A DNA stretch of 32,000 nucleotides from Burkholderiaceae bacterium (GTDB lineage: Bacteria > Pseudomonadota > Gammaproteobacteria > Burkholderiales > Burkholderiaceae_E), in contig JBIKXS010000020.1 in assembly GCA_044355655.1 (NCBI GenBank), positions 25,345-57,344 on the forward strand. The letters run 5' to 3'. Of this stretch, positions 1 through 32,000 are shown one piece after another. A program made the translations under genes and the position numbers. The notes beneath the pieces are model-generated. The model was not told where the DNA came from, did not search any database, and worked only from the letters and a program-made list of their open reading frames with translations. The stretch's first letter is position 1. The number at the start of each line of letters is the position of its first letter.

Positions 1-1
1 G

Positions 2-796
2 GGGCAAGCGGTTGTTGTTGAGAACAAGTCCGGTGCGGCAGGGTCGGTCGGCATGGAGTACGCGGCGCGACAGCCTGCCGATGGTTATACATTTGTAATC
101 GGTAATATGGGTCCAGCGGCAATCAATCCAATGATTTCGCGCCTTCCCTACGATATGAAGAAAGACTTTATCGGCGTGTCTTTGATTGCGACAGGCCCGA
201 ACATCCTGGCTGTTCCCGAGAATTCGCCCTTCCGAACAGTTTCCGACATCGTGAATCGTGCCAAGTCAAAACCGGGATCGGTCACTTTTGGAACGAGCGG
301 GCCAGGTGCGTTGAATCATTTGGCTGGTGAGTTGATGATGCGCCTTGCGGGGGTGCAAATGGTCGGGGTTCCGTATAAAGGCGGTGGTCTGGCGGTTAAC
401 GATTTGCTCGCTGGTCACATTGATATGATGATTTCCGATGCATTGCCAGTGTCACAACACATCAAGTCTGGACGATTAAGGGCCTTGGCGATCACGAGCG
501 AAAAGCGCTCAGCGCTCAACCCCGATATTCCAACCTTTACTGAACTCGGGATGGCAGGTCTTGTGGCAGAAAATTGGTGGGCGGTTTATCTGCCTTCAGG
601 AACCTCAAAGCCGGTGGTCGATCAGTACTTGCAAGTACTCAACAAAATCATGAAAGATCCAGAGTTGCGACAACGTTTTGGCGAACTGGGCGTGGTGGCA
701 AGCGTTTCGAGTCAGTCGGAGCTCGCCACTTTCGTCAATGACGAAGAGCGCAAGTGGTCAAGGATCATCCAAGATGCAGGCATTAGTAGCAAATGA
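2..796 (+). CDS. Bug/TctC-family periplasmic substrate-binding protein, 5' end outside the window
   Basis: The frame is open from nt 2 (GQAVVVENKSGAAGSVG precedes the first in-window Met at 53). It has Bug-family signatures (VENKxGAxG, PADGYT, VPYKGG) and is clearly paralogous to 803..1867 and 7927..8964. Confidence 0.85.
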   Translation, partial: GQAVVVENKSGAAGSVGMEYAARQPADGYTFVIGNMGPAAINPMISRLPYDMKKDFIGVSLIATGPNILAVPENSPFRTVSDIVNRAKSKPGSVTFGTSGPGALNHLAGELMMRLAGVQMVGVPYKGGGLAVNDLLAGHIDMMISDALPVSQHIKSGRLRALAITSEKRSALNPDIPTFTELGMAGLVAENWWAVYLPSGTSKPVVDQYLQVLNKIMKDPELRQRFGELGVVASVSSQSELATFVNDEERKWSRIIQDAGISSK

Positions 797-802
797 GCTT
801 GA

Positions 803-1867
803 ATGGATGTCGCGACAAACGACATGACAAAAGGCAAGGCAGAGATCATGACTGAAAACATAACCAAGACGACGACAAGACGGGCATTGTCGATTGCCCT
901 TGGAAAAACCGCCCTGTGTCTTGCAGGTGCCGGTGCCTCCGTAAAGGCCCTTGCGCAATCCGCAGAGCAAGCCTATCCCTCGCGGCCGGTGAAAATCGTG
1001 GTCCCATTTGCAACAGGCGGGCCTGCCGATAACTACGCGCGTTTTATTGCGCAACGCCTTCAGGAGCGTTTTGGTCACGCTTTCGTGGTTGAGAACAAGC
1101 CCGGTGCGGGCTCCATTATCGGCACTGATCAGGTGGCAAAGGCTGTGCCAGATGGTTACACCTTGTTGATGATGTCAAACACCCACACGGTGAACGAAAC
1201 ATTCATTCCCAACAAGCCCTATGCTCTATTGCGCGATTTCGTTGGGGTGGCTCCAGTTAATTTTTCGGACCTGGTGCTGGTTGCACATCCCCGGGCTGGC
1301 GTTCGCAGCTTGGGCGAACTTATCGCAAAGGCTAAGGCCAACCCAGGAAAACTTAATTACGCCTCATCGGGACTTGGAACGCCTTATCACTTGGCTGGCG
1401 AATTGTTCAAAAGTTTGGCAGGGATCGACCTTGTTCATGTCCCATACAAGGGTAGCTCAAACGCGAGGACAGACGTTCTGGCGGGACATGTTGATCTTAT
1501 GTTTGACGCGGTGACAACCATGGCTGAGCAAGCCCGCTCGGGAAAGGTCATCGCGCTCGCAACAAGTGGCAAAACTCGCTCATCCGTCATGCCCAATATT
1601 CCGACGCTGCACGAGTCGGGCGTGAGTAACTACGAGTCCACCATCTGGCTCGGTCTTGTCGCTCCGCGAGCAACACCAAGGGGAATCGTCAATCGACTCA
1701 ACGAGGAAATTAGTCGAATGCTCTCGCAAGCTGAAGTTCGGGATCTCTGGGCTAAGCAGGGCGCCTCGCCGATCTTGCTCGGCGTCGATAAATTTGAGGT
1801 CTACATCAAAGAGGACATTGAGAAGTGGTCCGCACTTATCAAGTCATCAAATATTCGGCCCGAATAG
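803..1867 (+). CDS. Bug/TctC-family periplasmic substrate-binding protein
   Basis: Signatures YPSRPVKIVVPFATGGPAD, VVENKPGAGS, PDGYTLL and VPYKGS. The true start is probably ATG 848 (MTENITKTTTRRALSIALG...ALA, a signal peptide with an RR motif). 803 is only the longest ORF. Confidence 0.9.
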   Translation: MDVATNDMTKGKAEIMTENITKTTTRRALSIALGKTALCLAGAGASVKALAQSAEQAYPSRPVKIVVPFATGGPADNYARFIAQRLQERFGHAFVVENKPGAGSIIGTDQVAKAVPDGYTLLMMSNTHTVNETFIPNKPYALLRDFVGVAPVNFSDLVLVAHPRAGVRSLGELIAKAKANPGKLNYASSGLGTPYHLAGELFKSLAGIDLVHVPYKGSSNARTDVLAGHVDLMFDAVTTMAEQARSGKVIALATSGKTRSSVMPNIPTLHESGVSNYESTIWLGLVAPRATPRGIVNRLNEEISRMLSQAEVRDLWAKQGASPILLGVDKFEVYIKEDIEKWSALIKSSNIRPE

Positions 1868-1886
1868 AAATTTTCAGGAACTTTTT

Positions 1887-2648
1887 ATGAATCATCGCTT
1901 GCGCATTCTTGCTGGAGGCGCTGTGAAGTCGCTCGTGCTTGCGGCAGCTAAGCAAATGGGTCTTCAGGATGGCATCACATTACAAGCAACATTCGGTGCT
2001 GTTGGGGCGATGCGAGATCTGTTGCTTGACGGTGAACCCTGTGATGTGGTGATTTTTTCGCGTTCACTGATCGACGAACTAGCGCTGAAAAGCGATCATG
2101 GTGAATCGGTGATTGATACACATTCGATCACAGATATTGGCTTGGTCTGTACTGGTCTTGCAGTAAGGTCAACGCACTCTACTGCTCAATCTTCGGCTGC
2201 GAAGGCGTCATTGACTGAAGAAGCGATGCAGGCAAAGACGGCCAAGGATTTGCGAGAAGTCTTGCTTGGGGCAAGTGCGATTTTCGTACCCGACCCAGTG
2301 CGCTCTACCGCAGGCGCTCATGTCATGAAGGTTCTGAACCAGTTGGGTCTTGCATCGGTACTTGAAGGCCGCTTGCGTGGATTTCCACACGGCGCCGCAG
2401 CCATGAAGGCACTATCCGAATCCGACGATCCCAAAGCGATAGGCTGTACGCAAAAAACCGAGATTCTCATGACGCCCGGACTGCGTTACCTTGCCGATCT
2501 ACCTGAGCCCTTTGCTTTGCAGACCCTCTACACGGGTGCAATTACGAGTCAGACCGATAGCGCAGTTCTGGCAGCACGTCTGCTCGATTGGATGGCAGGA
2601 GAGGATTATCTTGCTCAAAGGGAAAGTTCTGGGTTCAAAATCATCTAA
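1887..2648 (+). CDS. Periplasmic-binding-protein-fold (ModA-like) substrate-binding domain protein with no evident signal peptide
   Basis: The track ORF 1656..2648 overlaps the upstream Bug gene. ATG 1887 (MNHRLRILAGGAVKSL...) lies 20 nt after that gene's stop. The overall pattern resembles type-2 binding proteins, and the family call is from memory only. Confidence 0.55.
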   Translation: MNHRLRILAGGAVKSLVLAAAKQMGLQDGITLQATFGAVGAMRDLLLDGEPCDVVIFSRSLIDELALKSDHGESVIDTHSITDIGLVCTGLAVRSTHSTAQSSAAKASLTEEAMQAKTAKDLREVLLGASAIFVPDPVRSTAGAHVMKVLNQLGLASVLEGRLRGFPHGAAAMKALSESDDPKAIGCTQKTEILMTPGLRYLADLPEPFALQTLYTGAITSQTDSAVLAARLLDWMAGEDYLAQRESSGFKII

Positions 2649-2718
2649 GTTATAAGGTTATTGATTAATTAACGGTTAAAGTAATATTTCAAAGTGCTTT
2701 GCGCTTTCGGAGAACGCC

Positions 2719-3903
2719 ATGCTCTACAGATGTTTCGCAGATTGTTCGCATCATTCCCATGACCATGGGCTGTTTGGTGCATCGTCGTTCAATATGCCAG
2801 AGCTTGCTGACCCTTCAAGCGAAATCCTATCAACAAGCGATTCACCGCAAAAAGTCAGGCGGAATGCTGATCGCCAGCGAGTGATTGATATCCACTGCCA
2901 TTATTTAAACCCAGAAGTTGCGCGCAAAACAATTAAGCTAAAGACCGCTGCGCATGATCCCTCGATTGTTTACGCCAACGACTTAACGCGGCAAACCAAT
3001 GTTAAACAAATGGCTGATCGCGCATCAAAGCTCAGCGACATCGGCGAGCGTATTCACGAAATGGATCGCATGGGTGTTGATATGCAGGTTGTCAGTCCGG
3101 CACCTTTTCAGTATTTTTATTTCACAGCGCCAAAGCTCGGTGCTTCGCTGGCCCGTGAGGTGAACGAGGGTATTGCCTCGATTGTTGCTGGGAATCCAGA
3201 ACGTTTTGCTGGCTTTGGTTCGGTGCCACTCCAGTCAGTGGAACATGCGATTCAGGAACTTGAGCACGCGGTGCTTGACTTAGGTCTGAGAGGTGTTGAA
3301 ATCAACACCCAGGTTAACGGTTTGAACCTGACCGACCCAGCATTAGGGCTTGACCCCTTTTTCCAACGAGCCCAAGAACTTAAGGCTGCTGTCTTCTTGC
3401 ACCCGATAGGATTCACGCATGCGCAACGCCTGAAGGATCATTATTTTAATAACGTGATAGGTAATCCGCTTGAAACAACGCTTGCCTTAAGCCACATCAT
3501 TTTCGATGGCGTTTTAGCCCGTTTCCCCAAGCTGCGGATTATTGCACCGCATGGTGGTGGCTACTTGCCACATTATTGGGCAAGGATGGACCATGCCTGG
3601 CGTGCTCGCCCTGATAGCCGTACCATTATAAAAACAAGACCTTCGAAGTACCTGGAAAAGGTCTACTTCGACACGATTACTTTTGATCCGCGAATGATTC
3701 GAAACTTGATCGATCGCTTCGGCGCAAAACAAGTGCTCTTGGGGACCGACTATCCCTACGACATGGGTGAAACCAACCCGTTGGGTTTGATTGCCTCAAT
3801 CCCCGGCATCGACGCGCTTGAGCATGAGCTACTGATCGGTGGCAATGCTGAGCGTTTATTGAATCTTGGACTGAAGAAGCGTGCGCAGAAAAAGCAACCA
3901 TGA
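2719..3903 (+). CDS. Amidohydrolase-2 family metal-dependent hydrolase/decarboxylase (ACMSD/LigW-like)
   Basis: N-terminal metal motif IDIHCHY, then HPIGF, APHGGGYLP and GTDYPYD, typical of the amidohydrolase_2 family. The start is uncertain (2719 or ATG 2794). Confidence 0.8.
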   Translation: MLYRCFADCSHHSHDHGLFGASSFNMPELADPSSEILSTSDSPQKVRRNADRQRVIDIHCHYLNPEVARKTIKLKTAAHDPSIVYANDLTRQTNVKQMADRASKLSDIGERIHEMDRMGVDMQVVSPAPFQYFYFTAPKLGASLAREVNEGIASIVAGNPERFAGFGSVPLQSVEHAIQELEHAVLDLGLRGVEINTQVNGLNLTDPALGLDPFFQRAQELKAAVFLHPIGFTHAQRLKDHYFNNVIGNPLETTLALSHIIFDGVLARFPKLRIIAPHGGGYLPHYWARMDHAWRARPDSRTIIKTRPSKYLEKVYFDTITFDPRMIRNLIDRFGAKQVLLGTDYPYDMGETNPLGLIASIPGIDALEHELLIGGNAERLLNLGLKKRAQKKQP

Positions 3904-3934
3904 AAAATTAAAACAGAGAAGCACTAGAATACTT

Positions 3935-4564
3935 TCAAGTCGTCGATTCAGTGGGTATCGCCGGCTCGCCAAATTGAATACCGATTTGAGCCATTGCTTT
4001 GCGTACCTCAGGACCCCAACGTTTCTCGATTTCTACACCGGTCGAGGCGGCGTGATAAACCGTGTCTTGTAGATCACCCTGCGCTGGTTGAATCATCACG
4101 AGCAATCGACCCATCGTGGTACCCGAATTGCGAAAATCGCGATAAATGCCAGCAGGTACTGAAACAAAATCGAGCGGGAAAAGTTTTGTGCTGTGCTGCC
4201 CTTGCTCGCCCCATAGAATTTCAAACTCACCCTCCAGGCAGAAGAAGTTTTCCACTGCGGCGCTGTGCTTGTGCAATCCCGCACGATCGCCAGGGGGGCA
4301 CTCGGCCAGCGTGATGGTCAGGCCCGGGGCGCCTCGCACCGGAGCAAGTTTGCTGCGACCTTCCCAACCCGCAGGGGCCATGATGGGCATGACTTTGTCA
4401 GGTGACATTAATCGCATTGCTTCAGGCGGTACACCGTTAGAACTTTGAAAACTGTCCTTGTACGGTCGCAGATCGGCGTAGCGCGCAACCCTCGTTGGAA
4501 CTGTGTGCTCCAGGGCTTCGGTCGACTCGGAATGCTGGTGCAGTGATGCGGTAGCATGGCTCAT
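3935..4564 (-). CDS. Cupin-domain protein
   Basis: Cupin motifs GLHKHSAAVENFFCLEGEFEI and VSVPAGIYRDFRN. ATG 4564 is preceded by GAAGGAG 8 nt upstream and is preferred over the longest-ORF start at 4582. Confidence 0.65.
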   Translation of the reverse strand: MSHATASLHQHSESTEALEHTVPTRVARYADLRPYKDSFQSSNGVPPEAMRLMSPDKVMPIMAPAGWEGRSKLAPVRGAPGLTITLAECPPGDRAGLHKHSAAVENFFCLEGEFEILWGEQGQHSTKLFPLDFVSVPAGIYRDFRNSGTTMGRLLVMIQPAQGDLQDTVYHAASTGVEIEKRWGPEVRKAMAQIGIQFGEPAIPTESTT

Positions 4565-4584
4565 GAAGGAGCTCCTTCTCAAAG

Positions 4585-6369
4585 TTAGCGCGATGGAATG
4601 ATTGGAAGTAACAGATAAGGCAGGGCCTTCGGTTCGAAATGGACCGTGACCTTGTTATGAAAAATTGAGGGCGGTCTGTCGGTATCGTCCTCGTGAAGGA
4701 ATGGGCCGCATCCGCGCATCGGGTGTTTGACATTTGACAGGCTCGCTGGCGAGAGTCCATGATCAAAATCACGACCCAAGAGATGGAGCCCAATAGTATA
4801 GCCTGCAGGGACCACAATACAGCTTGGCCAAATTTCGACGTCAAGATCCACGGCGACACCTGGTTCAAGCATTTGCTTTTCGTCATGGCTGTGCCATGGG
4901 CGATAGGGGAGGCTCTTAGCGGGGTCAAGTTTTCGGTGTGAGGCTCGAAGCCATCCCTGTGCAATCGGGGTCATCGGATCCATCGCACCCTCAAAGAGAA
5001 TTTCCTGTCCCGCCGGGTCGAATAATCTGATGACTGCAAAAAGATCGGCGTCAGTGGTGGACGATGAAATGCTGATCTTCAGCGCGCTGGGCCCTGTGAT
5101 TTCTGTCTCCTCGCTAAAGGGTTGGCTTCGGAAAAGCAGACCCTCACCCATGGCTTCGTAGCTCAGTTGCCTGACGCTTGTTTCAGTTGATTTTGCTGGG
5201 TCTTCAGGACTAGCCGACAGACTCATATCAGCCGCGTGGAGATAAAACTTTGTCCATCGCGTTCGTGCTAGGGGCCATTCGTTTTCATTTCTGAGTTCAA
5301 AGCGCTCGCCAGGATGGCGGATTCTGAGCTGAACTTTTGGCTGATCCTGCCAGCCGTTTTGTTCGTCTTTGAGAAAATAATCGAAAAATTTTCGCTGTAG
5401 TTCGACAGCCCAATCGTCATAAAAAGGAGCCCAATGCGACTGACCATGCACCTCTAGCCACTTTTGTGTCGTTGCTGCGCCTAGCCAGCCTTCGAAGTTG
5501 CCGCGCGTATGTAAGCCCTGGCCTCCCCAGTTAGCCGCTGAGAGCAGCGGCACATCAATGGCAGAAAGATCGGCAGTTCGCTCTCGGTACCAGTTGTCGA
5601 TCATTTCGCGATCGAGCATTTCCTGCCACATATTTTCGCGATTACCCGCAAGCTCCTGCTCTGAAAGCGTCTGTGGACCACAAACCAGCTCGCCAGTGAG
5701 CTGATTAATCCGGCCGCGTTCGCCAACGCCGTGCTGAACCGTCTTCACCTGCAAGTCCTGCCAGTTCTTTCTGAAGCTGCAAACAATCCCGCCATGCCTG
5801 CAACCGTCACGATAGCTATCGGTCCATCCCTCCCAAACACAAATCGCGGCAAGATTGGGCGGTCGGCTTGCCGCGGCGCGCCACTGATTTGAGGCGTAAT
5901 ACGAAATGCCATTCATGCCGATCTTGCCCGAACTCCAGGCTTGTTGGGCTGCCCATGTGATGCAGGCATGGATGTCTTTTGTTTCTCGGGCATTATTGTG
6001 ACTGAGGTAGCCGGGTGAACGACCGGCGCCTCTCGAATCAACCCGTATGCAGACATAACCATGGGGAACCCATTTCTCGGGATCGACGACTTCCCAGTTT
6101 GCATAGCGGTTACTGGTTCCAGTCACGGCGCTGGGATGCTTTCGTAACATATGTTCCCAGGCGGTTTTGTAGCCCTCCTGAAACGCCAGTCCTTTACCGT
6201 AGGGCCCATAGCTGAGCAGAACAGGGAACTGACCTGCCTGGACAGGCCGAAAGATATCGGCACGCAGCACGATGCCGTCGTCCATTGGAATGGGCGCATC
6301 CCAGTCGATGTGCATGCCATCTCGAAGTTCAGAACGATGCTGTGGATCGTGTTGGGCGATTTGACTCAT
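4585..6369 (-). CDS. CocE/NonD-family (X-Pro dipeptidyl-peptidase S15-like) alpha/beta hydrolase
   Basis: 594 aa with an N-terminal alpha/beta-hydrolase part (PVLLSYGPYGKG, VDSRGAGRSPG, nucleophile elbow GMNGISYYA) and a long C-terminal beta-sandwich part typical of the family. Its start lies 5 nt after the upstream stop, so translation is probably coupled. Confidence 0.85.
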   Translation of the reverse strand: MSQIAQHDPQHRSELRDGMHIDWDAPIPMDDGIVLRADIFRPVQAGQFPVLLSYGPYGKGLAFQEGYKTAWEHMLRKHPSAVTGTSNRYANWEVVDPEKWVPHGYVCIRVDSRGAGRSPGYLSHNNARETKDIHACITWAAQQAWSSGKIGMNGISYYASNQWRAAASRPPNLAAICVWEGWTDSYRDGCRHGGIVCSFRKNWQDLQVKTVQHGVGERGRINQLTGELVCGPQTLSEQELAGNRENMWQEMLDREMIDNWYRERTADLSAIDVPLLSAANWGGQGLHTRGNFEGWLGAATTQKWLEVHGQSHWAPFYDDWAVELQRKFFDYFLKDEQNGWQDQPKVQLRIRHPGERFELRNENEWPLARTRWTKFYLHAADMSLSASPEDPAKSTETSVRQLSYEAMGEGLLFRSQPFSEETEITGPSALKISISSSTTDADLFAVIRLFDPAGQEILFEGAMDPMTPIAQGWLRASHRKLDPAKSLPYRPWHSHDEKQMLEPGVAVDLDVEIWPSCIVVPAGYTIGLHLLGRDFDHGLSPASLSNVKHPMRGCGPFLHEDDTDRPPSIFHNKVTVHFEPKALPYLLLPIIPSR

Positions 6370-6374
6370 AAGTT

Positions 6375-7508
6375 TTAGGACATTAGGGGTTCTTCGGCGC
6401 AGACTTTTCGTTCGCTGCGGATTGCTGCATTAACGCGCGGCATGACTTCCTGCGCCATTAATTCCATGGAGCGGCGGGCGAGTCCTTTGTCGACCTGGTC
6501 CATACCAGCATAAACAAGCTCGCCAAAGGGTCCTGTCAACTCGCGCAGCGCGAGGATTTGATCAACCACTTCGGACACTGTGCCGCAAATCACCAATTCC
6601 TTTAGTAAACGATCGAGGGTGACATGTGTATCGTCTTCATCGATATGCTTTTTAAAAATAACATGGCGTTTGGACATCATCATTTTCGTTAGCATTTGTC
6701 GATAGTAGTATCGATAAGGACTGTTTGCATTGTTGCCACCGTATTCCCTGGCAGTTGCCTCGTCATCGGCAACAAAGACCGTACGGGCAATTCGCCATTG
6801 ATCAGGATCTGCGACCTGACCGGCAAGTGCTTTGCCCTGGGCATAGTTCTCCCAATGACTTGGAAGCCAGTGAGAGAGCAGGAAATTGGCTGACATCGGA
6901 TGGAAGTCTCGTTGACCCATGAGCACAACGCCTTTAGACCCAGGCGCAACCACAGTACCAACGATTTCCGGTCGCGGCCGCTGGTAGGGTTTCATCAGCA
7001 CACCTCGTCCGATGGCTGGCACCTGGGTCACGCGAGTTGATACCTTGAATCGATTCTCCGGTAGATCGATGTCATACGGTGGGTCGCGCTCCCATATCGC
7101 AAGAATCACATCGATCGCCTCAGCAAATAGGCGATTGCGATCCTCTGAAAGAATCCCCAAGGCCTCTGCATCGGAGGCTAATGCTCCCGGACTGATACCG
7201 AAAATGAAGCGGCCTTTGGACAGGTGATCAAACATCGCCGCCTGGGATGCGATCAGCGTGGGGTGTGAGTGTGAGAGATTTGAGGTGCCGGTGCCAAGTC
7301 GGATCTGCGAAGTCTGATGAATAAGCGTCGCGAGAAATACCATACTATTGGTAACGTTCTCGGCTTTATCAGTGAGGTGTTCACCAACAAAAGCATCGTG
7401 AAATCCGAGCTTGTCGGCAAGTATGATCGCCTGACGGTCTTCCTCAAGGGTGATCGCAATTTCTCGGTCAAGCGGATGCAAAGGCATCGTGAAGTAACCA
7501 AGTCGCAT
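6375..7508 (-). CDS. LLM-class (luciferase-like) flavin-dependent monooxygenase/oxidoreductase
   Basis: 377 aa with a luciferase-like pattern (MRLGYF...LGFHDAFVGEH...GRFIFGISPG). AGGAGA lies 4-5 nt upstream of ATG 7508. Confidence 0.85.
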   Translation of the reverse strand: MRLGYFTMPLHPLDREIAITLEEDRQAIILADKLGFHDAFVGEHLTDKAENVTNSMVFLATLIHQTSQIRLGTGTSNLSHSHPTLIASQAAMFDHLSKGRFIFGISPGALASDAEALGILSEDRNRLFAEAIDVILAIWERDPPYDIDLPENRFKVSTRVTQVPAIGRGVLMKPYQRPRPEIVGTVVAPGSKGVVLMGQRDFHPMSANFLLSHWLPSHWENYAQGKALAGQVADPDQWRIARTVFVADDEATAREYGGNNANSPYRYYYRQMLTKMMMSKRHVIFKKHIDEDDTHVTLDRLLKELVICGTVSEVVDQILALRELTGPFGELVYAGMDQVDKGLARRSMELMAQEVMPRVNAAIRSERKVCAEEPLMS

Positions 7509-7798
7509 GGGTTCTCCTAATCAATAACATCAGCGCTGCGCTTTTTAAGCGTAACAGTGCTCGCCGCTTAAGGCGGTATGGGACGAAGTTCTGCCAGGAA
7601 GTCTCAGTGAATCAATCTCAACGGTCAAGCGAACGCAGCAGCCTTTGCCGCTTATGGTCATACACATATTCATGCGGCATTCCGGAAAGTGATTTTTTCA
7701 TGATCACTTGATCACTAAACGATGTGACAAGGCGTTGTATGCGACAAGGCTTTATGTGCTTAATTGCGTGTGAGTATGCAAACTGGCTTTGGCTGAAG

Positions 7799-7908
7799 AA
7801 GACCGTGAAAATCTTCGATCAAGATCACTGCAGTTAACGAGCAAGATCTTCGAAGTCACCTAAGAAGATCTTCGGAGTCATCGAACGAGATCGTAGAAGT
7901 CAATATAT
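7799..7908. repeat. Five tandem 22-bp units (core AAGATCTTCGRAGTCA), degenerating toward both ends
   Basis: The best units start at 7843, 7865 and 7887, exactly 22 bp apart. Weaker units start at 7799 and 7821. The array ends 3 nt before the SD AGGGAGGA (7911..7918) of the Bug gene at 7927. Confidence 0.75.
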
Positions 7909-7926
7909 TTAGGGAGGAACTGTCAC

Positions 7927-8964
7927 ATGATTAGCTTGAGCGTTTTTCGTTTTGGGTTTGCCCCGATTCGCGGTGTCAAACCGTTGGGATTATTGAACGT
8001 TCCGCGTTTTTTAGCGCTGATGGTTTGGTTTGCGATGGTCTTGGTGCATGGCAGGGTCGATGCCCAGCCTTACCCAAATCGACCGATCAAAATTATCGTG
8101 CCAGCAGCAGCAGGCGATAGTTGTGATGTGTTGTCTCGGCTAATTGCGCCGAAACTTACCGAGCGGCTTGGGCAGTCGGTTGTTATTGAGAATAAGGCAG
8201 GCGCGGGAGGCCAACTCGGCCTCGTCTTGATCAAACAGGCACCACCCGATGGCTACACACTCGGTTGTGGGCAGGGCGGTAACATGGTGATTGTTCCGCT
8301 TGCCTTTGCCAAGGTTGCTTATAACTCACGGACCGATTTCACACCGATTTCGATGATGGCCTCGAATTTTCTCGGCCTGGCGGTGAGCACTAAATCGCCT
8401 TTCAATGATGTCAAGGGATTGATCGATTTCGCCAAGGCCAATCCTGAGAAGTTAACTTTCGGAACCAATGGTGAGGGTGCATTTCTGCATTTCGCAACCG
8501 AGCAGTTTGGCTTGATGGCTGGCTTTAAATATGTACACGTGCCGCATCGAGGTATGGGCGAGGTGTTCACCCAGATTCTGGGCGGGGGTATTGACGCAAC
8601 GCTTGCCTCCTATATTTCGATCTTACCCATGGTTGAAGGAGGCAAGATGAAATTGCTCGGCATCGCGCGTTCAAACCGTCTTCCTGACAGCCCAACTGTA
8701 CCGACCATCGCCGAGTCAGTGCCTGGTTTTAGCTCAGGCGGTTGGTTCGGCATCATTGGCCCGGCAGGCATGCCACCCGATATCGTCGATCGTTTGAATA
8801 AGGAGATCAACTTTGCCCTCAGGCAGCCCGATGTGCTCGCGCGTATGAAAACCATGGGCCTTGAGGTGCACACCGAAGGGCCGCGGTTTTTCACTGAACT
8901 TTTAGAGCGCGACTTTGTGAACTGGGGCAAGGTGGTGAAAGAAATCGGGTTCAAACCACGGTAA
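7927..8964 (+). CDS. Bug/TctC-family periplasmic substrate-binding protein
   Basis: Signal-peptide-like N-terminus followed by YPNRPIKIIVPAAAG, IENKAGAGG, PPDGYTL and VPHRG. Strong SD upstream. Confidence 0.9.
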   Translation: MISLSVFRFGFAPIRGVKPLGLLNVPRFLALMVWFAMVLVHGRVDAQPYPNRPIKIIVPAAAGDSCDVLSRLIAPKLTERLGQSVVIENKAGAGGQLGLVLIKQAPPDGYTLGCGQGGNMVIVPLAFAKVAYNSRTDFTPISMMASNFLGLAVSTKSPFNDVKGLIDFAKANPEKLTFGTNGEGAFLHFATEQFGLMAGFKYVHVPHRGMGEVFTQILGGGIDATLASYISILPMVEGGKMKLLGIARSNRLPDSPTVPTIAESVPGFSSGGWFGIIGPAGMPPDIVDRLNKEINFALRQPDVLARMKTMGLEVHTEGPRFFTELLERDFVNWGKVVKEIGFKPR

Positions 8965-9027
8965 TTTTTGGACGAACTCAGGTTTCGTTCTTTAGAGGCA
9001 TCACCTTATATTGTTCTAGGAAGCTTC

Positions 9028-9618
9028 ATGTCTCATTCAAAACCAATGGACCGCATGCCAGCACTTGCTGAGGATGAGATGAGTCCTCAGCAGCAGTATG
9101 CCTACGCCGCGCTCACGCAGGGGCCTCGAGGAAAGGTCGCAGGGCCCTTCGTGGCTTTGTTGCGCAGCCCGGAGTTGATGGATCGGTTGCAGCGCGTGGG
9201 TGAATACTTGCGTTTCAGCAACACGATTGGCCTGCGCTGCTCGGAATTTGCGGTTCTTGTCTGCTCGAGGCACTGGTCGCAGCCTGTTGAATGGGCGATT
9301 CACCGCCCGATCGCAGAGCGGGAGGGTGTGTCGCCGCAGACCTGCGATGCGATTCTTCAGGGGCGGCGTCCCCTGTCGATGTCTGATGACGAGTGTATTG
9401 TCTACGATGTACTCGATGAGCTTTATCGCTGCCGCAGCGTCAGTGATCTTACTTGGGCCCGCCTTGTTGATCGATGGGGCGATCAGGGCGCGATTGATTT
9501 ACTTGCCCATTACGGTTATTACAGTACCTTGGCTATTGTGATGAATGCCTGCCGCACCGCTGTACCCGAATCGCCTTTCTCTGAGCAAATGCGATCCTTG
9601 CCTGGCGCACCCGGGTGA
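9028..9618 (+). CDS. Carboxymuconolactone decarboxylase (CMD/AhpD-like) family protein
   Basis: Size and pattern (RSPELMDRLQRVGEYLRF...LRCSEFAVLVCSRHWSQPVEWAIH) fit CMD-family proteins. ATG 9028 is preferred over TTG 8968. Confidence 0.7.
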   Translation: MSHSKPMDRMPALAEDEMSPQQQYAYAALTQGPRGKVAGPFVALLRSPELMDRLQRVGEYLRFSNTIGLRCSEFAVLVCSRHWSQPVEWAIHRPIAEREGVSPQTCDAILQGRRPLSMSDDECIVYDVLDELYRCRSVSDLTWARLVDRWGDQGAIDLLAHYGYYSTLAIVMNACRTAVPESPFSEQMRSLPGAPG

Positions 9619-11244
9619 TTAAGTGATTGCAGCGTTTGACTGTCTTGCTGTAACGCTGGGATAAGGGCCATCACAAAGCTGGTATCGGGCAAGTAGCGCT
9701 GCAGTGACCGCTTTCCGACTGATTTTGCCTTGAGCGTTGCGGGGAAATTCTTCAAGCTCTAAAAACAATCTCGGCCGTTTATGCGCTGAGAGGACCAAAA
9801 CCCGCGACTGACAGTTCTCGATCCAATGCTGACTGAGCGTGTTTCCGCTGGCTCCAGGCGATCGCGCATCTTTCCATGCTTGATCGGGATTTTGGGGCCG
9901 TTCAGCGACAGCAACGATGATCTCACCCCAATATGTGGAGGGTAGCGAGGTGACAAGCATTTGTTGAACGCCGGGCAGGTCTGCCAGTACGCCTTCAATC
10001 TCATCCGGGTTGACCCGGTAGCCACCAGTCTTGATCACATCGGCCATGCGCCCCGACAAGAACAGTCTGCCGAACTCGTCGATAAAGCCAAGATCGCCCG
10101 TGGCATGCCAATCATCAGGCCCATGCAACATAAATCCATCGGCGGTAATCATGCCCACTGACATATGACTTGCCCGAATCCATATCTGATTAGGCGAATC
10201 GTCGCCTGAGCCATCTGATGCGACCTGATTAGCTTGTTGCGGCAAGCCGATCGCGATTTCAACACCTGGTGCGGCCCAACCGACGCAAGCCGCCCCTAGC
10301 TTGAGACCTTCAGCAAGTCCGGCTGCGGTGTCTGATGGAGGCAGGACGGTAATCGGGTTGACACATTCCGTCTTGCCATAGGTAATTCTGATGACATCAC
10401 CGAAAATCCTGCGCGCCTGCAAATAAAGACCTTCGTTGAGTGCCTGGGTACCAGTGAAAATACACTCGATGGTTTCAATGCGTTCCGACTCGAATGCGGC
10501 AACGAGTTTTGCCAGTACGGTGGGAGGCGCAAAAATCGCCTTGACGCGTCCTCTGGCAAGCACCGCGCGCAATGCCTTAAGCTCGACACCCTGTAGCAGA
10601 ACGACCTCGGCACCGTAGTCCATCCAGGCGGCGGCAAGCAGCCCAGCGCCATGCACGAAGGGCGTCATCAAGACAATTTGATCACCAGGCCTGGGCTTGA
10701 AGGGAAACTCACTTTTTTGCAGTAACTCCCCTTGCCAGCGCGATCGATGGTCATAGACCACCGCCTTGGGTTTTCCCGTGGTTCCTGAGGTAAACATTAA
10801 TCGGGCCCATACCGAGCCATCGACAGCTTCGATACGTTCAGGCAGGTCTTGACCCAGCAAATGCTCAATTGAGATAACCTGCCAACCGAGAGATTGAAGC
10901 CGCTCTGACTGGGCTGGTGTTGAAACAATGCTGTCAACCCCAGCCAACTGTTTACACCATTGAAGTTCTTCGTCGGTTTGACCCCAGCCGAGTGCAACCT
11001 CACAAAGCCCAGCGACTTTCATCCCATGACTAAGCCAGACTGCAGGCAGTATATTTGGCATAAGACTGGCCACGCGCTCGCCGTGACCAAACCCTTTCGC
11101 CTGAAAGTAGCCAGCAACCTGCAGCACATGGCTGTAAAGCGCTTGGAAACTGAGGCTATCACTCTGGCCATTACTCAATGCAATCGCATCCGGAAATCGG
11201 TTGCGTAGCGATAACCAGTGAGCGCTCCAGGCGATACGTTTCAT
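9619..11244 (-). CDS. AMP-binding (class I adenylate-forming) acyl/aryl-CoA ligase-like enzyme
   Basis: Motifs MFTSGTTGKPKAV, ITYGKTE, ATGDLG, IKTGGYRV and GKISRK. SD AAGGGGA lies 7 nt upstream of ATG 11244. Confidence 0.85.
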   Translation of the reverse strand: MKRIAWSAHWLSLRNRFPDAIALSNGQSDSLSFQALYSHVLQVAGYFQAKGFGHGERVASLMPNILPAVWLSHGMKVAGLCEVALGWGQTDEELQWCKQLAGVDSIVSTPAQSERLQSLGWQVISIEHLLGQDLPERIEAVDGSVWARLMFTSGTTGKPKAVVYDHRSRWQGELLQKSEFPFKPRPGDQIVLMTPFVHGAGLLAAAWMDYGAEVVLLQGVELKALRAVLARGRVKAIFAPPTVLAKLVAAFESERIETIECIFTGTQALNEGLYLQARRIFGDVIRITYGKTECVNPITVLPPSDTAAGLAEGLKLGAACVGWAAPGVEIAIGLPQQANQVASDGSGDDSPNQIWIRASHMSVGMITADGFMLHGPDDWHATGDLGFIDEFGRLFLSGRMADVIKTGGYRVNPDEIEGVLADLPGVQQMLVTSLPSTYWGEIIVAVAERPQNPDQAWKDARSPGASGNTLSQHWIENCQSRVLVLSAHKRPRLFLELEEFPRNAQGKISRKAVTAALLARYQLCDGPYPSVTARQSNAAIT

Positions 11245-11256
11245 CCTGCAGTCCCC

Positions 11257-11817
11257 TTAGTTGACTTCCTTGAAACGCTGATCCCGATCTGTAAGGCTTG
11301 CAATGACCTCTTGCTCGTTACCAAGCGGCGGCCGAAGCTCCTCAATCACATCTGTCTCATGACCAAGAGGTGGTCGAAGCTCCTCAATCACATCAGCAAA
11401 AGCTTCAACATCCTCAAAACTTCGATAAACCGAGGCAAAACGGATGTAGGCAACCTTATCAATCTTGCGCAGTTCGCGCATCACCAATTCGCCAATCCGA
11501 TCGCTTGCAAGCTCACGCACGCCGTAACTCATCAGGCGGTTCTCGATTCGCAGCAATATGGCGTCTACCTGTTCAGCGCTTATTGGTCGTTTACGCAGTG
11601 CTAAAGCGATTGAGGCACGCAACTTACGGCGATCAAAATCGACTCGAGCGCCATTTTTCTTCACCACGACCGGCAGGTTTAACTCAACCCGCTCAAAGGT
11701 TGTGAAGCGCTTGTCGCACTGGCTACAACGCCGCCGCCGGCGAATGCTATCGCCCTCGTCGGAGTTGCGGGTGTCGATCACTTGAGTGTCGGCACCGTCA
11801 CAAAAAGGGCAGCGCAT
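11257..11817 (-). CDS. nrdR: Transcriptional repressor NrdR with an extended, internally duplicated C-terminal tail
   Basis: MRCPFC...VIDTR...RRRRRC..C..RFTTFE zinc ribbon followed by an ATP-cone. It sits next to glyA, as is usual in betaproteobacteria. Confidence 0.95.
11311..11394. repeat. 42-bp tandem duplication (2 units) inside the nrdR 3' region
   Basis: CCAAGCGGCGGCCGAAGCTCCTCAATCACATC (11321..11352) matches CCAAGAGGTGGTCGAAGCTCCTCAATCACATC (11363..11394). The units encode [14 protein letters not shown] / [14 protein letters not shown]. Confidence 0.9.
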
Positions 11818-11876
11818 CGCAAGCGGCCAATGGGTGCAGGTTTCAGCCTGATCAGTTGCAGCGTCGAGGAATCTCG

Positions 11877-13121
11877 TTAGCGATAGACCGGAAATCGTGA
11901 GGTGAGCGCGTGAACAGCAGCACGCGCCTTGTCAATGGTCCCGGCATCACCTTTGCCTTCGAGCACATCGGCGATTAAATGACCGACCTGCTCAGATTCT
12001 GCTTCACCAAAACCTCTTGTTGTCATTGCGGGCGAACCGAGTCGAATACCGCTTGTCACAAAGGGTTTTTCGGGATCGTTAGGGATCGCGTTTTTGTTGC
12101 AAGTGATGTGAGCCTGGCCGAGCAATTGTTCGGCGTCTTTGCCGGTGATCGCTTTGGCGCGTAAATCAACAAGCATGACGTGGCTCTCGGTACGCCCGGA
12201 AACGATTCGCAAACCGCGCCTGCCAAGGGTTTCGGCGAGTACTTGCGCGTTACGAATCACTTGTTGCTGATAAGTCTTAAACGATGGTGCAAGCGCCTCC
12301 TGGAAGGCAACCGCTTTAGCGGCAATCACATGCATGAGCGGACCGCCCTGCAAACCTGGAAAAATCGCGCTATTGATGATTTTTTCGTTTTCTTCGCGCA
12401 TCAGGATGAAGCCACCACGCGGCCCGCGCAGACTCTTGTGGGTTGTTGAGGTCACCACATCAGCATGCGGGACCGGGCTTGGATAAACACCCCCTGCAAT
12501 CAATCCTGAGTAGTGAGCCATATCAACAAGAAAGCTTGCACCGACCGCTTTGGCAACGCTCGCAAACCTGGCCCAATCGATTTGCAATGAATAGGCTGAT
12601 GCACCGGCAATGATGAGACGCGGTCGATGCTCGTGTGCGAGACGCTCCATTTCCTCATAGTCGATCTCCTCAGCGTCGTTCAGGCCATAGGATGCGACCT
12701 TGAACCATTTCCCGCTCATATTCACCGGCGATCCATGCGTGAGATGGCCGCCCATGGCCAACGACATCCCCAAAATCGTATCGCCCGGCTTGGCAAGCGC
12801 CATAAAGACTGCCTGATTGGCCTGGGAGCCTGAGTTGGGTTGGACATTAGCGGCGTAGGCGCCGTAAAGTCGCTTGAGTCTTTCGGTGGCCAGTGTTTCT
12901 GCGACATCGACAAACTCACAGCCGCCGTAGTAGCGCTTGCCAGGGTAGCCCTCGGCGTATTTATTGGTCATCTGCGAGCCCTGCGCTGCCATTACCGCGG
13001 GCGATGCGTAGTTCTCCGAAGCGATAAGCTCAATATGTTCTTCCTGACGTCGATCTTCATCGACCATGGCCTGCCAGAGTTCGGGATCCGATTGGGCGAT
13101 GCCCACGCTGCGTTCAAACAT
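11877..13121 (-). CDS. glyA: Serine hydroxymethyltransferase
   Basis: Classic SHMT sequence ([36 protein letters not shown]). The start is set at MFERS (13121), giving 414 aa. The longer track ORF would overlap the upstream gene. Confidence 0.95.
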
Positions 13122-13123
13122 GA

Positions 13124-13768
13124 TTAATCTCTCCTGATGTCTAATGAGTCCAGGTGATCGATCTGCCCCCATTCGATCATTGAAAATCGTTCACCATCCC
13201 ATGCAATACGATTGAGGCTTGCATTGTGCAAAGGATGCTGGCGCTGTTCGGTCATCGCCACGCCGCTCGCGATCCTGTAGGCGCAATCAAGAAAACCGCC
13301 GTGTGTAACCGCAACAATACGCTCATTGCTTTGATGCGCCGCGACGATCGACTGTAGCGCGCGATGGGTGCGATCAAAGAAATCTCGCAAAGACTCGCCG
13401 CCCTGAGGTAACGCAAAATCCGGTTCACGATTGCGCCAGCGCTGATAATCCGACTGCAAACCCTCAAGTTGCAACTCCTCGTGCGTTTTACCCTCAAAAA
13501 CCCCGTAATGGCGTTCGCGCAATAAACTTTGTTTCAAAATCGGTAAACCAAGCAGTCTTGCAATCGGTTCGGCTGTTGACCAGGCGCGCTTTAAATCGCT
13601 TGCGTAAATCGCATTGATGGGTTGAGCTTGACTTAATATCGATAAATGGCGGGCGGTGAGCATCGCCTGCTGATGGCCTTCTTCCGAAAGCGGCGTATCG
13701 ATTTGCCCTTGAAATCGACGCTGCTGATTCCAGGCTGTCACACCGTGTCTGATCAATACAAGTTCCAT
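13124..13768 (-). CDS. Histidine phosphatase (phosphoglycerate mutase-like) family protein
   Basis: The N-terminal [10 protein letters not shown] catalytic motif and a later THGG motif. Confidence 0.85.
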
Positions 13769-13809
13769 CGTGTGCCTTTGGTGCTTTTTTGGACTTTGGG
13801 TTGTAGGCC

Positions 13810-15168
13810 CTATGCCAAGTGAATACGTGCAAACTTTCGCTTGCCTACCTGTAACACATAGCTGCCCGGACCGATATGCTGATTGCGGTCCGAGATACGC
13901 GCACCGTCAAGTTTTACGCCGCCTTGTTCAATATTCCGAATGGCCTCGCTCGACGATACACATAGGCCAGCAGCCTTAATCGCCTGCGCAAGCCCCAAGG
14001 ATTCAGCGCCGCCAAGACTGATGTGGGTATCAAGCAGATCATCCGGAACTTCGCCATCGCGAAAACGCGATTCAAATTCAGCAAGCGCCTGCTCAGCAGC
14101 TCTTGCATGATGAAAACGTGTCACCATTTCGAGCGCAAGCATCACCTTAGCGTCTCGAGGATTTCGTCCGTTCTCACACTCGGTTCGCAGGGCTTCGATG
14201 GCCTGCAAGGATTGACTGGAAAGCAGCAAAAAGTAGCGCCACATCAAGGTATCAGAAATCGACATTAATTTGCCAAACATCTGCGAGGGCGAATCGGTGA
14301 TGCCGACATAATTATTTTTCGATTTCGACATTTTTTCCACGCCGTCAAGCCCTTCGAGCAAGGGCATGGTCAAAATGCATTGAGGCTCCTGGCCATACTC
14401 GCGCTGCAATTCTCGACCGACAAGCAAATTGAATTTCTGATCGGTACCGCCCAATTCAAGATCTGATTGCAGCGCTACAGAGTCGTAGCCCTGCATGAGC
14501 GGATAGAGCAACTCATGCACCGAAATCGGCGTATTAGATTTATAGCGTTTTGTGAAGTCATCACGCTCAAGCATTCTTGCGAGGGTGTAGCGCGAAGCGA
14601 GTTGAATCATGCCGCGTGCGCCTAATGGATCTGACCATTCTGAGTTGTAACGAATCTCGGTTTTCTGCGGGTCGAGCACGAGTGAAGCTTGTTCAAAGTA
14701 GGTTTTGGCATTGGCTTCGATCTGTTCTCGGGTGAGCGGTGGGCGGGTAGCATTTCGGCCAGAAGGGTCACCAATCATGGCAGTGAAGTCGCCAATCAAA
14801 AAAATCACCGTATGACCTAGATCTTGGAGCTGGCGCATTTTGTTCAGCACGACCGTATGCCCAAGGTGTAGGTCGGGCGCTGTAGGATCAAGACCAAGTT
14901 TGATTCGAAGCGCCTCTCCCCTGGCTTCGCTGCGCGCCAACTTGCGCAAGAAATCAGATTCAACCAATAACTCATCGGCACCACGCTTGGCCACCGCCAT
15001 CGCTGCCTCAACACTGGCCGTGACAGGGTAACTCGGCAGTTGAGCATCTGCAGGCAACGATCTTTCAGCCTCGCAAAGTGCTTGTGGCAGCAATGCTGTT
15101 GCCGCTAGCGCTGCCTGTGGGTTGGGGCTTTTCGGATCGGTGGAATCAGCTCGAGAACTCATGGGCAA
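13810..15168 (-). CDS. tyrS: Tyrosine--tRNA ligase (type 2)
   Basis: HLGH (DLHLGHTVV) and KMSKS motifs plus a C-terminal S4-like domain. The longest ORF gives about 35-40 more N-terminal residues than I expect for Burkholderiales TyrS. An internal TTG start is possible (for example at the Leu of SLPADAQ). Confidence 0.92.
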
Positions 15169-15267
15169 TTGACCTGCGCGTTATGGCTTTATTACAATGG
15201 GAAGTTCGGCCCCTAACTTTCAGAGGGTTGGGCGTCTTATTTTATCCTCGTAAGGAGTGGTACACGC

Positions 15268-17376
15268 ATGGCAAGTGCGGCACAACGACGAAAGAAACGG
15301 ATCGATCGTAAGGCGAAAGCTCAGCGCGCGGGCAGGGTGCTGCCCACCGAAGTGATGGGCCTTTTATCGTTGCCGCCAGAGGCCGAGATCCCAAACACAG
15401 CGTTGATGCCAAGCTTGGCTATGAACACAACAAGCCTCGAGAAGTTCCAGACGCACGGAACGTTCGCTGAACAGCAGCTTTGCCTATCAAGCCAAGAGAA
15501 AGGCCGAGAGAAACACCAAGAGAAAGACACCGGATTTTCACTTTACAAGCGCAACGATGGCAAATATACCGATCCCCGGGCAACCAAGCTTGCTGATGCT
15601 CCGGGAAGCGGGCGTGCTGATGCCCCCGGAAGCAGGCGTGGTGATGCTCTGGCGGTTAGGCCAACTGAGGCACGGACAACCAAGCCTCTTGAGCCGCTTC
15701 CGCAATTCGCCGGTCCACTTGAAGCTTCAAACAAAATACCAAAGTACCGTTCCGAGTCTTCAGGTCAATCGGACTTGACGCCACTGGCTCATCAGTCTTC
15801 CTCGAGTTTGCCCTCATCTACATCACCTCAAACGCTGGTGAAGCGATCGGTCAGTGTGGGCGCCTTTCGGGATCGCATTACCGTTGCATGCTGCCTGATG
15901 GGCCATCACTCGGTGAGCCTGATGTCAGCATTTGCCAGGCCTGCATTCGATCGAACGATAGAGGTGATTGCCCAGCGTGGCTTGCAGTTTGCAGCGGCTG
16001 TGCAACCAATTGTCAGACCGCTTCAGCAGCAATTCGAACGACTGCCCTTGCACTTGTTCGGGTTTGAAATGTGGGCCCGTGCCCGGCGTAAGCAACTTGC
16101 AGCAGGTGGTGCCGCGTCTTTGCTTGCTGTAACTGCGTTTGCCACAGCACCGTTTTCTGAAGAGATCTTGCCACCACCGCAAATGCTCGCCGAAACGCTG
16201 ATGTCGGCTTCATCGGTGTTCGATTTCCAAGAAACAGTTGTGAAGGTCGAGAGCATCCGTCGTGGCGATACGATGGCCGCGCTCCTCAGTCGCATGGATT
16301 TGATTGACCGTGATCTGGCTGAGTTTGTGAAAAAGGATTTGCTTGCACGCAAATCCTTTCAACTACTGCCAGGCCGGCTTGCTATGGCAGAAGTCGACGG
16401 GTACGGAAAAATTCAGCGTTTCGTGCTTCGTACAGGCGGCATTGATGAAAGTTCCGCACAATCGCCCAAGCGCGTCGTGATTGTCCGAGAAGGCGATGGG
16501 TTTCACGTCCGAGAGGAGCTTGTTGTGCTCGATCGCGGTATCGAAACCCGTAGTGCAGAGATTCAAAGCTCGCTCTACGCAGCGACTGATCAGGTTGGAA
16601 TTCCGGAATCGGTCGCCTCAAAAATTGCCGATATATTCGGTGGGGATATCGACTTCCACAGGGATTTGCGCAAGGGTGATCGCTTGCGTGTGATGTATGA
16701 GACCCTGCGTGAGCCTGGCGGTCTGGATACTGCCGCGCCGGGTCGGGTTCTTGGCATTGAATTTTTAAATGCAGGGCGGCGACTTGAAGCTTTCTGGTTC
16801 GACCCCGACGGCGATGGCGCGGGAAGCGGTTCCTACTACGACTCGAAGGGACATAGCCTCAGAAAATCCTTTCTCCGTAATCCTGTTGAATTCAGTCGTG
16901 TGTCGTCGGGATTTAGTGGTGCAAGGCTGCATCCGATTTTTCAGCAGTGGCGAGCGCATCGGGGCGTTGATTTTTCCGCGCCACATGGCACAAGGGTAAG
17001 GGCGGCAGGCGACGGTGTAGTGAGCTTTGTGGGCCGAAACGGTGGCTACGGCAACATGGTGGTTTTAAAACATCGCGATAAAAGCGAAACCGTGTATGCC
17101 CACTTGAGTAATTTCGCTGAAGGCTTACGTGTTGGTCAACAAATTCAGCAGGGTGAATCCATTGGCGAGGTTGGCTCGACTGGATGGGCAACAGGGCCTC
17201 ATTTGCACTATGAATTTAGGATTAATGGTGAACCCGTCGACCCGATGACAACGGCCTTCCAAAGCGGAGGGACGCAGATTCCAAGTGCACACAGGGATCG
17301 TTTCGCATCGTTTACCAGTCAGGTGAAGGCGCAGCTCAACGAGGCGCCTGCTAAGGCGCTTTCTCGCTTCGAATAG
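15268..17376 (+). CDS. M23-family peptidoglycan DD-metalloendopeptidase with a long low-complexity N-terminal region
   Basis: C-terminal HRGVDFSAPHGTRV...GYGNMVVLKH...GSTGWATGPHLHYEF. AAGGAG lies 10 nt upstream of ATG 15268. It is divergent from tyrS and followed by anmK, a conserved synteny. Confidence 0.9.
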   Translation: MASAAQRRKKRIDRKAKAQRAGRVLPTEVMGLLSLPPEAEIPNTALMPSLAMNTTSLEKFQTHGTFAEQQLCLSSQEKGREKHQEKDTGFSLYKRNDGKYTDPRATKLADAPGSGRADAPGSRRGDALAVRPTEARTTKPLEPLPQFAGPLEASNKIPKYRSESSGQSDLTPLAHQSSSSLPSSTSPQTLVKRSVSVGAFRDRITVACCLMGHHSVSLMSAFARPAFDRTIEVIAQRGLQFAAAVQPIVRPLQQQFERLPLHLFGFEMWARARRKQLAAGGAASLLAVTAFATAPFSEEILPPPQMLAETLMSASSVFDFQETVVKVESIRRGDTMAALLSRMDLIDRDLAEFVKKDLLARKSFQLLPGRLAMAEVDGYGKIQRFVLRTGGIDESSAQSPKRVVIVREGDGFHVREELVVLDRGIETRSAEIQSSLYAATDQVGIPESVASKIADIFGGDIDFHRDLRKGDRLRVMYETLREPGGLDTAAPGRVLGIEFLNAGRRLEAFWFDPDGDGAGSGSYYDSKGHSLRKSFLRNPVEFSRVSSGFSGARLHPIFQQWRAHRGVDFSAPHGTRVRAAGDGVVSFVGRNGGYGNMVVLKHRDKSETVYAHLSNFAEGLRVGQQIQQGESIGEVGSTGWATGPHLHYEFRINGEPVDPMTTAFQSGGTQIPSAHRDRFASFTSQVKAQLNEAPAKALSRFE
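15592..15648. repeat. 24-bp tandem repeat (about 2.4 units) inside the M23 peptidase gene
   Basis: GCTGATGCTCCGGGAAGCGGGCGT / GCTGATGCCCCCGGAAGCAGGCGT / GGTGATGCT, encoding ADAPGSGR ADAPGSRR GDA. Confidence 0.85.
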
Positions 17377-18483
17377 GTGTCCGACCGAAGTACTTGCTCC
17401 CTGATTGGTGTGATGTCAGGCACCAGTCTTGATGCGATCGACGCAGCCTGGGTTGAGTTCAGTGTTACAGGCAAACCTAAGATTCTTGATTTCGAATCGT
17501 CTGCGTTATCTGAAGAACTGAGAGCGGCGCTTTTTGCGCTTCAATCAGCCTCATTCAACGATTTACATCAGGCTCAGCTTTTAGCGATAAGGCACGCTGA
17601 TGAAACGGCCGTGGTCGTTGCTCAACTCCTTGAGCGGCAGCGGACTCGCCTTGCGAGTCTTCGTGCGGTGGCGGTGCATGGTCAGACGGTGCGGCACCAA
17701 CCGAAACTCGGCTACACCATACAGTTACTGGCGGGTGCTTATTTGGCTGAAAAAGTTGGCTTTGATGTTATTGGCGACTTTCGATCGGCCGACATCGCCT
17801 GTGGCGGCGAGGGAGCTCCCCTGGTTCCGGCCTTTCACCAAGCGGTTTTTGCTGCCGGCGAGCCGCAAGCGGTGGTTAATTTGGGCGGAATCGCCAACAT
17901 TAGCATTTTGGTTCCAGACCAAGAACCTCTTGGTTACGATACAGGACCGGGCAATTTGCTCATGGATGCATGGATCGCAAAGCATCTGGCCAAACCTTAT
18001 GATGCCAACGGGGTTTGGGCAAGCCAGGGAGTAGTGCATCCGGAACTTTTAAACGTACTCAAAGCCGACCCTTACTTTCCACTACCAGCCCCCAAGAGTA
18101 CGGGCAGAGATTGGTTTCATTTGGCTTGGCTTGAGTCAAAACTTCAAGCCTTAGGCGGGTTTATTTCAGCGGTTGATGTTCAACGAACCCTGCTCGAGTT
18201 GACCGTTTGGAGCGTTGGTCAGGCTGCTGTTGATGCAAAGGTCTCAAAGCTCTGGTTGTGCGGAGGTGGTGCAAATAATGGGTTTTTACTCGATGTCTTG
18301 CGTCAAACCATCAAGATACCAATTGGTAGTACGCAAGATTTACACATCCATCCCCAACAAGTCGAGGCATGTGCTTTTGCCTGGCTAGGCTATTGTTTTC
18401 TAAACCGAGGAAAAGCGAATATTCCTGCTGTTACGGGCGCCCGAAAAGCGAAGATCTTAGGTGCACTTTGGCCTGCTAGCTAA
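17377..18483 (+). CDS. anmK: Anhydro-N-acetylmuramic acid kinase
   Basis: N-terminal GVMSGTSLDAIDAA motif and a 368-aa length. The GTG start directly follows the upstream stop. Confidence 0.9.
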   Translation: MSDRSTCSLIGVMSGTSLDAIDAAWVEFSVTGKPKILDFESSALSEELRAALFALQSASFNDLHQAQLLAIRHADETAVVVAQLLERQRTRLASLRAVAVHGQTVRHQPKLGYTIQLLAGAYLAEKVGFDVIGDFRSADIACGGEGAPLVPAFHQAVFAAGEPQAVVNLGGIANISILVPDQEPLGYDTGPGNLLMDAWIAKHLAKPYDANGVWASQGVVHPELLNVLKADPYFPLPAPKSTGRDWFHLAWLESKLQALGGFISAVDVQRTLLELTVWSVGQAAVDAKVSKLWLCGGGANNGFLLDVLRQTIKIPIGSTQDLHIHPQQVEACAFAWLGYCFLNRGKANIPAVTGARKAKILGALWPAS

Positions 18484-18500
18484 AAGATTAGCAAGCCGCG

Positions 18501-18851
18501 CTATACAGAAAACGAGGAACCGCAACCGCAGGTCGTGCTTGCGTTAGGGTTTTTAATCACGAATTGAGCACCCTCAAGCCCGTCCTTGTAGTCGATTTCT
18601 GCGCCGACCAAGTACTGGTAGCTCATCGCGTCTATCAGCAAGGACACACCGTTCTTTTCCATTCTGGTATCGTCTTCAGCCATATCTTCGTCGAAGGTAA
18701 AGCCGTACTGAAACCCAGAACATCCGCCGCCCTGAACAAAAACCCGAAGCTTTAAATTCGGATTGCCCTCTTCATCGATCAAGTCCCGCACTTTGTTAGC
18801 GGCGCTATCGGTGAAGGTTAAGGGTGCTGGCATTTCGGTTACTGCATTCAT
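18501..18851 (-). CDS. erpA: Iron-sulfur cluster insertion protein ErpA (HesB/IscA family)
   Basis: [13 protein letters not shown] and C-terminal CGCGSSFSV. The start is set at [10 protein letters not shown] (18851), as in Burkholderiales ErpA as I recall it. Confidence 0.9.
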
Positions 18852-18964
18852 TTCCCACATCTCCATTGGAAACCATAGTATGGTAGTCGGGAATTATCAC
18901 CCGCAACACTGCCCCAGAAACTAAGTGTCAACAACGTAATAAGGGTCATGTGATACGAACCAAT

Positions 18965-18992
18965 AAAAACGACCTCTAAGGAGGTCGTTTTT
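18965..18992 (-). terminator. Rho-independent terminator after rpsI (symmetrical, could act in both directions)
   Basis: AAAAACGACCTC-TAAG-GAGGTCGTTTTT: a 9-bp stem and 4-nt loop flanked by an A-run and a T-run. Confidence 0.6.
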
Positions 18993-19035
18993 CGTGCGGC
19001 GACTGCGAAAGTACGCAGCCGATAAGTCTGTCGGC

Positions 19036-19428
19036 TTAGCGTTTTGAAAACTGCTTACGACGACGGGCTTTGTGCAAACCCACCTTCTTGCGTTCAACTT
19101 CCCGAGCATCGCGGGTGACCAGCCCTGCAGCCGAGAGGCTCGGCTTAAGGCTTGCATCATAGTCAATTAATGCGCGGGTGATGCCGTGGCGCACAGCGCC
19201 AGCCTGTCCGGACTCGCCGCCACCATGAACATTCACCATGATGTCGAAAGAAGACGCATTGGAGGTGATTTCGAGCGCTTGTCGCGCCACCATCCTGCCG
19301 GTTTCACGGGCAAAATAATCGTCGATCGACTTGCCATTCACGACGATCTTCCCGGTTCCGCGCTTCAAAAAAACCCGTGCCACCGATGTTTTCCGGCGAC
19401 CGGTTCCATAGTTGTATTCACCGATCAT
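19036..19428 (-). CDS. rpsI: 30S ribosomal protein S9
   Basis: 130 aa ending in the typical ...[11 protein letters not shown]. Confidence 0.97.
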
Positions 19429-19429
19429 C

Positions 19430-19858
19430 TTAGATCTCCAGTACCTTGGGCTGTTGGGCTGAGTGCGGGTGGCTACCTTCAGCGTATACCTTCAACTTCT
19501 TGAGCATGGCGTAGCCAAGTGGGCCCTTCGGCAACATACCTTTGACCGCTTTCTCCAGGGCACGCCCAGGAAAGCGAGACTGCATGTTTTTGAAATTGGT
19601 TTCTGTGATACCGCCTGGGAAACCCGAGTGACGAAAATAACGTTTACCCTCGGCTTTGTCACCGGTCACGCGAATTTGGGAAGCATTAACAACGACAATA
19701 AAGTCACCGGTATCGACATGCGGGGTGAATTCGGGCTTGTGCTTGCCGCGCAAGCGCAAAGCAATCTGAGCGGCGAGCCGGCCAAGTACTTTGCCTGAAC
19801 CGTCAATCACAAACCAATCGCGTTGTACTTCGTGGGTTTTTGCAGAAAAGGTCTTCAT
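19430..19858 (-). CDS. rplM: 50S ribosomal protein L13
   Basis: 142 aa with the typical MKTFSAK...W.VIDA-like N-terminus. It lies immediately upstream of rpsI. Confidence 0.97.
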
Positions 19859-20014
19859 CGCGGACCCTGAAATAAATGAGAGCTGTTAAAGGAAAGCTCT
19901 CCAGTATAACTGGATTTTCATCGGAGCCAAAATACTGAAAGGATTTTGTTGCAACGGCACCATAAACTCCGATGCTGTGTATGCGGGGTGTGATGAAGGC
20001 GAGCGAGACCCTGC

Positions 20015-20046
20015 AAAAAAAAGGCCCGAAGCGTTAACTTCGGGCC
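20015..20046 (-). terminator. Strong rho-independent terminator reading on the minus strand
   Basis: On the minus strand GGCCCGAAG-TTAACG-CTTCGGGCC (9-bp GC-rich stem) is followed by T8. Confidence 0.75.
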
Positions 20047-20106
20047 AAATCCACCTAAGGAGGAGGGTGGAGGAGACAGAGGCGGAAGCGCAACATCAAC
20101 TTCCAT
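20015..20106 (-). ncRNA. Candidate small RNA of about 90 nt (or an rplM leader/attenuator) ending at the terminator
   Basis: Possible sigma-70 promoter on the minus strand (TTGCAT at 20141..20136, 17-nt spacer, TAAATT at 20118..20113). The transcript would contain a CU-rich stretch (CCUCUGUCUCCUCCACCCUCCUCCUUAGGUGG). The overlapping 62-aa ORF has no SD and reads through the terminator. Confidence 0.25.
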
Positions 20107-20620
20107 AGCGGAAATTTACCAAGCTTTTTTGTGCAATGCAAGAACTAGGTTCCGCAATCATCGACATTCAGGTTCGTTGTTGGCTAGCCGGGGTTCCAAT
20201 CGAGCCTGCGAAGATCACCGGGCGGTAATCTAAATTACTGAATTACAATGACTTGTTGTCATGTGGGTGCGGTTGATTACTGGGTTTATACACCGTCAGG
20301 CGGATTGATTTTCCATAATATGGAATTATGAGGTCGCCTGCCTCCGAATGTGGGTATTTGGCACAGGCAACCAAAGGATCGTTTTTCGGAATGGACGGCA
20401 AATTACCGCCGTTAATTCTGAATAGTCGGCAGACCTTCGACGGGTTGGCTGGGAAAATTTTGCGGTGCAGCAAGAACCCCAGCATCGTGGTGGCTCTTGC
20501 GTCTAAGGGAGACAGAAGCGTTGGTCAAATGGCAGCATGAGGAATTGGCAGCATTGAGGAAATGGCGGCCTTGCCAGACCGATCGGGCTAAGTATCATTG
20601 ATGTTTATTACGGGGGTAAG

Positions 20621-21049
20621 GTGATGCATTGCAAAGTTCGATGGGGTGGTCCAACGGGCATGAGTTTTCATGCTGAAACCGGAAGTGGTCATCTCGTGAG
20701 CATGGACGGGGCGCCAGAAGGTGGTGGGCGAAATCTGGCACCACGTCCGATGGAGATGGTGCTTTTGGGCACTGGGGCATGCACTGCCTACGATGTTGTC
20801 CTGATTCTGCGTAAAAGTAACCAAGATGTTCGCGATTGCGAAGTGAGCCTTGAAGCAGCGCGCGCCGTAACCGACCCCAAAGTATTCACCGCAATCAAGA
20901 TGCATTTTGTGGTTGTGGGCAAGGGCTTAAAGGCAAATTTGGTGGAGCGCGCTATCAAGCTCTCGCATGACAAGTATTGTTCTGCAACCGCAATGCTCGG
21001 CAAGTCAGCCAGCATTGCAATCGACTGGGAAATTAAAGAGGTCGATTAA
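20621..21049 (+). CDS. OsmC-family (OsmC/Ohr/YhfA-like) protein
   Basis: About 140 aa with RPMEMVLLGTGACTAYDVV and HDKYCSATAML (the paired Cys context of the OsmC family). The start is GTG 20621 or ATG 20624. Confidence 0.85.
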   Translation: MMHCKVRWGGPTGMSFHAETGSGHLVSMDGAPEGGGRNLAPRPMEMVLLGTGACTAYDVVLILRKSNQDVRDCEVSLEAARAVTDPKVFTAIKMHFVVVGKGLKANLVERAIKLSHDKYCSATAMLGKSASIAIDWEIKEVD

Positions 21050-21160
21050 GACATCATAAGGAGGTTGATTAAGACATCAACCTGGTAGCGCCGTCATCCA
21101 TCGAAAGCGCTGTGATGAAAGCCTCGTGAGTTAAAACTAAGGGATGTTGCCTCGACCTTA

Positions 21161-21916
21161 TTAAAGGTGGTAAGCCGTCTTTGTCATTAGCTTTGCACTT
21201 GCTTGCATTGCCCAATGCACCGCTTTGGGGAGCTCGTTTGCGCCTCGGCGCGCAGCCGATTCGGCATGAGCAGCTTCATCTTCTTTCATCGCCAAGAGGA
21301 TTTGCCGGGAAATCACATCGCCTTCGGGCAGCTTGTCCAGATGTGAATCAAGATGCGCTTCCACCTGACGCTCGGTCTCGCGCATGAAGCCCAAACTCGT
21401 TCGATCGCCAAAGCGTCCAGACAAGTAACCGATGGCAAAAGCGCCCCCGTACCAAAGTGGATTGAGCATCGAAGTGCGTCCTCCAAGCTGATCGATCCGT
21501 GCCTTGGTCCAAGCGAGATGGTCAGCCTCTTCGCGTGAAGCCTGCATGAAGAAATTGCGAAGCTCGGGGTCAGCCGTTGACAAGGCATGGCCTTCATAGA
21601 GCGCTTGAGCGCAGATTTCGCCAACATGATTCACCCGCATTAATTTAGCGGCTAAGGCCATTTCTTGCTCATCAATGCTTGGCTTTTCGATCTGTTTCGC
21701 AGGCGACGGGGCAGTGGGCACTGTCTCCGGCAGGGCCATCGAGTTTGTCGAGCGCGAATCAAGCTTCAACGCAGAAGTTGGATCGCACGCCGGAGGTTGT
21801 TTCGAGTTGGTCAGAATTTCAGTCGGTGTACGAAGCGCGGGCCCGTTTCCCCGGAGGGTCGCCAAAGCACGGCCTAACACCCCCAGATATTGATCGCCTT
21901 TAGATACGCGTCTCAT
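21161..21916 (-). CDS. coq7: 2-polyprenyl-3-methyl-6-methoxy-1,4-benzoquinone (demethoxyubiquinone) hydroxylase Coq7
   Basis: Di-iron carboxylate motifs (LMRVNHVGEICAQALY, EEADHLAW, ETERQVEAHL, DEAAHA). It is about 40 aa longer than usual because of a Pro/Ser/Thr-rich linker after the N-terminal helix. Confidence 0.88.
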   Translation of the reverse strand: MRRVSKGDQYLGVLGRALATLRGNGPALRTPTEILTNSKQPPACDPTSALKLDSRSTNSMALPETVPTAPSPAKQIEKPSIDEQEMALAAKLMRVNHVGEICAQALYEGHALSTADPELRNFFMQASREEADHLAWTKARIDQLGGRTSMLNPLWYGGAFAIGYLSGRFGDRTSLGFMRETERQVEAHLDSHLDKLPEGDVISRQILLAMKEDEAAHAESAARRGANELPKAVHWAMQASAKLMTKTAYHL

Positions 21917-22224
21917 TCTTTTTCTATGTCTTTCAAAAATCCAGTCACGTTCACAGTTTCACTCCAATAATCAGCGTTCGTTGTTCTCGGGCTAGGTGTA
22001 AGGTCCTGCTGGCATCGATTTGTGTTGTCATTGAGCAACGAACCGCATCGGATTCACAACAAACTACGTCGATGCCCTGCCGAATTGTAGCGAAAGGGTT
22101 GGATGCGTCGCTACTTTGAGTCACAATCAATCCAACTTCAAACCAGTCGAAGCTCATCGGTTGATGCTCGATTGGGGAGTTGTTCGGCGATGTGCCGATA
22201 ATTCAGAAACTAGGAGAGTAACTC

Positions 22225-23451
22225 ATGAAGAAATCGCTTCTCGCGATTGCAATCGCAGCTGCTTTACCGGCCGTCGCATCGGCCCAAGTGACTATTTCTG
22301 GCTACGCTAAAGGTAGCTTTGATAGTTTTTCGATTGGCGACAAAAACGCCGCTAGGCTTGGCAAAACCTCAGAGAATCGTGTAACCGACCATTCGTCACG
22401 CATGATTTTCAGCGCGAACGAGCAAATCGATAATGATCTTTCTGGTGTTTTCCAATTGGACTTGCGCTTTAATGTGGACCAAGTTGGACGCGCTGGTAAT
22501 GAAGGTGCGGCGGCAGAACCAGGAAAACATGTTGCAACACCTAGCGCGGTTGGAAACGTATTGAGCACTGGTAACAACCATGTCGGTATCGTCAGTAAGT
22601 CGATGGGTGCCCTGAGATTTGGGCGTTCAGACATTTACTACGGTAATACTGGCTCTGTATTGCCAAGTTCTACACACATCAACGCCTCTGCGCCTACTGT
22701 GATTCATAACCCAGGCGCAGCAATGGCCAACTGGTCGCGCACGCCAAACCTGATTTGGTACACCTCACCGACGGTCCAAGGATGGTCTGCGACTGCTGGC
22801 TATTCAACCAATCCACTGCGCGTGTCAGGTACTAACGAAACCGAAAACGACCTTAGCACGACTGCAGCGACTCGCAAGGGTAGCGGTACATTCTTCCAGG
22901 TCAATGGTACGGTTGGTCCGGTAGCATTAGCTTACGCTACCGTCAATCTCAAGTCTGACTACTTTGGCGGCACATGTACCCTTGCTAGCGGTAGCTGTAT
23001 TTATGAATGGACGAACAACCCCAACCCGAATCAAAAGGGTAATGTTGTTACAGCTATTTACCGTAGTGGTCCAATCGCTTTGGGAGCAGCTTACTCGGCT
23101 AACGAGACGTCAAGCAACACGAATATTAAGACTGAGCGTACGGCCTTCAACTTGAGTGCGGCCTACACGATGGGTAAGAATACCTTTGCACTTGAGCGTC
23201 AAACAGGCGGCGACCTTTCAAGGAACGGTGCTAAACAGGCCGAGACTGGATTAACCGGTACGGTACTCGCTTGGGACTACGCATTCTCCAAGCGCACGAA
23301 CGTGGGTGTTACACACTTTATCCTTGAGAACGATAAGAATTCTAACGTTGGCCCCTTCTATTCAACCAGCAACACCTTTGGTGGACAGTTTGGTGCACTG
23401 GCTGGTGAGAAGTACACGGTTACAGCGTTCGTAATGCGTCACACATGGTAA
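22225..23451 (+). CDS. Gram-negative general porin (Burkholderiales OmpC-like), intact copy with native promoter, SD and start
   Basis: Signal peptide MKKSLLAIAIAAALPAVASA|QVTISGY, alternating beta-strand pattern, aromatic C-terminus (FVMRHTW). SD AGGAGAG lies 7 nt upstream. Confidence 0.9.
   Translation: MKKSLLAIAIAAALPAVASAQVTISGYAKGSFDSFSIGDKNAARLGKTSENRVTDHSSRMIFSANEQIDNDLSGVFQLDLRFNVDQVGRAGNEGAAAEPGKHVATPSAVGNVLSTGNNHVGIVSKSMGALRFGRSDIYYGNTGSVLPSSTHINASAPTVIHNPGAAMANWSRTPNLIWYTSPTVQGWSATAGYSTNPLRVSGTNETENDLSTTAATRKGSGTFFQVNGTVGPVALAYATVNLKSDYFGGTCTLASGSCIYEWTNNPNPNQKGNVVTAIYRSGPIALGAAYSANETSSNTNIKTERTAFNLSAAYTMGKNTFALERQTGGDLSRNGAKQAETGLTGTVLAWDYAFSKRTNVGVTHFILENDKNSNVGPFYSTSNTFGGQFGALAGEKYTVTAFVMRHTW
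22232..22869 (+). repeat. Left copy of a long direct repeat (porin nt 8 onward); the extent is limited by the window end
   Basis: Identical to 31363..32000 (offset 9131) except 22815 A versus 31946 C, a synonymous Pro codon change. Confidence 0.97.
22243..22256. repeat. Perfect 14-bp palindrome GCGATTGCAATCGC, 11 bp inside the repeat boundary (second copy at 31374..31387)
   Basis: Read directly. It lies in the signal-peptide coding region (LAIAIA). Confidence 0.9.
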
Positions 23452-23480
23452 TTTAGAACGTCGTTGGTTCTATAAGCCGG

Positions 23481-23509
23481 GGCCCGTCGAAAGACGGGCC
23501 TTTTCGTTT
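23481..23509 (+). terminator. Rho-independent terminator of the porin gene
   Basis: GGCCCGTC-GAAA-GACGGGCC followed by TTTTCGTTT. Confidence 0.8.
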
Positions 23510-23574
23510 GTATGTCCAGGCAACGGACTCAACAATCCAAGCAAATAGCGCAGTTGGGTATAGCTTGACCATCT

Positions 23575-24867
23575 GTGTCAAGCGAAGCAAGTAACGATGC
23601 TGTATTCAGGGCCAAGCGCTCAAGGTCATGCCCACTGCGGTTGACGTTTTGTCGGATCGAGGGTCAAGCGGCCTCGCTGACCTTATACCGTATCGAAGCG
23701 AGCAGCTTTTGGCAGTGCCGTTTCTTTCACGCTGGAAAGATGCTCACGAAAAGTACGCGGACTGCGCAACTTGATGAGGCCAAGCGATTCGCGCTTGCTT
23801 TTCACCACAGCAAAGTACACCAAACAACGAGCGAACTCATGGCCGATGCAATGCCAGGCCCAGTGCGCTTTGGTGAGTTAGCGAAACAGCTCATGCGTCA
23901 CGAGGCAACCCGCAAAGATCGGGGCGAGTTTGCCGAGCTCTCTTATCGTGCTGATCAGATTCGCCTTGCAACAGAAATTATTCCCTTCTTTGGGCCAATG
24001 CCAGTGAAGGCAATTACCGCGCAGCATGTGGAGTCTTTTTACTTCAAACTCACTTCGCGCGCCCTATCGAGCACGACCTTATCGCTCTACTTGATGACGC
24101 TTAGAAAAGTGCTCAAGTACGCACGCACCTTGAGCATCATTGAGACCTTGCCAACGATGCCTTCGGTCAAGATCAAGAAGCGTTCGAGGGGAAGTTTTAC
24201 ACCGACTGAGTACGTGACGCTCATACGAAGCGCGCGACAAGTGGTTGGAAGCACGGTGCTTGACGCAACCGAGGTGATTCCAAAACGATTCTGGATCATC
24301 CCGAAATATAGACGCTACCCACAAGATTTAGCCTACGTCATCGCCTTTATGGTGAACAGTTTCATCAGACCAAGCGATCTGAAGACGCTTCGTCATCGAC
24401 ACGTTGAAGTGGTGCGAGGCCCGCACAATTACCTTCGACTGACTTTGCCAGAGACCAAAGCGCATGATGCACCGATTGTCACGCTCAGACCCGCTGTGCG
24501 CTTGTATGAACGTTTGCTCAAGCAACAACAGTGTCAAGGTTTTGGAAGACCCGATGACTTCTTGTTTTTGCCTCTCGAACAGAATCGAAACTATGGCTTG
24601 GCTGTGTTGGGCTGGATGTTCCGACACTTACTTGACAAGTTAGGGTTACGAAATGGCCCACACGGGCACCCTAGAACGCTCTACTCACTGCGACACACAG
24701 CGATCACGCTTCGTTTGCTCTATGGCACAGGTATCGACATGTTGACACTCGCAAGAAATGCGAGAACTAGCGTCGAGATGATCGAGCGACACTACGCTAG
24801 TGCGCTTACTGCTGAGCGAAACATCGGTATGTTGCAGAGCAAACGCGGCCCAAGGCAACGAAACTAA
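23575..24867 (+). CDS. Tyrosine-type site-specific integrase (full length, with N-terminal DNA-binding part)
   Basis: C-terminal catalytic region with FIRPSDL (Arg I), LYSLRHTAITLRLL (His/Arg II) and MIERHYAS (nucleophile Tyr). The start is uncertain (GTG 23575 is the longest ORF). Confidence 0.88.
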   Translation: MSSEASNDAVFRAKRSRSCPLRLTFCRIEGQAASLTLYRIEASSFWQCRFFHAGKMLTKSTRTAQLDEAKRFALAFHHSKVHQTTSELMADAMPGPVRFGELAKQLMRHEATRKDRGEFAELSYRADQIRLATEIIPFFGPMPVKAITAQHVESFYFKLTSRALSSTTLSLYLMTLRKVLKYARTLSIIETLPTMPSVKIKKRSRGSFTPTEYVTLIRSARQVVGSTVLDATEVIPKRFWIIPKYRRYPQDLAYVIAFMVNSFIRPSDLKTLRHRHVEVVRGPHNYLRLTLPETKAHDAPIVTLRPAVRLYERLLKQQQCQGFGRPDDFLFLPLEQNRNYGLAVLGWMFRHLLDKLGLRNGPHGHPRTLYSLRHTAITLRLLYGTGIDMLTLARNARTSVEMIERHYASALTAERNIGMLQSKRGPRQRN

Positions 24868-24871
24868 ACGC

Positions 24872-24897
24872 AAGCGTCCCAAAACGAGACGCTCAGC
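24872..24897. repeat. IR-L: left copy of a perfect 26-bp inverted repeat (AAGCGTCCCAAAACGAGACGCTCAGC)
   Basis: It is the exact reverse complement of 28954..28979. It contains its own 6-bp stem, AGCGTC-N9-GACGCT. Confidence 0.95.
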
Positions 24898-24903
24898 ACG
24901 TTA

Positions 24904-25365
24904 TCAATGTGGTTTTGCCCTAAACCGTGCCTTCAATTGATCAGAAGCAGCTTGAATCAACAGATCTAACTCCCCAGCATCAAGCGCAATGAGTATGCGC
25001 TCAAGCATCGGAATCAACGCCGCGACGGAGTCAAGCTCAAGCGCTGTCTTACCTTTTTGAAACTCTAGGGCCTTAGACCCATACTTGATTTCAAGGCCGA
25101 TTTTTCCATGCTCAGAAGTAAACCACCAGCAGCGAAGCCTTATGCGGTGTTCCGTCTCGCGTTGTTCCCCAGAGATGCGATCGGTCACGAGGCGACGACG
25201 TATGGTATGAAGTGGGTGTCCGTCTAGCTGCGCTTGAGCGAGCTCAATTTGCTGTTTGAGTCTTTTCCTAAGTTTCGCGCGACGAAACTCGATGGGTGTT
25301 GGGGGCGTAGCTCGCTTTGGCGCGAACCACTTGAGGCCTTGCAAGATGGTCATTGATTGATTCAT
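24904..25365 (-). CDS. Hypothetical protein (153 aa), island cargo
   Basis: A long ORF with plausible composition and no catalytic motif recognised. Its pattern (basic N-terminus, RLRCWWF...GKIGLEIKYGSKALEFQKGK...AGELD) recalls conserved island-associated hypothetical proteins, but I cannot name a family with certainty. Confidence 0.55.
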   Translation of the reverse strand: MNQSMTILQGLKWFAPKRATPPTPIEFRRAKLRKRLKQQIELAQAQLDGHPLHTIRRRLVTDRISGEQRETEHRIRLRCWWFTSEHGKIGLEIKYGSKALEFQKGKTALELDSVAALIPMLERILIALDAGELDLLIQAASDQLKARFRAKPH

Positions 25366-25479
25366 TATAAAGAACGATAAGCGATTATCTCTTTACAATG
25401 ATTTGGTTTTTGCTGGAACGGCTCGCAAAACAATTGGTTATTTTGTACTTTTATTTGGTATGGCATAAATAAATGCATC

Positions 25480-26037
25480 ATGACAAACGTTCATCAATCT
25501 ACTGGCATTGTGCAAACACACGACAGTCTGCTACAGCAAGCGTTGAATCAGTGGCTCGCGATGCACCATGGGGCGTTTACGCATGCAGCGACATTTACAT
25601 TTAACGAGCGACGAGTATGGAGGTTCATCGGAGCCAGCACTCAGTTTATAACTCCGCATGATGAGGGCATGATCGCGCTCTTGCGAAAGACGATGCGTTT
25701 GTTTCAGCGTCGGCTTGAGCGTTCGCTTTATGGGAACGCAGCTAAGCGCTATGGACAACGTTTGCTTTTTATTCCAATGCTGGAGGGACTTCGTTGTGGC
25801 GAGTTTCCACACTATCACGCAGCGTTGGGGGTTGACGAGGCTCGAACTGCATCGCTCGCAACGAAGATCAAGCGTGCGTGGACTTCGTTACCATTTGCAG
25901 GACATCACATTGAGCTAGTACCTTACAGGGATCAAGGGTGGCTCAGCTACAGCACGAAAGCTGCGTATCGAGTCAATCAGCACTCGATTGATTGGGAAAG
26001 CGTGAGCGTTCCACTTCGATCCCCAATCCCTTGCTGA
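25480..26037 (+). CDS. Small HUH-motif Rep-like protein (inovirus Gp2 / YfjJ-YagK-like rolling-circle initiator or relaxase-like nuclease)
   Basis: Three motifs in the canonical order: AATFTF (aa 36-41, motif I like FLTLTY), FPHYHAALGV (H111-Y-H113, the HUH motif) and LSYSTKAAY (aa 155-163, YxxK-type Tyr motif). Confidence 0.6.
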   Translation: MTNVHQSTGIVQTHDSLLQQALNQWLAMHHGAFTHAATFTFNERRVWRFIGASTQFITPHDEGMIALLRKTMRLFQRRLERSLYGNAAKRYGQRLLFIPMLEGLRCGEFPHYHAALGVDEARTASLATKIKRAWTSLPFAGHHIELVPYRDQGWLSYSTKAAYRVNQHSIDWESVSVPLRSPIPC

Positions 26038-26415
26038 GCAAAGCTCCTTGGGGTTGCGCATGAAAAGCGTGATCGCTTTATTTGTCTCACCACGTCCATA
26101 GCAATCTATGCGTTCAGATGAACGAACATCAAGCGCAACCTTAGCGACAGATCGTTGATTGTCGATCTGCTTTCAGCGAGATAGGTTATTCGATATGCAT
26201 CGTATACCGTTATCGGATGCAACAGCATCAGTTTTTTAAAAAAACTCGCAGGCATTGAGCCAGATATAAACCAATACAAAGAACACAAAGCATTGGTCTT
26301 CGCTTAAGTTATTGATCTATATAGTATTGTATTTTATACCGATCACGGTTGCCCTTTCAGACCAAAGGGTTCATCATAAATACATACAAACTCGTTGGTA
26401 TTGAAAGGAGAACAG

Positions 26416-27021
26416 ATGGCACAGGCTCGAGTTTTAACAGACAGAGATGTGGGCCGCGTGTTGCGTTATATCGCAAATCACAAACACGCATCTCGCAACA
26501 GAGCGATGTTTTTGCTCACGACGCAAACGGGTATGCGTATTGGCGAGGTCGCGGCGTTACGTCTATCGCAAGTGCTGACAAAAGACGGCAAGATCAGAGA
26601 TGAGATTCGGCTCGCACCAGATCAGACCAAAGGGGGTCGAGGTCGCTTGGTGATCTTGTCAGAAAAGGCGCAGCACGAGATTCATCACTACTTGTCGGTG
26701 AGATTTCGGCTCAAGGACTTGTTTCCCTTGACGATGACAGATACGAATCGAGCGCTCTTTTGTACGCAGAAAAATCCAGATCGAGGCTTCAGTGCGTCGA
26801 CGCTATCGCAGCACTTTCACTACATGTATCGGCGCGCGGGCATCGATGGGGCAAGTAGCCATAGTGGGCGTCGTAGCTTCATTACCCATCTAGCGGAGAA
26901 GGGCGTATCGGTGCGGGTGTTGATGGAGCTCGCTGGACATCGCAGCTTAGCTGTGACGCAGCGCTATATCGAGACAAATCCCTCAATGCTCAGACGAGCA
27001 GTCGAGTTGCTCAGAATCTAG
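26416..27021 (+). CDS. Small (201 aa) tyrosine recombinase, essentially catalytic domain only (FimB/FimE-like size)
   Basis: Motifs GMRIGEV (Arg I), TKGGRGR (Lys), HSGRRSF (His/Arg II), LAGHRSLAVTQRY (His and Tyr). AAGGAG lies 6 nt upstream of ATG 26416. Confidence 0.85.
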   Translation: MAQARVLTDRDVGRVLRYIANHKHASRNRAMFLLTTQTGMRIGEVAALRLSQVLTKDGKIRDEIRLAPDQTKGGRGRLVILSEKAQHEIHHYLSVRFRLKDLFPLTMTDTNRALFCTQKNPDRGFSASTLSQHFHYMYRRAGIDGASSHSGRRSFITHLAEKGVSVRVLMELAGHRSLAVTQRYIETNPSMLRRAVELLRI

Positions 27022-27037
27022 GGGCTAGATTCTGAGC
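27009..27037. terminator. Perfect 13-bp stem / 3-nt GGG loop hairpin between convergent genes (terminator or protein-binding site)
   Basis: GCTCAGAATCTAG-GGG-CTAGATTCTGAGC. It overlaps the recombinase stop codon and has no T-run. Confidence 0.4.
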
Positions 27038-27100
27038 ATGGGCTTCGTGGTGTGTGGGTTGCGGCGAAGCTTGGCTTTGCCAATTGAGGCTTAGACTAGG

Positions 27101-27880
27101 TCATGCAGCAACTTGCGCTGAGTATTCATTCTCTGCTTGAGGGCCTGCAAAATTAACGACTTCTTGCTTAAGCATCGCTGATTCTTCTTTGGCAATCGTT
27201 ATCTGCTTTGCTGCTGACTTCACCAAACCGTCATAAACGGTGTCACTTAAGTGTGGTACCACGCAGATGATGTCAAATCCACCTTGATCGTTAGGTTCTG
27301 CGATGAGCACAGAGCGACTCTCTGGCTTAATGCCACTAAGCGTGACTTGAGCAAGTGGGACGCTACGACGAGCTTCGATCTCTTGGGTCAAGGCGCAGAC
27401 TTCATGAGCAATGCGCTGACGCTTTGCTTGTGTCTCTTCGCTTAGCGTGATCAGCTTACATGCCCCATCAATACCACCAACGCTGTCAAGCCACTGAGGC
27501 AGATCGGCTGCTGCAATGGCGTGGGATTTAGCAGCTTCGATGACATAGCGATAGCGCATGACACGCTTACGGTCGCTCTTAAAGACATAGCGAATGAGGA
27601 TACCGAGCGTGGTTGAGGTCTTCTGGGTACGGATCCCATCGTTGAGGAGTTTTTCAATTAAAGCAGCGCGGAATGCCTTTCGTAAGCTGTCTTCTGTCAT
27701 CACAAAATGATCCTCGTAAGCAGCGTAGGTTTTGCTCAAGAGACTGTAGAGGGCTTGGGTCGCTGAGCGATAAACACTCGACTCCCAATCGGCGCGTTCG
27801 TCGCTCAGCACATTGAGTTTGCTCAACACGACGGTCGTTTGAGCTTCGAAGTTGGTTTCGGGGGTGATTGATGTGGTCAT
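27101..27880 (-). CDS. Hypothetical protein (259 aa), island cargo
   Basis: A long ORF with no recognisable motif. It is divergent from 28003..28884. Confidence 0.55.
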   Translation of the reverse strand: MTTSITPETNFEAQTTVVLSKLNVLSDERADWESSVYRSATQALYSLLSKTYAAYEDHFVMTEDSLRKAFRAALIEKLLNDGIRTQKTSTTLGILIRYVFKSDRKRVMRYRYVIEAAKSHAIAAADLPQWLDSVGGIDGACKLITLSEETQAKRQRIAHEVCALTQEIEARRSVPLAQVTLSGIKPESRSVLIAEPNDQGGFDIICVVPHLSDTVYDGLVKSAAKQITIAKEESAMLKQEVVNFAGPQAENEYSAQVAA

Positions 27881-27911
27881 TTGAATCTCCTTGGGTAGTT
27901 CAGCGTTCGTC

Positions 27912-27924
27912 AGACACCGTGTCT
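27912..27924. promoter_or_regulatory. 13-bp palindrome AGACAC-C-GTGTCT in the divergent promoter region
   Basis: Read directly. It is located between the starts at 27880 (-) and 28003 (+). Confidence 0.3.
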
Positions 27925-28002
27925 TTCGCTTTGCTGATGGGATCCATTTAACCAGTCGTTACCATATACTGTCCTCACTACGTTTTCAGTTGATAACACT
28001 AT

Positions 28003-28884
28003 ATGAATCGCGTTTTCCCCAACCTCTCGAAGCATTTCTATGAAGAGCAAAAGGCAGAGATCGCAGCTGCCAGGCGCAGCCCCTATTACATGTGGTGGAT
28101 GTGTCTCGCGTTAAGTCGAGAGTACTGGCGGTTATGTCAAGTCGAGGGAAAGACGGGTGATCCTCAGTTCGCAAGGGTCTATGAGCACTTTGGGGATGTC
28201 TTTCACGATGAATTTGATGATTGGTGGCTCGAGCACGGCAAGGCTGCCTTCGCTTACAAGATCAGACCCCCAGTGGTGCGCTACTTGACTCCGACAGACA
28301 GTCGCGAATTCTCAAATCATGGCCACTTAAAGCATGCAAAGCTTGTCGTCGTACCAGACCACTATTCAAAGTCAGAGCTTGTGAGACAGTTCAAAAGGCT
28401 TTTGGTCGACTATGCACCAAGCGCACTACCTGCTCGATTCGCAAGTCCGTTTGAAGTCGCAAGTCTACGCGGCATGAAGCGCAGCATGTTGAGAGATGTC
28501 TTAAGGGTCAGAGTAGCGAGCGATGCTTTACAAATCGTTAAGACCAAGCAATTGATCGCGCACCCAGAAAAGTACGGCGCTGCGTGGATTGGGCGCATCG
28601 CGAATATTTCACCTCGAAAAAGCGCTAATAAGTTGCGCACAAAGGACACTGATCGCAATGAGCGCTTAGCGCTAAGGGTCAAGGTGGCACGCTATCAGCT
28701 GAAGGCCTCTCGACTCATAGCTAACGCGGAGATTGGCGTTTTCCCCAACATAGCACCAACAACAGAAAATCCTAAGCGCTGGACAAAGGCGCAGCTTGCA
28801 CGGTTCGCAAAACTTGAGGCCCAAGAACCCTTCATCAGTCCAGTTGTTCAATACACGCAATATCTAAAATTGATCACGGGCTAG
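28003..28884 (+). CDS. Hypothetical protein (293 aa), island cargo
   Basis: A long ORF with a Trp/Tyr-rich N-terminal part (SPYYMWWMCLALSREYWRLC) and a basic C-terminal half. No motif was recognised and the SD is weak. Confidence 0.5.
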   Translation: MNRVFPNLSKHFYEEQKAEIAAARRSPYYMWWMCLALSREYWRLCQVEGKTGDPQFARVYEHFGDVFHDEFDDWWLEHGKAAFAYKIRPPVVRYLTPTDSREFSNHGHLKHAKLVVVPDHYSKSELVRQFKRLLVDYAPSALPARFASPFEVASLRGMKRSMLRDVLRVRVASDALQIVKTKQLIAHPEKYGAAWIGRIANISPRKSANKLRTKDTDRNERLALRVKVARYQLKASRLIANAEIGVFPNIAPTTENPKRWTKAQLARFAKLEAQEPFISPVVQYTQYLKLITG

Positions 28885-28953
28885 ACACTGCGATGGGTCG
28901 AGGGTACACGCTCGCATACTTAATCTTGGCGCTTTGAGCGATCGGTGTTGAAC

Positions 28954-28979
28954 GCTGAGCGTCTCGTTTTGGGACGCTT
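28954..28979. repeat. IR-R: right copy of the perfect 26-bp inverted repeat
   Basis: GCTGAGCGTCTCGTTTTGGGACGCTT is the reverse complement of 24872..24897. Confidence 0.95.
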
Positions 28980-29340
28980 AGGGGTGGTGATTGCACGGTC
29001 TCCGATTGTGCGGTGCTTTCAAAAAAAGGAAGCTCGACAAAAAATAAAAAAATTAAGGTTCTGATTGATCGAGCAAAAAAAGAGACTAACCTACGTCTAT
29101 AAAAAAAATGCAACGAGCTGGTACGAATTCAAATCGAGGTTGCTTGCTTCATGAAGAGAGGGCTTTTCAAGCCCCTCTGTGAACTCGCTTGCGCTATCGC
29201 GCTGCGCTCATTCACAGCTTTTCTTCACAATAAGTTAAGCACATGAGTCATCGGGATGGGGTTAACGAAGGAATTACTATAAGTGTGTGACTTTTTGAAG
29301 GTCAAAGCGCTTCGGTTTGATCCGTAGCGAGGGGTACCAG

Positions 29341-30804
29341 ATGCTAAGACTCGAAGTGGATCCAGCGGTCCTTAAGGCGTTAAAGACGGCATTTCCAAAA
29401 CCCTCGGGTGCGGCGCTGAAGGCATTGCGGAAATACGTGAGTGCGTTGAACGATCTACTCACCGAGGCAATTCGTCTGGGGAACGACCCTTATGGCGCTC
29501 GGTTTCACTTATTTAGTATCAGTCTGCATCAACTCGCGAACCGAGGGGGGCAGATTGGACCTAAGCGCATTCGTACGCATGCGTGGTTGAAGGAAAACGG
29601 GTTAGCGCTCGTTCAAGCAATCGAATTGGGCAGCAATCTGAGTGGTCAGAAGTCACGCGTTCGTCTAACAAGGCTTGTCACGCTGGTCGACGAGCTGAGC
29701 TTGGCTTCGGTGCAGATAAAGCACAGTGCGAATGTGAAGGGCTTTCTTGATCATCCGAGCGAGAGCGAAGTGGCATGGATTCGTCAGATTTATCCAGCGC
29801 TAGACCAACTCGATGAGGTCGCGGTCAATGCGCAGTATCACATCACTGACATCGATCTTGAGTCGTTGGGACGATTCATCATCTGGATCGCAGAAAAGGC
29901 ACGTCATATTCCTAAGTCAAGAAGGGATATGATTTTTCGGCAAGCGGTCTTGATCTACCGCGTTGCCAAGTTTAGTGATGGAATCTTTCTGCAAAAGATC
30001 AAACGTAGTCACTTTGGTCGAACGTACTATGAAGGCATCAGCGTTCAAAACGTGCACCGAACGCTACGTCAAGCGATGCTCGGTGACAGTTGGGAGTACG
30101 ACATCGTTTCATCGGTTGTTGCTTGGAAGCTAGGCTTTGGCGAGCGGTTTCGCCAAGTGATGCTCAAAAGCCAGTCGGTAGCTGAGATCTTTCCCACGAT
30201 GCTTATCTATCTGCAAGATAAAGATGATCTGATTAAGACGATACGTGCTGATACATATTTAAGGGATAGCGAGGTGGATGCGATCGGTCAGCGCAAGCAA
30301 GTGAAGTCAGCACTGACTGCGCTTTGCTTTGGCGCGAGGGTTGGTGCCAGTGGGTGGCATGACGACGCGGGCATGTGGAAAGTCCCCGCGATTGGAAGCA
30401 TCTTCAAAGATGTCAGTGAACGCAAGCGTTTTGTGATGAGTCGTAGCACCAAAGCATTCATCAATGAGCAAAGGAAGCTCGACCAATTCATCTTCGATTT
30501 GCACTTGGCTTCAAATCGATCACTCAAATGCGACCCTCGGCTTCAGACCGAAAGCGGACGAGTGAGTCGCGCTAAAGTGCTCGCATACCTTTATCAACAC
30601 GCTGAGACAGCGGCCATGGATATCGTTCGTCGCGAGTTAGCACAAGTTAACAACACGGTGCTTGCGAATATCCACGATGCGATCATCGTTCGAGAAAAAC
30701 TCTCGCTCGATGTTCGAAACGTGATCGAGGATTCGATGAGGCGAGAGACGGGTAATGTTTTCTGGAGAGTTAGCCAAAAGCAAATTAAGCGCTTTGAGAG
30801 CTAG
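29341..30804 (+). CDS. Divergent family-A (Pol I / T7-like) nucleic-acid polymerase domain protein with no exonuclease domains
   Basis: Numbering follows the 495-aa track ORF. FGRTYYEGISVQNV matches TGRLSSxxPNLQNIP; RTLRQAM matches RxIRxAF; motif A is D262. Motif B is R326-x3-K330-x7-F338-G339, the same spacing as RxxxKxxxxxxxYG. ETAAMDIV matches QGTAADII, and motif C is NIHD454AIIV. ATG 29341 has GAGGGG 6 nt upstream and is preferred over TTG 29317. Confidence 0.6.
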   Translation: MLRLEVDPAVLKALKTAFPKPSGAALKALRKYVSALNDLLTEAIRLGNDPYGARFHLFSISLHQLANRGGQIGPKRIRTHAWLKENGLALVQAIELGSNLSGQKSRVRLTRLVTLVDELSLASVQIKHSANVKGFLDHPSESEVAWIRQIYPALDQLDEVAVNAQYHITDIDLESLGRFIIWIAEKARHIPKSRRDMIFRQAVLIYRVAKFSDGIFLQKIKRSHFGRTYYEGISVQNVHRTLRQAMLGDSWEYDIVSSVVAWKLGFGERFRQVMLKSQSVAEIFPTMLIYLQDKDDLIKTIRADTYLRDSEVDAIGQRKQVKSALTALCFGARVGASGWHDDAGMWKVPAIGSIFKDVSERKRFVMSRSTKAFINEQRKLDQFIFDLHLASNRSLKCDPRLQTESGRVSRAKVLAYLYQHAETAAMDIVRRELAQVNNTVLANIHDAIIVREKLSLDVRNVIEDSMRRETGNVFWRVSQKQIKRFES

Positions 30805-30836
30805 AGCGCTTAGCTTATTGGACTAAATAAAGTGAT

Positions 30837-31187
30837 ATGCGCTTTACAGAATTCAAGCACCCACTTCAACCATTTATCGGTACCGTTCGAGTGGCCTCTG
30901 GCGCTGGTCAGATGCTTACGAAATTGGTTTTATGGAGTGATGGTCATCAACAAGCGCGAGCTTTGTTTGCACGCTTGTTTGGTGTAGGAAACATCATTGC
31001 TGTTGCTCAATTGATGAATGAGTCAGCGACGCAAATGCTCAAAAGCCCAGCGGAGCTCCAAGTCAAAGCAATGAGCGATCAAGCGAAACAGCTTAAGACC
31101 CGTGCTAAAACGATTAGGGCAAAGCGTGCACTCGATAAAGCAAAGCAATCACTTCAACAAGCTACAAGCAATAGCATAACGAGCTAA
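30837..31187 (+). CDS. Hypothetical protein (116 aa) with a Lys/Ala/Gln-rich, probably helical C-terminus
   Basis: ORF only; no motif recognised. Confidence 0.4.
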   Translation: MRFTEFKHPLQPFIGTVRVASGAGQMLTKLVLWSDGHQQARALFARLFGVGNIIAVAQLMNESATQMLKSPAELQVKAMSDQAKQLKTRAKTIRAKRALDKAKQSLQQATSNSITS

Positions 31188-31362
31188 TTATCATATCGTA
31201 TGGGATACGATACTTTATCGCGATAGGGCAACTCTTTTGAGAAGCATCGTTTGTAAACGAGTAGTCTAAAAGTATAAACGTTATACCATTAAACATGAGG
31301 ATTTTGGGCGCTTAAGCCATTGTTTTCGCGTAGGCAATTTCGTCGGATTTGCACTCTTGACG

Positions 31363-32000
31363 AATCGCTTCTCGCGATTGCAATCGCAGCTGCTTTACCG
31401 GCCGTCGCATCGGCCCAAGTGACTATTTCTGGCTACGCTAAAGGTAGCTTTGATAGTTTTTCGATTGGCGACAAAAACGCCGCTAGGCTTGGCAAAACCT
31501 CAGAGAATCGTGTAACCGACCATTCGTCACGCATGATTTTCAGCGCGAACGAGCAAATCGATAATGATCTTTCTGGTGTTTTCCAATTGGACTTGCGCTT
31601 TAATGTGGACCAAGTTGGACGCGCTGGTAATGAAGGTGCGGCGGCAGAACCAGGAAAACATGTTGCAACACCTAGCGCGGTTGGAAACGTATTGAGCACT
31701 GGTAACAACCATGTCGGTATCGTCAGTAAGTCGATGGGTGCCCTGAGATTTGGGCGTTCAGACATTTACTACGGTAATACTGGCTCTGTATTGCCAAGTT
31801 CTACACACATCAACGCCTCTGCGCCTACTGTGATTCATAACCCAGGCGCAGCAATGGCCAACTGGTCGCGCACGCCAAACCTGATTTGGTACACCTCACC
31901 GACGGTCCAAGGATGGTCTGCGACTGCTGGCTATTCAACCAATCCCCTGCGCGTGTCAGGTACTAACGAAACCGAAAACGACCTTAGCACGACTGCAGCG
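31363..32000 (+). repeat. Right copy of the long direct repeat (porin nt 8 onward), running off the window
   Basis: See 22232..22869. Confidence 0.97.
31363..32000 (+). pseudogene. Displaced second porin copy lacking the native promoter, SD and first 7 nt (ATGAAGA); 3' end outside the window
   Basis: Homology to the intact porin starts at codon 3, and the upstream DNA is island sequence. It may still be expressed from an alternative in-frame TTG at 31320, so the pseudogene status is provisional. Confidence 0.5.

Follow-up and report, generated by a model that had tools for sequence, protein, structure and literature searches.

The window, by which we mean the whole 32,000-nt stretch of Burkholderiaceae DNA that was analyzed, carries a porin gene twice, the second time without its beginning. 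Porin copy 1 (22225..23451, + strand) encodes a 408-aa Porin_4 protein (Pfam PF13609, E 1.6e-23) and has its own expression signals. Direct reading of the sequence places in the host-side arm (B arm, 22158..22231, +) the promoter region, a Shine-Dalgarno sequence AGGAGAG (22212-22218) 6 nt 5´ of the ATG at 22225, and the first seven nucleotides of the gene, ATGAAGA; this arm is conserved in the nearest genomes, L013 and L014. An intrinsic terminator with a 10-bp stem and a T run follows (23479..23502, +), and then the gene of a tyrosine recombinase, int430 (23575..24867, +). Porin copy 2 (31363..32000, +), which is cut by the window end, is preceded by ...GCACTCTTGACG and lacks both ATG and Shine-Dalgarno sequence; an in-frame TTG at 31320, 14 codons 5´ of the junction, has no Shine-Dalgarno sequence at a usable distance.

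A first-pass annotation of this DNA had reported these signals on copy 1 and their loss from copy 2, as well as a repeat offset by 9131 bp that starts directly after the first 7 nt of the porin ORF, and comparison of the window with itself bears all of this out. Positions 22232-22869 and 31363-32000 are identical except for an A at 22815 and a C at 31946, and 5´ of 22232 the flanks of the two copies are unrelated, with 96 of 132 positions mismatched. The sequence past nt 32000 was aligned by way of a near-identical 99.7-kb public contig (Ga0335038_0000035, hereafter L004; 1 mismatch in 11164 bases against the window). There the repeat extends to 2199 bp at 100% identity; it covers the porin from nt 8 onward and its terminator and reaches 855 nt, or 285 codons, into the integrase gene. 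Copy 1 of this repeat unit R corresponds to 22232..24430 (+) in the window. In L004 copy 2 is a full-length intact ORF, and identity between the two porins continues through the stop codon and past it, so no distinct allele is present at this locus. The annotation had proposed a distinct incoming cassette and had itself named identity of the copies to their end as evidence to the contrary, and at this locus the proposal finds no support. The single mismatch is a floating polymorphism tied to neither copy: L004 has C in both, and L005, judged by mismatch count, apparently has A in copy 2.

The integrase gene downstream of copy 2 in L004 is decayed: 260 nt are deleted, and a stop codon comes too early. 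Past the deletion, 128 bp match int430 at 96% identity, with a CGA>TGA change just 5´ of the HY motif, and the pseudogene is fused to 42 nt that correspond to the 5´ end of a 259-aa ORF of the island. On the basis of this order, the remnant is most likely what is left of an earlier copy of the island, one whose genes were arranged alike. Given that two thirds of the integrase gene lie within the repeat and that a pseudogene follows copy 2, the downstream copy is not a naive resident gene, and the earlier reading of copy 2 as the displaced resident gives way to that of, most likely, a remnant of an earlier island.

The repeat opens with a 25-nt putative recombination core (copy 1, attL side, 22232..22256, +), read by inspection as the inverted repeats AATCGC-TTCTC-GCGATT-GC-AATCGC over codons 3-11 of the signal peptide. 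It has two matches in the window, both in direct orientation, where none is expected by chance; the second (attR side, 31363-31387) begins copy 2. In L013, L014 and L011, too, the homology opens with this 25-mer. On the island side, the P arm (31188..31362, +) ends in ...GGATTTGCACTCTTGACG and partially mimics the host arm (ACTCtTGAcG vs ACTCaTGAaGa). Its GCTTAAG..ATTG motif recurs in the L013 and L014 P arms, and repeated TAAAC(G) motifs can be seen in it by eye.

Between int430 and the P arm lie the other genes of the island. A gene for a DUF6641 protein (24904..25365, −; Pfam PF20346) is convergent with int430 and also adjoins int430 homologues in L094 and L107. Between the two genes is a terminator-like hairpin that overlaps the left arm (24872..24897) of a 26-nt inverted repeat; its right arm is at 28954..28979 (both unstranded), the match is perfect, and none is expected by chance. 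Further along are a 185-aa ORF with no family match (25480..26037, +) and a second, short tyrosine recombinase of 208 aa, XerD/FimB-like and consisting of the catalytic domain only (26395..27021, +; Pfam PF00589, E 2.6e-29), which matches the NCBIfam XerD/XerA and invertase families below their cut-offs and has 46%-identity homologues in L107, L110 and L113. Two backbone ORFs follow, p259 (259 aa; 27101..27880, −) with homologues in L107 (37%) and L113 (29%), and p293 (293 aa; 28003..28884, +) with homologues in the same two loci (about 25%). The protein p495 (495 aa; 29317..30804, +) resembles family-A DNA polymerases: its AF2 model (pLDDT 87.7) has as top PDB matches in Foldseek the Pol I of Aquifex, M. 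smegmatis and Taq, the apicoplast polymerase and T7 polymerase (E 2e-7 to 1e-5, probability 1.0), and none of its 408 homologues is named. Judging from this model, p495 is probably the island replicase, and the island is probably self-replicating. Last comes a 116-aa ORF (30837..31187, +); at least 21 contigs in public data encode exactly this protein, in every case within this island. The short recombinase, p495, DUF6641, p259 and p293 recur in other islands with other integrases, which points to a mobile backbone carrying an exchangeable integration module.

Two familiar classes of element were considered and set aside. For an integron, integrase models match only the short recombinase, at 43 bits against a cut-off of 265, no attC-like element was found, and the cassette here is a whole porin body joined inside an ORF. 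For a prophage or phage satellite, searches of the island found no virion, packaging or satellite hallmark genes, its PHROG matches being integrases and one unknown family only; IMG/VR held no family members, and phage and plasmid collections gave no match.

Int430 and its relatives beside start-less porins

Int430 is a lambda-Int-like tyrosine recombinase of 430 aa (PHROG integrase, E 4.6e-23) and the candidate porin-site integrase. Its AF2 model (mean pLDDT 80.3) has the two-domain fold, core-binding plus catalytic, of tyrosine recombinases, and Foldseek matches it to lambda Int (1z1b, E 1.8e-8), Tn1549 Int, Cre, IntI and XerH, all with probability 1.0. It aligns best with lambda Int over its full length, the N-terminal domain included, and residues 36-90 are modeled as a three-stranded sheet plus helix. 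The residues R265, K295, R373 and Y407 are invariant across 31 homologues; by inspection only, the canonical catalytic His positions appear to be replaced by Y370 and N395, and the Pfam catalytic-domain model PF00589 gives no score on int430. The homologues span all 430 aa.

In other Burkholderiales, int430 homologues (43-62% identical) adjoin a porin copy at no fewer than nine independent loci, and at these at least nine loci the homology to the expressed porin starts 8-19 nt into the ORF. The topology that the first-pass annotation had described, an insertion at the extreme 5´ end of the gene with a start-less body placed on the host promoter, Shine-Dalgarno sequence and ATG, is thus a recurrent one. 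That the boundary recurs beside homologous integrases, in porins that are unrelated and come from several genera, speaks for site-specific recombination and against the accidental capture of a fragment. The integrase lies 1.3 kb from the core in the window and abuts the P arm in L094, L107, L109 and L093; the P arms of L109 and L093 read ...TGACG/AATCAC.. and ..TAATG/AGTCAC.., respectively. The P arms have in common a partial mimicry of the host arm and an out-of-frame start-like codon. One int430 homologue (L105) has no porin nearby.

Some porin pairs in these relatives are direct repeats around islands and others are inverted. The homology begins at nt 9 in L094/L097, where direct repeats surround an 8.85-kb island, and at about nt 19 in L107/L108, also with direct repeats. 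In the window, L094/L097 and L107, the integrase-bearing segment is bounded by direct repeats that start at a fixed position of the target gene. In L098/L091, inverted copies with homology from about nt 18 flank the integrase, and in L013 and L014 the start-less porin, which has a related P arm, is inverted and about 10.5 kb distant. L013 also has a porin-integrase-TPP arrangement lacking cargo, at a position syntenic with the window. All silent copies that were followed over their full length have an intact reading frame, with dN/dS of 0.15-0.5. Four of the five porin pairs checked differ by 12-23% at the protein level, mostly in patches and with indels; the amino acid identity between the two copies is 86% in L094, 88% in L107, 88% in L098 and 77% in L091. 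These distinct alleles make allele replacement, which the annotation had proposed, plausible for the family, even as the identical copies in the window speak against it there.

The same element also occurs in different host backgrounds, as a mobile element should. L011, from another sample, has the same island at 98.9% identity and with the same junction before a porin allele that is 90% identical. The islands of L094 and L097 are 99.7% identical and their coq7 flanks 96.6%, and their porin alleles are unrelated in both positions. Hence the island does not carry its cassette stably, and homologous exchange must be frequent.

A model for integration into the porin gene, and its alternatives

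The explanation we favor, and consider rather more probable than the alternatives taken together, is that positions 22232-31362 are one 9131-bp unit of an integrative island of an uncultured freshwater Burkholderiales. Int430 would recombine at a short core (AATCGCTTCTCGCGATTGCAATCGC, codons 3-11) in the signal-peptide codons of the coq7-adjacent porin. The excised circle would carry its own core followed directly by a porin body without promoter, Shine-Dalgarno sequence and first 7 nt. Integration would then join this body to the host promoter, Shine-Dalgarno sequence and ATGAAGA, such that copy 1 is expressed, and the copy formerly at the site would be pushed behind the island as copy 2, without a proper start. 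At this locus, the displaced copy would be the porin and integrase of an older, degraded island of the same kind. As far as the first deletion junction, gene conversion could have kept the shared 2.2 kb identical, or the assembler could have collapsed it. The assignment of int430 to the core, the location of the crossover, the excision as a circle and the historical order of events are our reading of this arrangement, and any effect on phage or bacteriocin sensitivity would be a further consequence. Several observations weigh against the model: the two porins in the window are identical, the porin alleles of L094 and L097 are unrelated despite a shared island, int430 is 1.3 kb from the core here, two of its catalytic His positions appear to be replaced, and the homologue in L105 has no porin beside it.

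The length of the repeat suggests another route. A circle with a captured porin-integrase segment could enter and leave by Campbell-type RecA crossovers anywhere in the 2.2-kb homology, with the boundary at nt 8 a scar of the capture. Perfect identity over 2199 bp far exceeds any att core and would be an excellent RecA substrate, the A/C polymorphism at 22815 is not bound to one copy, and the homogenization of porins within a locus despite a shared island (99.4% in L097, with alleles unrelated between L094 and L097) shows that homologous exchange occurs. However, this route leaves unexplained why the boundary should fall at nt 8-19 in all of those loci, in varied sequences, orientations and genera and always by a homologous integrase, and it does not account for the mimicry of the host arm by the P arms. 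We consider it unlikely as the origin of the arrangement; the two processes are not exclusive, and homologous recombination is probably superimposed on an arrangement that arose site-specifically.

A resident chromosomal switch is less likely still. Here, an int430-family recombinase would exchange or invert start-less cassettes at one expression site, in the manner of shufflons, vsa and Omp1, and the other 6.9 kb would be a passenger element between two cassettes. The relatives give this idea its substance, with only an integrase and no cargo between the inverted porin bodies of L098 and L091 (77-88% aa identity), a start-less inverted cassette kept across two species (L013 and L014), the syntenic cargo-free porin-integrase pair of L013, and silent cassettes that are intact, with dN/dS of 0.15-0.5; the backbone genes, moreover, occur elsewhere with other integrases. 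Against it, the direct sites in the window would excise rather than switch, the two bodies they would exchange are identical, and none of the loci occurred in both orientations. Many samples contain the island together with its P arm at 98.7-100% identity, once by the 90% allele, as expected of a mobile unit, and int430, by its model, resembles a lambda-type integrase with an arm-binding-like N-terminal domain, typical of directional integration.

All contigs of this island come from short-read metagenome assemblies and are broken at the ends of R, and short reads yield the same assembly graph for A-R-I-R-D as for A-R-D plus a free circle R-I. L002 breaks off precisely at 24430, L005 and L008 start 127 nt before 24430, and the ends of L006, a 9343-bp contig, overlap by 212 bp. 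The I-R junction is present in many assemblies and reads alike for attR and attP; our searches retrieved no empty site, circular junction or alternative orientation, and where A-R-D contigs were sought, all that turned up was short or broken. That the island is solely a free circular replicon (R+I) sharing R with the chromosome, threaded in by the assembler, would fit the breaks at the ends of R, the overlapping ends expected of a cycle and a polymerase-like protein with which the island could replicate, but is very improbable, since a circle with a porin minus exactly 7 nt and 2.2 kb of chromosomal identity is best explained as an excision product of an integrated island, up to four samples seem to assemble the same neighborhood as A-R-I-R-D, and in relatives the flanking copies are divergent enough (77-88% aa) that the integrated arrangement was assembled without ambiguity.

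Relation to known integrating elements and surface-protein switches

Elements that integrate into the first codons of a gene are known: in dusA-specific elements (IMEVchUSA3) and in SXT, which enters prfC, a tyrosine integrase recombines there and the gene stays expressed (PMC8409611). Integration within the first codons of a target that is still expressed is the likeness to our model. Those elements provide the resident body with another promoter and N-terminus, whereas the island would supply the whole gene body, with the host keeping promoter, Shine-Dalgarno sequence and first 7 nt and the resident body being displaced and silenced. The repeat here exceeds 1.2 kb as compared to tens of bp.

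The prophages e14 and phage 21, which integrate in icd, carry a substitute for the severed part of the gene and leave a long duplicated segment at one end. The island likewise would bring a substitute for the part of the target it cuts off. In icd, the replaced part is the 3´ end, about 50 codons; here it would be nearly the whole gene, at the 5´ end, and the island has no phage structural genes. Phage-encoded porins (Lc of phage PA-2, NmpC) are a case of lysogenic conversion in which a mobile element changes the displayed porin. Such genes have a promoter of their own and act through regulation, unlike the physical takeover of the resident promoter and start codon that we propose.

In the surface-protein switches Omp1 of Dichelobacter nodosus, the R64 shufflon and Mycoplasma pulmonis vsa, one expression site holds the promoter and first codons, silent bodies lack them, recombination takes place at sites within the 5´ coding region and the recombinase is encoded alongside. 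Omp1 is reportedly switched by site-specific inversion (Moses et al. 1995, cited in PMC5903667). The relatives L098, L091, L013 and L014 have such an inverted layout. In contrast, the copies in the window are direct, which excludes the inverted sites characteristic of inversion systems and shufflons, and flank a mobile island, and inversion was observed at no locus.

Known gene-integrating elements, then, repair a short gene end, and known surface-protein switches invert cassettes within one chromosome. The island appears to combine both ideas, carrying a near-entire, start-less outer-membrane gene that would be expressed via recombination a few bases past the resident start codon; we found no published description of such a porin-integrating island. 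If this is true, it would give mobile elements a new way to rewrite the surface of the cell, which would bear on the host range of phages, on sensitivity to bacteriocins and on the diversity of strains among abundant freshwater Burkholderiales, and would account for the integrase genes beside porin genes in many such genomes. It would also provide a compact integrase with a target defined by signal-peptide coding sequence. Should the porin be a phage or bacteriocin receptor, the outcome would be integration-coupled receptor conversion; the annotation had raised both this and superinfection exclusion as possibilities.

The repeated pairing of this integrase family with start-less porins suggests that a cell-surface protein can be swapped in a manner not described before. 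More tentatively, and as a possibility rather than an expectation, the int430 family could be a dedicated porin-cassette recombination system widespread in Burkholderiales, in which islands replace the expressed porin on integration and cargo-free inverted versions switch stored alleles at the same sites. One event after another would leave behind porin bodies that are silent yet intact, along with relics of integrases, as is seen behind copy 2 and in L107, which has a third cassette with a second integrase.

Direct porin repeat at the island borders

The near-identical direct porin repeat noted in the first-pass annotation was recovered as described: 22232-22869 recurs 9131 bp downstream as 31363-32000, with a single difference, 22815 (A) versus 31946 (C). 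Just upstream of the repeat the copies show no similarity, with 96 of 132 positions mismatched. Copy 1 has an SD sequence (AGGAGAG) 6 nt 5´ of its ATG at 22225, and its 408-aa product belongs to Porin_4 (Pfam E 1.6e-23). Past the gene come a strong terminator (23479-23502) and an ORF (23575-24867, + strand) for a tyrosine recombinase, which we call int430. Copy 2, which lacks a start codon, is preceded by island DNA ending in ...GGATTTGCACTCTTGACG. No tRNA or tmRNA gene lies in the window, ruling out either as the integration target, and no known RNA family was found in 21000-32000. A pre-existing tandem porin pair with the island inserted in its second gene was also rejected, since there is no displaced promoter or ATG fragment at the other island end, and the repeat passes directly into the integrase gene. 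In the upstream chromosome, at the end of an OsmC-like ORF, a 23-nt unit, TAAAGAGGTCGATTAAGACATCA, is tandemly duplicated (21034-21079), with the second copy 91% identical.

The DNA beyond the window is present in a 99.7-kb JGI contig, Ga0335038_0000035 (L001/L004), which was located by exact-protein look-up and has 1 mismatch in 11164 bases relative to the window. The full repeat in L004 is 2199 bp, 100% identical, equivalent to window 22232-24430, and comprises the porin from nt 8, the terminator, and integrase codons 1-285. Because the repeat is 100% identical, the two porin genes are identical through the stop codon. A distinct incoming porin allele had been proposed, with identity to the end named as evidence against it, and this part of the proposal fails here. 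The difference at 22815 floats between the copies, with C in both copies of L004 and A in copy 2 of another contig, L005, as implied by the mismatch count.

After the repeat, copy 2 in L004 carries a 260-nt deletion (equivalent to window 24431-24690), followed by 128 bp that are 96% identical to 24691-24818, with a CGA to TGA change just ahead of the catalytic HY motif. Next come 42 nt that are 86% identical to the 5´ end of a 259-aa island ORF, ~290 nt of unrelated DNA, and then a GDSL lipase gene, a TPP-enzyme gene, and ribD. The integrase pseudogene 3´ of copy 2 (L004 12726-12901, past the window end) is fused at its 3´ end to the start of the 259-aa ORF. Given this order, the downstream copy is part of a decayed unit with the gene order of the island. 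We read it as the relic of an earlier related island and not as a naive resident gene.

Other assemblies break exactly at the ends of the repeat. One contig (L002) ends at window 24430, two (L005 and L008) begin 127 nt before that position, and a 9343-bp contig (L006) has ends overlapping by 212 bp. With A the upstream chromosome, R the repeat, I the island remainder, and D the downstream DNA, the junctions A-R, R-I, I-R, and R-D were each recovered in independent samples, and therefore none is an artefact. The short-read assembly graph is the same for A-R-I-R-D and for A-R-D plus a free R-I circle. Among JGI metagenome contigs, no island-free contig spanning R was found, and an exact-pattern scan for the R-D junction returned a single contig of 1.3 kb. 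Look-up of the integrase-remnant protein gave a single 1.1-kb contig, a second look-up using the porin with short flanks gave nothing new, and a Coq7 genome scan gave no same-species genome (best match 58% identical).

Start-less porin copies in related genomes

The integrated, repeat-flanked arrangement is assembled unambiguously in relatives because their porin copies are divergent. Among more than 3000 int430 homologues, those with visible genomic context tend to adjoin a coq7-adjacent porin and a second, start-less porin copy, and in each case homology to the expressed gene opens a few bases into the ORF. This comparative evidence backs the earlier topological model, in which the island sits at the extreme 5´ end of the porin ORF. 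In the two closest GTDB genomes, L013 (integrase 54% identical) and L014, the putative 25-nt core of the window, AATCGCTTCTCGCGATTGCAATCGC, is also found starting at nt 8 of the expressed porin. The core also opens the start-less copy, which is inverted, ~10.5 kb away beyond nrdR, and preceded by a P arm related to that of the window (31188-31362). The expressed porin and the start-less copy (L013 9646 and 20170; L014 419 and 10905) point outwards from a 10.5-kb segment holding the porin promoter, coq7, osmC, rplM-rpsI, tyrS, glyA, and nrdR. A crossover at these inverted cores would invert a dozen housekeeping genes and change which porin is expressed.

Several other layouts were found. In L094-L097 (integrase 46% identical), the expressed copy reads ATGAAAAA/AACCCTCG..., the second copy reads ...TGATTTAC/AACCCTCG..., and the two are direct repeats bounding an 8.85-kb island. 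Direct repeats are also found in L107 and L108 (integrase 45%), where homology runs from about nt 19 and the island has int430, DUF6641, a short recombinase, p259, and p293 in common with the window island. Relative to its porins, the island block of L107 runs opposite to that of the window, such that the integrase is 1.3 kb from the core in the window and abuts the P arm in L107. L107 also has a third start-less cassette beside a second integrase copy. At 3444-5901, this second int430 homologue (50% identical, residues 98-421) is divergent from the third porin body, VFVYVDALATLSAISGAAFA/QSS..., and the pair lies ~3 kb from the silent copy of the island, in the opposite orientation. In L109 and L093 (integrase 61-62%), the start-less copy is immediately upstream of the integrase, with the junctions ...GAGTGACG/AATCACTTCTCGCC and ...CGTAATG/AGTCACTTCTCGCC. 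Several P arms mimic the host arm (the porin promoter region, SD, and start of the ORF), with an ATG or TTG present that is shifted from the porin frame by one or two bases.

In the Polaromonas-like L098 and L091 (integrase 43%), the integrase is alone between two inverted porin bodies. A few kb to either side of the porin-integrase-porin locus of L098 are two long tandem-repeat arrays (1871-3221 and 15625-17216), with periods of ~176 nt and ~268 nt. A His_Phos-DUF4136-tilS-folB block also flanks the inverted cassette of L098; the same block adjoins a 47% identical int430 homologue in L105 (10001-11413), which has no porin within 10 kb. In L105, the porins may have been lost, or a rearrangement may have split the locus.

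The silent copies are intact ORFs in all five cases checked end to end. At the amino acid level they match the expressed partner with 77-88% identity in four loci and 100% in L097; dN/dS is 0.15-0.5, and differences and indels are clustered in patches. In L011, from the window's own lineage, the same island (98.9%) and the same junction are followed by a porin allele that is just 90% identical. The islands of L094 and L097 are 99.7% identical, yet the porin alleles are unrelated between the two loci and similar within each, and the allele at the silent position of L096 is 98% identical to the expressed allele of L094. The cassette is therefore exchangeable, and a constant island-borne allele was rejected, as L094 and L097 share the island and not the alleles. 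Judging from these sequences, homologous recombination or gene conversion between the two porin copies must be common. Such exchange fits the window locus, where 2.2 kb are identical up to the first deletion junction and the isolated 128-bp piece past it has diverged by 4%.

L096 also has three copies of a ~120-nt element resembling the porin terminator (1688-1807, 4175-4296, and 14095-14215), one of which follows an extra TPR/GT41 gene missing from L094; a GT41 fragment carried by the island lies beside the terminator of the expressed porin. These terminator-like copies and the GT41 fragment may reflect an earlier capture of flanking DNA.

Gene content of the island

Besides int430, the island encodes a DUF6641 protein (153 aa), a 208-aa tyrosine recombinase consisting of the catalytic domain only, and ORFs of 185, 259, 293, 495, and 116 aa, none of which matched Pfam or NCBIfam. 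Defence-system models gave no match to the island proteins, and no phage structural genes were found on the island. A phage or plasmid origin was rejected, given no DNA match in phage and plasmid collections, no int430 protein match in plasmids, and just two weak partial matches in IMG/VR.

The 495-aa product (p495, 29317-30804) is family-A DNA-polymerase-like by the fold of its AF2 model (pLDDT 87.7), which matches Pol I of Aquifex, M. smegmatis, and Taq, as well as the apicoplast and T7 polymerases. A PDB sequence search with p495 gave nothing useful, and the identification is by fold comparison only; the motifs EYDIVSS, KSALTALCFGA, and IHDAIIV were read by eye. Its 408 homologues are unnamed and all in Burkholderiales-type islands. 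The short recombinase, p495, DUF6641, p293, and p259 form a backbone that is also present in other Burkholderiales islands (L110-L115), which have a different large integrase and no porin repeat. We therefore place the window island in a broader family of small, probably replicative elements; in this island, int430 and the cassette would be the integration module. The islands in L113 (4553-21303) and L114 carry a short recombinase, DUF6876, p495-like, DUF6641, p293-like, and p259-like genes and end in a different, 460-aa integrase. In L113, this integrase is directly downstream of, and in the same orientation as, a TonB-dependent receptor gene, an arrangement that recalls the porin-integrase pairs; no receptor-gene repeat was observed there.

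A perfect 26-nt inverted repeat, AAGCGTCCCAAAACGAGACGCTCAGC (24872-24897 and 28954-28979), encloses 4.06 kb from DUF6641 to the 293-aa ORF, including the short FimB/XerD-like recombinase, and both arms are hairpins in their own right. Given the recombinase it contains, the enclosed segment could be invertible, or the repeat could be an island-specific terminator element. Three analogous inverted copies of 25-28 nt are present in the L094 island.

Proposed integration mechanism and potential start codons of copy 2

Among PDB entries, the AF2 model of int430 (pLDDT 80) is closest in fold to full-length lambda Int, with Tn1549 Int and Cre next, and R265, K295, R373, and Y407 are invariant across 31 homologues. 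From comparison of the loci, we infer a site-specific step in which int430 would recombine the island P arm and core with the core in porin codons 3-11, joining the island-borne, start-less porin body to the host promoter, SD, and ATGAAGA. The body expressed before integration would end behind the island. If the island were excised, either at the cores or by homologous recombination within R, a 9131-bp circle would form and the downstream copy would be restored. Since the displaced copy appears to derive from an earlier related island, integration would have left the porin sequence unchanged here.

The feature is best classed with gene-targeting integrative elements, for which dusA- and prfC-targeting elements are the closest precedents for integration at a gene 5´ end. 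Prophages that target icd replace a short 3´ end. The inverted layouts of the relatives recall the Dichelobacter nodosus Omp1 inversion system and shufflon- or vsa-type switches, and a link to cassette switching is plausible. A literature search returned neither integrases that target the 5´ end of a porin gene nor start-less porin cassettes.

The TTG of copy 2 that aligns with the start codon lies in another frame. A second TTG, at 31320 and 14 codons upstream of the junction, is in frame, with no SD at a usable distance and no promoter-like site found upstream. Starting from this second TTG, copy 2 would gain a different leader, MFSRRQFRRICTLDE-SLLAIAIAAALPAVASA (31320-31362; L004 10484-10526), that includes a twin-arginine-like motif, SRRQF. 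This reading frame is also maintained in the L013 P arm (GTG ATT TGC GAA).

Follow-up and report, generated by a model that had tools for sequence, protein, structure and literature searches.

In the fimS switch of E. coli, FimB and FimE, tyrosine recombinases of ~200 amino acids formed from the catalytic domain only, flip DNA lying between inverted sites; we infer a comparable reaction for the locus described here, a 4.1-kb module bounded by inverted repeats within a 32-kb stretch of DNA (the 'window'). The sequence-only reading had drawn the same analogy, and it holds for the size and domain layout of the 201-aa recombinase encoded by the module but fails for membership of the FimB/FimE family, which we reject (29 bits versus a cut-off of 221), and for the placement of the sites. 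Whereas fim relies on 9-bp repeats positioned between promoter and gene, flanking a promoter fragment of ~300 bp, the sites here are palindromes of 21–26 bp that follow gene ends, enclosing five complete genes (the recombinase included), with no promoter being connected or disconnected.

A second precedent is provided by the plasmid dif (pdif) modules of Acinetobacter, in which sites delimit modules that are shuffled, inverted or replaced (PMC6449649, PMC13141974). As there, the putative tyrosine-recombinase sites of our locus and its relatives are short, partly palindromic, found in both orientations and bound self-contained gene modules; pdif, however, uses the host XerC/XerD enzymes and resides on plasmids, whereas here the site sequence is unrelated, a dedicated small recombinase is encoded within the array, and the setting is that of chromosomal integrative islands in freshwater Betaproteobacteria. 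Three related islands (L118, L120 and L123), each with one recombinase and 6–7 sites of both polarities separating segments that could invert, recall the R64 shufflon and its recombinase Rci; shufflon sites, however, are embedded in the coding sequence of a single gene, whose C-terminal ends they exchange, whilst those seen here are intergenic, with whole genes or operons moving. The recombinase is also half the size of Rci, and the window has only two sites.

Other likenesses are more partial. Hin and Gin act on kilobase-scale segments between inverted sites of 26 bp (hix) or 34 bp (gix), with hin inside its segment, but are serine recombinases needing an enhancer and Fis, and their inversions switch a promoter or alternative gene ends. 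The yeast 2-micron circle (FLP/FRT) is a self-replicating element of a few kilobases, divided into roughly equal arcs by two inverted tyrosine-recombinase sites and encoding its own recombinase; the excised island would similarly be ~9.1 kb, split 4.1/5.0 kb, with a Rep-like protein and a PolA-like polymerase. Against this, our locus has no long flanking repeats and no sign of inversion coupled to replication or copy number, and its relatives with many sites are at odds with an amplification design built on two. Shared with integrons (IntI, attI, attC) are palindromic sites at gene 3′ ends and, in several of the islands, a site next to the recombinase gene; here, however, the modules have their own promoters and occur in both orientations, and the sites are short near-perfect palindromes rather than attC structures. 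The 201-aa enzyme is not an integron integrase (43 bits versus a cut-off of 265).

The module and its repeats

The module belongs to an island of 9.1 kb whose insertion point is the start of a porin gene, with the following features:

23575..24867, plus strand: large island integrase, 430 aa from a GTG start (342 aa, start 23839, in public gene calls); outside the module, adjoining IR-L
24872..28979: invertible module, 4108 bp; opposite orientation in L001 (both flanks) and L179 (integrase flank)
24872..24897, plus strand: left site (IR-L), AAGCGTCCCAAAACGAGACGCTCAGC
24904..25365, minus strand: DUF6641 protein, 153 aa (149 aa from the ATG at 25353); DUF6641 match, E 1e-9
25480..26037, plus strand: HUH Rep-like protein, 185 aa; motifs T38xT40, H111xH113, Y157xxK160
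26038..26415: hairpin-rich spacer of 378 nt between the Rep-like and recombinase genes
26416..27021, plus strand: tyrosine recombinase, 201 aa, catalytic domain only; Phage_integrase PF00589, E 3e-29
27009..27037, plus strand: perfect 13-bp hairpin GCTCAGAATCTAG-GGG-CTAGATTCTGAGC, overlapping the recombinase stop codon
27101..27880, minus strand: 259-aa protein with no assigned function, divergent partner of the 293-aa gene
28003..28884, plus strand: 293-aa protein with no assigned function; right end of the module, outward-facing
28954..28979, minus strand: right site (IR-R), exact reverse complement of IR-L
29276..29291, plus strand: conserved block ACTATAAGTGTGTGAC, part of a longer conserved stretch
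29341..30804, plus strand: 487-aa protein with a family A DNA polymerase fold (PolA-like); outside the module, downstream of IR-R

The 26-mer occurs exactly twice in the 32-kb window (24872–24897, plus; 28954–28979, minus), with no further copy at up to three mismatches and a chance expectation of 0.00 (100 shuffles), bearing out the earlier claim that a perfect pair is unlikely to arise by chance; it is both the longest and the sole perfect inverted repeat of the window, and the match between the copies stops at precisely 26 nt, the sequence beyond differing at either end. In IR-L, the palindromic arms AGCGTC (24873–24878) and GACGCT (24888–24893) enclose an asymmetric 9-nt centre, CCAAAACGA, each repeat having the half-site pattern A-AGCGTC ... 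GACGCT-T. With its symmetric arms and asymmetric centre, each looks like the core site of a tyrosine recombinase. The AGCGTC-N9-GACGCT fold that had been proposed for each copy is also real, reaching 9–11 pairs when G-T/G-U pairs are included, on the sense strand of both outward-facing end genes (DNA folding energy −8.8 to −9.0 kcal/mol; z −3.6 to −4.6). The integrase gene stops 5 nt short of IR-L and the DUF6641 gene, reading from the other side, 6 nt short of it; the 293-aa gene stops 70 nt before IR-R, and a further 361 nt separate IR-R from the polymerase-like gene.

All five open reading frames previously assigned to the module were found at the positions claimed. The DUF6641 gene, its outward-facing left end, is a near-constant neighbour of the recombinase family. 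The HUH call on the 185-aa protein is upheld by motifs (TxT, HxH, YxxK) that are invariant in 10 homologues of 22–65% identity, and by a low-confidence model (pLDDT 61.7) for which HUH nucleases are the best fold matches; the spacer that follows may be a candidate origin or regulatory region. At the sequence level the catalytic residue set of the recombinase is intact, with R41, K72, H149, R152, H175 and Y184 invariant in 26 homologues. The hairpin at its stop codon is kept, and is longer, in a diverged relative (L023), and is not a site of the AGCGTC type. The 259-aa/293-aa gene pair recurs beside the recombinase in many islands, in either orientation.

As an observation on layout, the recombinase gene lies 1.5–1.9 kb from either site in the window whilst the large integrase adjoins IR-L, an arrangement that counts against the small recombinase as the acting enzyme. 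Beyond IR-R, three island lineages share the conserved stretch holding ACTATAAGTGTGTGAC, immediately ahead of the polymerase-like gene; it is probably that gene's own promoter or operator, such that its expression need not depend on the orientation of the module.

Natural inversion and the site motif in relatives

Comparison of homologous islands, a check proposed in the sequence-only reading, did reveal modules inverted between the repeats. In contigs L001 (ENA ERZ27275342, 5405 bp) and L179 (ERZ27275609), which come from two separate samples and are ~96% identical to the window, the module is flipped, with breakpoints inside the repeats. L001 reads in the order right flank reverse-complemented, repeat, module, repeat, left flank reverse-complemented; it contains both inversion junctions and all five module genes intact. 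L179, 99.2% identical to L001 (18 mismatches), again has the right end of the module joined to the integrase. The proposal of an invertible segment is thus supported by this relative and by the intact catalytic set, but against it all 17 contigs of the window's own lineage (98.7–100% identical) share the window orientation: the inversion is observed between lineages ~96% identical rather than inside one clone and, because of this uniformity, there is no sign of rapid phase variation; any switching that does take place would be infrequent or strongly biased. A contig of a third lineage (L177) starts exactly at the first base of IR-R, possibly reflecting an assembly-graph branch at the repeat and hence mixed orientation.

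Among three lineages that are 65–78% identical overall, the site is one of the few short blocks conserved in the non-coding stretch that separates the module from the polymerase-like gene. In the two other lineages the centres differ between the two sites, and all contigs have one orientation; perfect identity of both sites is specific to the lineages that show inversion.

Islands related to that of the window occur in many freshwater bacteria and are split into modules by the site motif, which recurs alongside recombinases of 46–71% identity, with up to seven sites per island, nearly all of them intergenic. Around recombinase homologues, 1.19 Mb of sequence contains 37 sites with perfect arms where 0.07 would be expected; general palindromic sites of this form number 62, against 0–3 in shuffles. 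Sites are absent from 697 kb around distant viral homologues, from 71 kb of polymerase/DUF6641 loci that lack the recombinase, and from the window outside the island. The recombinase gene is within 3.5 kb of 21 of 40 sites and in several islands its stop codon is followed by a site after fewer than 10 nt; many recombinase homologues have no recognisable site nearby.

Some differences between relatives map to these sites. The L113 cassette (3869–5283) matches L120 (2153–754) in inverted form at 90.6% identity, its right end coinciding with a site and the homology on the left running ~0.5 kb past the other; between L120 and L123, the cassette bounded by the recombinase-adjacent site and the next has been replaced. 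Some other cassette differences have no sites at their edges. Two further arrangements do not fit strict directional inversion: the centres of the two sites in the L035–L038 lineage are direct, not inverted, in polarity, and site centres are flipped in place between L120 and L123.

Probable recombination sites and the alternatives

We consider it probable (roughly 0.7) that the 26-bp repeats are the core recombination sites of the 201-aa recombinase encoded within the module, and we infer the action of this enzyme rather than another, along with the position of cleavage and any regulatory consequence. Recombinase monomers would bind the two symmetric half-sites, with the asymmetric centre giving each site its direction; as the sites in this lineage are inverted and identical across the whole centre, strand exchange would flip the 4.1-kb module. 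Such flipping should be tolerated: with two divergent promoter regions predicted inside and the end genes reading outward, no gene would be cut from its promoter. All that would change is which end gene converges on the integrase and which faces the polymerase-like operon (the 293-aa gene in the window, DUF6641 after inversion). Across the wider family, islands contain several of these sites, which mark off cassettes that are inverted or otherwise different from one relative to the next; the system is therefore best viewed as a device for module inversion and shuffling, with a dedicated recombinase, rather than a Fim-type on/off switch.

The best-surviving alternative, though an unlikely one, is that the repeats are bidirectional terminators, insulator hairpins or operators for a module protein, with the L001/L179 inversion a single rare RecA-dependent exchange between the two identical 26-bp copies, fixed in one lineage. 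Genes end at 51 of the 54 sites flanked by genes on either side, the outward transcripts form a stable RNA hairpin, and a T-rich tail follows the left copy, which scores as terminator-like; moreover, orientation is uniform within each lineage and 26 bp is about the minimal length for homologous recombination. The right copy, however, has no T-run, three sites lie between divergent gene starts, and the arm sequence stays the same in 35 distinct sites spread over different genera, although in a pure hairpin compensatory changes would let it drift, which leaves the earlier suggestion of a reused terminator or hairpin module without support. Clustering around the recombinase gene, absence from control DNA and breakpoints on sites in at least three independent comparisons also argue against it.

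Less probable again is use of the sites by a different tyrosine recombinase: the large island integrase, or host XerC/XerD as in the Acinetobacter dif modules. There is precedent for modules bounded by Xer sites (PMC6449649, PMC13141974). For the integrase, IR-L lies 5 nt from its stop in all three close lineages, and L120 and L123 have a site just upstream of an integrase gene; the 5′ end of the porin gene seems, however, to be the island integrase's own attachment sequence. For Xer, the site is not known to resemble the proteobacterial dif consensus. Weighing against both, a site follows the stop of the small recombinase by no more than 10 nt in several islands, the arms (AGCGTC, ACCGTC, AGTGTC, AAAGTC) vary together with the lineage of that enzyme, and polymerase and DUF6641 loci without it have no sites.

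We give little credence to the hairpins being targets of the HUH Rep-like nuclease, whether as signals for rolling-circle origin or termination or as REP/RAYT-like elements. With a stem of 6 bp and a loop of 9 nt they do resemble nonanucleotide origin hairpins, the 185-aa protein retains all three HUH motifs, and the best matches to its weak model are three hairpin-binding proteins: AAV Rep, ISHp608 TnpA and a REP-associated transposase. Yet sites are most abundant where the HUH gene is missing: no island with 4–9 sites (L088, L098, L113, L115, L116, L118, L120, L123) has a detectable Rep homologue, the protein that pairs with DUF6641 in these islands has no HUH motifs, and where a Rep homologue is present there is mostly one site or none. 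Nicking at two sites, one on each strand, would also fail to account for a conservative inversion.

The faintest prospect is that of terminal repeats of a nested transposon carrying the five genes. The enclosure of DNA-processing enzyme genes by a perfect repeat pair speaks for it; against it, there is no target-site duplication (outer flanks ...AAACGC and AGGGGT...), no DDE or other transposase was found, ~45 related contigs hold neither an empty site nor a second insertion context, and the module has been found flipped at an unchanged position, an outcome that transposition does not yield. A weaker, cassette form of the mobile-element idea does survive, in that the same sites bound exchangeable cassettes in relatives.

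The module and its two orientations

The 26-mer AAGCGTCCCAAAACGAGACGCTCAGC at 24872–24897 recurs as its exact reverse complement at 28954–28979, with the identity between the two copies stopping exactly at 26 nt; no further match was found in the window with up to three mismatches allowed (chance expectation is likewise none), and the pair is the sole perfect long inverted repeat within the 32 kb. The sequence-only reading, which had these perfect repeats bracketing five genes, was right on this point: the match is 26/26, the centre is asymmetric, and the five open reading frames are found as placed.

Features of the module and its surroundings (window coordinates)
23575–24867, plus strand: large integrase, outside the module
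24872–24897, plus strand: left repeat
Between the repeats, minus strand: DUF6641 protein, 153/149 aa
Between the repeats, plus strand: HUH Rep-like protein, 185 aa
26416–27021, between the repeats, plus strand: tyrosine recombinase, 201 aa
Between the repeats, minus strand: 259-aa protein
Between the repeats, plus strand: 293-aa protein
28954–28979, minus strand: right repeat
29341–30804, downstream of the right repeat: polymerase-like protein, 487 aa

Folding confirmed the AGCGTC-N9-GACGCT hairpin proposed for each copy, whose stem is lengthened to 9–11 pairs by G-T/G-U pairing on the sense strand of the two outward-facing end genes. Both sites are intergenic, lying downstream of gene 3′ ends, and share four extra identical bases, CAGC, at their inner side. 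The left copy has a terminator-like score, with a T-rich tail supplied by its left outer flank; the right copy is without a T-run and is followed by a second hairpin. A separate, perfect 13-bp hairpin covers the stop codon of the small recombinase (27009–27037; 18 bp in the diverged contig L023, 5534–5570), and is kept between lineages that are ~78% identical; it differs from the AGCGTC-type site, for which reason a degenerate AGCGTC site behind the window's recombinase gene was rejected. Sequence searches of Pfam, PHROGs, NCBIfam and the PDB returned nothing useful for the 259-aa, 293-aa and 116-aa proteins, and PADLOC gave no match for any island protein.

Inversion of the module in nature is real. 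An exact-protein look-up of the recombinase retrieved L001 (a MEGAHIT k141 contig, ENA ERZ27275342), whose alignment to the window falls into three segments.

Correspondence of contig L001 with the window
L001 1–325: window 29278–28954, reversed
L001 300–4409: window 24872–28979
L001 4384–5405: window 24897–23876, reversed

The module is therefore flipped relative to both of its flanks, with breakpoints within the repeats and all five genes intact. L179 (ERZ27275609) comes from a different sample, matches L001 at 99.2% identity (18 mismatches) and repeats its junction between the right end of the module and the integrase; misassembly at a 26-bp repeat is very unlikely, given k=141 and two samples. 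When every fetched contig was typed with 50-nt junction probes, window-type junctions were seen in 17 distinct contigs of the window's own lineage (98.7–100% identical) and inverted junctions only in L001. Comparison of homologous islands hence upholds the earlier proposal of an invertible segment.

Junction sequences of the two orientations
WT-left: GAAACTAAACGC-AAGCGTCCCAAAACGAGACGCTCAGC-ACGTTATCAATG
WT-right: TCGGTGTTGAAC-GCTGAGCGTCTCGTTTTGGGACGCTT-AGGGGTGGTGAT
INV-left: GAAACTAAACGC-AAGCGTCCCAAAACGAGACGCTCAGC-GTTCAACACCGA
INV-right: CATTGATAACGT-GCTGAGCGTCTCGTTTTGGGACGCTT-AGGGGTGGTGAT

Samples bearing the island are JGI 3300037508, 3300034355 and 3300035666, and ENA/SRA ERZ27275342, ERZ27275609, ERZ23498857, ERZ27272075, SRR10955660 and SRR11638128. 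Exact-protein look-ups with the polymerase-like protein, the 342-aa integrase and DUF6641 returned the window orientation only, and a further one (P0262) proved to be the window's own DUF6641 variant; the same gene order is found in the diverged lineages L023–L034 and L035–L038. Within the metagenome scan, whose collection is a subset without the contigs obtained by other routes, the 21-nt core was present in two contigs only, both of a diverged lineage. A contig of a third close lineage, L177, starts exactly at the first base of the right repeat—a coincidence with an estimated chance of ~0.04 among the contig ends examined—and is a hint, not proof, of an assembly-graph branch arising from mixed orientations.

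The recombinase family and the distribution of its sites

The 201-aa protein belongs to the tyrosine recombinase superfamily (PF00589, E 2.6e-29), and its catalytic set is complete, with R41, K72, H149, R152, H175 and Y184 invariant in 26 recombinase sequences. It aligns to the catalytic domains of the XerA and XerD structures and, in a 292-aa Xer-like protein, the match covers only residues 107–275; it corresponds to a Xer-type catalytic domain alone. The comparison with FimB and FimE made in the sequence-only reading survives in part: the size (~200 aa) and the lack of an N-terminal core-binding domain are shared, family membership is not (PRK09870 and PRK09871, with cut-offs of 221 and 222, score 29.5 and 28.6 bits), nor is the small promoter switch. 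The best NCBIfam matches are Xer-type models, also far under their cut-offs.

More than 4,600 relatives were found in the database at E <= 1e-10, the best 120 of these being 197–300 aa long and nearly all ~200. Scanning species-representative genomes gave 80 loci with homologues of 46–71% identity, mostly from Limnohabitans, Polynucleobacter, Methylophilaceae, Oxalobacteraceae and other Betaproteobacteria, the few other taxon labels being metagenome-assembled genomes. DUF6641 lies nearby almost without exception, and homologues of the 259/293-aa pair, the Rep-like protein, the polymerase and the integrase often occur as well, but their order and orientation vary. Contig L059 (Limnohabitans parvus II-B4, 20.6 kb) holds three integrase–DUF6641–recombinase sets within 20 kb; in the middle set, to which the polymerase-like gene belongs, the orientation of the recombinase relative to DUF6641 and the integrase is different.

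The 1.19 Mb of homologue loci contain 37 perfect AGCGTC-N9-GACGCT sites against an expectation of 0.07, with the consensus tA-AGCGTC-NNGTAACNN-GACGCT-Ta. Palindromic sites of the general form NNNGTC-N9-GACNNN number 62, against 0–3 in shuffled sequence, and include the further arm types ACCGTC, AAAGTC and AGTGTC. The 22 kb of the window beyond the island are free of sites, as are 71 kb of loci that carry polymerase and DUF6641 without the recombinase (as at the loci of P0179, a polymerase homologue) and 697 kb around distant viral homologues; viral contigs hold only distant relatives of the recombinase (<=36% identity) and no sites, and the island is therefore not a recognisable phage. In one recombinase-free lineage (L169–L173), the polymerase-like gene is followed by DUF6641; here ~20 contigs end within ~110 nt after the DUF6641 gene (about 10157–10294) and longer contigs diverge soon after, which points to a hotspot of variation.

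Five loci (L118, L120, L123, L098 and L113) each carry 5–9 general sites in both polarities, with 6–7 of the AGCGTC type in each of L118, L120 and L123, where they divide the islands into units of mostly 1–5 genes; multi-site islands also occur in complete genomes, for example Methylophilaceae ME-M6 (OZ271846.1) and Polynucleobacter isolates. A cassette of L113 (3869–5283) corresponds to L120 2153–754 inverted, at 90.6% identity over a match that reaches from one site to another: on the right, the breakpoint genuinely coincides with a site, and on the left the inverted homology goes ~0.5 kb beyond the other site. Comparison of L120 with L123 shows replacement of the cassette bounded by the recombinase-adjacent site and the next site. 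No second kind of site was found at the insertion breakpoints L120 2470/6840, so some differences between relatives are not site-bounded. Accessory cassette genes in multi-site islands (L118 9273–9710 and 12570–13256) include those for a SocA/Panacea antitoxin-like protein and an AAA ATPase, the latter after the 259/293-aa pair.

That the repeats act as hairpins or terminators, with inversion a rare RecA-mediated event, would suit the position of the sites, since 60/62 are intergenic (though ~81% of the DNA is coding) and, where genes lie on both sides (54 sites), 51 adjoin a 3′ end, and the orientation of the module is uniform within lineages; it does not account for arms whose sequence is invariant across genera, for the clustering of sites around the recombinase gene (21/40 within 3.5 kb) or for breakpoints that repeatedly coincide with sites. 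That the large integrase or host Xer acts at the sites instead is disfavoured by the tight linkage of a site to the small recombinase gene in several islands (within 10 nt after its stop codon in L098, L116, L118, L120 and L123), and by arms whose type varies in step with the lineage of the recombinase. The suggestion that the hairpins are recognised by the HUH nuclease fares poorly as well, the sites being most abundant in islands that have no HUH gene: every island with 4–9 sites is without a Rep homologue, and the 149–151-aa DUF6641 partner in these islands was rejected as a hidden Rep for want of HUH motifs. Transposon terminal repeats, also proposed earlier, are disfavoured too: domain searches found no transposase, no direct repeat or target duplication flanks the module, and the insertion context is the same in all contigs.

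Site anatomy and a proposed recombination system

Tyrosine-recombinase core sites such as loxP, FRT and dif are built from two symmetric arms around an asymmetric centre of 5–9 bp. Across lineages, the arms AGCGTC and GACGCT are constant and the 9-nt centre is variable. The non-coding stretch that separates the module from the polymerase-like gene contains only a few short conserved blocks, of which the site is one.

Centres of the paired sites in three lineages
Window lineage: left CCAAAACGA, right TCGTTTTGG; perfect inverted copies
L023 type: left CCAAAACGA, right TCGTTTCGA; inverted, two differences
L035 type: left TCAAAACGA, right GCGAAACGA; direct polarity

All 12 distinct contigs of the L023-type lineage, in which the centres differ at two positions, have one gene order—only a correlation, and one that fits the usual need for identical overlap regions. 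L023 and L025 (recombinase 95% identical) carry an extra minus-strand gene of 253–265 aa within the site-bounded module, placed between the 292-aa gene and the right site (e.g. L023 7463–8260). The sites of L035–L038 (e.g. L035 234–254 and 4404–4424; recombinase 89% identical) have the same polarity, such that recombination would be predicted to excise the module, not invert it. At three pairs of corresponding sites (L120 2132, 7560 and 8407; L123 9504, 10576 and 10873), the 9-nt centres are reverse complements of each other (for example GCGTAACAC and GTGTTACGC) and the regions are collinear; these near-palindromic sites seem to flip in place. Taken with the direct polarity of L035–L038 and the extra CAGC, this may mean that nearly symmetric sites recombine in either alignment.

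We propose that the small recombinase would bind the symmetric arms as a dimer, pair two sites and exchange strands across the centre, a reaction that is possible as inversion in the window since its sites are identical throughout. With two internal divergent promoter regions and outward-facing end genes, every gene would keep its promoter after a flip; a flip should swap the roles of the two end genes, one reading toward the polymerase-like operon and the other converging on the integrase. As the T-rich tail of the left flank is terminator-like and the right flank is not, the gene at the right end may read through the site. A short conserved stretch immediately before the polymerase-like gene, however, hints at a promoter of its own, and any regulatory effect of inversion is putative. 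Given the multi-site relatives, we think that module inversion and exchange, as with dif modules, describes the system better than a phase switch.

More broadly, we put at slightly below even odds (about 0.45) the existence of a widespread recombination system of small recombinases and palindromic sites that splits the islands of freshwater Betaproteobacteria into mobile modules. Tyrosine recombinases consisting of the catalytic domain alone would each recognise a palindrome of 21–27 bp (A-AGCGTC-N9-GACGCT-T and variants), copies of which would split integrative islands of Limnohabitans, Polynucleobacter, Methylophilaceae and Oxalobacteraceae into self-contained modules that are inverted, excised or swapped between islands. 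In effect, this would give dif modules or integrons a self-encoded counterpart. A more daring version, drawn by analogy with FLP of the 2-micron plasmid, would have inversion at the sites within an excised, replicating circle serve copy-number amplification.

The system works like known tyrosine-recombinase inversion systems, sharing with site-specific inversion in general two inverted sites with identical crossover regions and both orientations known. Such inversion is well known and, to our knowledge, almost always takes the form of a small switch of a promoter or a shuffler of gene ends; here, the sites enclose entire modules of several genes, that of the recombinase among them. FimB/FimE act on a small switch that carries a promoter, borders the regulated operon and is enclosed by short inverted repeats; the present segment spans 4.1 kb and five complete genes, and each of its sites follows the 3′ end of a gene. 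Several other systems were considered and rejected, although relatives with multiple sites do resemble dif modules or shufflons. Modules of the dif (pdif) type are flanked by XerC/XerD sites (11-6-11) and moved by host Xer; here, the site is A-AGCGTC-N9-GACGCT-T, which does not seem to resemble the dif consensus, and it is accompanied by a dedicated, island-encoded recombinase. A shufflon has several sites of both polarities in the 3′ region of one gene and a Rci-type recombinase, against two sites in the window, both intergenic like nearly all those of its relatives. Integrons combine attI and attC cassettes with an integrase of the IntI type; the present recombinase reaches 43 bits with TIGR02249, for which the cut-off is 265, and the modules are bidirectional with their own promoter regions. 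REP/RAYT elements pair an HUH Y1 protein with flanking inverted REPs that are also dispersed through the genome, at odds with the site-free remainder of the window and with sites that are commonest where the HUH gene is absent. No description of the site, DUF6641 or the recombinase family was found in the literature, of which coverage was incomplete, and an earlier description is possible.

The recombinase family is large and ecologically prominent, and sites of this kind partition many islands of bacteria that rank among the most abundant in fresh water. Flexible genomic islands of Polynucleobacter, Limnohabitans and Methylophilaceae show mosaic, cassette-like variability that is unexplained at site level (e.g. 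PMC10872708). Were the proposal true, it would offer a concrete mechanism for that variability, as well as a compact ~200-aa recombinase with a short, defined site as a possible tool.

The host island

The module sits in an island of ~9.1 kb, itself notable for its own porin gene, a minimal PolA-like polymerase and an HUH Rep-like protein. The complete left porin gene (22225–23451, 408 aa) keeps the chromosomal promoter and start codon; a direct repeat beginning at its codon 3 (22232) resumes after the island at 31363 and runs to the end of the window with one mismatch, forming a second porin copy (31363–32000) that starts at codon 3. In L010, a contig longer than the window and 99.99% identical in the overlap, this second copy (13351–15687) extends over 2.2 kb (99.8% identical), crossing the porin gene and entering a degraded, partly deleted integrase, and is therefore a remnant of an earlier tandem island. 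In L023 and L025, only ~70 bp at the porin 5′ end is repeated (L023 858–929 and 10705–10775), and the porin genes themselves are different. It would therefore seem that the island inserts where a porin gene begins and brings a porin gene of its own, which takes over the chromosomal promoter. The attachment sequence of the large integrase would then be the porin 5′ end, not the 26-bp repeats, and the island looks like a porin-swapping integrative element.

For the 185-aa protein, the earlier HUH Rep-like call stands on good motif evidence—motifs I (uTuT), II (HUH) and III (YxxK) are invariant in ten aligned homologues—and on weak fold evidence, the Pfam match reaching E 0.093 only and the top fold matches of a low-confidence model (pLDDT 61.7) being HUH nucleases at E 0.02–0.15. 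The 487-aa protein has no Pfam, PHROG or NCBIfam match; Foldseek pairs its AlphaFold model (mean pLDDT 87.7) with family A DNA polymerases (Aquifex, Taq, apicoplast; E 1e-7, probability 1.0), the exonuclease domain being absent. Two motifs, KxxxxxxxFG and HDA, do not vary among its 564 uncharacterised relatives. With a polymerase-like and an HUH Rep-like protein encoded on it, the island looks like an integrative, probably self-replicating element.

Four independent Logan contigs (L002, L004, L021 and L022) end exactly at window 24789, within the integrase 3′ end, probably because 24691–24818 is repeated at 96% in the downstream integrase remnant, breaking assemblies. Upstream of the island, a tandem 23-bp duplication (21034–21079, 91% identical) spans the stop codon of an OsmC-like gene (20621–21049) and the next 30 nt.

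What the first reader, a model, noticed from the sequence alone, without database searches (positions are those of the whole stretch)
29341..30804. Stand-alone, highly divergent family-A polymerase domain encoded in a small integrative island
The roughly 490-aa product carries, in the correct order, every landmark I know from the Pol I/T7 polymerase superfamily. FGRTYYEGISVQNV corresponds to TGRLSSxDPNLQNIP, and RTLRQAM to R(R)IRQAF. A motif-A Asp is present (D262 in EYDIVSS). Motif B is R326-KQV-K330-SALTALC-F338-G339, with exactly the RxxxKxxxxxxxYG spacing. ETAAMDIV corresponds to QGTAADII, and motif C is NIH-D454-AIIV (VHDE in Pol I). The K330 to D454 distance is 124 residues, the same as K758 to D882 in the Klenow fragment. 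There is no 5'-3' or 3'-5' exonuclease domain and no DEDD motif in the roughly 225 N-terminal residues. Several residues deviate from DNA-polymerase consensus. Val replaces the steric-gate Glu five residues after the motif-A Asp (if my alignment is right), HDA replaces HDE, and FG replaces YG. The substrate (dNTP or NTP) and the template are therefore open questions. The gene sits with an HUH Rep-like gene and two tyrosine recombinases. That fits a self-replicating integrative element (Rep nicks, the element's own polymerase extends), a minimal single-subunit RNA polymerase or primase, or a nucleic-acid-synthesising effector. I know of PolB-bearing elements (casposons, pipolins) but no characterised class of small integrative islands carrying such a minimal PolA-like enzyme. 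Novelty has to be checked against databases.
Basis: partly seen in the sequence, partly recalled or inferred. Interest (0 to 1): 0.88.

Follow-up and report, generated by a model that had tools for sequence, protein, structure and literature searches.

The report
Minimal TV-Pol polymerase in integrative element
The gene encodes a stripped-down relative of DNA polymerase I with no proofreading domain; it belongs to the "TV-Pol" group first predicted in 2008 and is a core gene of small integrating mobile elements in freshwater Burkholderiales, so it is real and probably active, but it is not a new kind of system.

Summary
The ORF is real: 29341-30804 (+), 487 aa from the ATG. No Pfam, NCBIfam, PADLOC or PDB-sequence search recognises it. 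An AlphaFold model (pLDDT 87) matches only family-A DNA polymerases in the PDB (top 50 hits, prob 1.0). Its best viral matches after same-sized uncharacterised phage proteins are virophage primase-helicase proteins that carry the TV-Pol domain.

The proposed catalytic residues are essentially invariant in 162 diverse homologues: R227, R243, D254, K322, F330-G331 and H445-D446.

The gene is the most widely shared gene in 87 compared loci. It travels with DUF6641, a ~200-aa tyrosine recombinase, a large integrase and several unknown ORFs. In the window the mobile unit is 9,131 bp (22232-31362). It includes a porin gene body and is bounded by a repeat that starts in the porin signal-peptide codons.

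This matches the TV-Pol family (Iyer et al. 2008). One member, SCCmec CcPol, is a proven primase when paired with its partner MP. So the fold, the missing exonuclease and the integrative setting are supported. The "no known class" claim and the Rep-nicks/polymerase-extends model are not, because the Rep-like ORF occurs in none of the 86 more distant loci.

Best explanation: a primase-polymerase serving the element's own DNA synthesis. That function is inferred, not shown.

The parts
29341..30804 (+). TV-Pol-type minimal family-A polymerase gene (487 aa). It has an N-terminal extra domain (about aa 1-170), a two-helix thumb (aa 173-211), a beta-hairpin carrying R227, the palm and the fingers.
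   Evidence: ORF. AF2 model with pLDDT 87.2 and pTM 0.74. Foldseek against PDB and against BFVD. Conservation. A GAGGGG Shine-Dalgarno-like sequence sits 7 nt before the ATG.
30019..30021 (+). R227 codon: the invariant Arg of the beta-hairpin (FGRTYY), which aligns with Pol I R668.
   Evidence: 162/162. hhalign places G226-R227 on G667-R668. AF2 strands 215-222 and 228-231.
30100..30102 (+). D254 codon: the presumed motif-A catalytic Asp (YD at the end of palm strand 250-255).
   Evidence: 161/162. Strand and helix boundaries. hhalign shifted this stretch by 5 residues, so the equivalence to D705 rests on invariance and secondary structure.
30304..30333 (+). Motif B / O-helix: K322 ... T326 ... 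F330-G331.
   Evidence: K322 161/162, T326 140/162, F330 160/162 and G331 162/162. Helix 314-329 ends just before F330. That favours K322 = K758 and F330-G331 = Y766-G767 over the hhalign register, which puts F330-G331 on F762-G763.
30673..30678 (+). H445-D446 codons: motif C (IHDA).
   Evidence: H 161/161 and D 160/161. The stretch aligns with T7 RNAP H811-D812. It lies between strands 440-444 and 447-450.
30837..31187 (+). 116-aa ORF directly downstream of the polymerase. It is the last gene before the right junction.
   Evidence: The same position is occupied in close relatives L112-L116. It falls in a cluster found in 16 loci. No family match.
28003..28884 (+). 293-aa conserved element ORF (cluster c4), transcribed divergently from c6.
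   Evidence: Found in 36 of 87 loci (28 by tblastn). No Pfam or PHROG match.
27101..27880 (-). 259-aa conserved element ORF (cluster c6).
   Evidence: Found in 28 of 87 loci. No significant family match.
26395..27021 (+). Small tyrosine recombinase (208 aa, catalytic domain only).
   Evidence: Pfam Phage_integrase 2.6e-29 and phrog_216 1.8e-43. Weak hits to Xer recombinases and tyrosine-type DNA invertases. Present in 50-51 related loci.
25480..26037 (+). Its identity is unverified and it is not part of the conserved module.
   Evidence: Pfam REP_ORF2-G2P at E = 0.093, below threshold. Zero of the 86 more distant loci carry it. A 185-aa ORF occupies the same position in the 99%-identical relative L112. 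No PDB, plasmid or phage hits.
24904..25365 (-). DUF6641 protein (153 aa), the gene most tightly linked to the polymerase across the family.
   Evidence: Pfam DUF6641 1.2e-9. Present in 55-58 loci, usually directly downstream of the polymerase. AF2 model pLDDT 75. No significant PDB fold match.
23575..24867 (+). Large tyrosine integrase (430 aa) next to the porin body.
   Evidence: phrog_1 integrase 4.6e-23. SAM-like N-terminal domain hits. The cluster occurs in 25 loci.
22232..23451 (+). Porin gene body (the ORF is 22225-23451). It lies inside the repeated mobile unit and is read from the chromosomal promoter and ATG.
   Evidence: Pfam Porin_4 1.6e-23. Repeat and junction analysis.
22232..22869 (+). 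Left copy of the direct repeat, whose 5' end is the presumed att core.
   Evidence: Identical to 31363-32000 with 1 mismatch in 638 nt, at an offset of 9131 bp. The junction sequence is conserved in L112, L114, L115 and L116.
31363..32000 (+). Right copy of the direct repeat: a porin 5' region lacking the ATG and RBS. It runs off the end of the window.
28885..29340 (+). 455-nt A/T-rich intergenic region with hairpins upstream of the polymerase gene. It could be a promoter or an origin; this was not tested.
   Evidence: Sequence read. No Rfam hit.

Best explanation
The gene encodes an active TV-Pol-type polymerase. It has the minimal family-A catalytic core (two-helix thumb, Arg-bearing beta-hairpin, palm with two catalytic Asp, O-helix Lys) plus an extra ~170-aa N-terminal domain, and it has no exonuclease.

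It is a core gene of a family of small integrative elements in freshwater Burkholderiales. The other shared genes are DUF6641, a catalytic-domain-only tyrosine recombinase, a large integrase and several unknown ORFs. In this window the element is a 9.1-kb unit inserted in the signal-peptide-coding start of a porin gene.

The most likely role is DNA synthesis for the element itself. After excision as a circle, the polymerase would prime and/or extend DNA on the element, as a primase-polymerase, possibly helped by its N-terminal domain or by DUF6641. The small recombinase could resolve multimers.

Shown here: the fold, the conserved active site, the lack of a nuclease, the linkage to the element core, and the integrative nature of the element. 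Inferred: primase activity, substrate, partner proteins and episomal replication.
For: - Fold. The AF2 model has pLDDT 87. All of the top 50 PDB hits are family-A DNA polymerases. In BFVD, the virophage V13-type 'primase/helicase/polymerase' proteins score E 5e-10 to 1e-7 and rank above canonical phage PolA. Sputnik V13 and OLV25 carry the TVpol domain (PMC3671162).
- Active site. The catalytic residues are invariant in 162 homologues.
- No nuclease. No acidic column is conserved in aa 1-210.
- Family size. 817 clusters at 50% identity, nearly all 450-650 aa.
- Linkage. DUF6641 occurs in 55-58 loci, the small integrase in 50-51, c4 in 36 and the large integrase in 25. A resolvase is adjacent in L004-L006.
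- Integrative nature. There is a 9131-bp repeat unit with conserved junctions. L037 is flanked by a 54-nt tRNA 3'-end repeat.
- Literature. TV-Pol is defined with exactly these four structural features, the N-terminal-domain subset and the integrase/resolvase context, and is predicted to be a prim-pol (PMC2579912). CcPol-MP is a demonstrated dNTP-using primase (PMC7581432).
Against: - No experiment exists for any TV-Pol that has the N-terminal domain (quotes this; two searches found none).
- The sequence link to a founding TV-Pol is weak. hhalign E = 0.006 against Ma-LMM01 MAP_030, and I identified that gene as Iyer's phage member only by its motifs and transposase neighbours.
- The Arg of the family's RxxxK motif is not conserved.
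- No helicase, SSB or origin is recognisable in the element core.
- DUF6641 gave no OB-fold or any other significant structural match.
- I found no evidence of an episomal form. L027 is a chromosomal fragment, and there are no hits in 72,556 plasmids.
- The neighbours in viral contigs are tail-fibre-like genes, not replication genes.
Confidence: 0.6

Rival explanations
1. It is a repair, gap-filling or error-prone DNA polymerase. It would extend existing 3' ends, for example during integration or excision repair or for mutagenesis, and would not replicate the element.
For: CcPol alone only extends primers. The closest solved structures are repair-type Pol I enzymes. No helicase or origin is recognisable. 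divPolA2, another exonuclease-less phage PolA, was suggested to act in repair (PMC11348598).
Against: Tyrosine-recombinase integration needs no DNA synthesis (established knowledge). The gene is the most widely shared gene in the compared loci rather than variable cargo. The hosts already have Pol I.
Confidence: 0.15
2. It uses ribonucleotides, acting as a minimal single-subunit RNA polymerase or an RNA primase for the element.
For: Val or Ala replaces the steric-gate Glu if D254 = D705, Thr replaces F762, and Phe replaces Y766. The motif A/B/C strings resemble T7 RNAP (FDGSCSG, K...YG, HDS). hhalign aligns motif C with T7 RNAP at E = 0.085.
Against: None of the top 50 PDB matches is an RNA polymerase. 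No Pfam RNA_pol signal exists in 46 members. The characterised relative CcPol-MP uses dNTPs only for priming. The steric-gate assignment depends on an alignment register that hhalign did not reproduce.
Confidence: 0.1
3. It is a nucleic-acid-synthesising effector, for example in anti-phage defence or in satellite-helper interference, carried by the island.
For: Cargo between the small integrase and the polymerase varies from element to element. Distant relatives sit in phage contigs next to tail-fibre genes. The element manipulates an outer-membrane porin, a typical phage receptor.
Against: No PADLOC hit for the polymerase or any neighbour. The polymerase belongs to the invariant core, not the variable cargo. 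No sensor or toxin partner is evident.
Confidence: 0.08
4. This is the reader's model: an HUH Rep nicks the element and the element's own polymerase extends from the nick, giving rolling-circle replication.
For: A 185-aa ORF with an H-Y-H string and a sub-threshold REP_ORF2-G2P hit lies in the island. It is kept at the same position in the 99%-identical relative L112.
Against: The ORF has no homologue in any of the 86 more distant loci and no PDB, plasmid or phage match. The Pfam E-value is 0.093 against a 27.8-bit cut-off.
Confidence: 0.04

Closest known systems
TV-Pol family (Iyer, Abhiman & Aravind 2008, Biol Direct 3:39), the subset with the N-terminal TV-PolN domain
   Same: - A minimal family-A core with a two-helix thumb, a beta-hairpin with an invariant Arg, two palm Asp and a fingers Lys.
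- No fused or linked nuclease.
- Size of 400-600 aa, with an extra N-terminal domain.
- Located in bacterial mobile elements next to a lambda-type integrase or a gamma-delta resolvase.
- A Thauera protein is in the founding list, and a Thauera MAG carries a member of this family (L071).
   Different: - The Arg of RxxxK and the fingers Asp are not conserved here.
- The sequence link to the one founding member I could fetch is weak (E = 0.006).
- The N-terminal domain has a small beta-meander and is not purely helical.
- The partner genes (DUF6641, DUF6876, c4, c6) and the porin target were not described.
CcPol-MP primase of SCCmec (Bebel et al. 2020 eLife; Rice 2023 Front Mol Biosci)
   Same: An exonuclease-less family-A polymerase encoded by an integrative element next to site-specific recombinases. 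It is the only TV-Pol member with biochemistry, acting as a primase together with a small partner.
   Different: CcPol lacks the N-terminal TV-Pol domain. It needs the OB-fold protein MP, sits in an operon with the Cch helicase, keeps the ribonucleotide-discriminating residues, uses serine recombinases and occurs in Bacillota. Here no helicase or OB-fold partner is recognisable, Val and Thr occupy those positions, and the recombinases are tyrosine type.
Virophage / polinton-like virus TVpol-S3H primase-helicases (Sputnik V13, OLV25, Zamilon)
   Same: These are the best structural matches after the same-sized uncharacterised phage proteins: E 5e-10 to 1e-7, rmsd 4-7 A over about 330-365 columns.
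   Different: Those proteins are fused to a superfamily-3 helicase and are eukaryotic-virus genes. This protein stands alone, with a different N-terminal domain.
Klenow-type Pol I polymerase domain (Aquifex, M. smegmatis, Taq, Bst; apicoplast apPOL)
   Same: Same fold. The TGRLSS...LQN, IRQAF, motif A Asp, O-helix Lys and HD(E) landmarks align.
   Different: Only 11-15% identity and TM about 0.38. No Pfam DNA_pol_A hit. No exonuclease domains. Val for the steric-gate Glu, FG for YG, and HDA for HDE.
divPolA2 of barbaviruses and Vibrio phages (Virol J 2024, PMC11348598)
   Same: A divergent phage PolA with an active palm, an unknown N-terminal globular domain and no 3' exonuclease, found in variable gene neighbourhoods.
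   Different: No significant sequence relationship. There is only a local motif-C match at E = 0.02, and its motif C reads FDE rather than HDA.

Membership tests
TV-Pol (Iyer et al. 2008) | Minimal family-A catalytic core with no fused or linked nuclease domain | tested here: met
   Family-A fold. No conserved acidic column in aa 1-210. No nuclease among the conserved neighbours.
TV-Pol (Iyer et al. 2008) | Thumb built from two antiparallel helices, directly N-terminal to the beta-hairpin | tested here: met
   The AF2 secondary structure has helices 173-185 and 192-211 followed by strands 215-222 and 228-231. I could not inspect coordinates, so the antiparallel packing is assumed.
TV-Pol (Iyer et al. 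2008) | [quoted passage not shown] | tested here: met
   R227 is 162/162 and aligns with Pol I R668.
TV-Pol (Iyer et al. 2008) | Two highly conserved Asp in the RRM-like palm | tested here: met
   D254 is 161/162 and D446 is 160/161.
TV-Pol (Iyer et al. 2008) | Fingers with a conserved Asp and an RxxxK motif | tested here: inconclusive
   K322 is 161/162, but the residue four positions before it is variable (R in only 18 of 162). D293 and D296 are only partly conserved.
TV-Pol (Iyer et al. 2008) | Recovered by sequence or profile searches from founding members | tested here: inconclusive
   The 162-sequence profile against Ma-LMM01 MAP_030 gives hhalign E = 0.006 with all motifs in register. 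The HMM alone finds nothing. Foldseek links the model to virophage TVpol proteins at E about 1e-9. The founding alignment is not available.
TV-Pol (Iyer et al. 2008) | TV-PolN N-terminal domain in the transposon-associated subset | not testable with these tools
   An extra N-terminal domain of about 170 aa exists, but no TV-PolN reference sequence or model could be obtained.
TV-Pol (Iyer et al. 2008) | Neighbourhood with a lambda-type integrase, gamma-delta resolvase or transposase in a mobile element | tested here: met
   Two tyrosine recombinases in the window. The small integrase occurs in 50 loci and the large one in 25. A resolvase is adjacent in L004-L006.
Family-A DNA polymerase (Pfam DNA_pol_A / Pol I type) | Match to the curated sequence model PF00476 | tested here: not met
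   No hit for the window protein or for any of 46 members at E <= 1. No PDB sequence hit with the single sequence or the profile.
Family-A DNA polymerase (Pfam DNA_pol_A / Pol I type) | Palm/fingers/thumb fold of Klenow type | tested here: met
   84 PDB matches at E <= 1e-3, and the top 50 are all family-A DNA polymerases.
Family-A DNA polymerase (Pfam DNA_pol_A / Pol I type) | Steric-gate Glu (E710), motif-B Phe/Tyr (F762) and Tyr (Y766), and motif-C HDE | tested here: not met
   The corresponding positions hold V259 (V116/A34), T326, F330 and H-D-A447. The register for E710 and F762 is inferred, and hhalign gave a different one.
PolA-SSB primase (CcPol-MP type, Rice 2023) | Adjacent small OB-fold ssDNA-binding partner | tested here: inconclusive
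   DUF6641 is the linked small protein. Its model (pLDDT 75) has a five-strand beta unit, but no significant PDB match. The best E is 0.5, and the ribosomal protein S17 hits score only E 1.4-4.8.
PolA-SSB primase (CcPol-MP type, Rice 2023) | Same operon as a helicase (Cch / D5-like) | tested here: not met
   No helicase domain appears in the window island or in the conserved clusters.
T7-like single-subunit RNA polymerase | Pfam RNA_pol match or RNA polymerases as closest structures | tested here: not met
   No Pfam hit. No RNA polymerase among the top 50 PDB matches. Only a short motif-C alignment at E = 0.085.
Integrative mobile element | Integrase plus flanking direct repeats (att) in varied chromosomal contexts | tested here: met
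   In the window, the 22232.. and 31363.. repeats have junctions conserved in relatives. L037 has a 54-nt tRNA 3'-end repeat. Flanking genes differ between loci.

The most novel reading that the evidence does not exclude
The N-terminal-domain TV-Pols could be self-sufficient primase-polymerases that need no helicase or OB-fold partner. They would replicate a previously unrecognised class of ~9-15-kb integrative elements in freshwater Burkholderiales. Some of these elements would integrate into the signal-peptide-coding start of an outer-membrane porin gene. The element-borne porin allele would then be expressed from the resident promoter while the resident allele is silenced, making the element a self-replicating swapper of surface receptors.
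Probability: 0.25. Interest if true: 0.75.

Novelty: new member of a known kind. Interest (0 to 1): 0.5.

Why it matters
[quoted passage not shown] Only one member, CcPol, has been studied biochemically, and it lacks the N-terminal domain and needs a partner.

This subfamily is large: at least 817 clusters at 50% identity. It is confidently modelled and has an intact active site. It is invisible to Pfam, NCBIfam and PADLOC, and it is not covered by the A-family section of the 2026 census of bacterial DNA polymerases. It would therefore be a good system for asking how a family-A enzyme primes de novo and how it chooses its sugar.

The element around it, built from DUF6641, DUF6876 and other unknown core genes with an attachment site inside a porin signal sequence, is an uncharacterised mobile-element family in ecologically dominant freshwater bacteria.

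Tried and rejected
- Direct family searches (Pfam, NCBIfam, PADLOC) and PDB sequence searches with the single protein and with the profile all found nothing. PHROGs gave only one weak hit for the polymerase (phrog_4756, E = 0.007, unknown function).
- tblastn of the polymerase against 50,697 phage records and 72,556 plasmid records found nothing.
- DUF6641 as an MP-like OB-fold partner: I modelled it from a 40-sequence alignment, but Foldseek against the PDB gave nothing significant. This stays unresolved.
- Ma-LMM01 as a founding TV-Pol reference: the A1 HMM found nothing. Only the extended profile gave a weak, in-register hhalign match.
- The supplement of Iyer et al. with the founding alignment is not held.
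- divPolA2 as the closest described relative: rejected.
- L027, a 10.4-kb separate contig, as an episomal form: rejected. It carries a host peptidase-like gene and has no terminal overlap.
- Viral-contig neighbours as a clue to a replication role: uninformative.
- The Rep-like ORF has no support beyond a sub-threshold Pfam hit.
- Rfam and tandem-repeat scans of the island found nothing inside the island.
- The 2026 census groups PolA1, PolA2 and PolA3 all have exonuclease domains and do not fit.
Full report
**Observation.** The window holds an ORF from 29317 (TTG) or 29341 (ATG) to 30804 on the + strand. Homologues begin at the position of the ATG, and a GAGGGG sequence sits 7 nt upstream. Every quoted motif is present. 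The K322 to D446 spacing is 124 residues, the same as K758 to D882 in E. coli Pol I, whose sequence I read from the K-12 genome.

**Direct searches.** Pfam, NCBIfam, PADLOC and PDB-sequence searches recognise nothing in this protein. PHROGs gives only one weak hit to a family of unknown function. None of 46 family members reaches Pfam DNA_pol_A or RNA_pol, even at E <= 1. A profile of the family also finds no PDB sequence.

**Family.** A word-indexed search found more than 560 full-length relatives, all labelled hypothetical and without Pfam domains. An exhaustive HMM search found 817 clusters at 50% identity, 348 of them below 1e-30, mostly 450-650 aa.

**Fold.** An AlphaFold2 model built from a 46-sequence alignment is confident (pLDDT 87.2, pTM 0.74). 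Foldseek against the PDB returned 84 matches at E <= 1e-3. The top 50 are all family-A DNA polymerases: Aquifex and M. smegmatis Pol I, the apicoplast polymerase, Taq, Bst and T7 DNA polymerase. Probability is 1.0 and E goes down to 1.7e-7. Identity is only 11-15% and TM about 0.38.

Against predicted viral structures, the best matches are uncharacterised phage proteins of the same size (E 4.5e-28, TM 0.70). Next come virophage and giant-virus 'primase/helicase/polymerase' proteins such as the Zamilon and Qinghai Lake virophage proteins, which rank ahead of ordinary phage PolA. Sputnik V13 and OLV25 carry the N-terminal TVpol domain (PMC3671162).

**Conservation.** I built a 162-sequence alignment that includes the most divergent representatives and five viral relatives at 23-30% identity. 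The counts are:
- R227 162/162 and R243 162/162
- D254 161/162
- K322 161/162
- F330 160/162 and G331 162/162
- Q419 159/161 and E422 160/161
- H445 161/161 and D446 160/161

No acidic column is conserved in residues 1-210, so there is no DEDD exonuclease site.

**Residue mapping.** Profile-to-sequence alignments are only weakly significant but fall in register. With E. coli Pol I (E = 0.005-0.01), G226-R227 aligns with G667-R668, Q236-N237 with Q677-N678, and R243 with the Arg of IRQAF. The IHDA stretch aligns with T7 RNAP H811-D812.

Two registers remain ambiguous:
- hhalign shifts motif A by five residues. The equivalence D254 = D705 rests on invariance and on D254 ending palm strand 250-255.
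- hhalign puts F330-G331 on F762-G763.

That reasoning draws on my knowledge of the Klenow E710 and T7 RNAP Y639 studies, not on a test made here.

**Context.** Window positions 1-22 kb are betaproteobacterial housekeeping genes: tyrS, an M23 peptidase, anmK, erpA, rpsI, rplM, OsmC and COQ7.

A scan of species-representative genomes found 98 loci. Nearly all are in freshwater Burkholderiales (Limnohabitans, Polynucleobacter, Comamonadaceae, Oxalobacteraceae). A Thauera MAG also carries one, and some genomes have several copies.

I clustered all ORFs across 87 loci. The conserved core is:
- the polymerase, in 80 loci
- DUF6641, in 55, usually directly downstream of the polymerase
- a ~200-aa tyrosine recombinase with only the catalytic domain, in 50
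- DUF6876, in 42
- the 293-aa ORF, in 36
- a Pro-rich 176-aa ORF, in 33
- the 259-aa ORF, in 28
- a large integrase, in 25

The window carries a compact, rearranged version of this set. The core contains no recognisable helicase, SSB or primase. It has no homologue in any of the 86 more distant loci and no PDB, plasmid or phage match. It is kept only in the 99%-identical relative L112.

**Borders of the element.** Close relatives showed a porin gene directly after the polymerase and the 116-aa ORF. In the window, 22232-22869 is identical to 31363-32000 (1 mismatch in 638 nt, running to the window's end), at an offset of 9,131 bp.

The identity begins at codon 3 of the porin gene at 22225-23451. 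The right-hand copy has no ATG or RBS. The same right junction (CACTCTTGACG|AATCGCTTCTCGCGATTGC) is found in relatives with 99% and with 65% polymerase identity. In the 65% relative (L116), the repeat is only about 66-90 nt (the signal-peptide codons) and the porin body is different.

I infer that the attachment core lies in the porin signal-peptide-coding region. The mobile unit would then be 22232-31362 and would include a porin body read from the chromosomal promoter. The identical right-hand copy is either a second tandem unit or the same allele; the window ends too soon to tell.

A related element, L037, is about 9.5 kb and is flanked by a 54-nt repeat that is the 3' end of a tRNA gene. 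These are therefore genuine integrative elements with different targets.

**Comparison with what is known.** Iyer, Abhiman & Aravind (2008) defined the TV-Pol family (PMC2579912). Its members are 400-600-aa minimal family-A polymerases with a two-helix thumb, a beta-hairpin carrying an invariant Arg, two palm Asp, and fingers with RxxxK. They are never linked to nucleases. One subset has an extra N-terminal domain and sits next to gamma-delta resolvases, lambda-type integrases or transposases in bacterial mobile elements. The authors predicted that these enzymes are primase-polymerases of 'replicative transposons'.

The protein here meets the thumb, hairpin-Arg, two-Asp, no-nuclease and context criteria. 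The RxxxK Arg is not conserved.

The only founding member I could fetch is Microcystis phage Ma-LMM01 MAP_030. I identified it by its motifs and by its neighbouring IS605-type transposases. It aligns in register, but only at E = 0.006.

CcPol of SCCmec is a TV-Pol without the N-terminal domain. It is the single biochemically studied member. With the OB-fold protein MP it primes DNA synthesis using dNTPs, and alone it only extends primers. No other TV-Pol had been characterised (PMC7581432, PMC10061031).

I tested whether DUF6641 could play the role of MP. Its model (pLDDT 75) has a long helix, five beta strands and two more helices, but no significant structural match. The 2024 'divPolA2' of phages is not detectably related. 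The A-family section of the 2026 census of bacterial DNA polymerases describes only groups with exonuclease domains. No paper in the library mentions DUF6641 or DUF6876.

**Mechanism.** Shown:
- a family-A fold with an intact, strongly conserved active site
- no nuclease domain
- membership of the conserved core of an integrative element

Inferred, with overall confidence of about 0.6: the enzyme synthesises DNA for the element after excision, by priming and/or extension. The N-terminal domain or DUF6641 may stand in for the ssDNA-binding partner, and the small recombinase may resolve multimers.

Weaknesses:
- no helicase or origin is recognised
- I found no episomal form
- the viral neighbourhoods are uninformative

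Rivals, in order:
1. a primer-extending repair or gap-filling polymerase
2. an NTP-using primase or RNA polymerase
3. a defence-type effector

**Verdict.** This is a new, uncharacterised subfamily within a kind first predicted in 2008, embedded in an undescribed family of mobile elements. Interest is moderate, at 0.5.

Noticed in passing
window 22232-22869 and 31363-32000 (unit 22232-31362): A direct repeat of at least 638 nt (1 mismatch) at an offset of 9,131 bp brackets the porin body plus the whole element. It starts at codon 3 of the porin gene, and the right copy lacks the ATG and RBS. The junctions are conserved in relatives (L112, L114, L115, L116). This suggests an att core in the porin signal-peptide codons, with the element-borne porin allele expressed from the resident promoter.
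   Followed up: partly
window 24872-24897 and 28954-28979: A perfect 26-nt inverted repeat (AAGCGTCCCAAAACGAGACGCTCAGC) occurs only twice in the window, where 0 are expected, and in none of 110 other loci. Each arm is itself a hairpin just 3' of a gene. The arms bracket the 4.1-kb segment that holds DUF6641, the Rep-like ORF, the small recombinase and the c6/c4 pair. It could be a shared terminator or the ends of an invertible segment. The small recombinase weakly matches tyrosine-type DNA invertases.
   Followed up: partly
window 20016-20078 (-): An Rfam match to 'Betaproteobacteria toxic small RNA' (RF02278, 71.8 bits, E = 8e-13) lies upstream of rplM-rpsI. It is consistent with a betaproteobacterial host.
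   Followed up: no
L075 (Limnohabitans parvus II-B4, NZ_NESN01000005.1) 1-21461: Three successive related units, each with DUF6641 next to a large integrase, form a tandem array. Only one unit carries the polymerase. The units are 78-86% identical over about 2 kb. DUF6641 therefore also travels with the large integrase when the polymerase is absent.
   Followed up: no
L037 4094-4147 and 13624-13677: A 54-nt direct repeat (96% identical) is the 3' end of a tRNA gene. It flanks a ~9.5-kb element with the same core genes (DUF6641, small integrase, c4, c6, polymerase, large integrase). This is a classic tRNA att site for another member of the family.
   Followed up: yes
L001 17446-21303; L002; L023: In the typical Limnohabitans-type elements, the large integrase lies next to a TonB-dependent receptor (Plug) gene. 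The arrangement is the same as porin and integrase in the window, which hints that outer-membrane protein genes are a recurrent neighbour or target. I found no flanking repeat within the 21-kb loci.
   Followed up: partly
window 25480-26037 (+): A 185-aa ORF contains an H-Y-H string and has a sub-threshold Pfam REP_ORF2-G2P hit (E = 0.093). It is kept in the 99%-identical relative L112 but is absent from all 86 more distant loci, and it has no PDB, phage or plasmid match.
   Followed up: yes
L090 (IMGVR_UViG_3300044644_001125, 327-kb viral contig) 7998-9779; L088, L089, L091, L092: Distant relatives of the polymerase (23-30% identity, all motifs kept) occur in IMG/VR viral contigs, one of them 327 kb long. 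Their neighbours are collagen-repeat and tail-fibre-like proteins and AraC-type HTH proteins, not replication genes.
   Followed up: partly
window 28885-29340: A 455-nt A/T-rich intergenic region with two GC-rich hairpins lies upstream of the polymerase gene. It could be a promoter or an origin. It has no Rfam match, and I did not compare it across loci.
   Followed up: no
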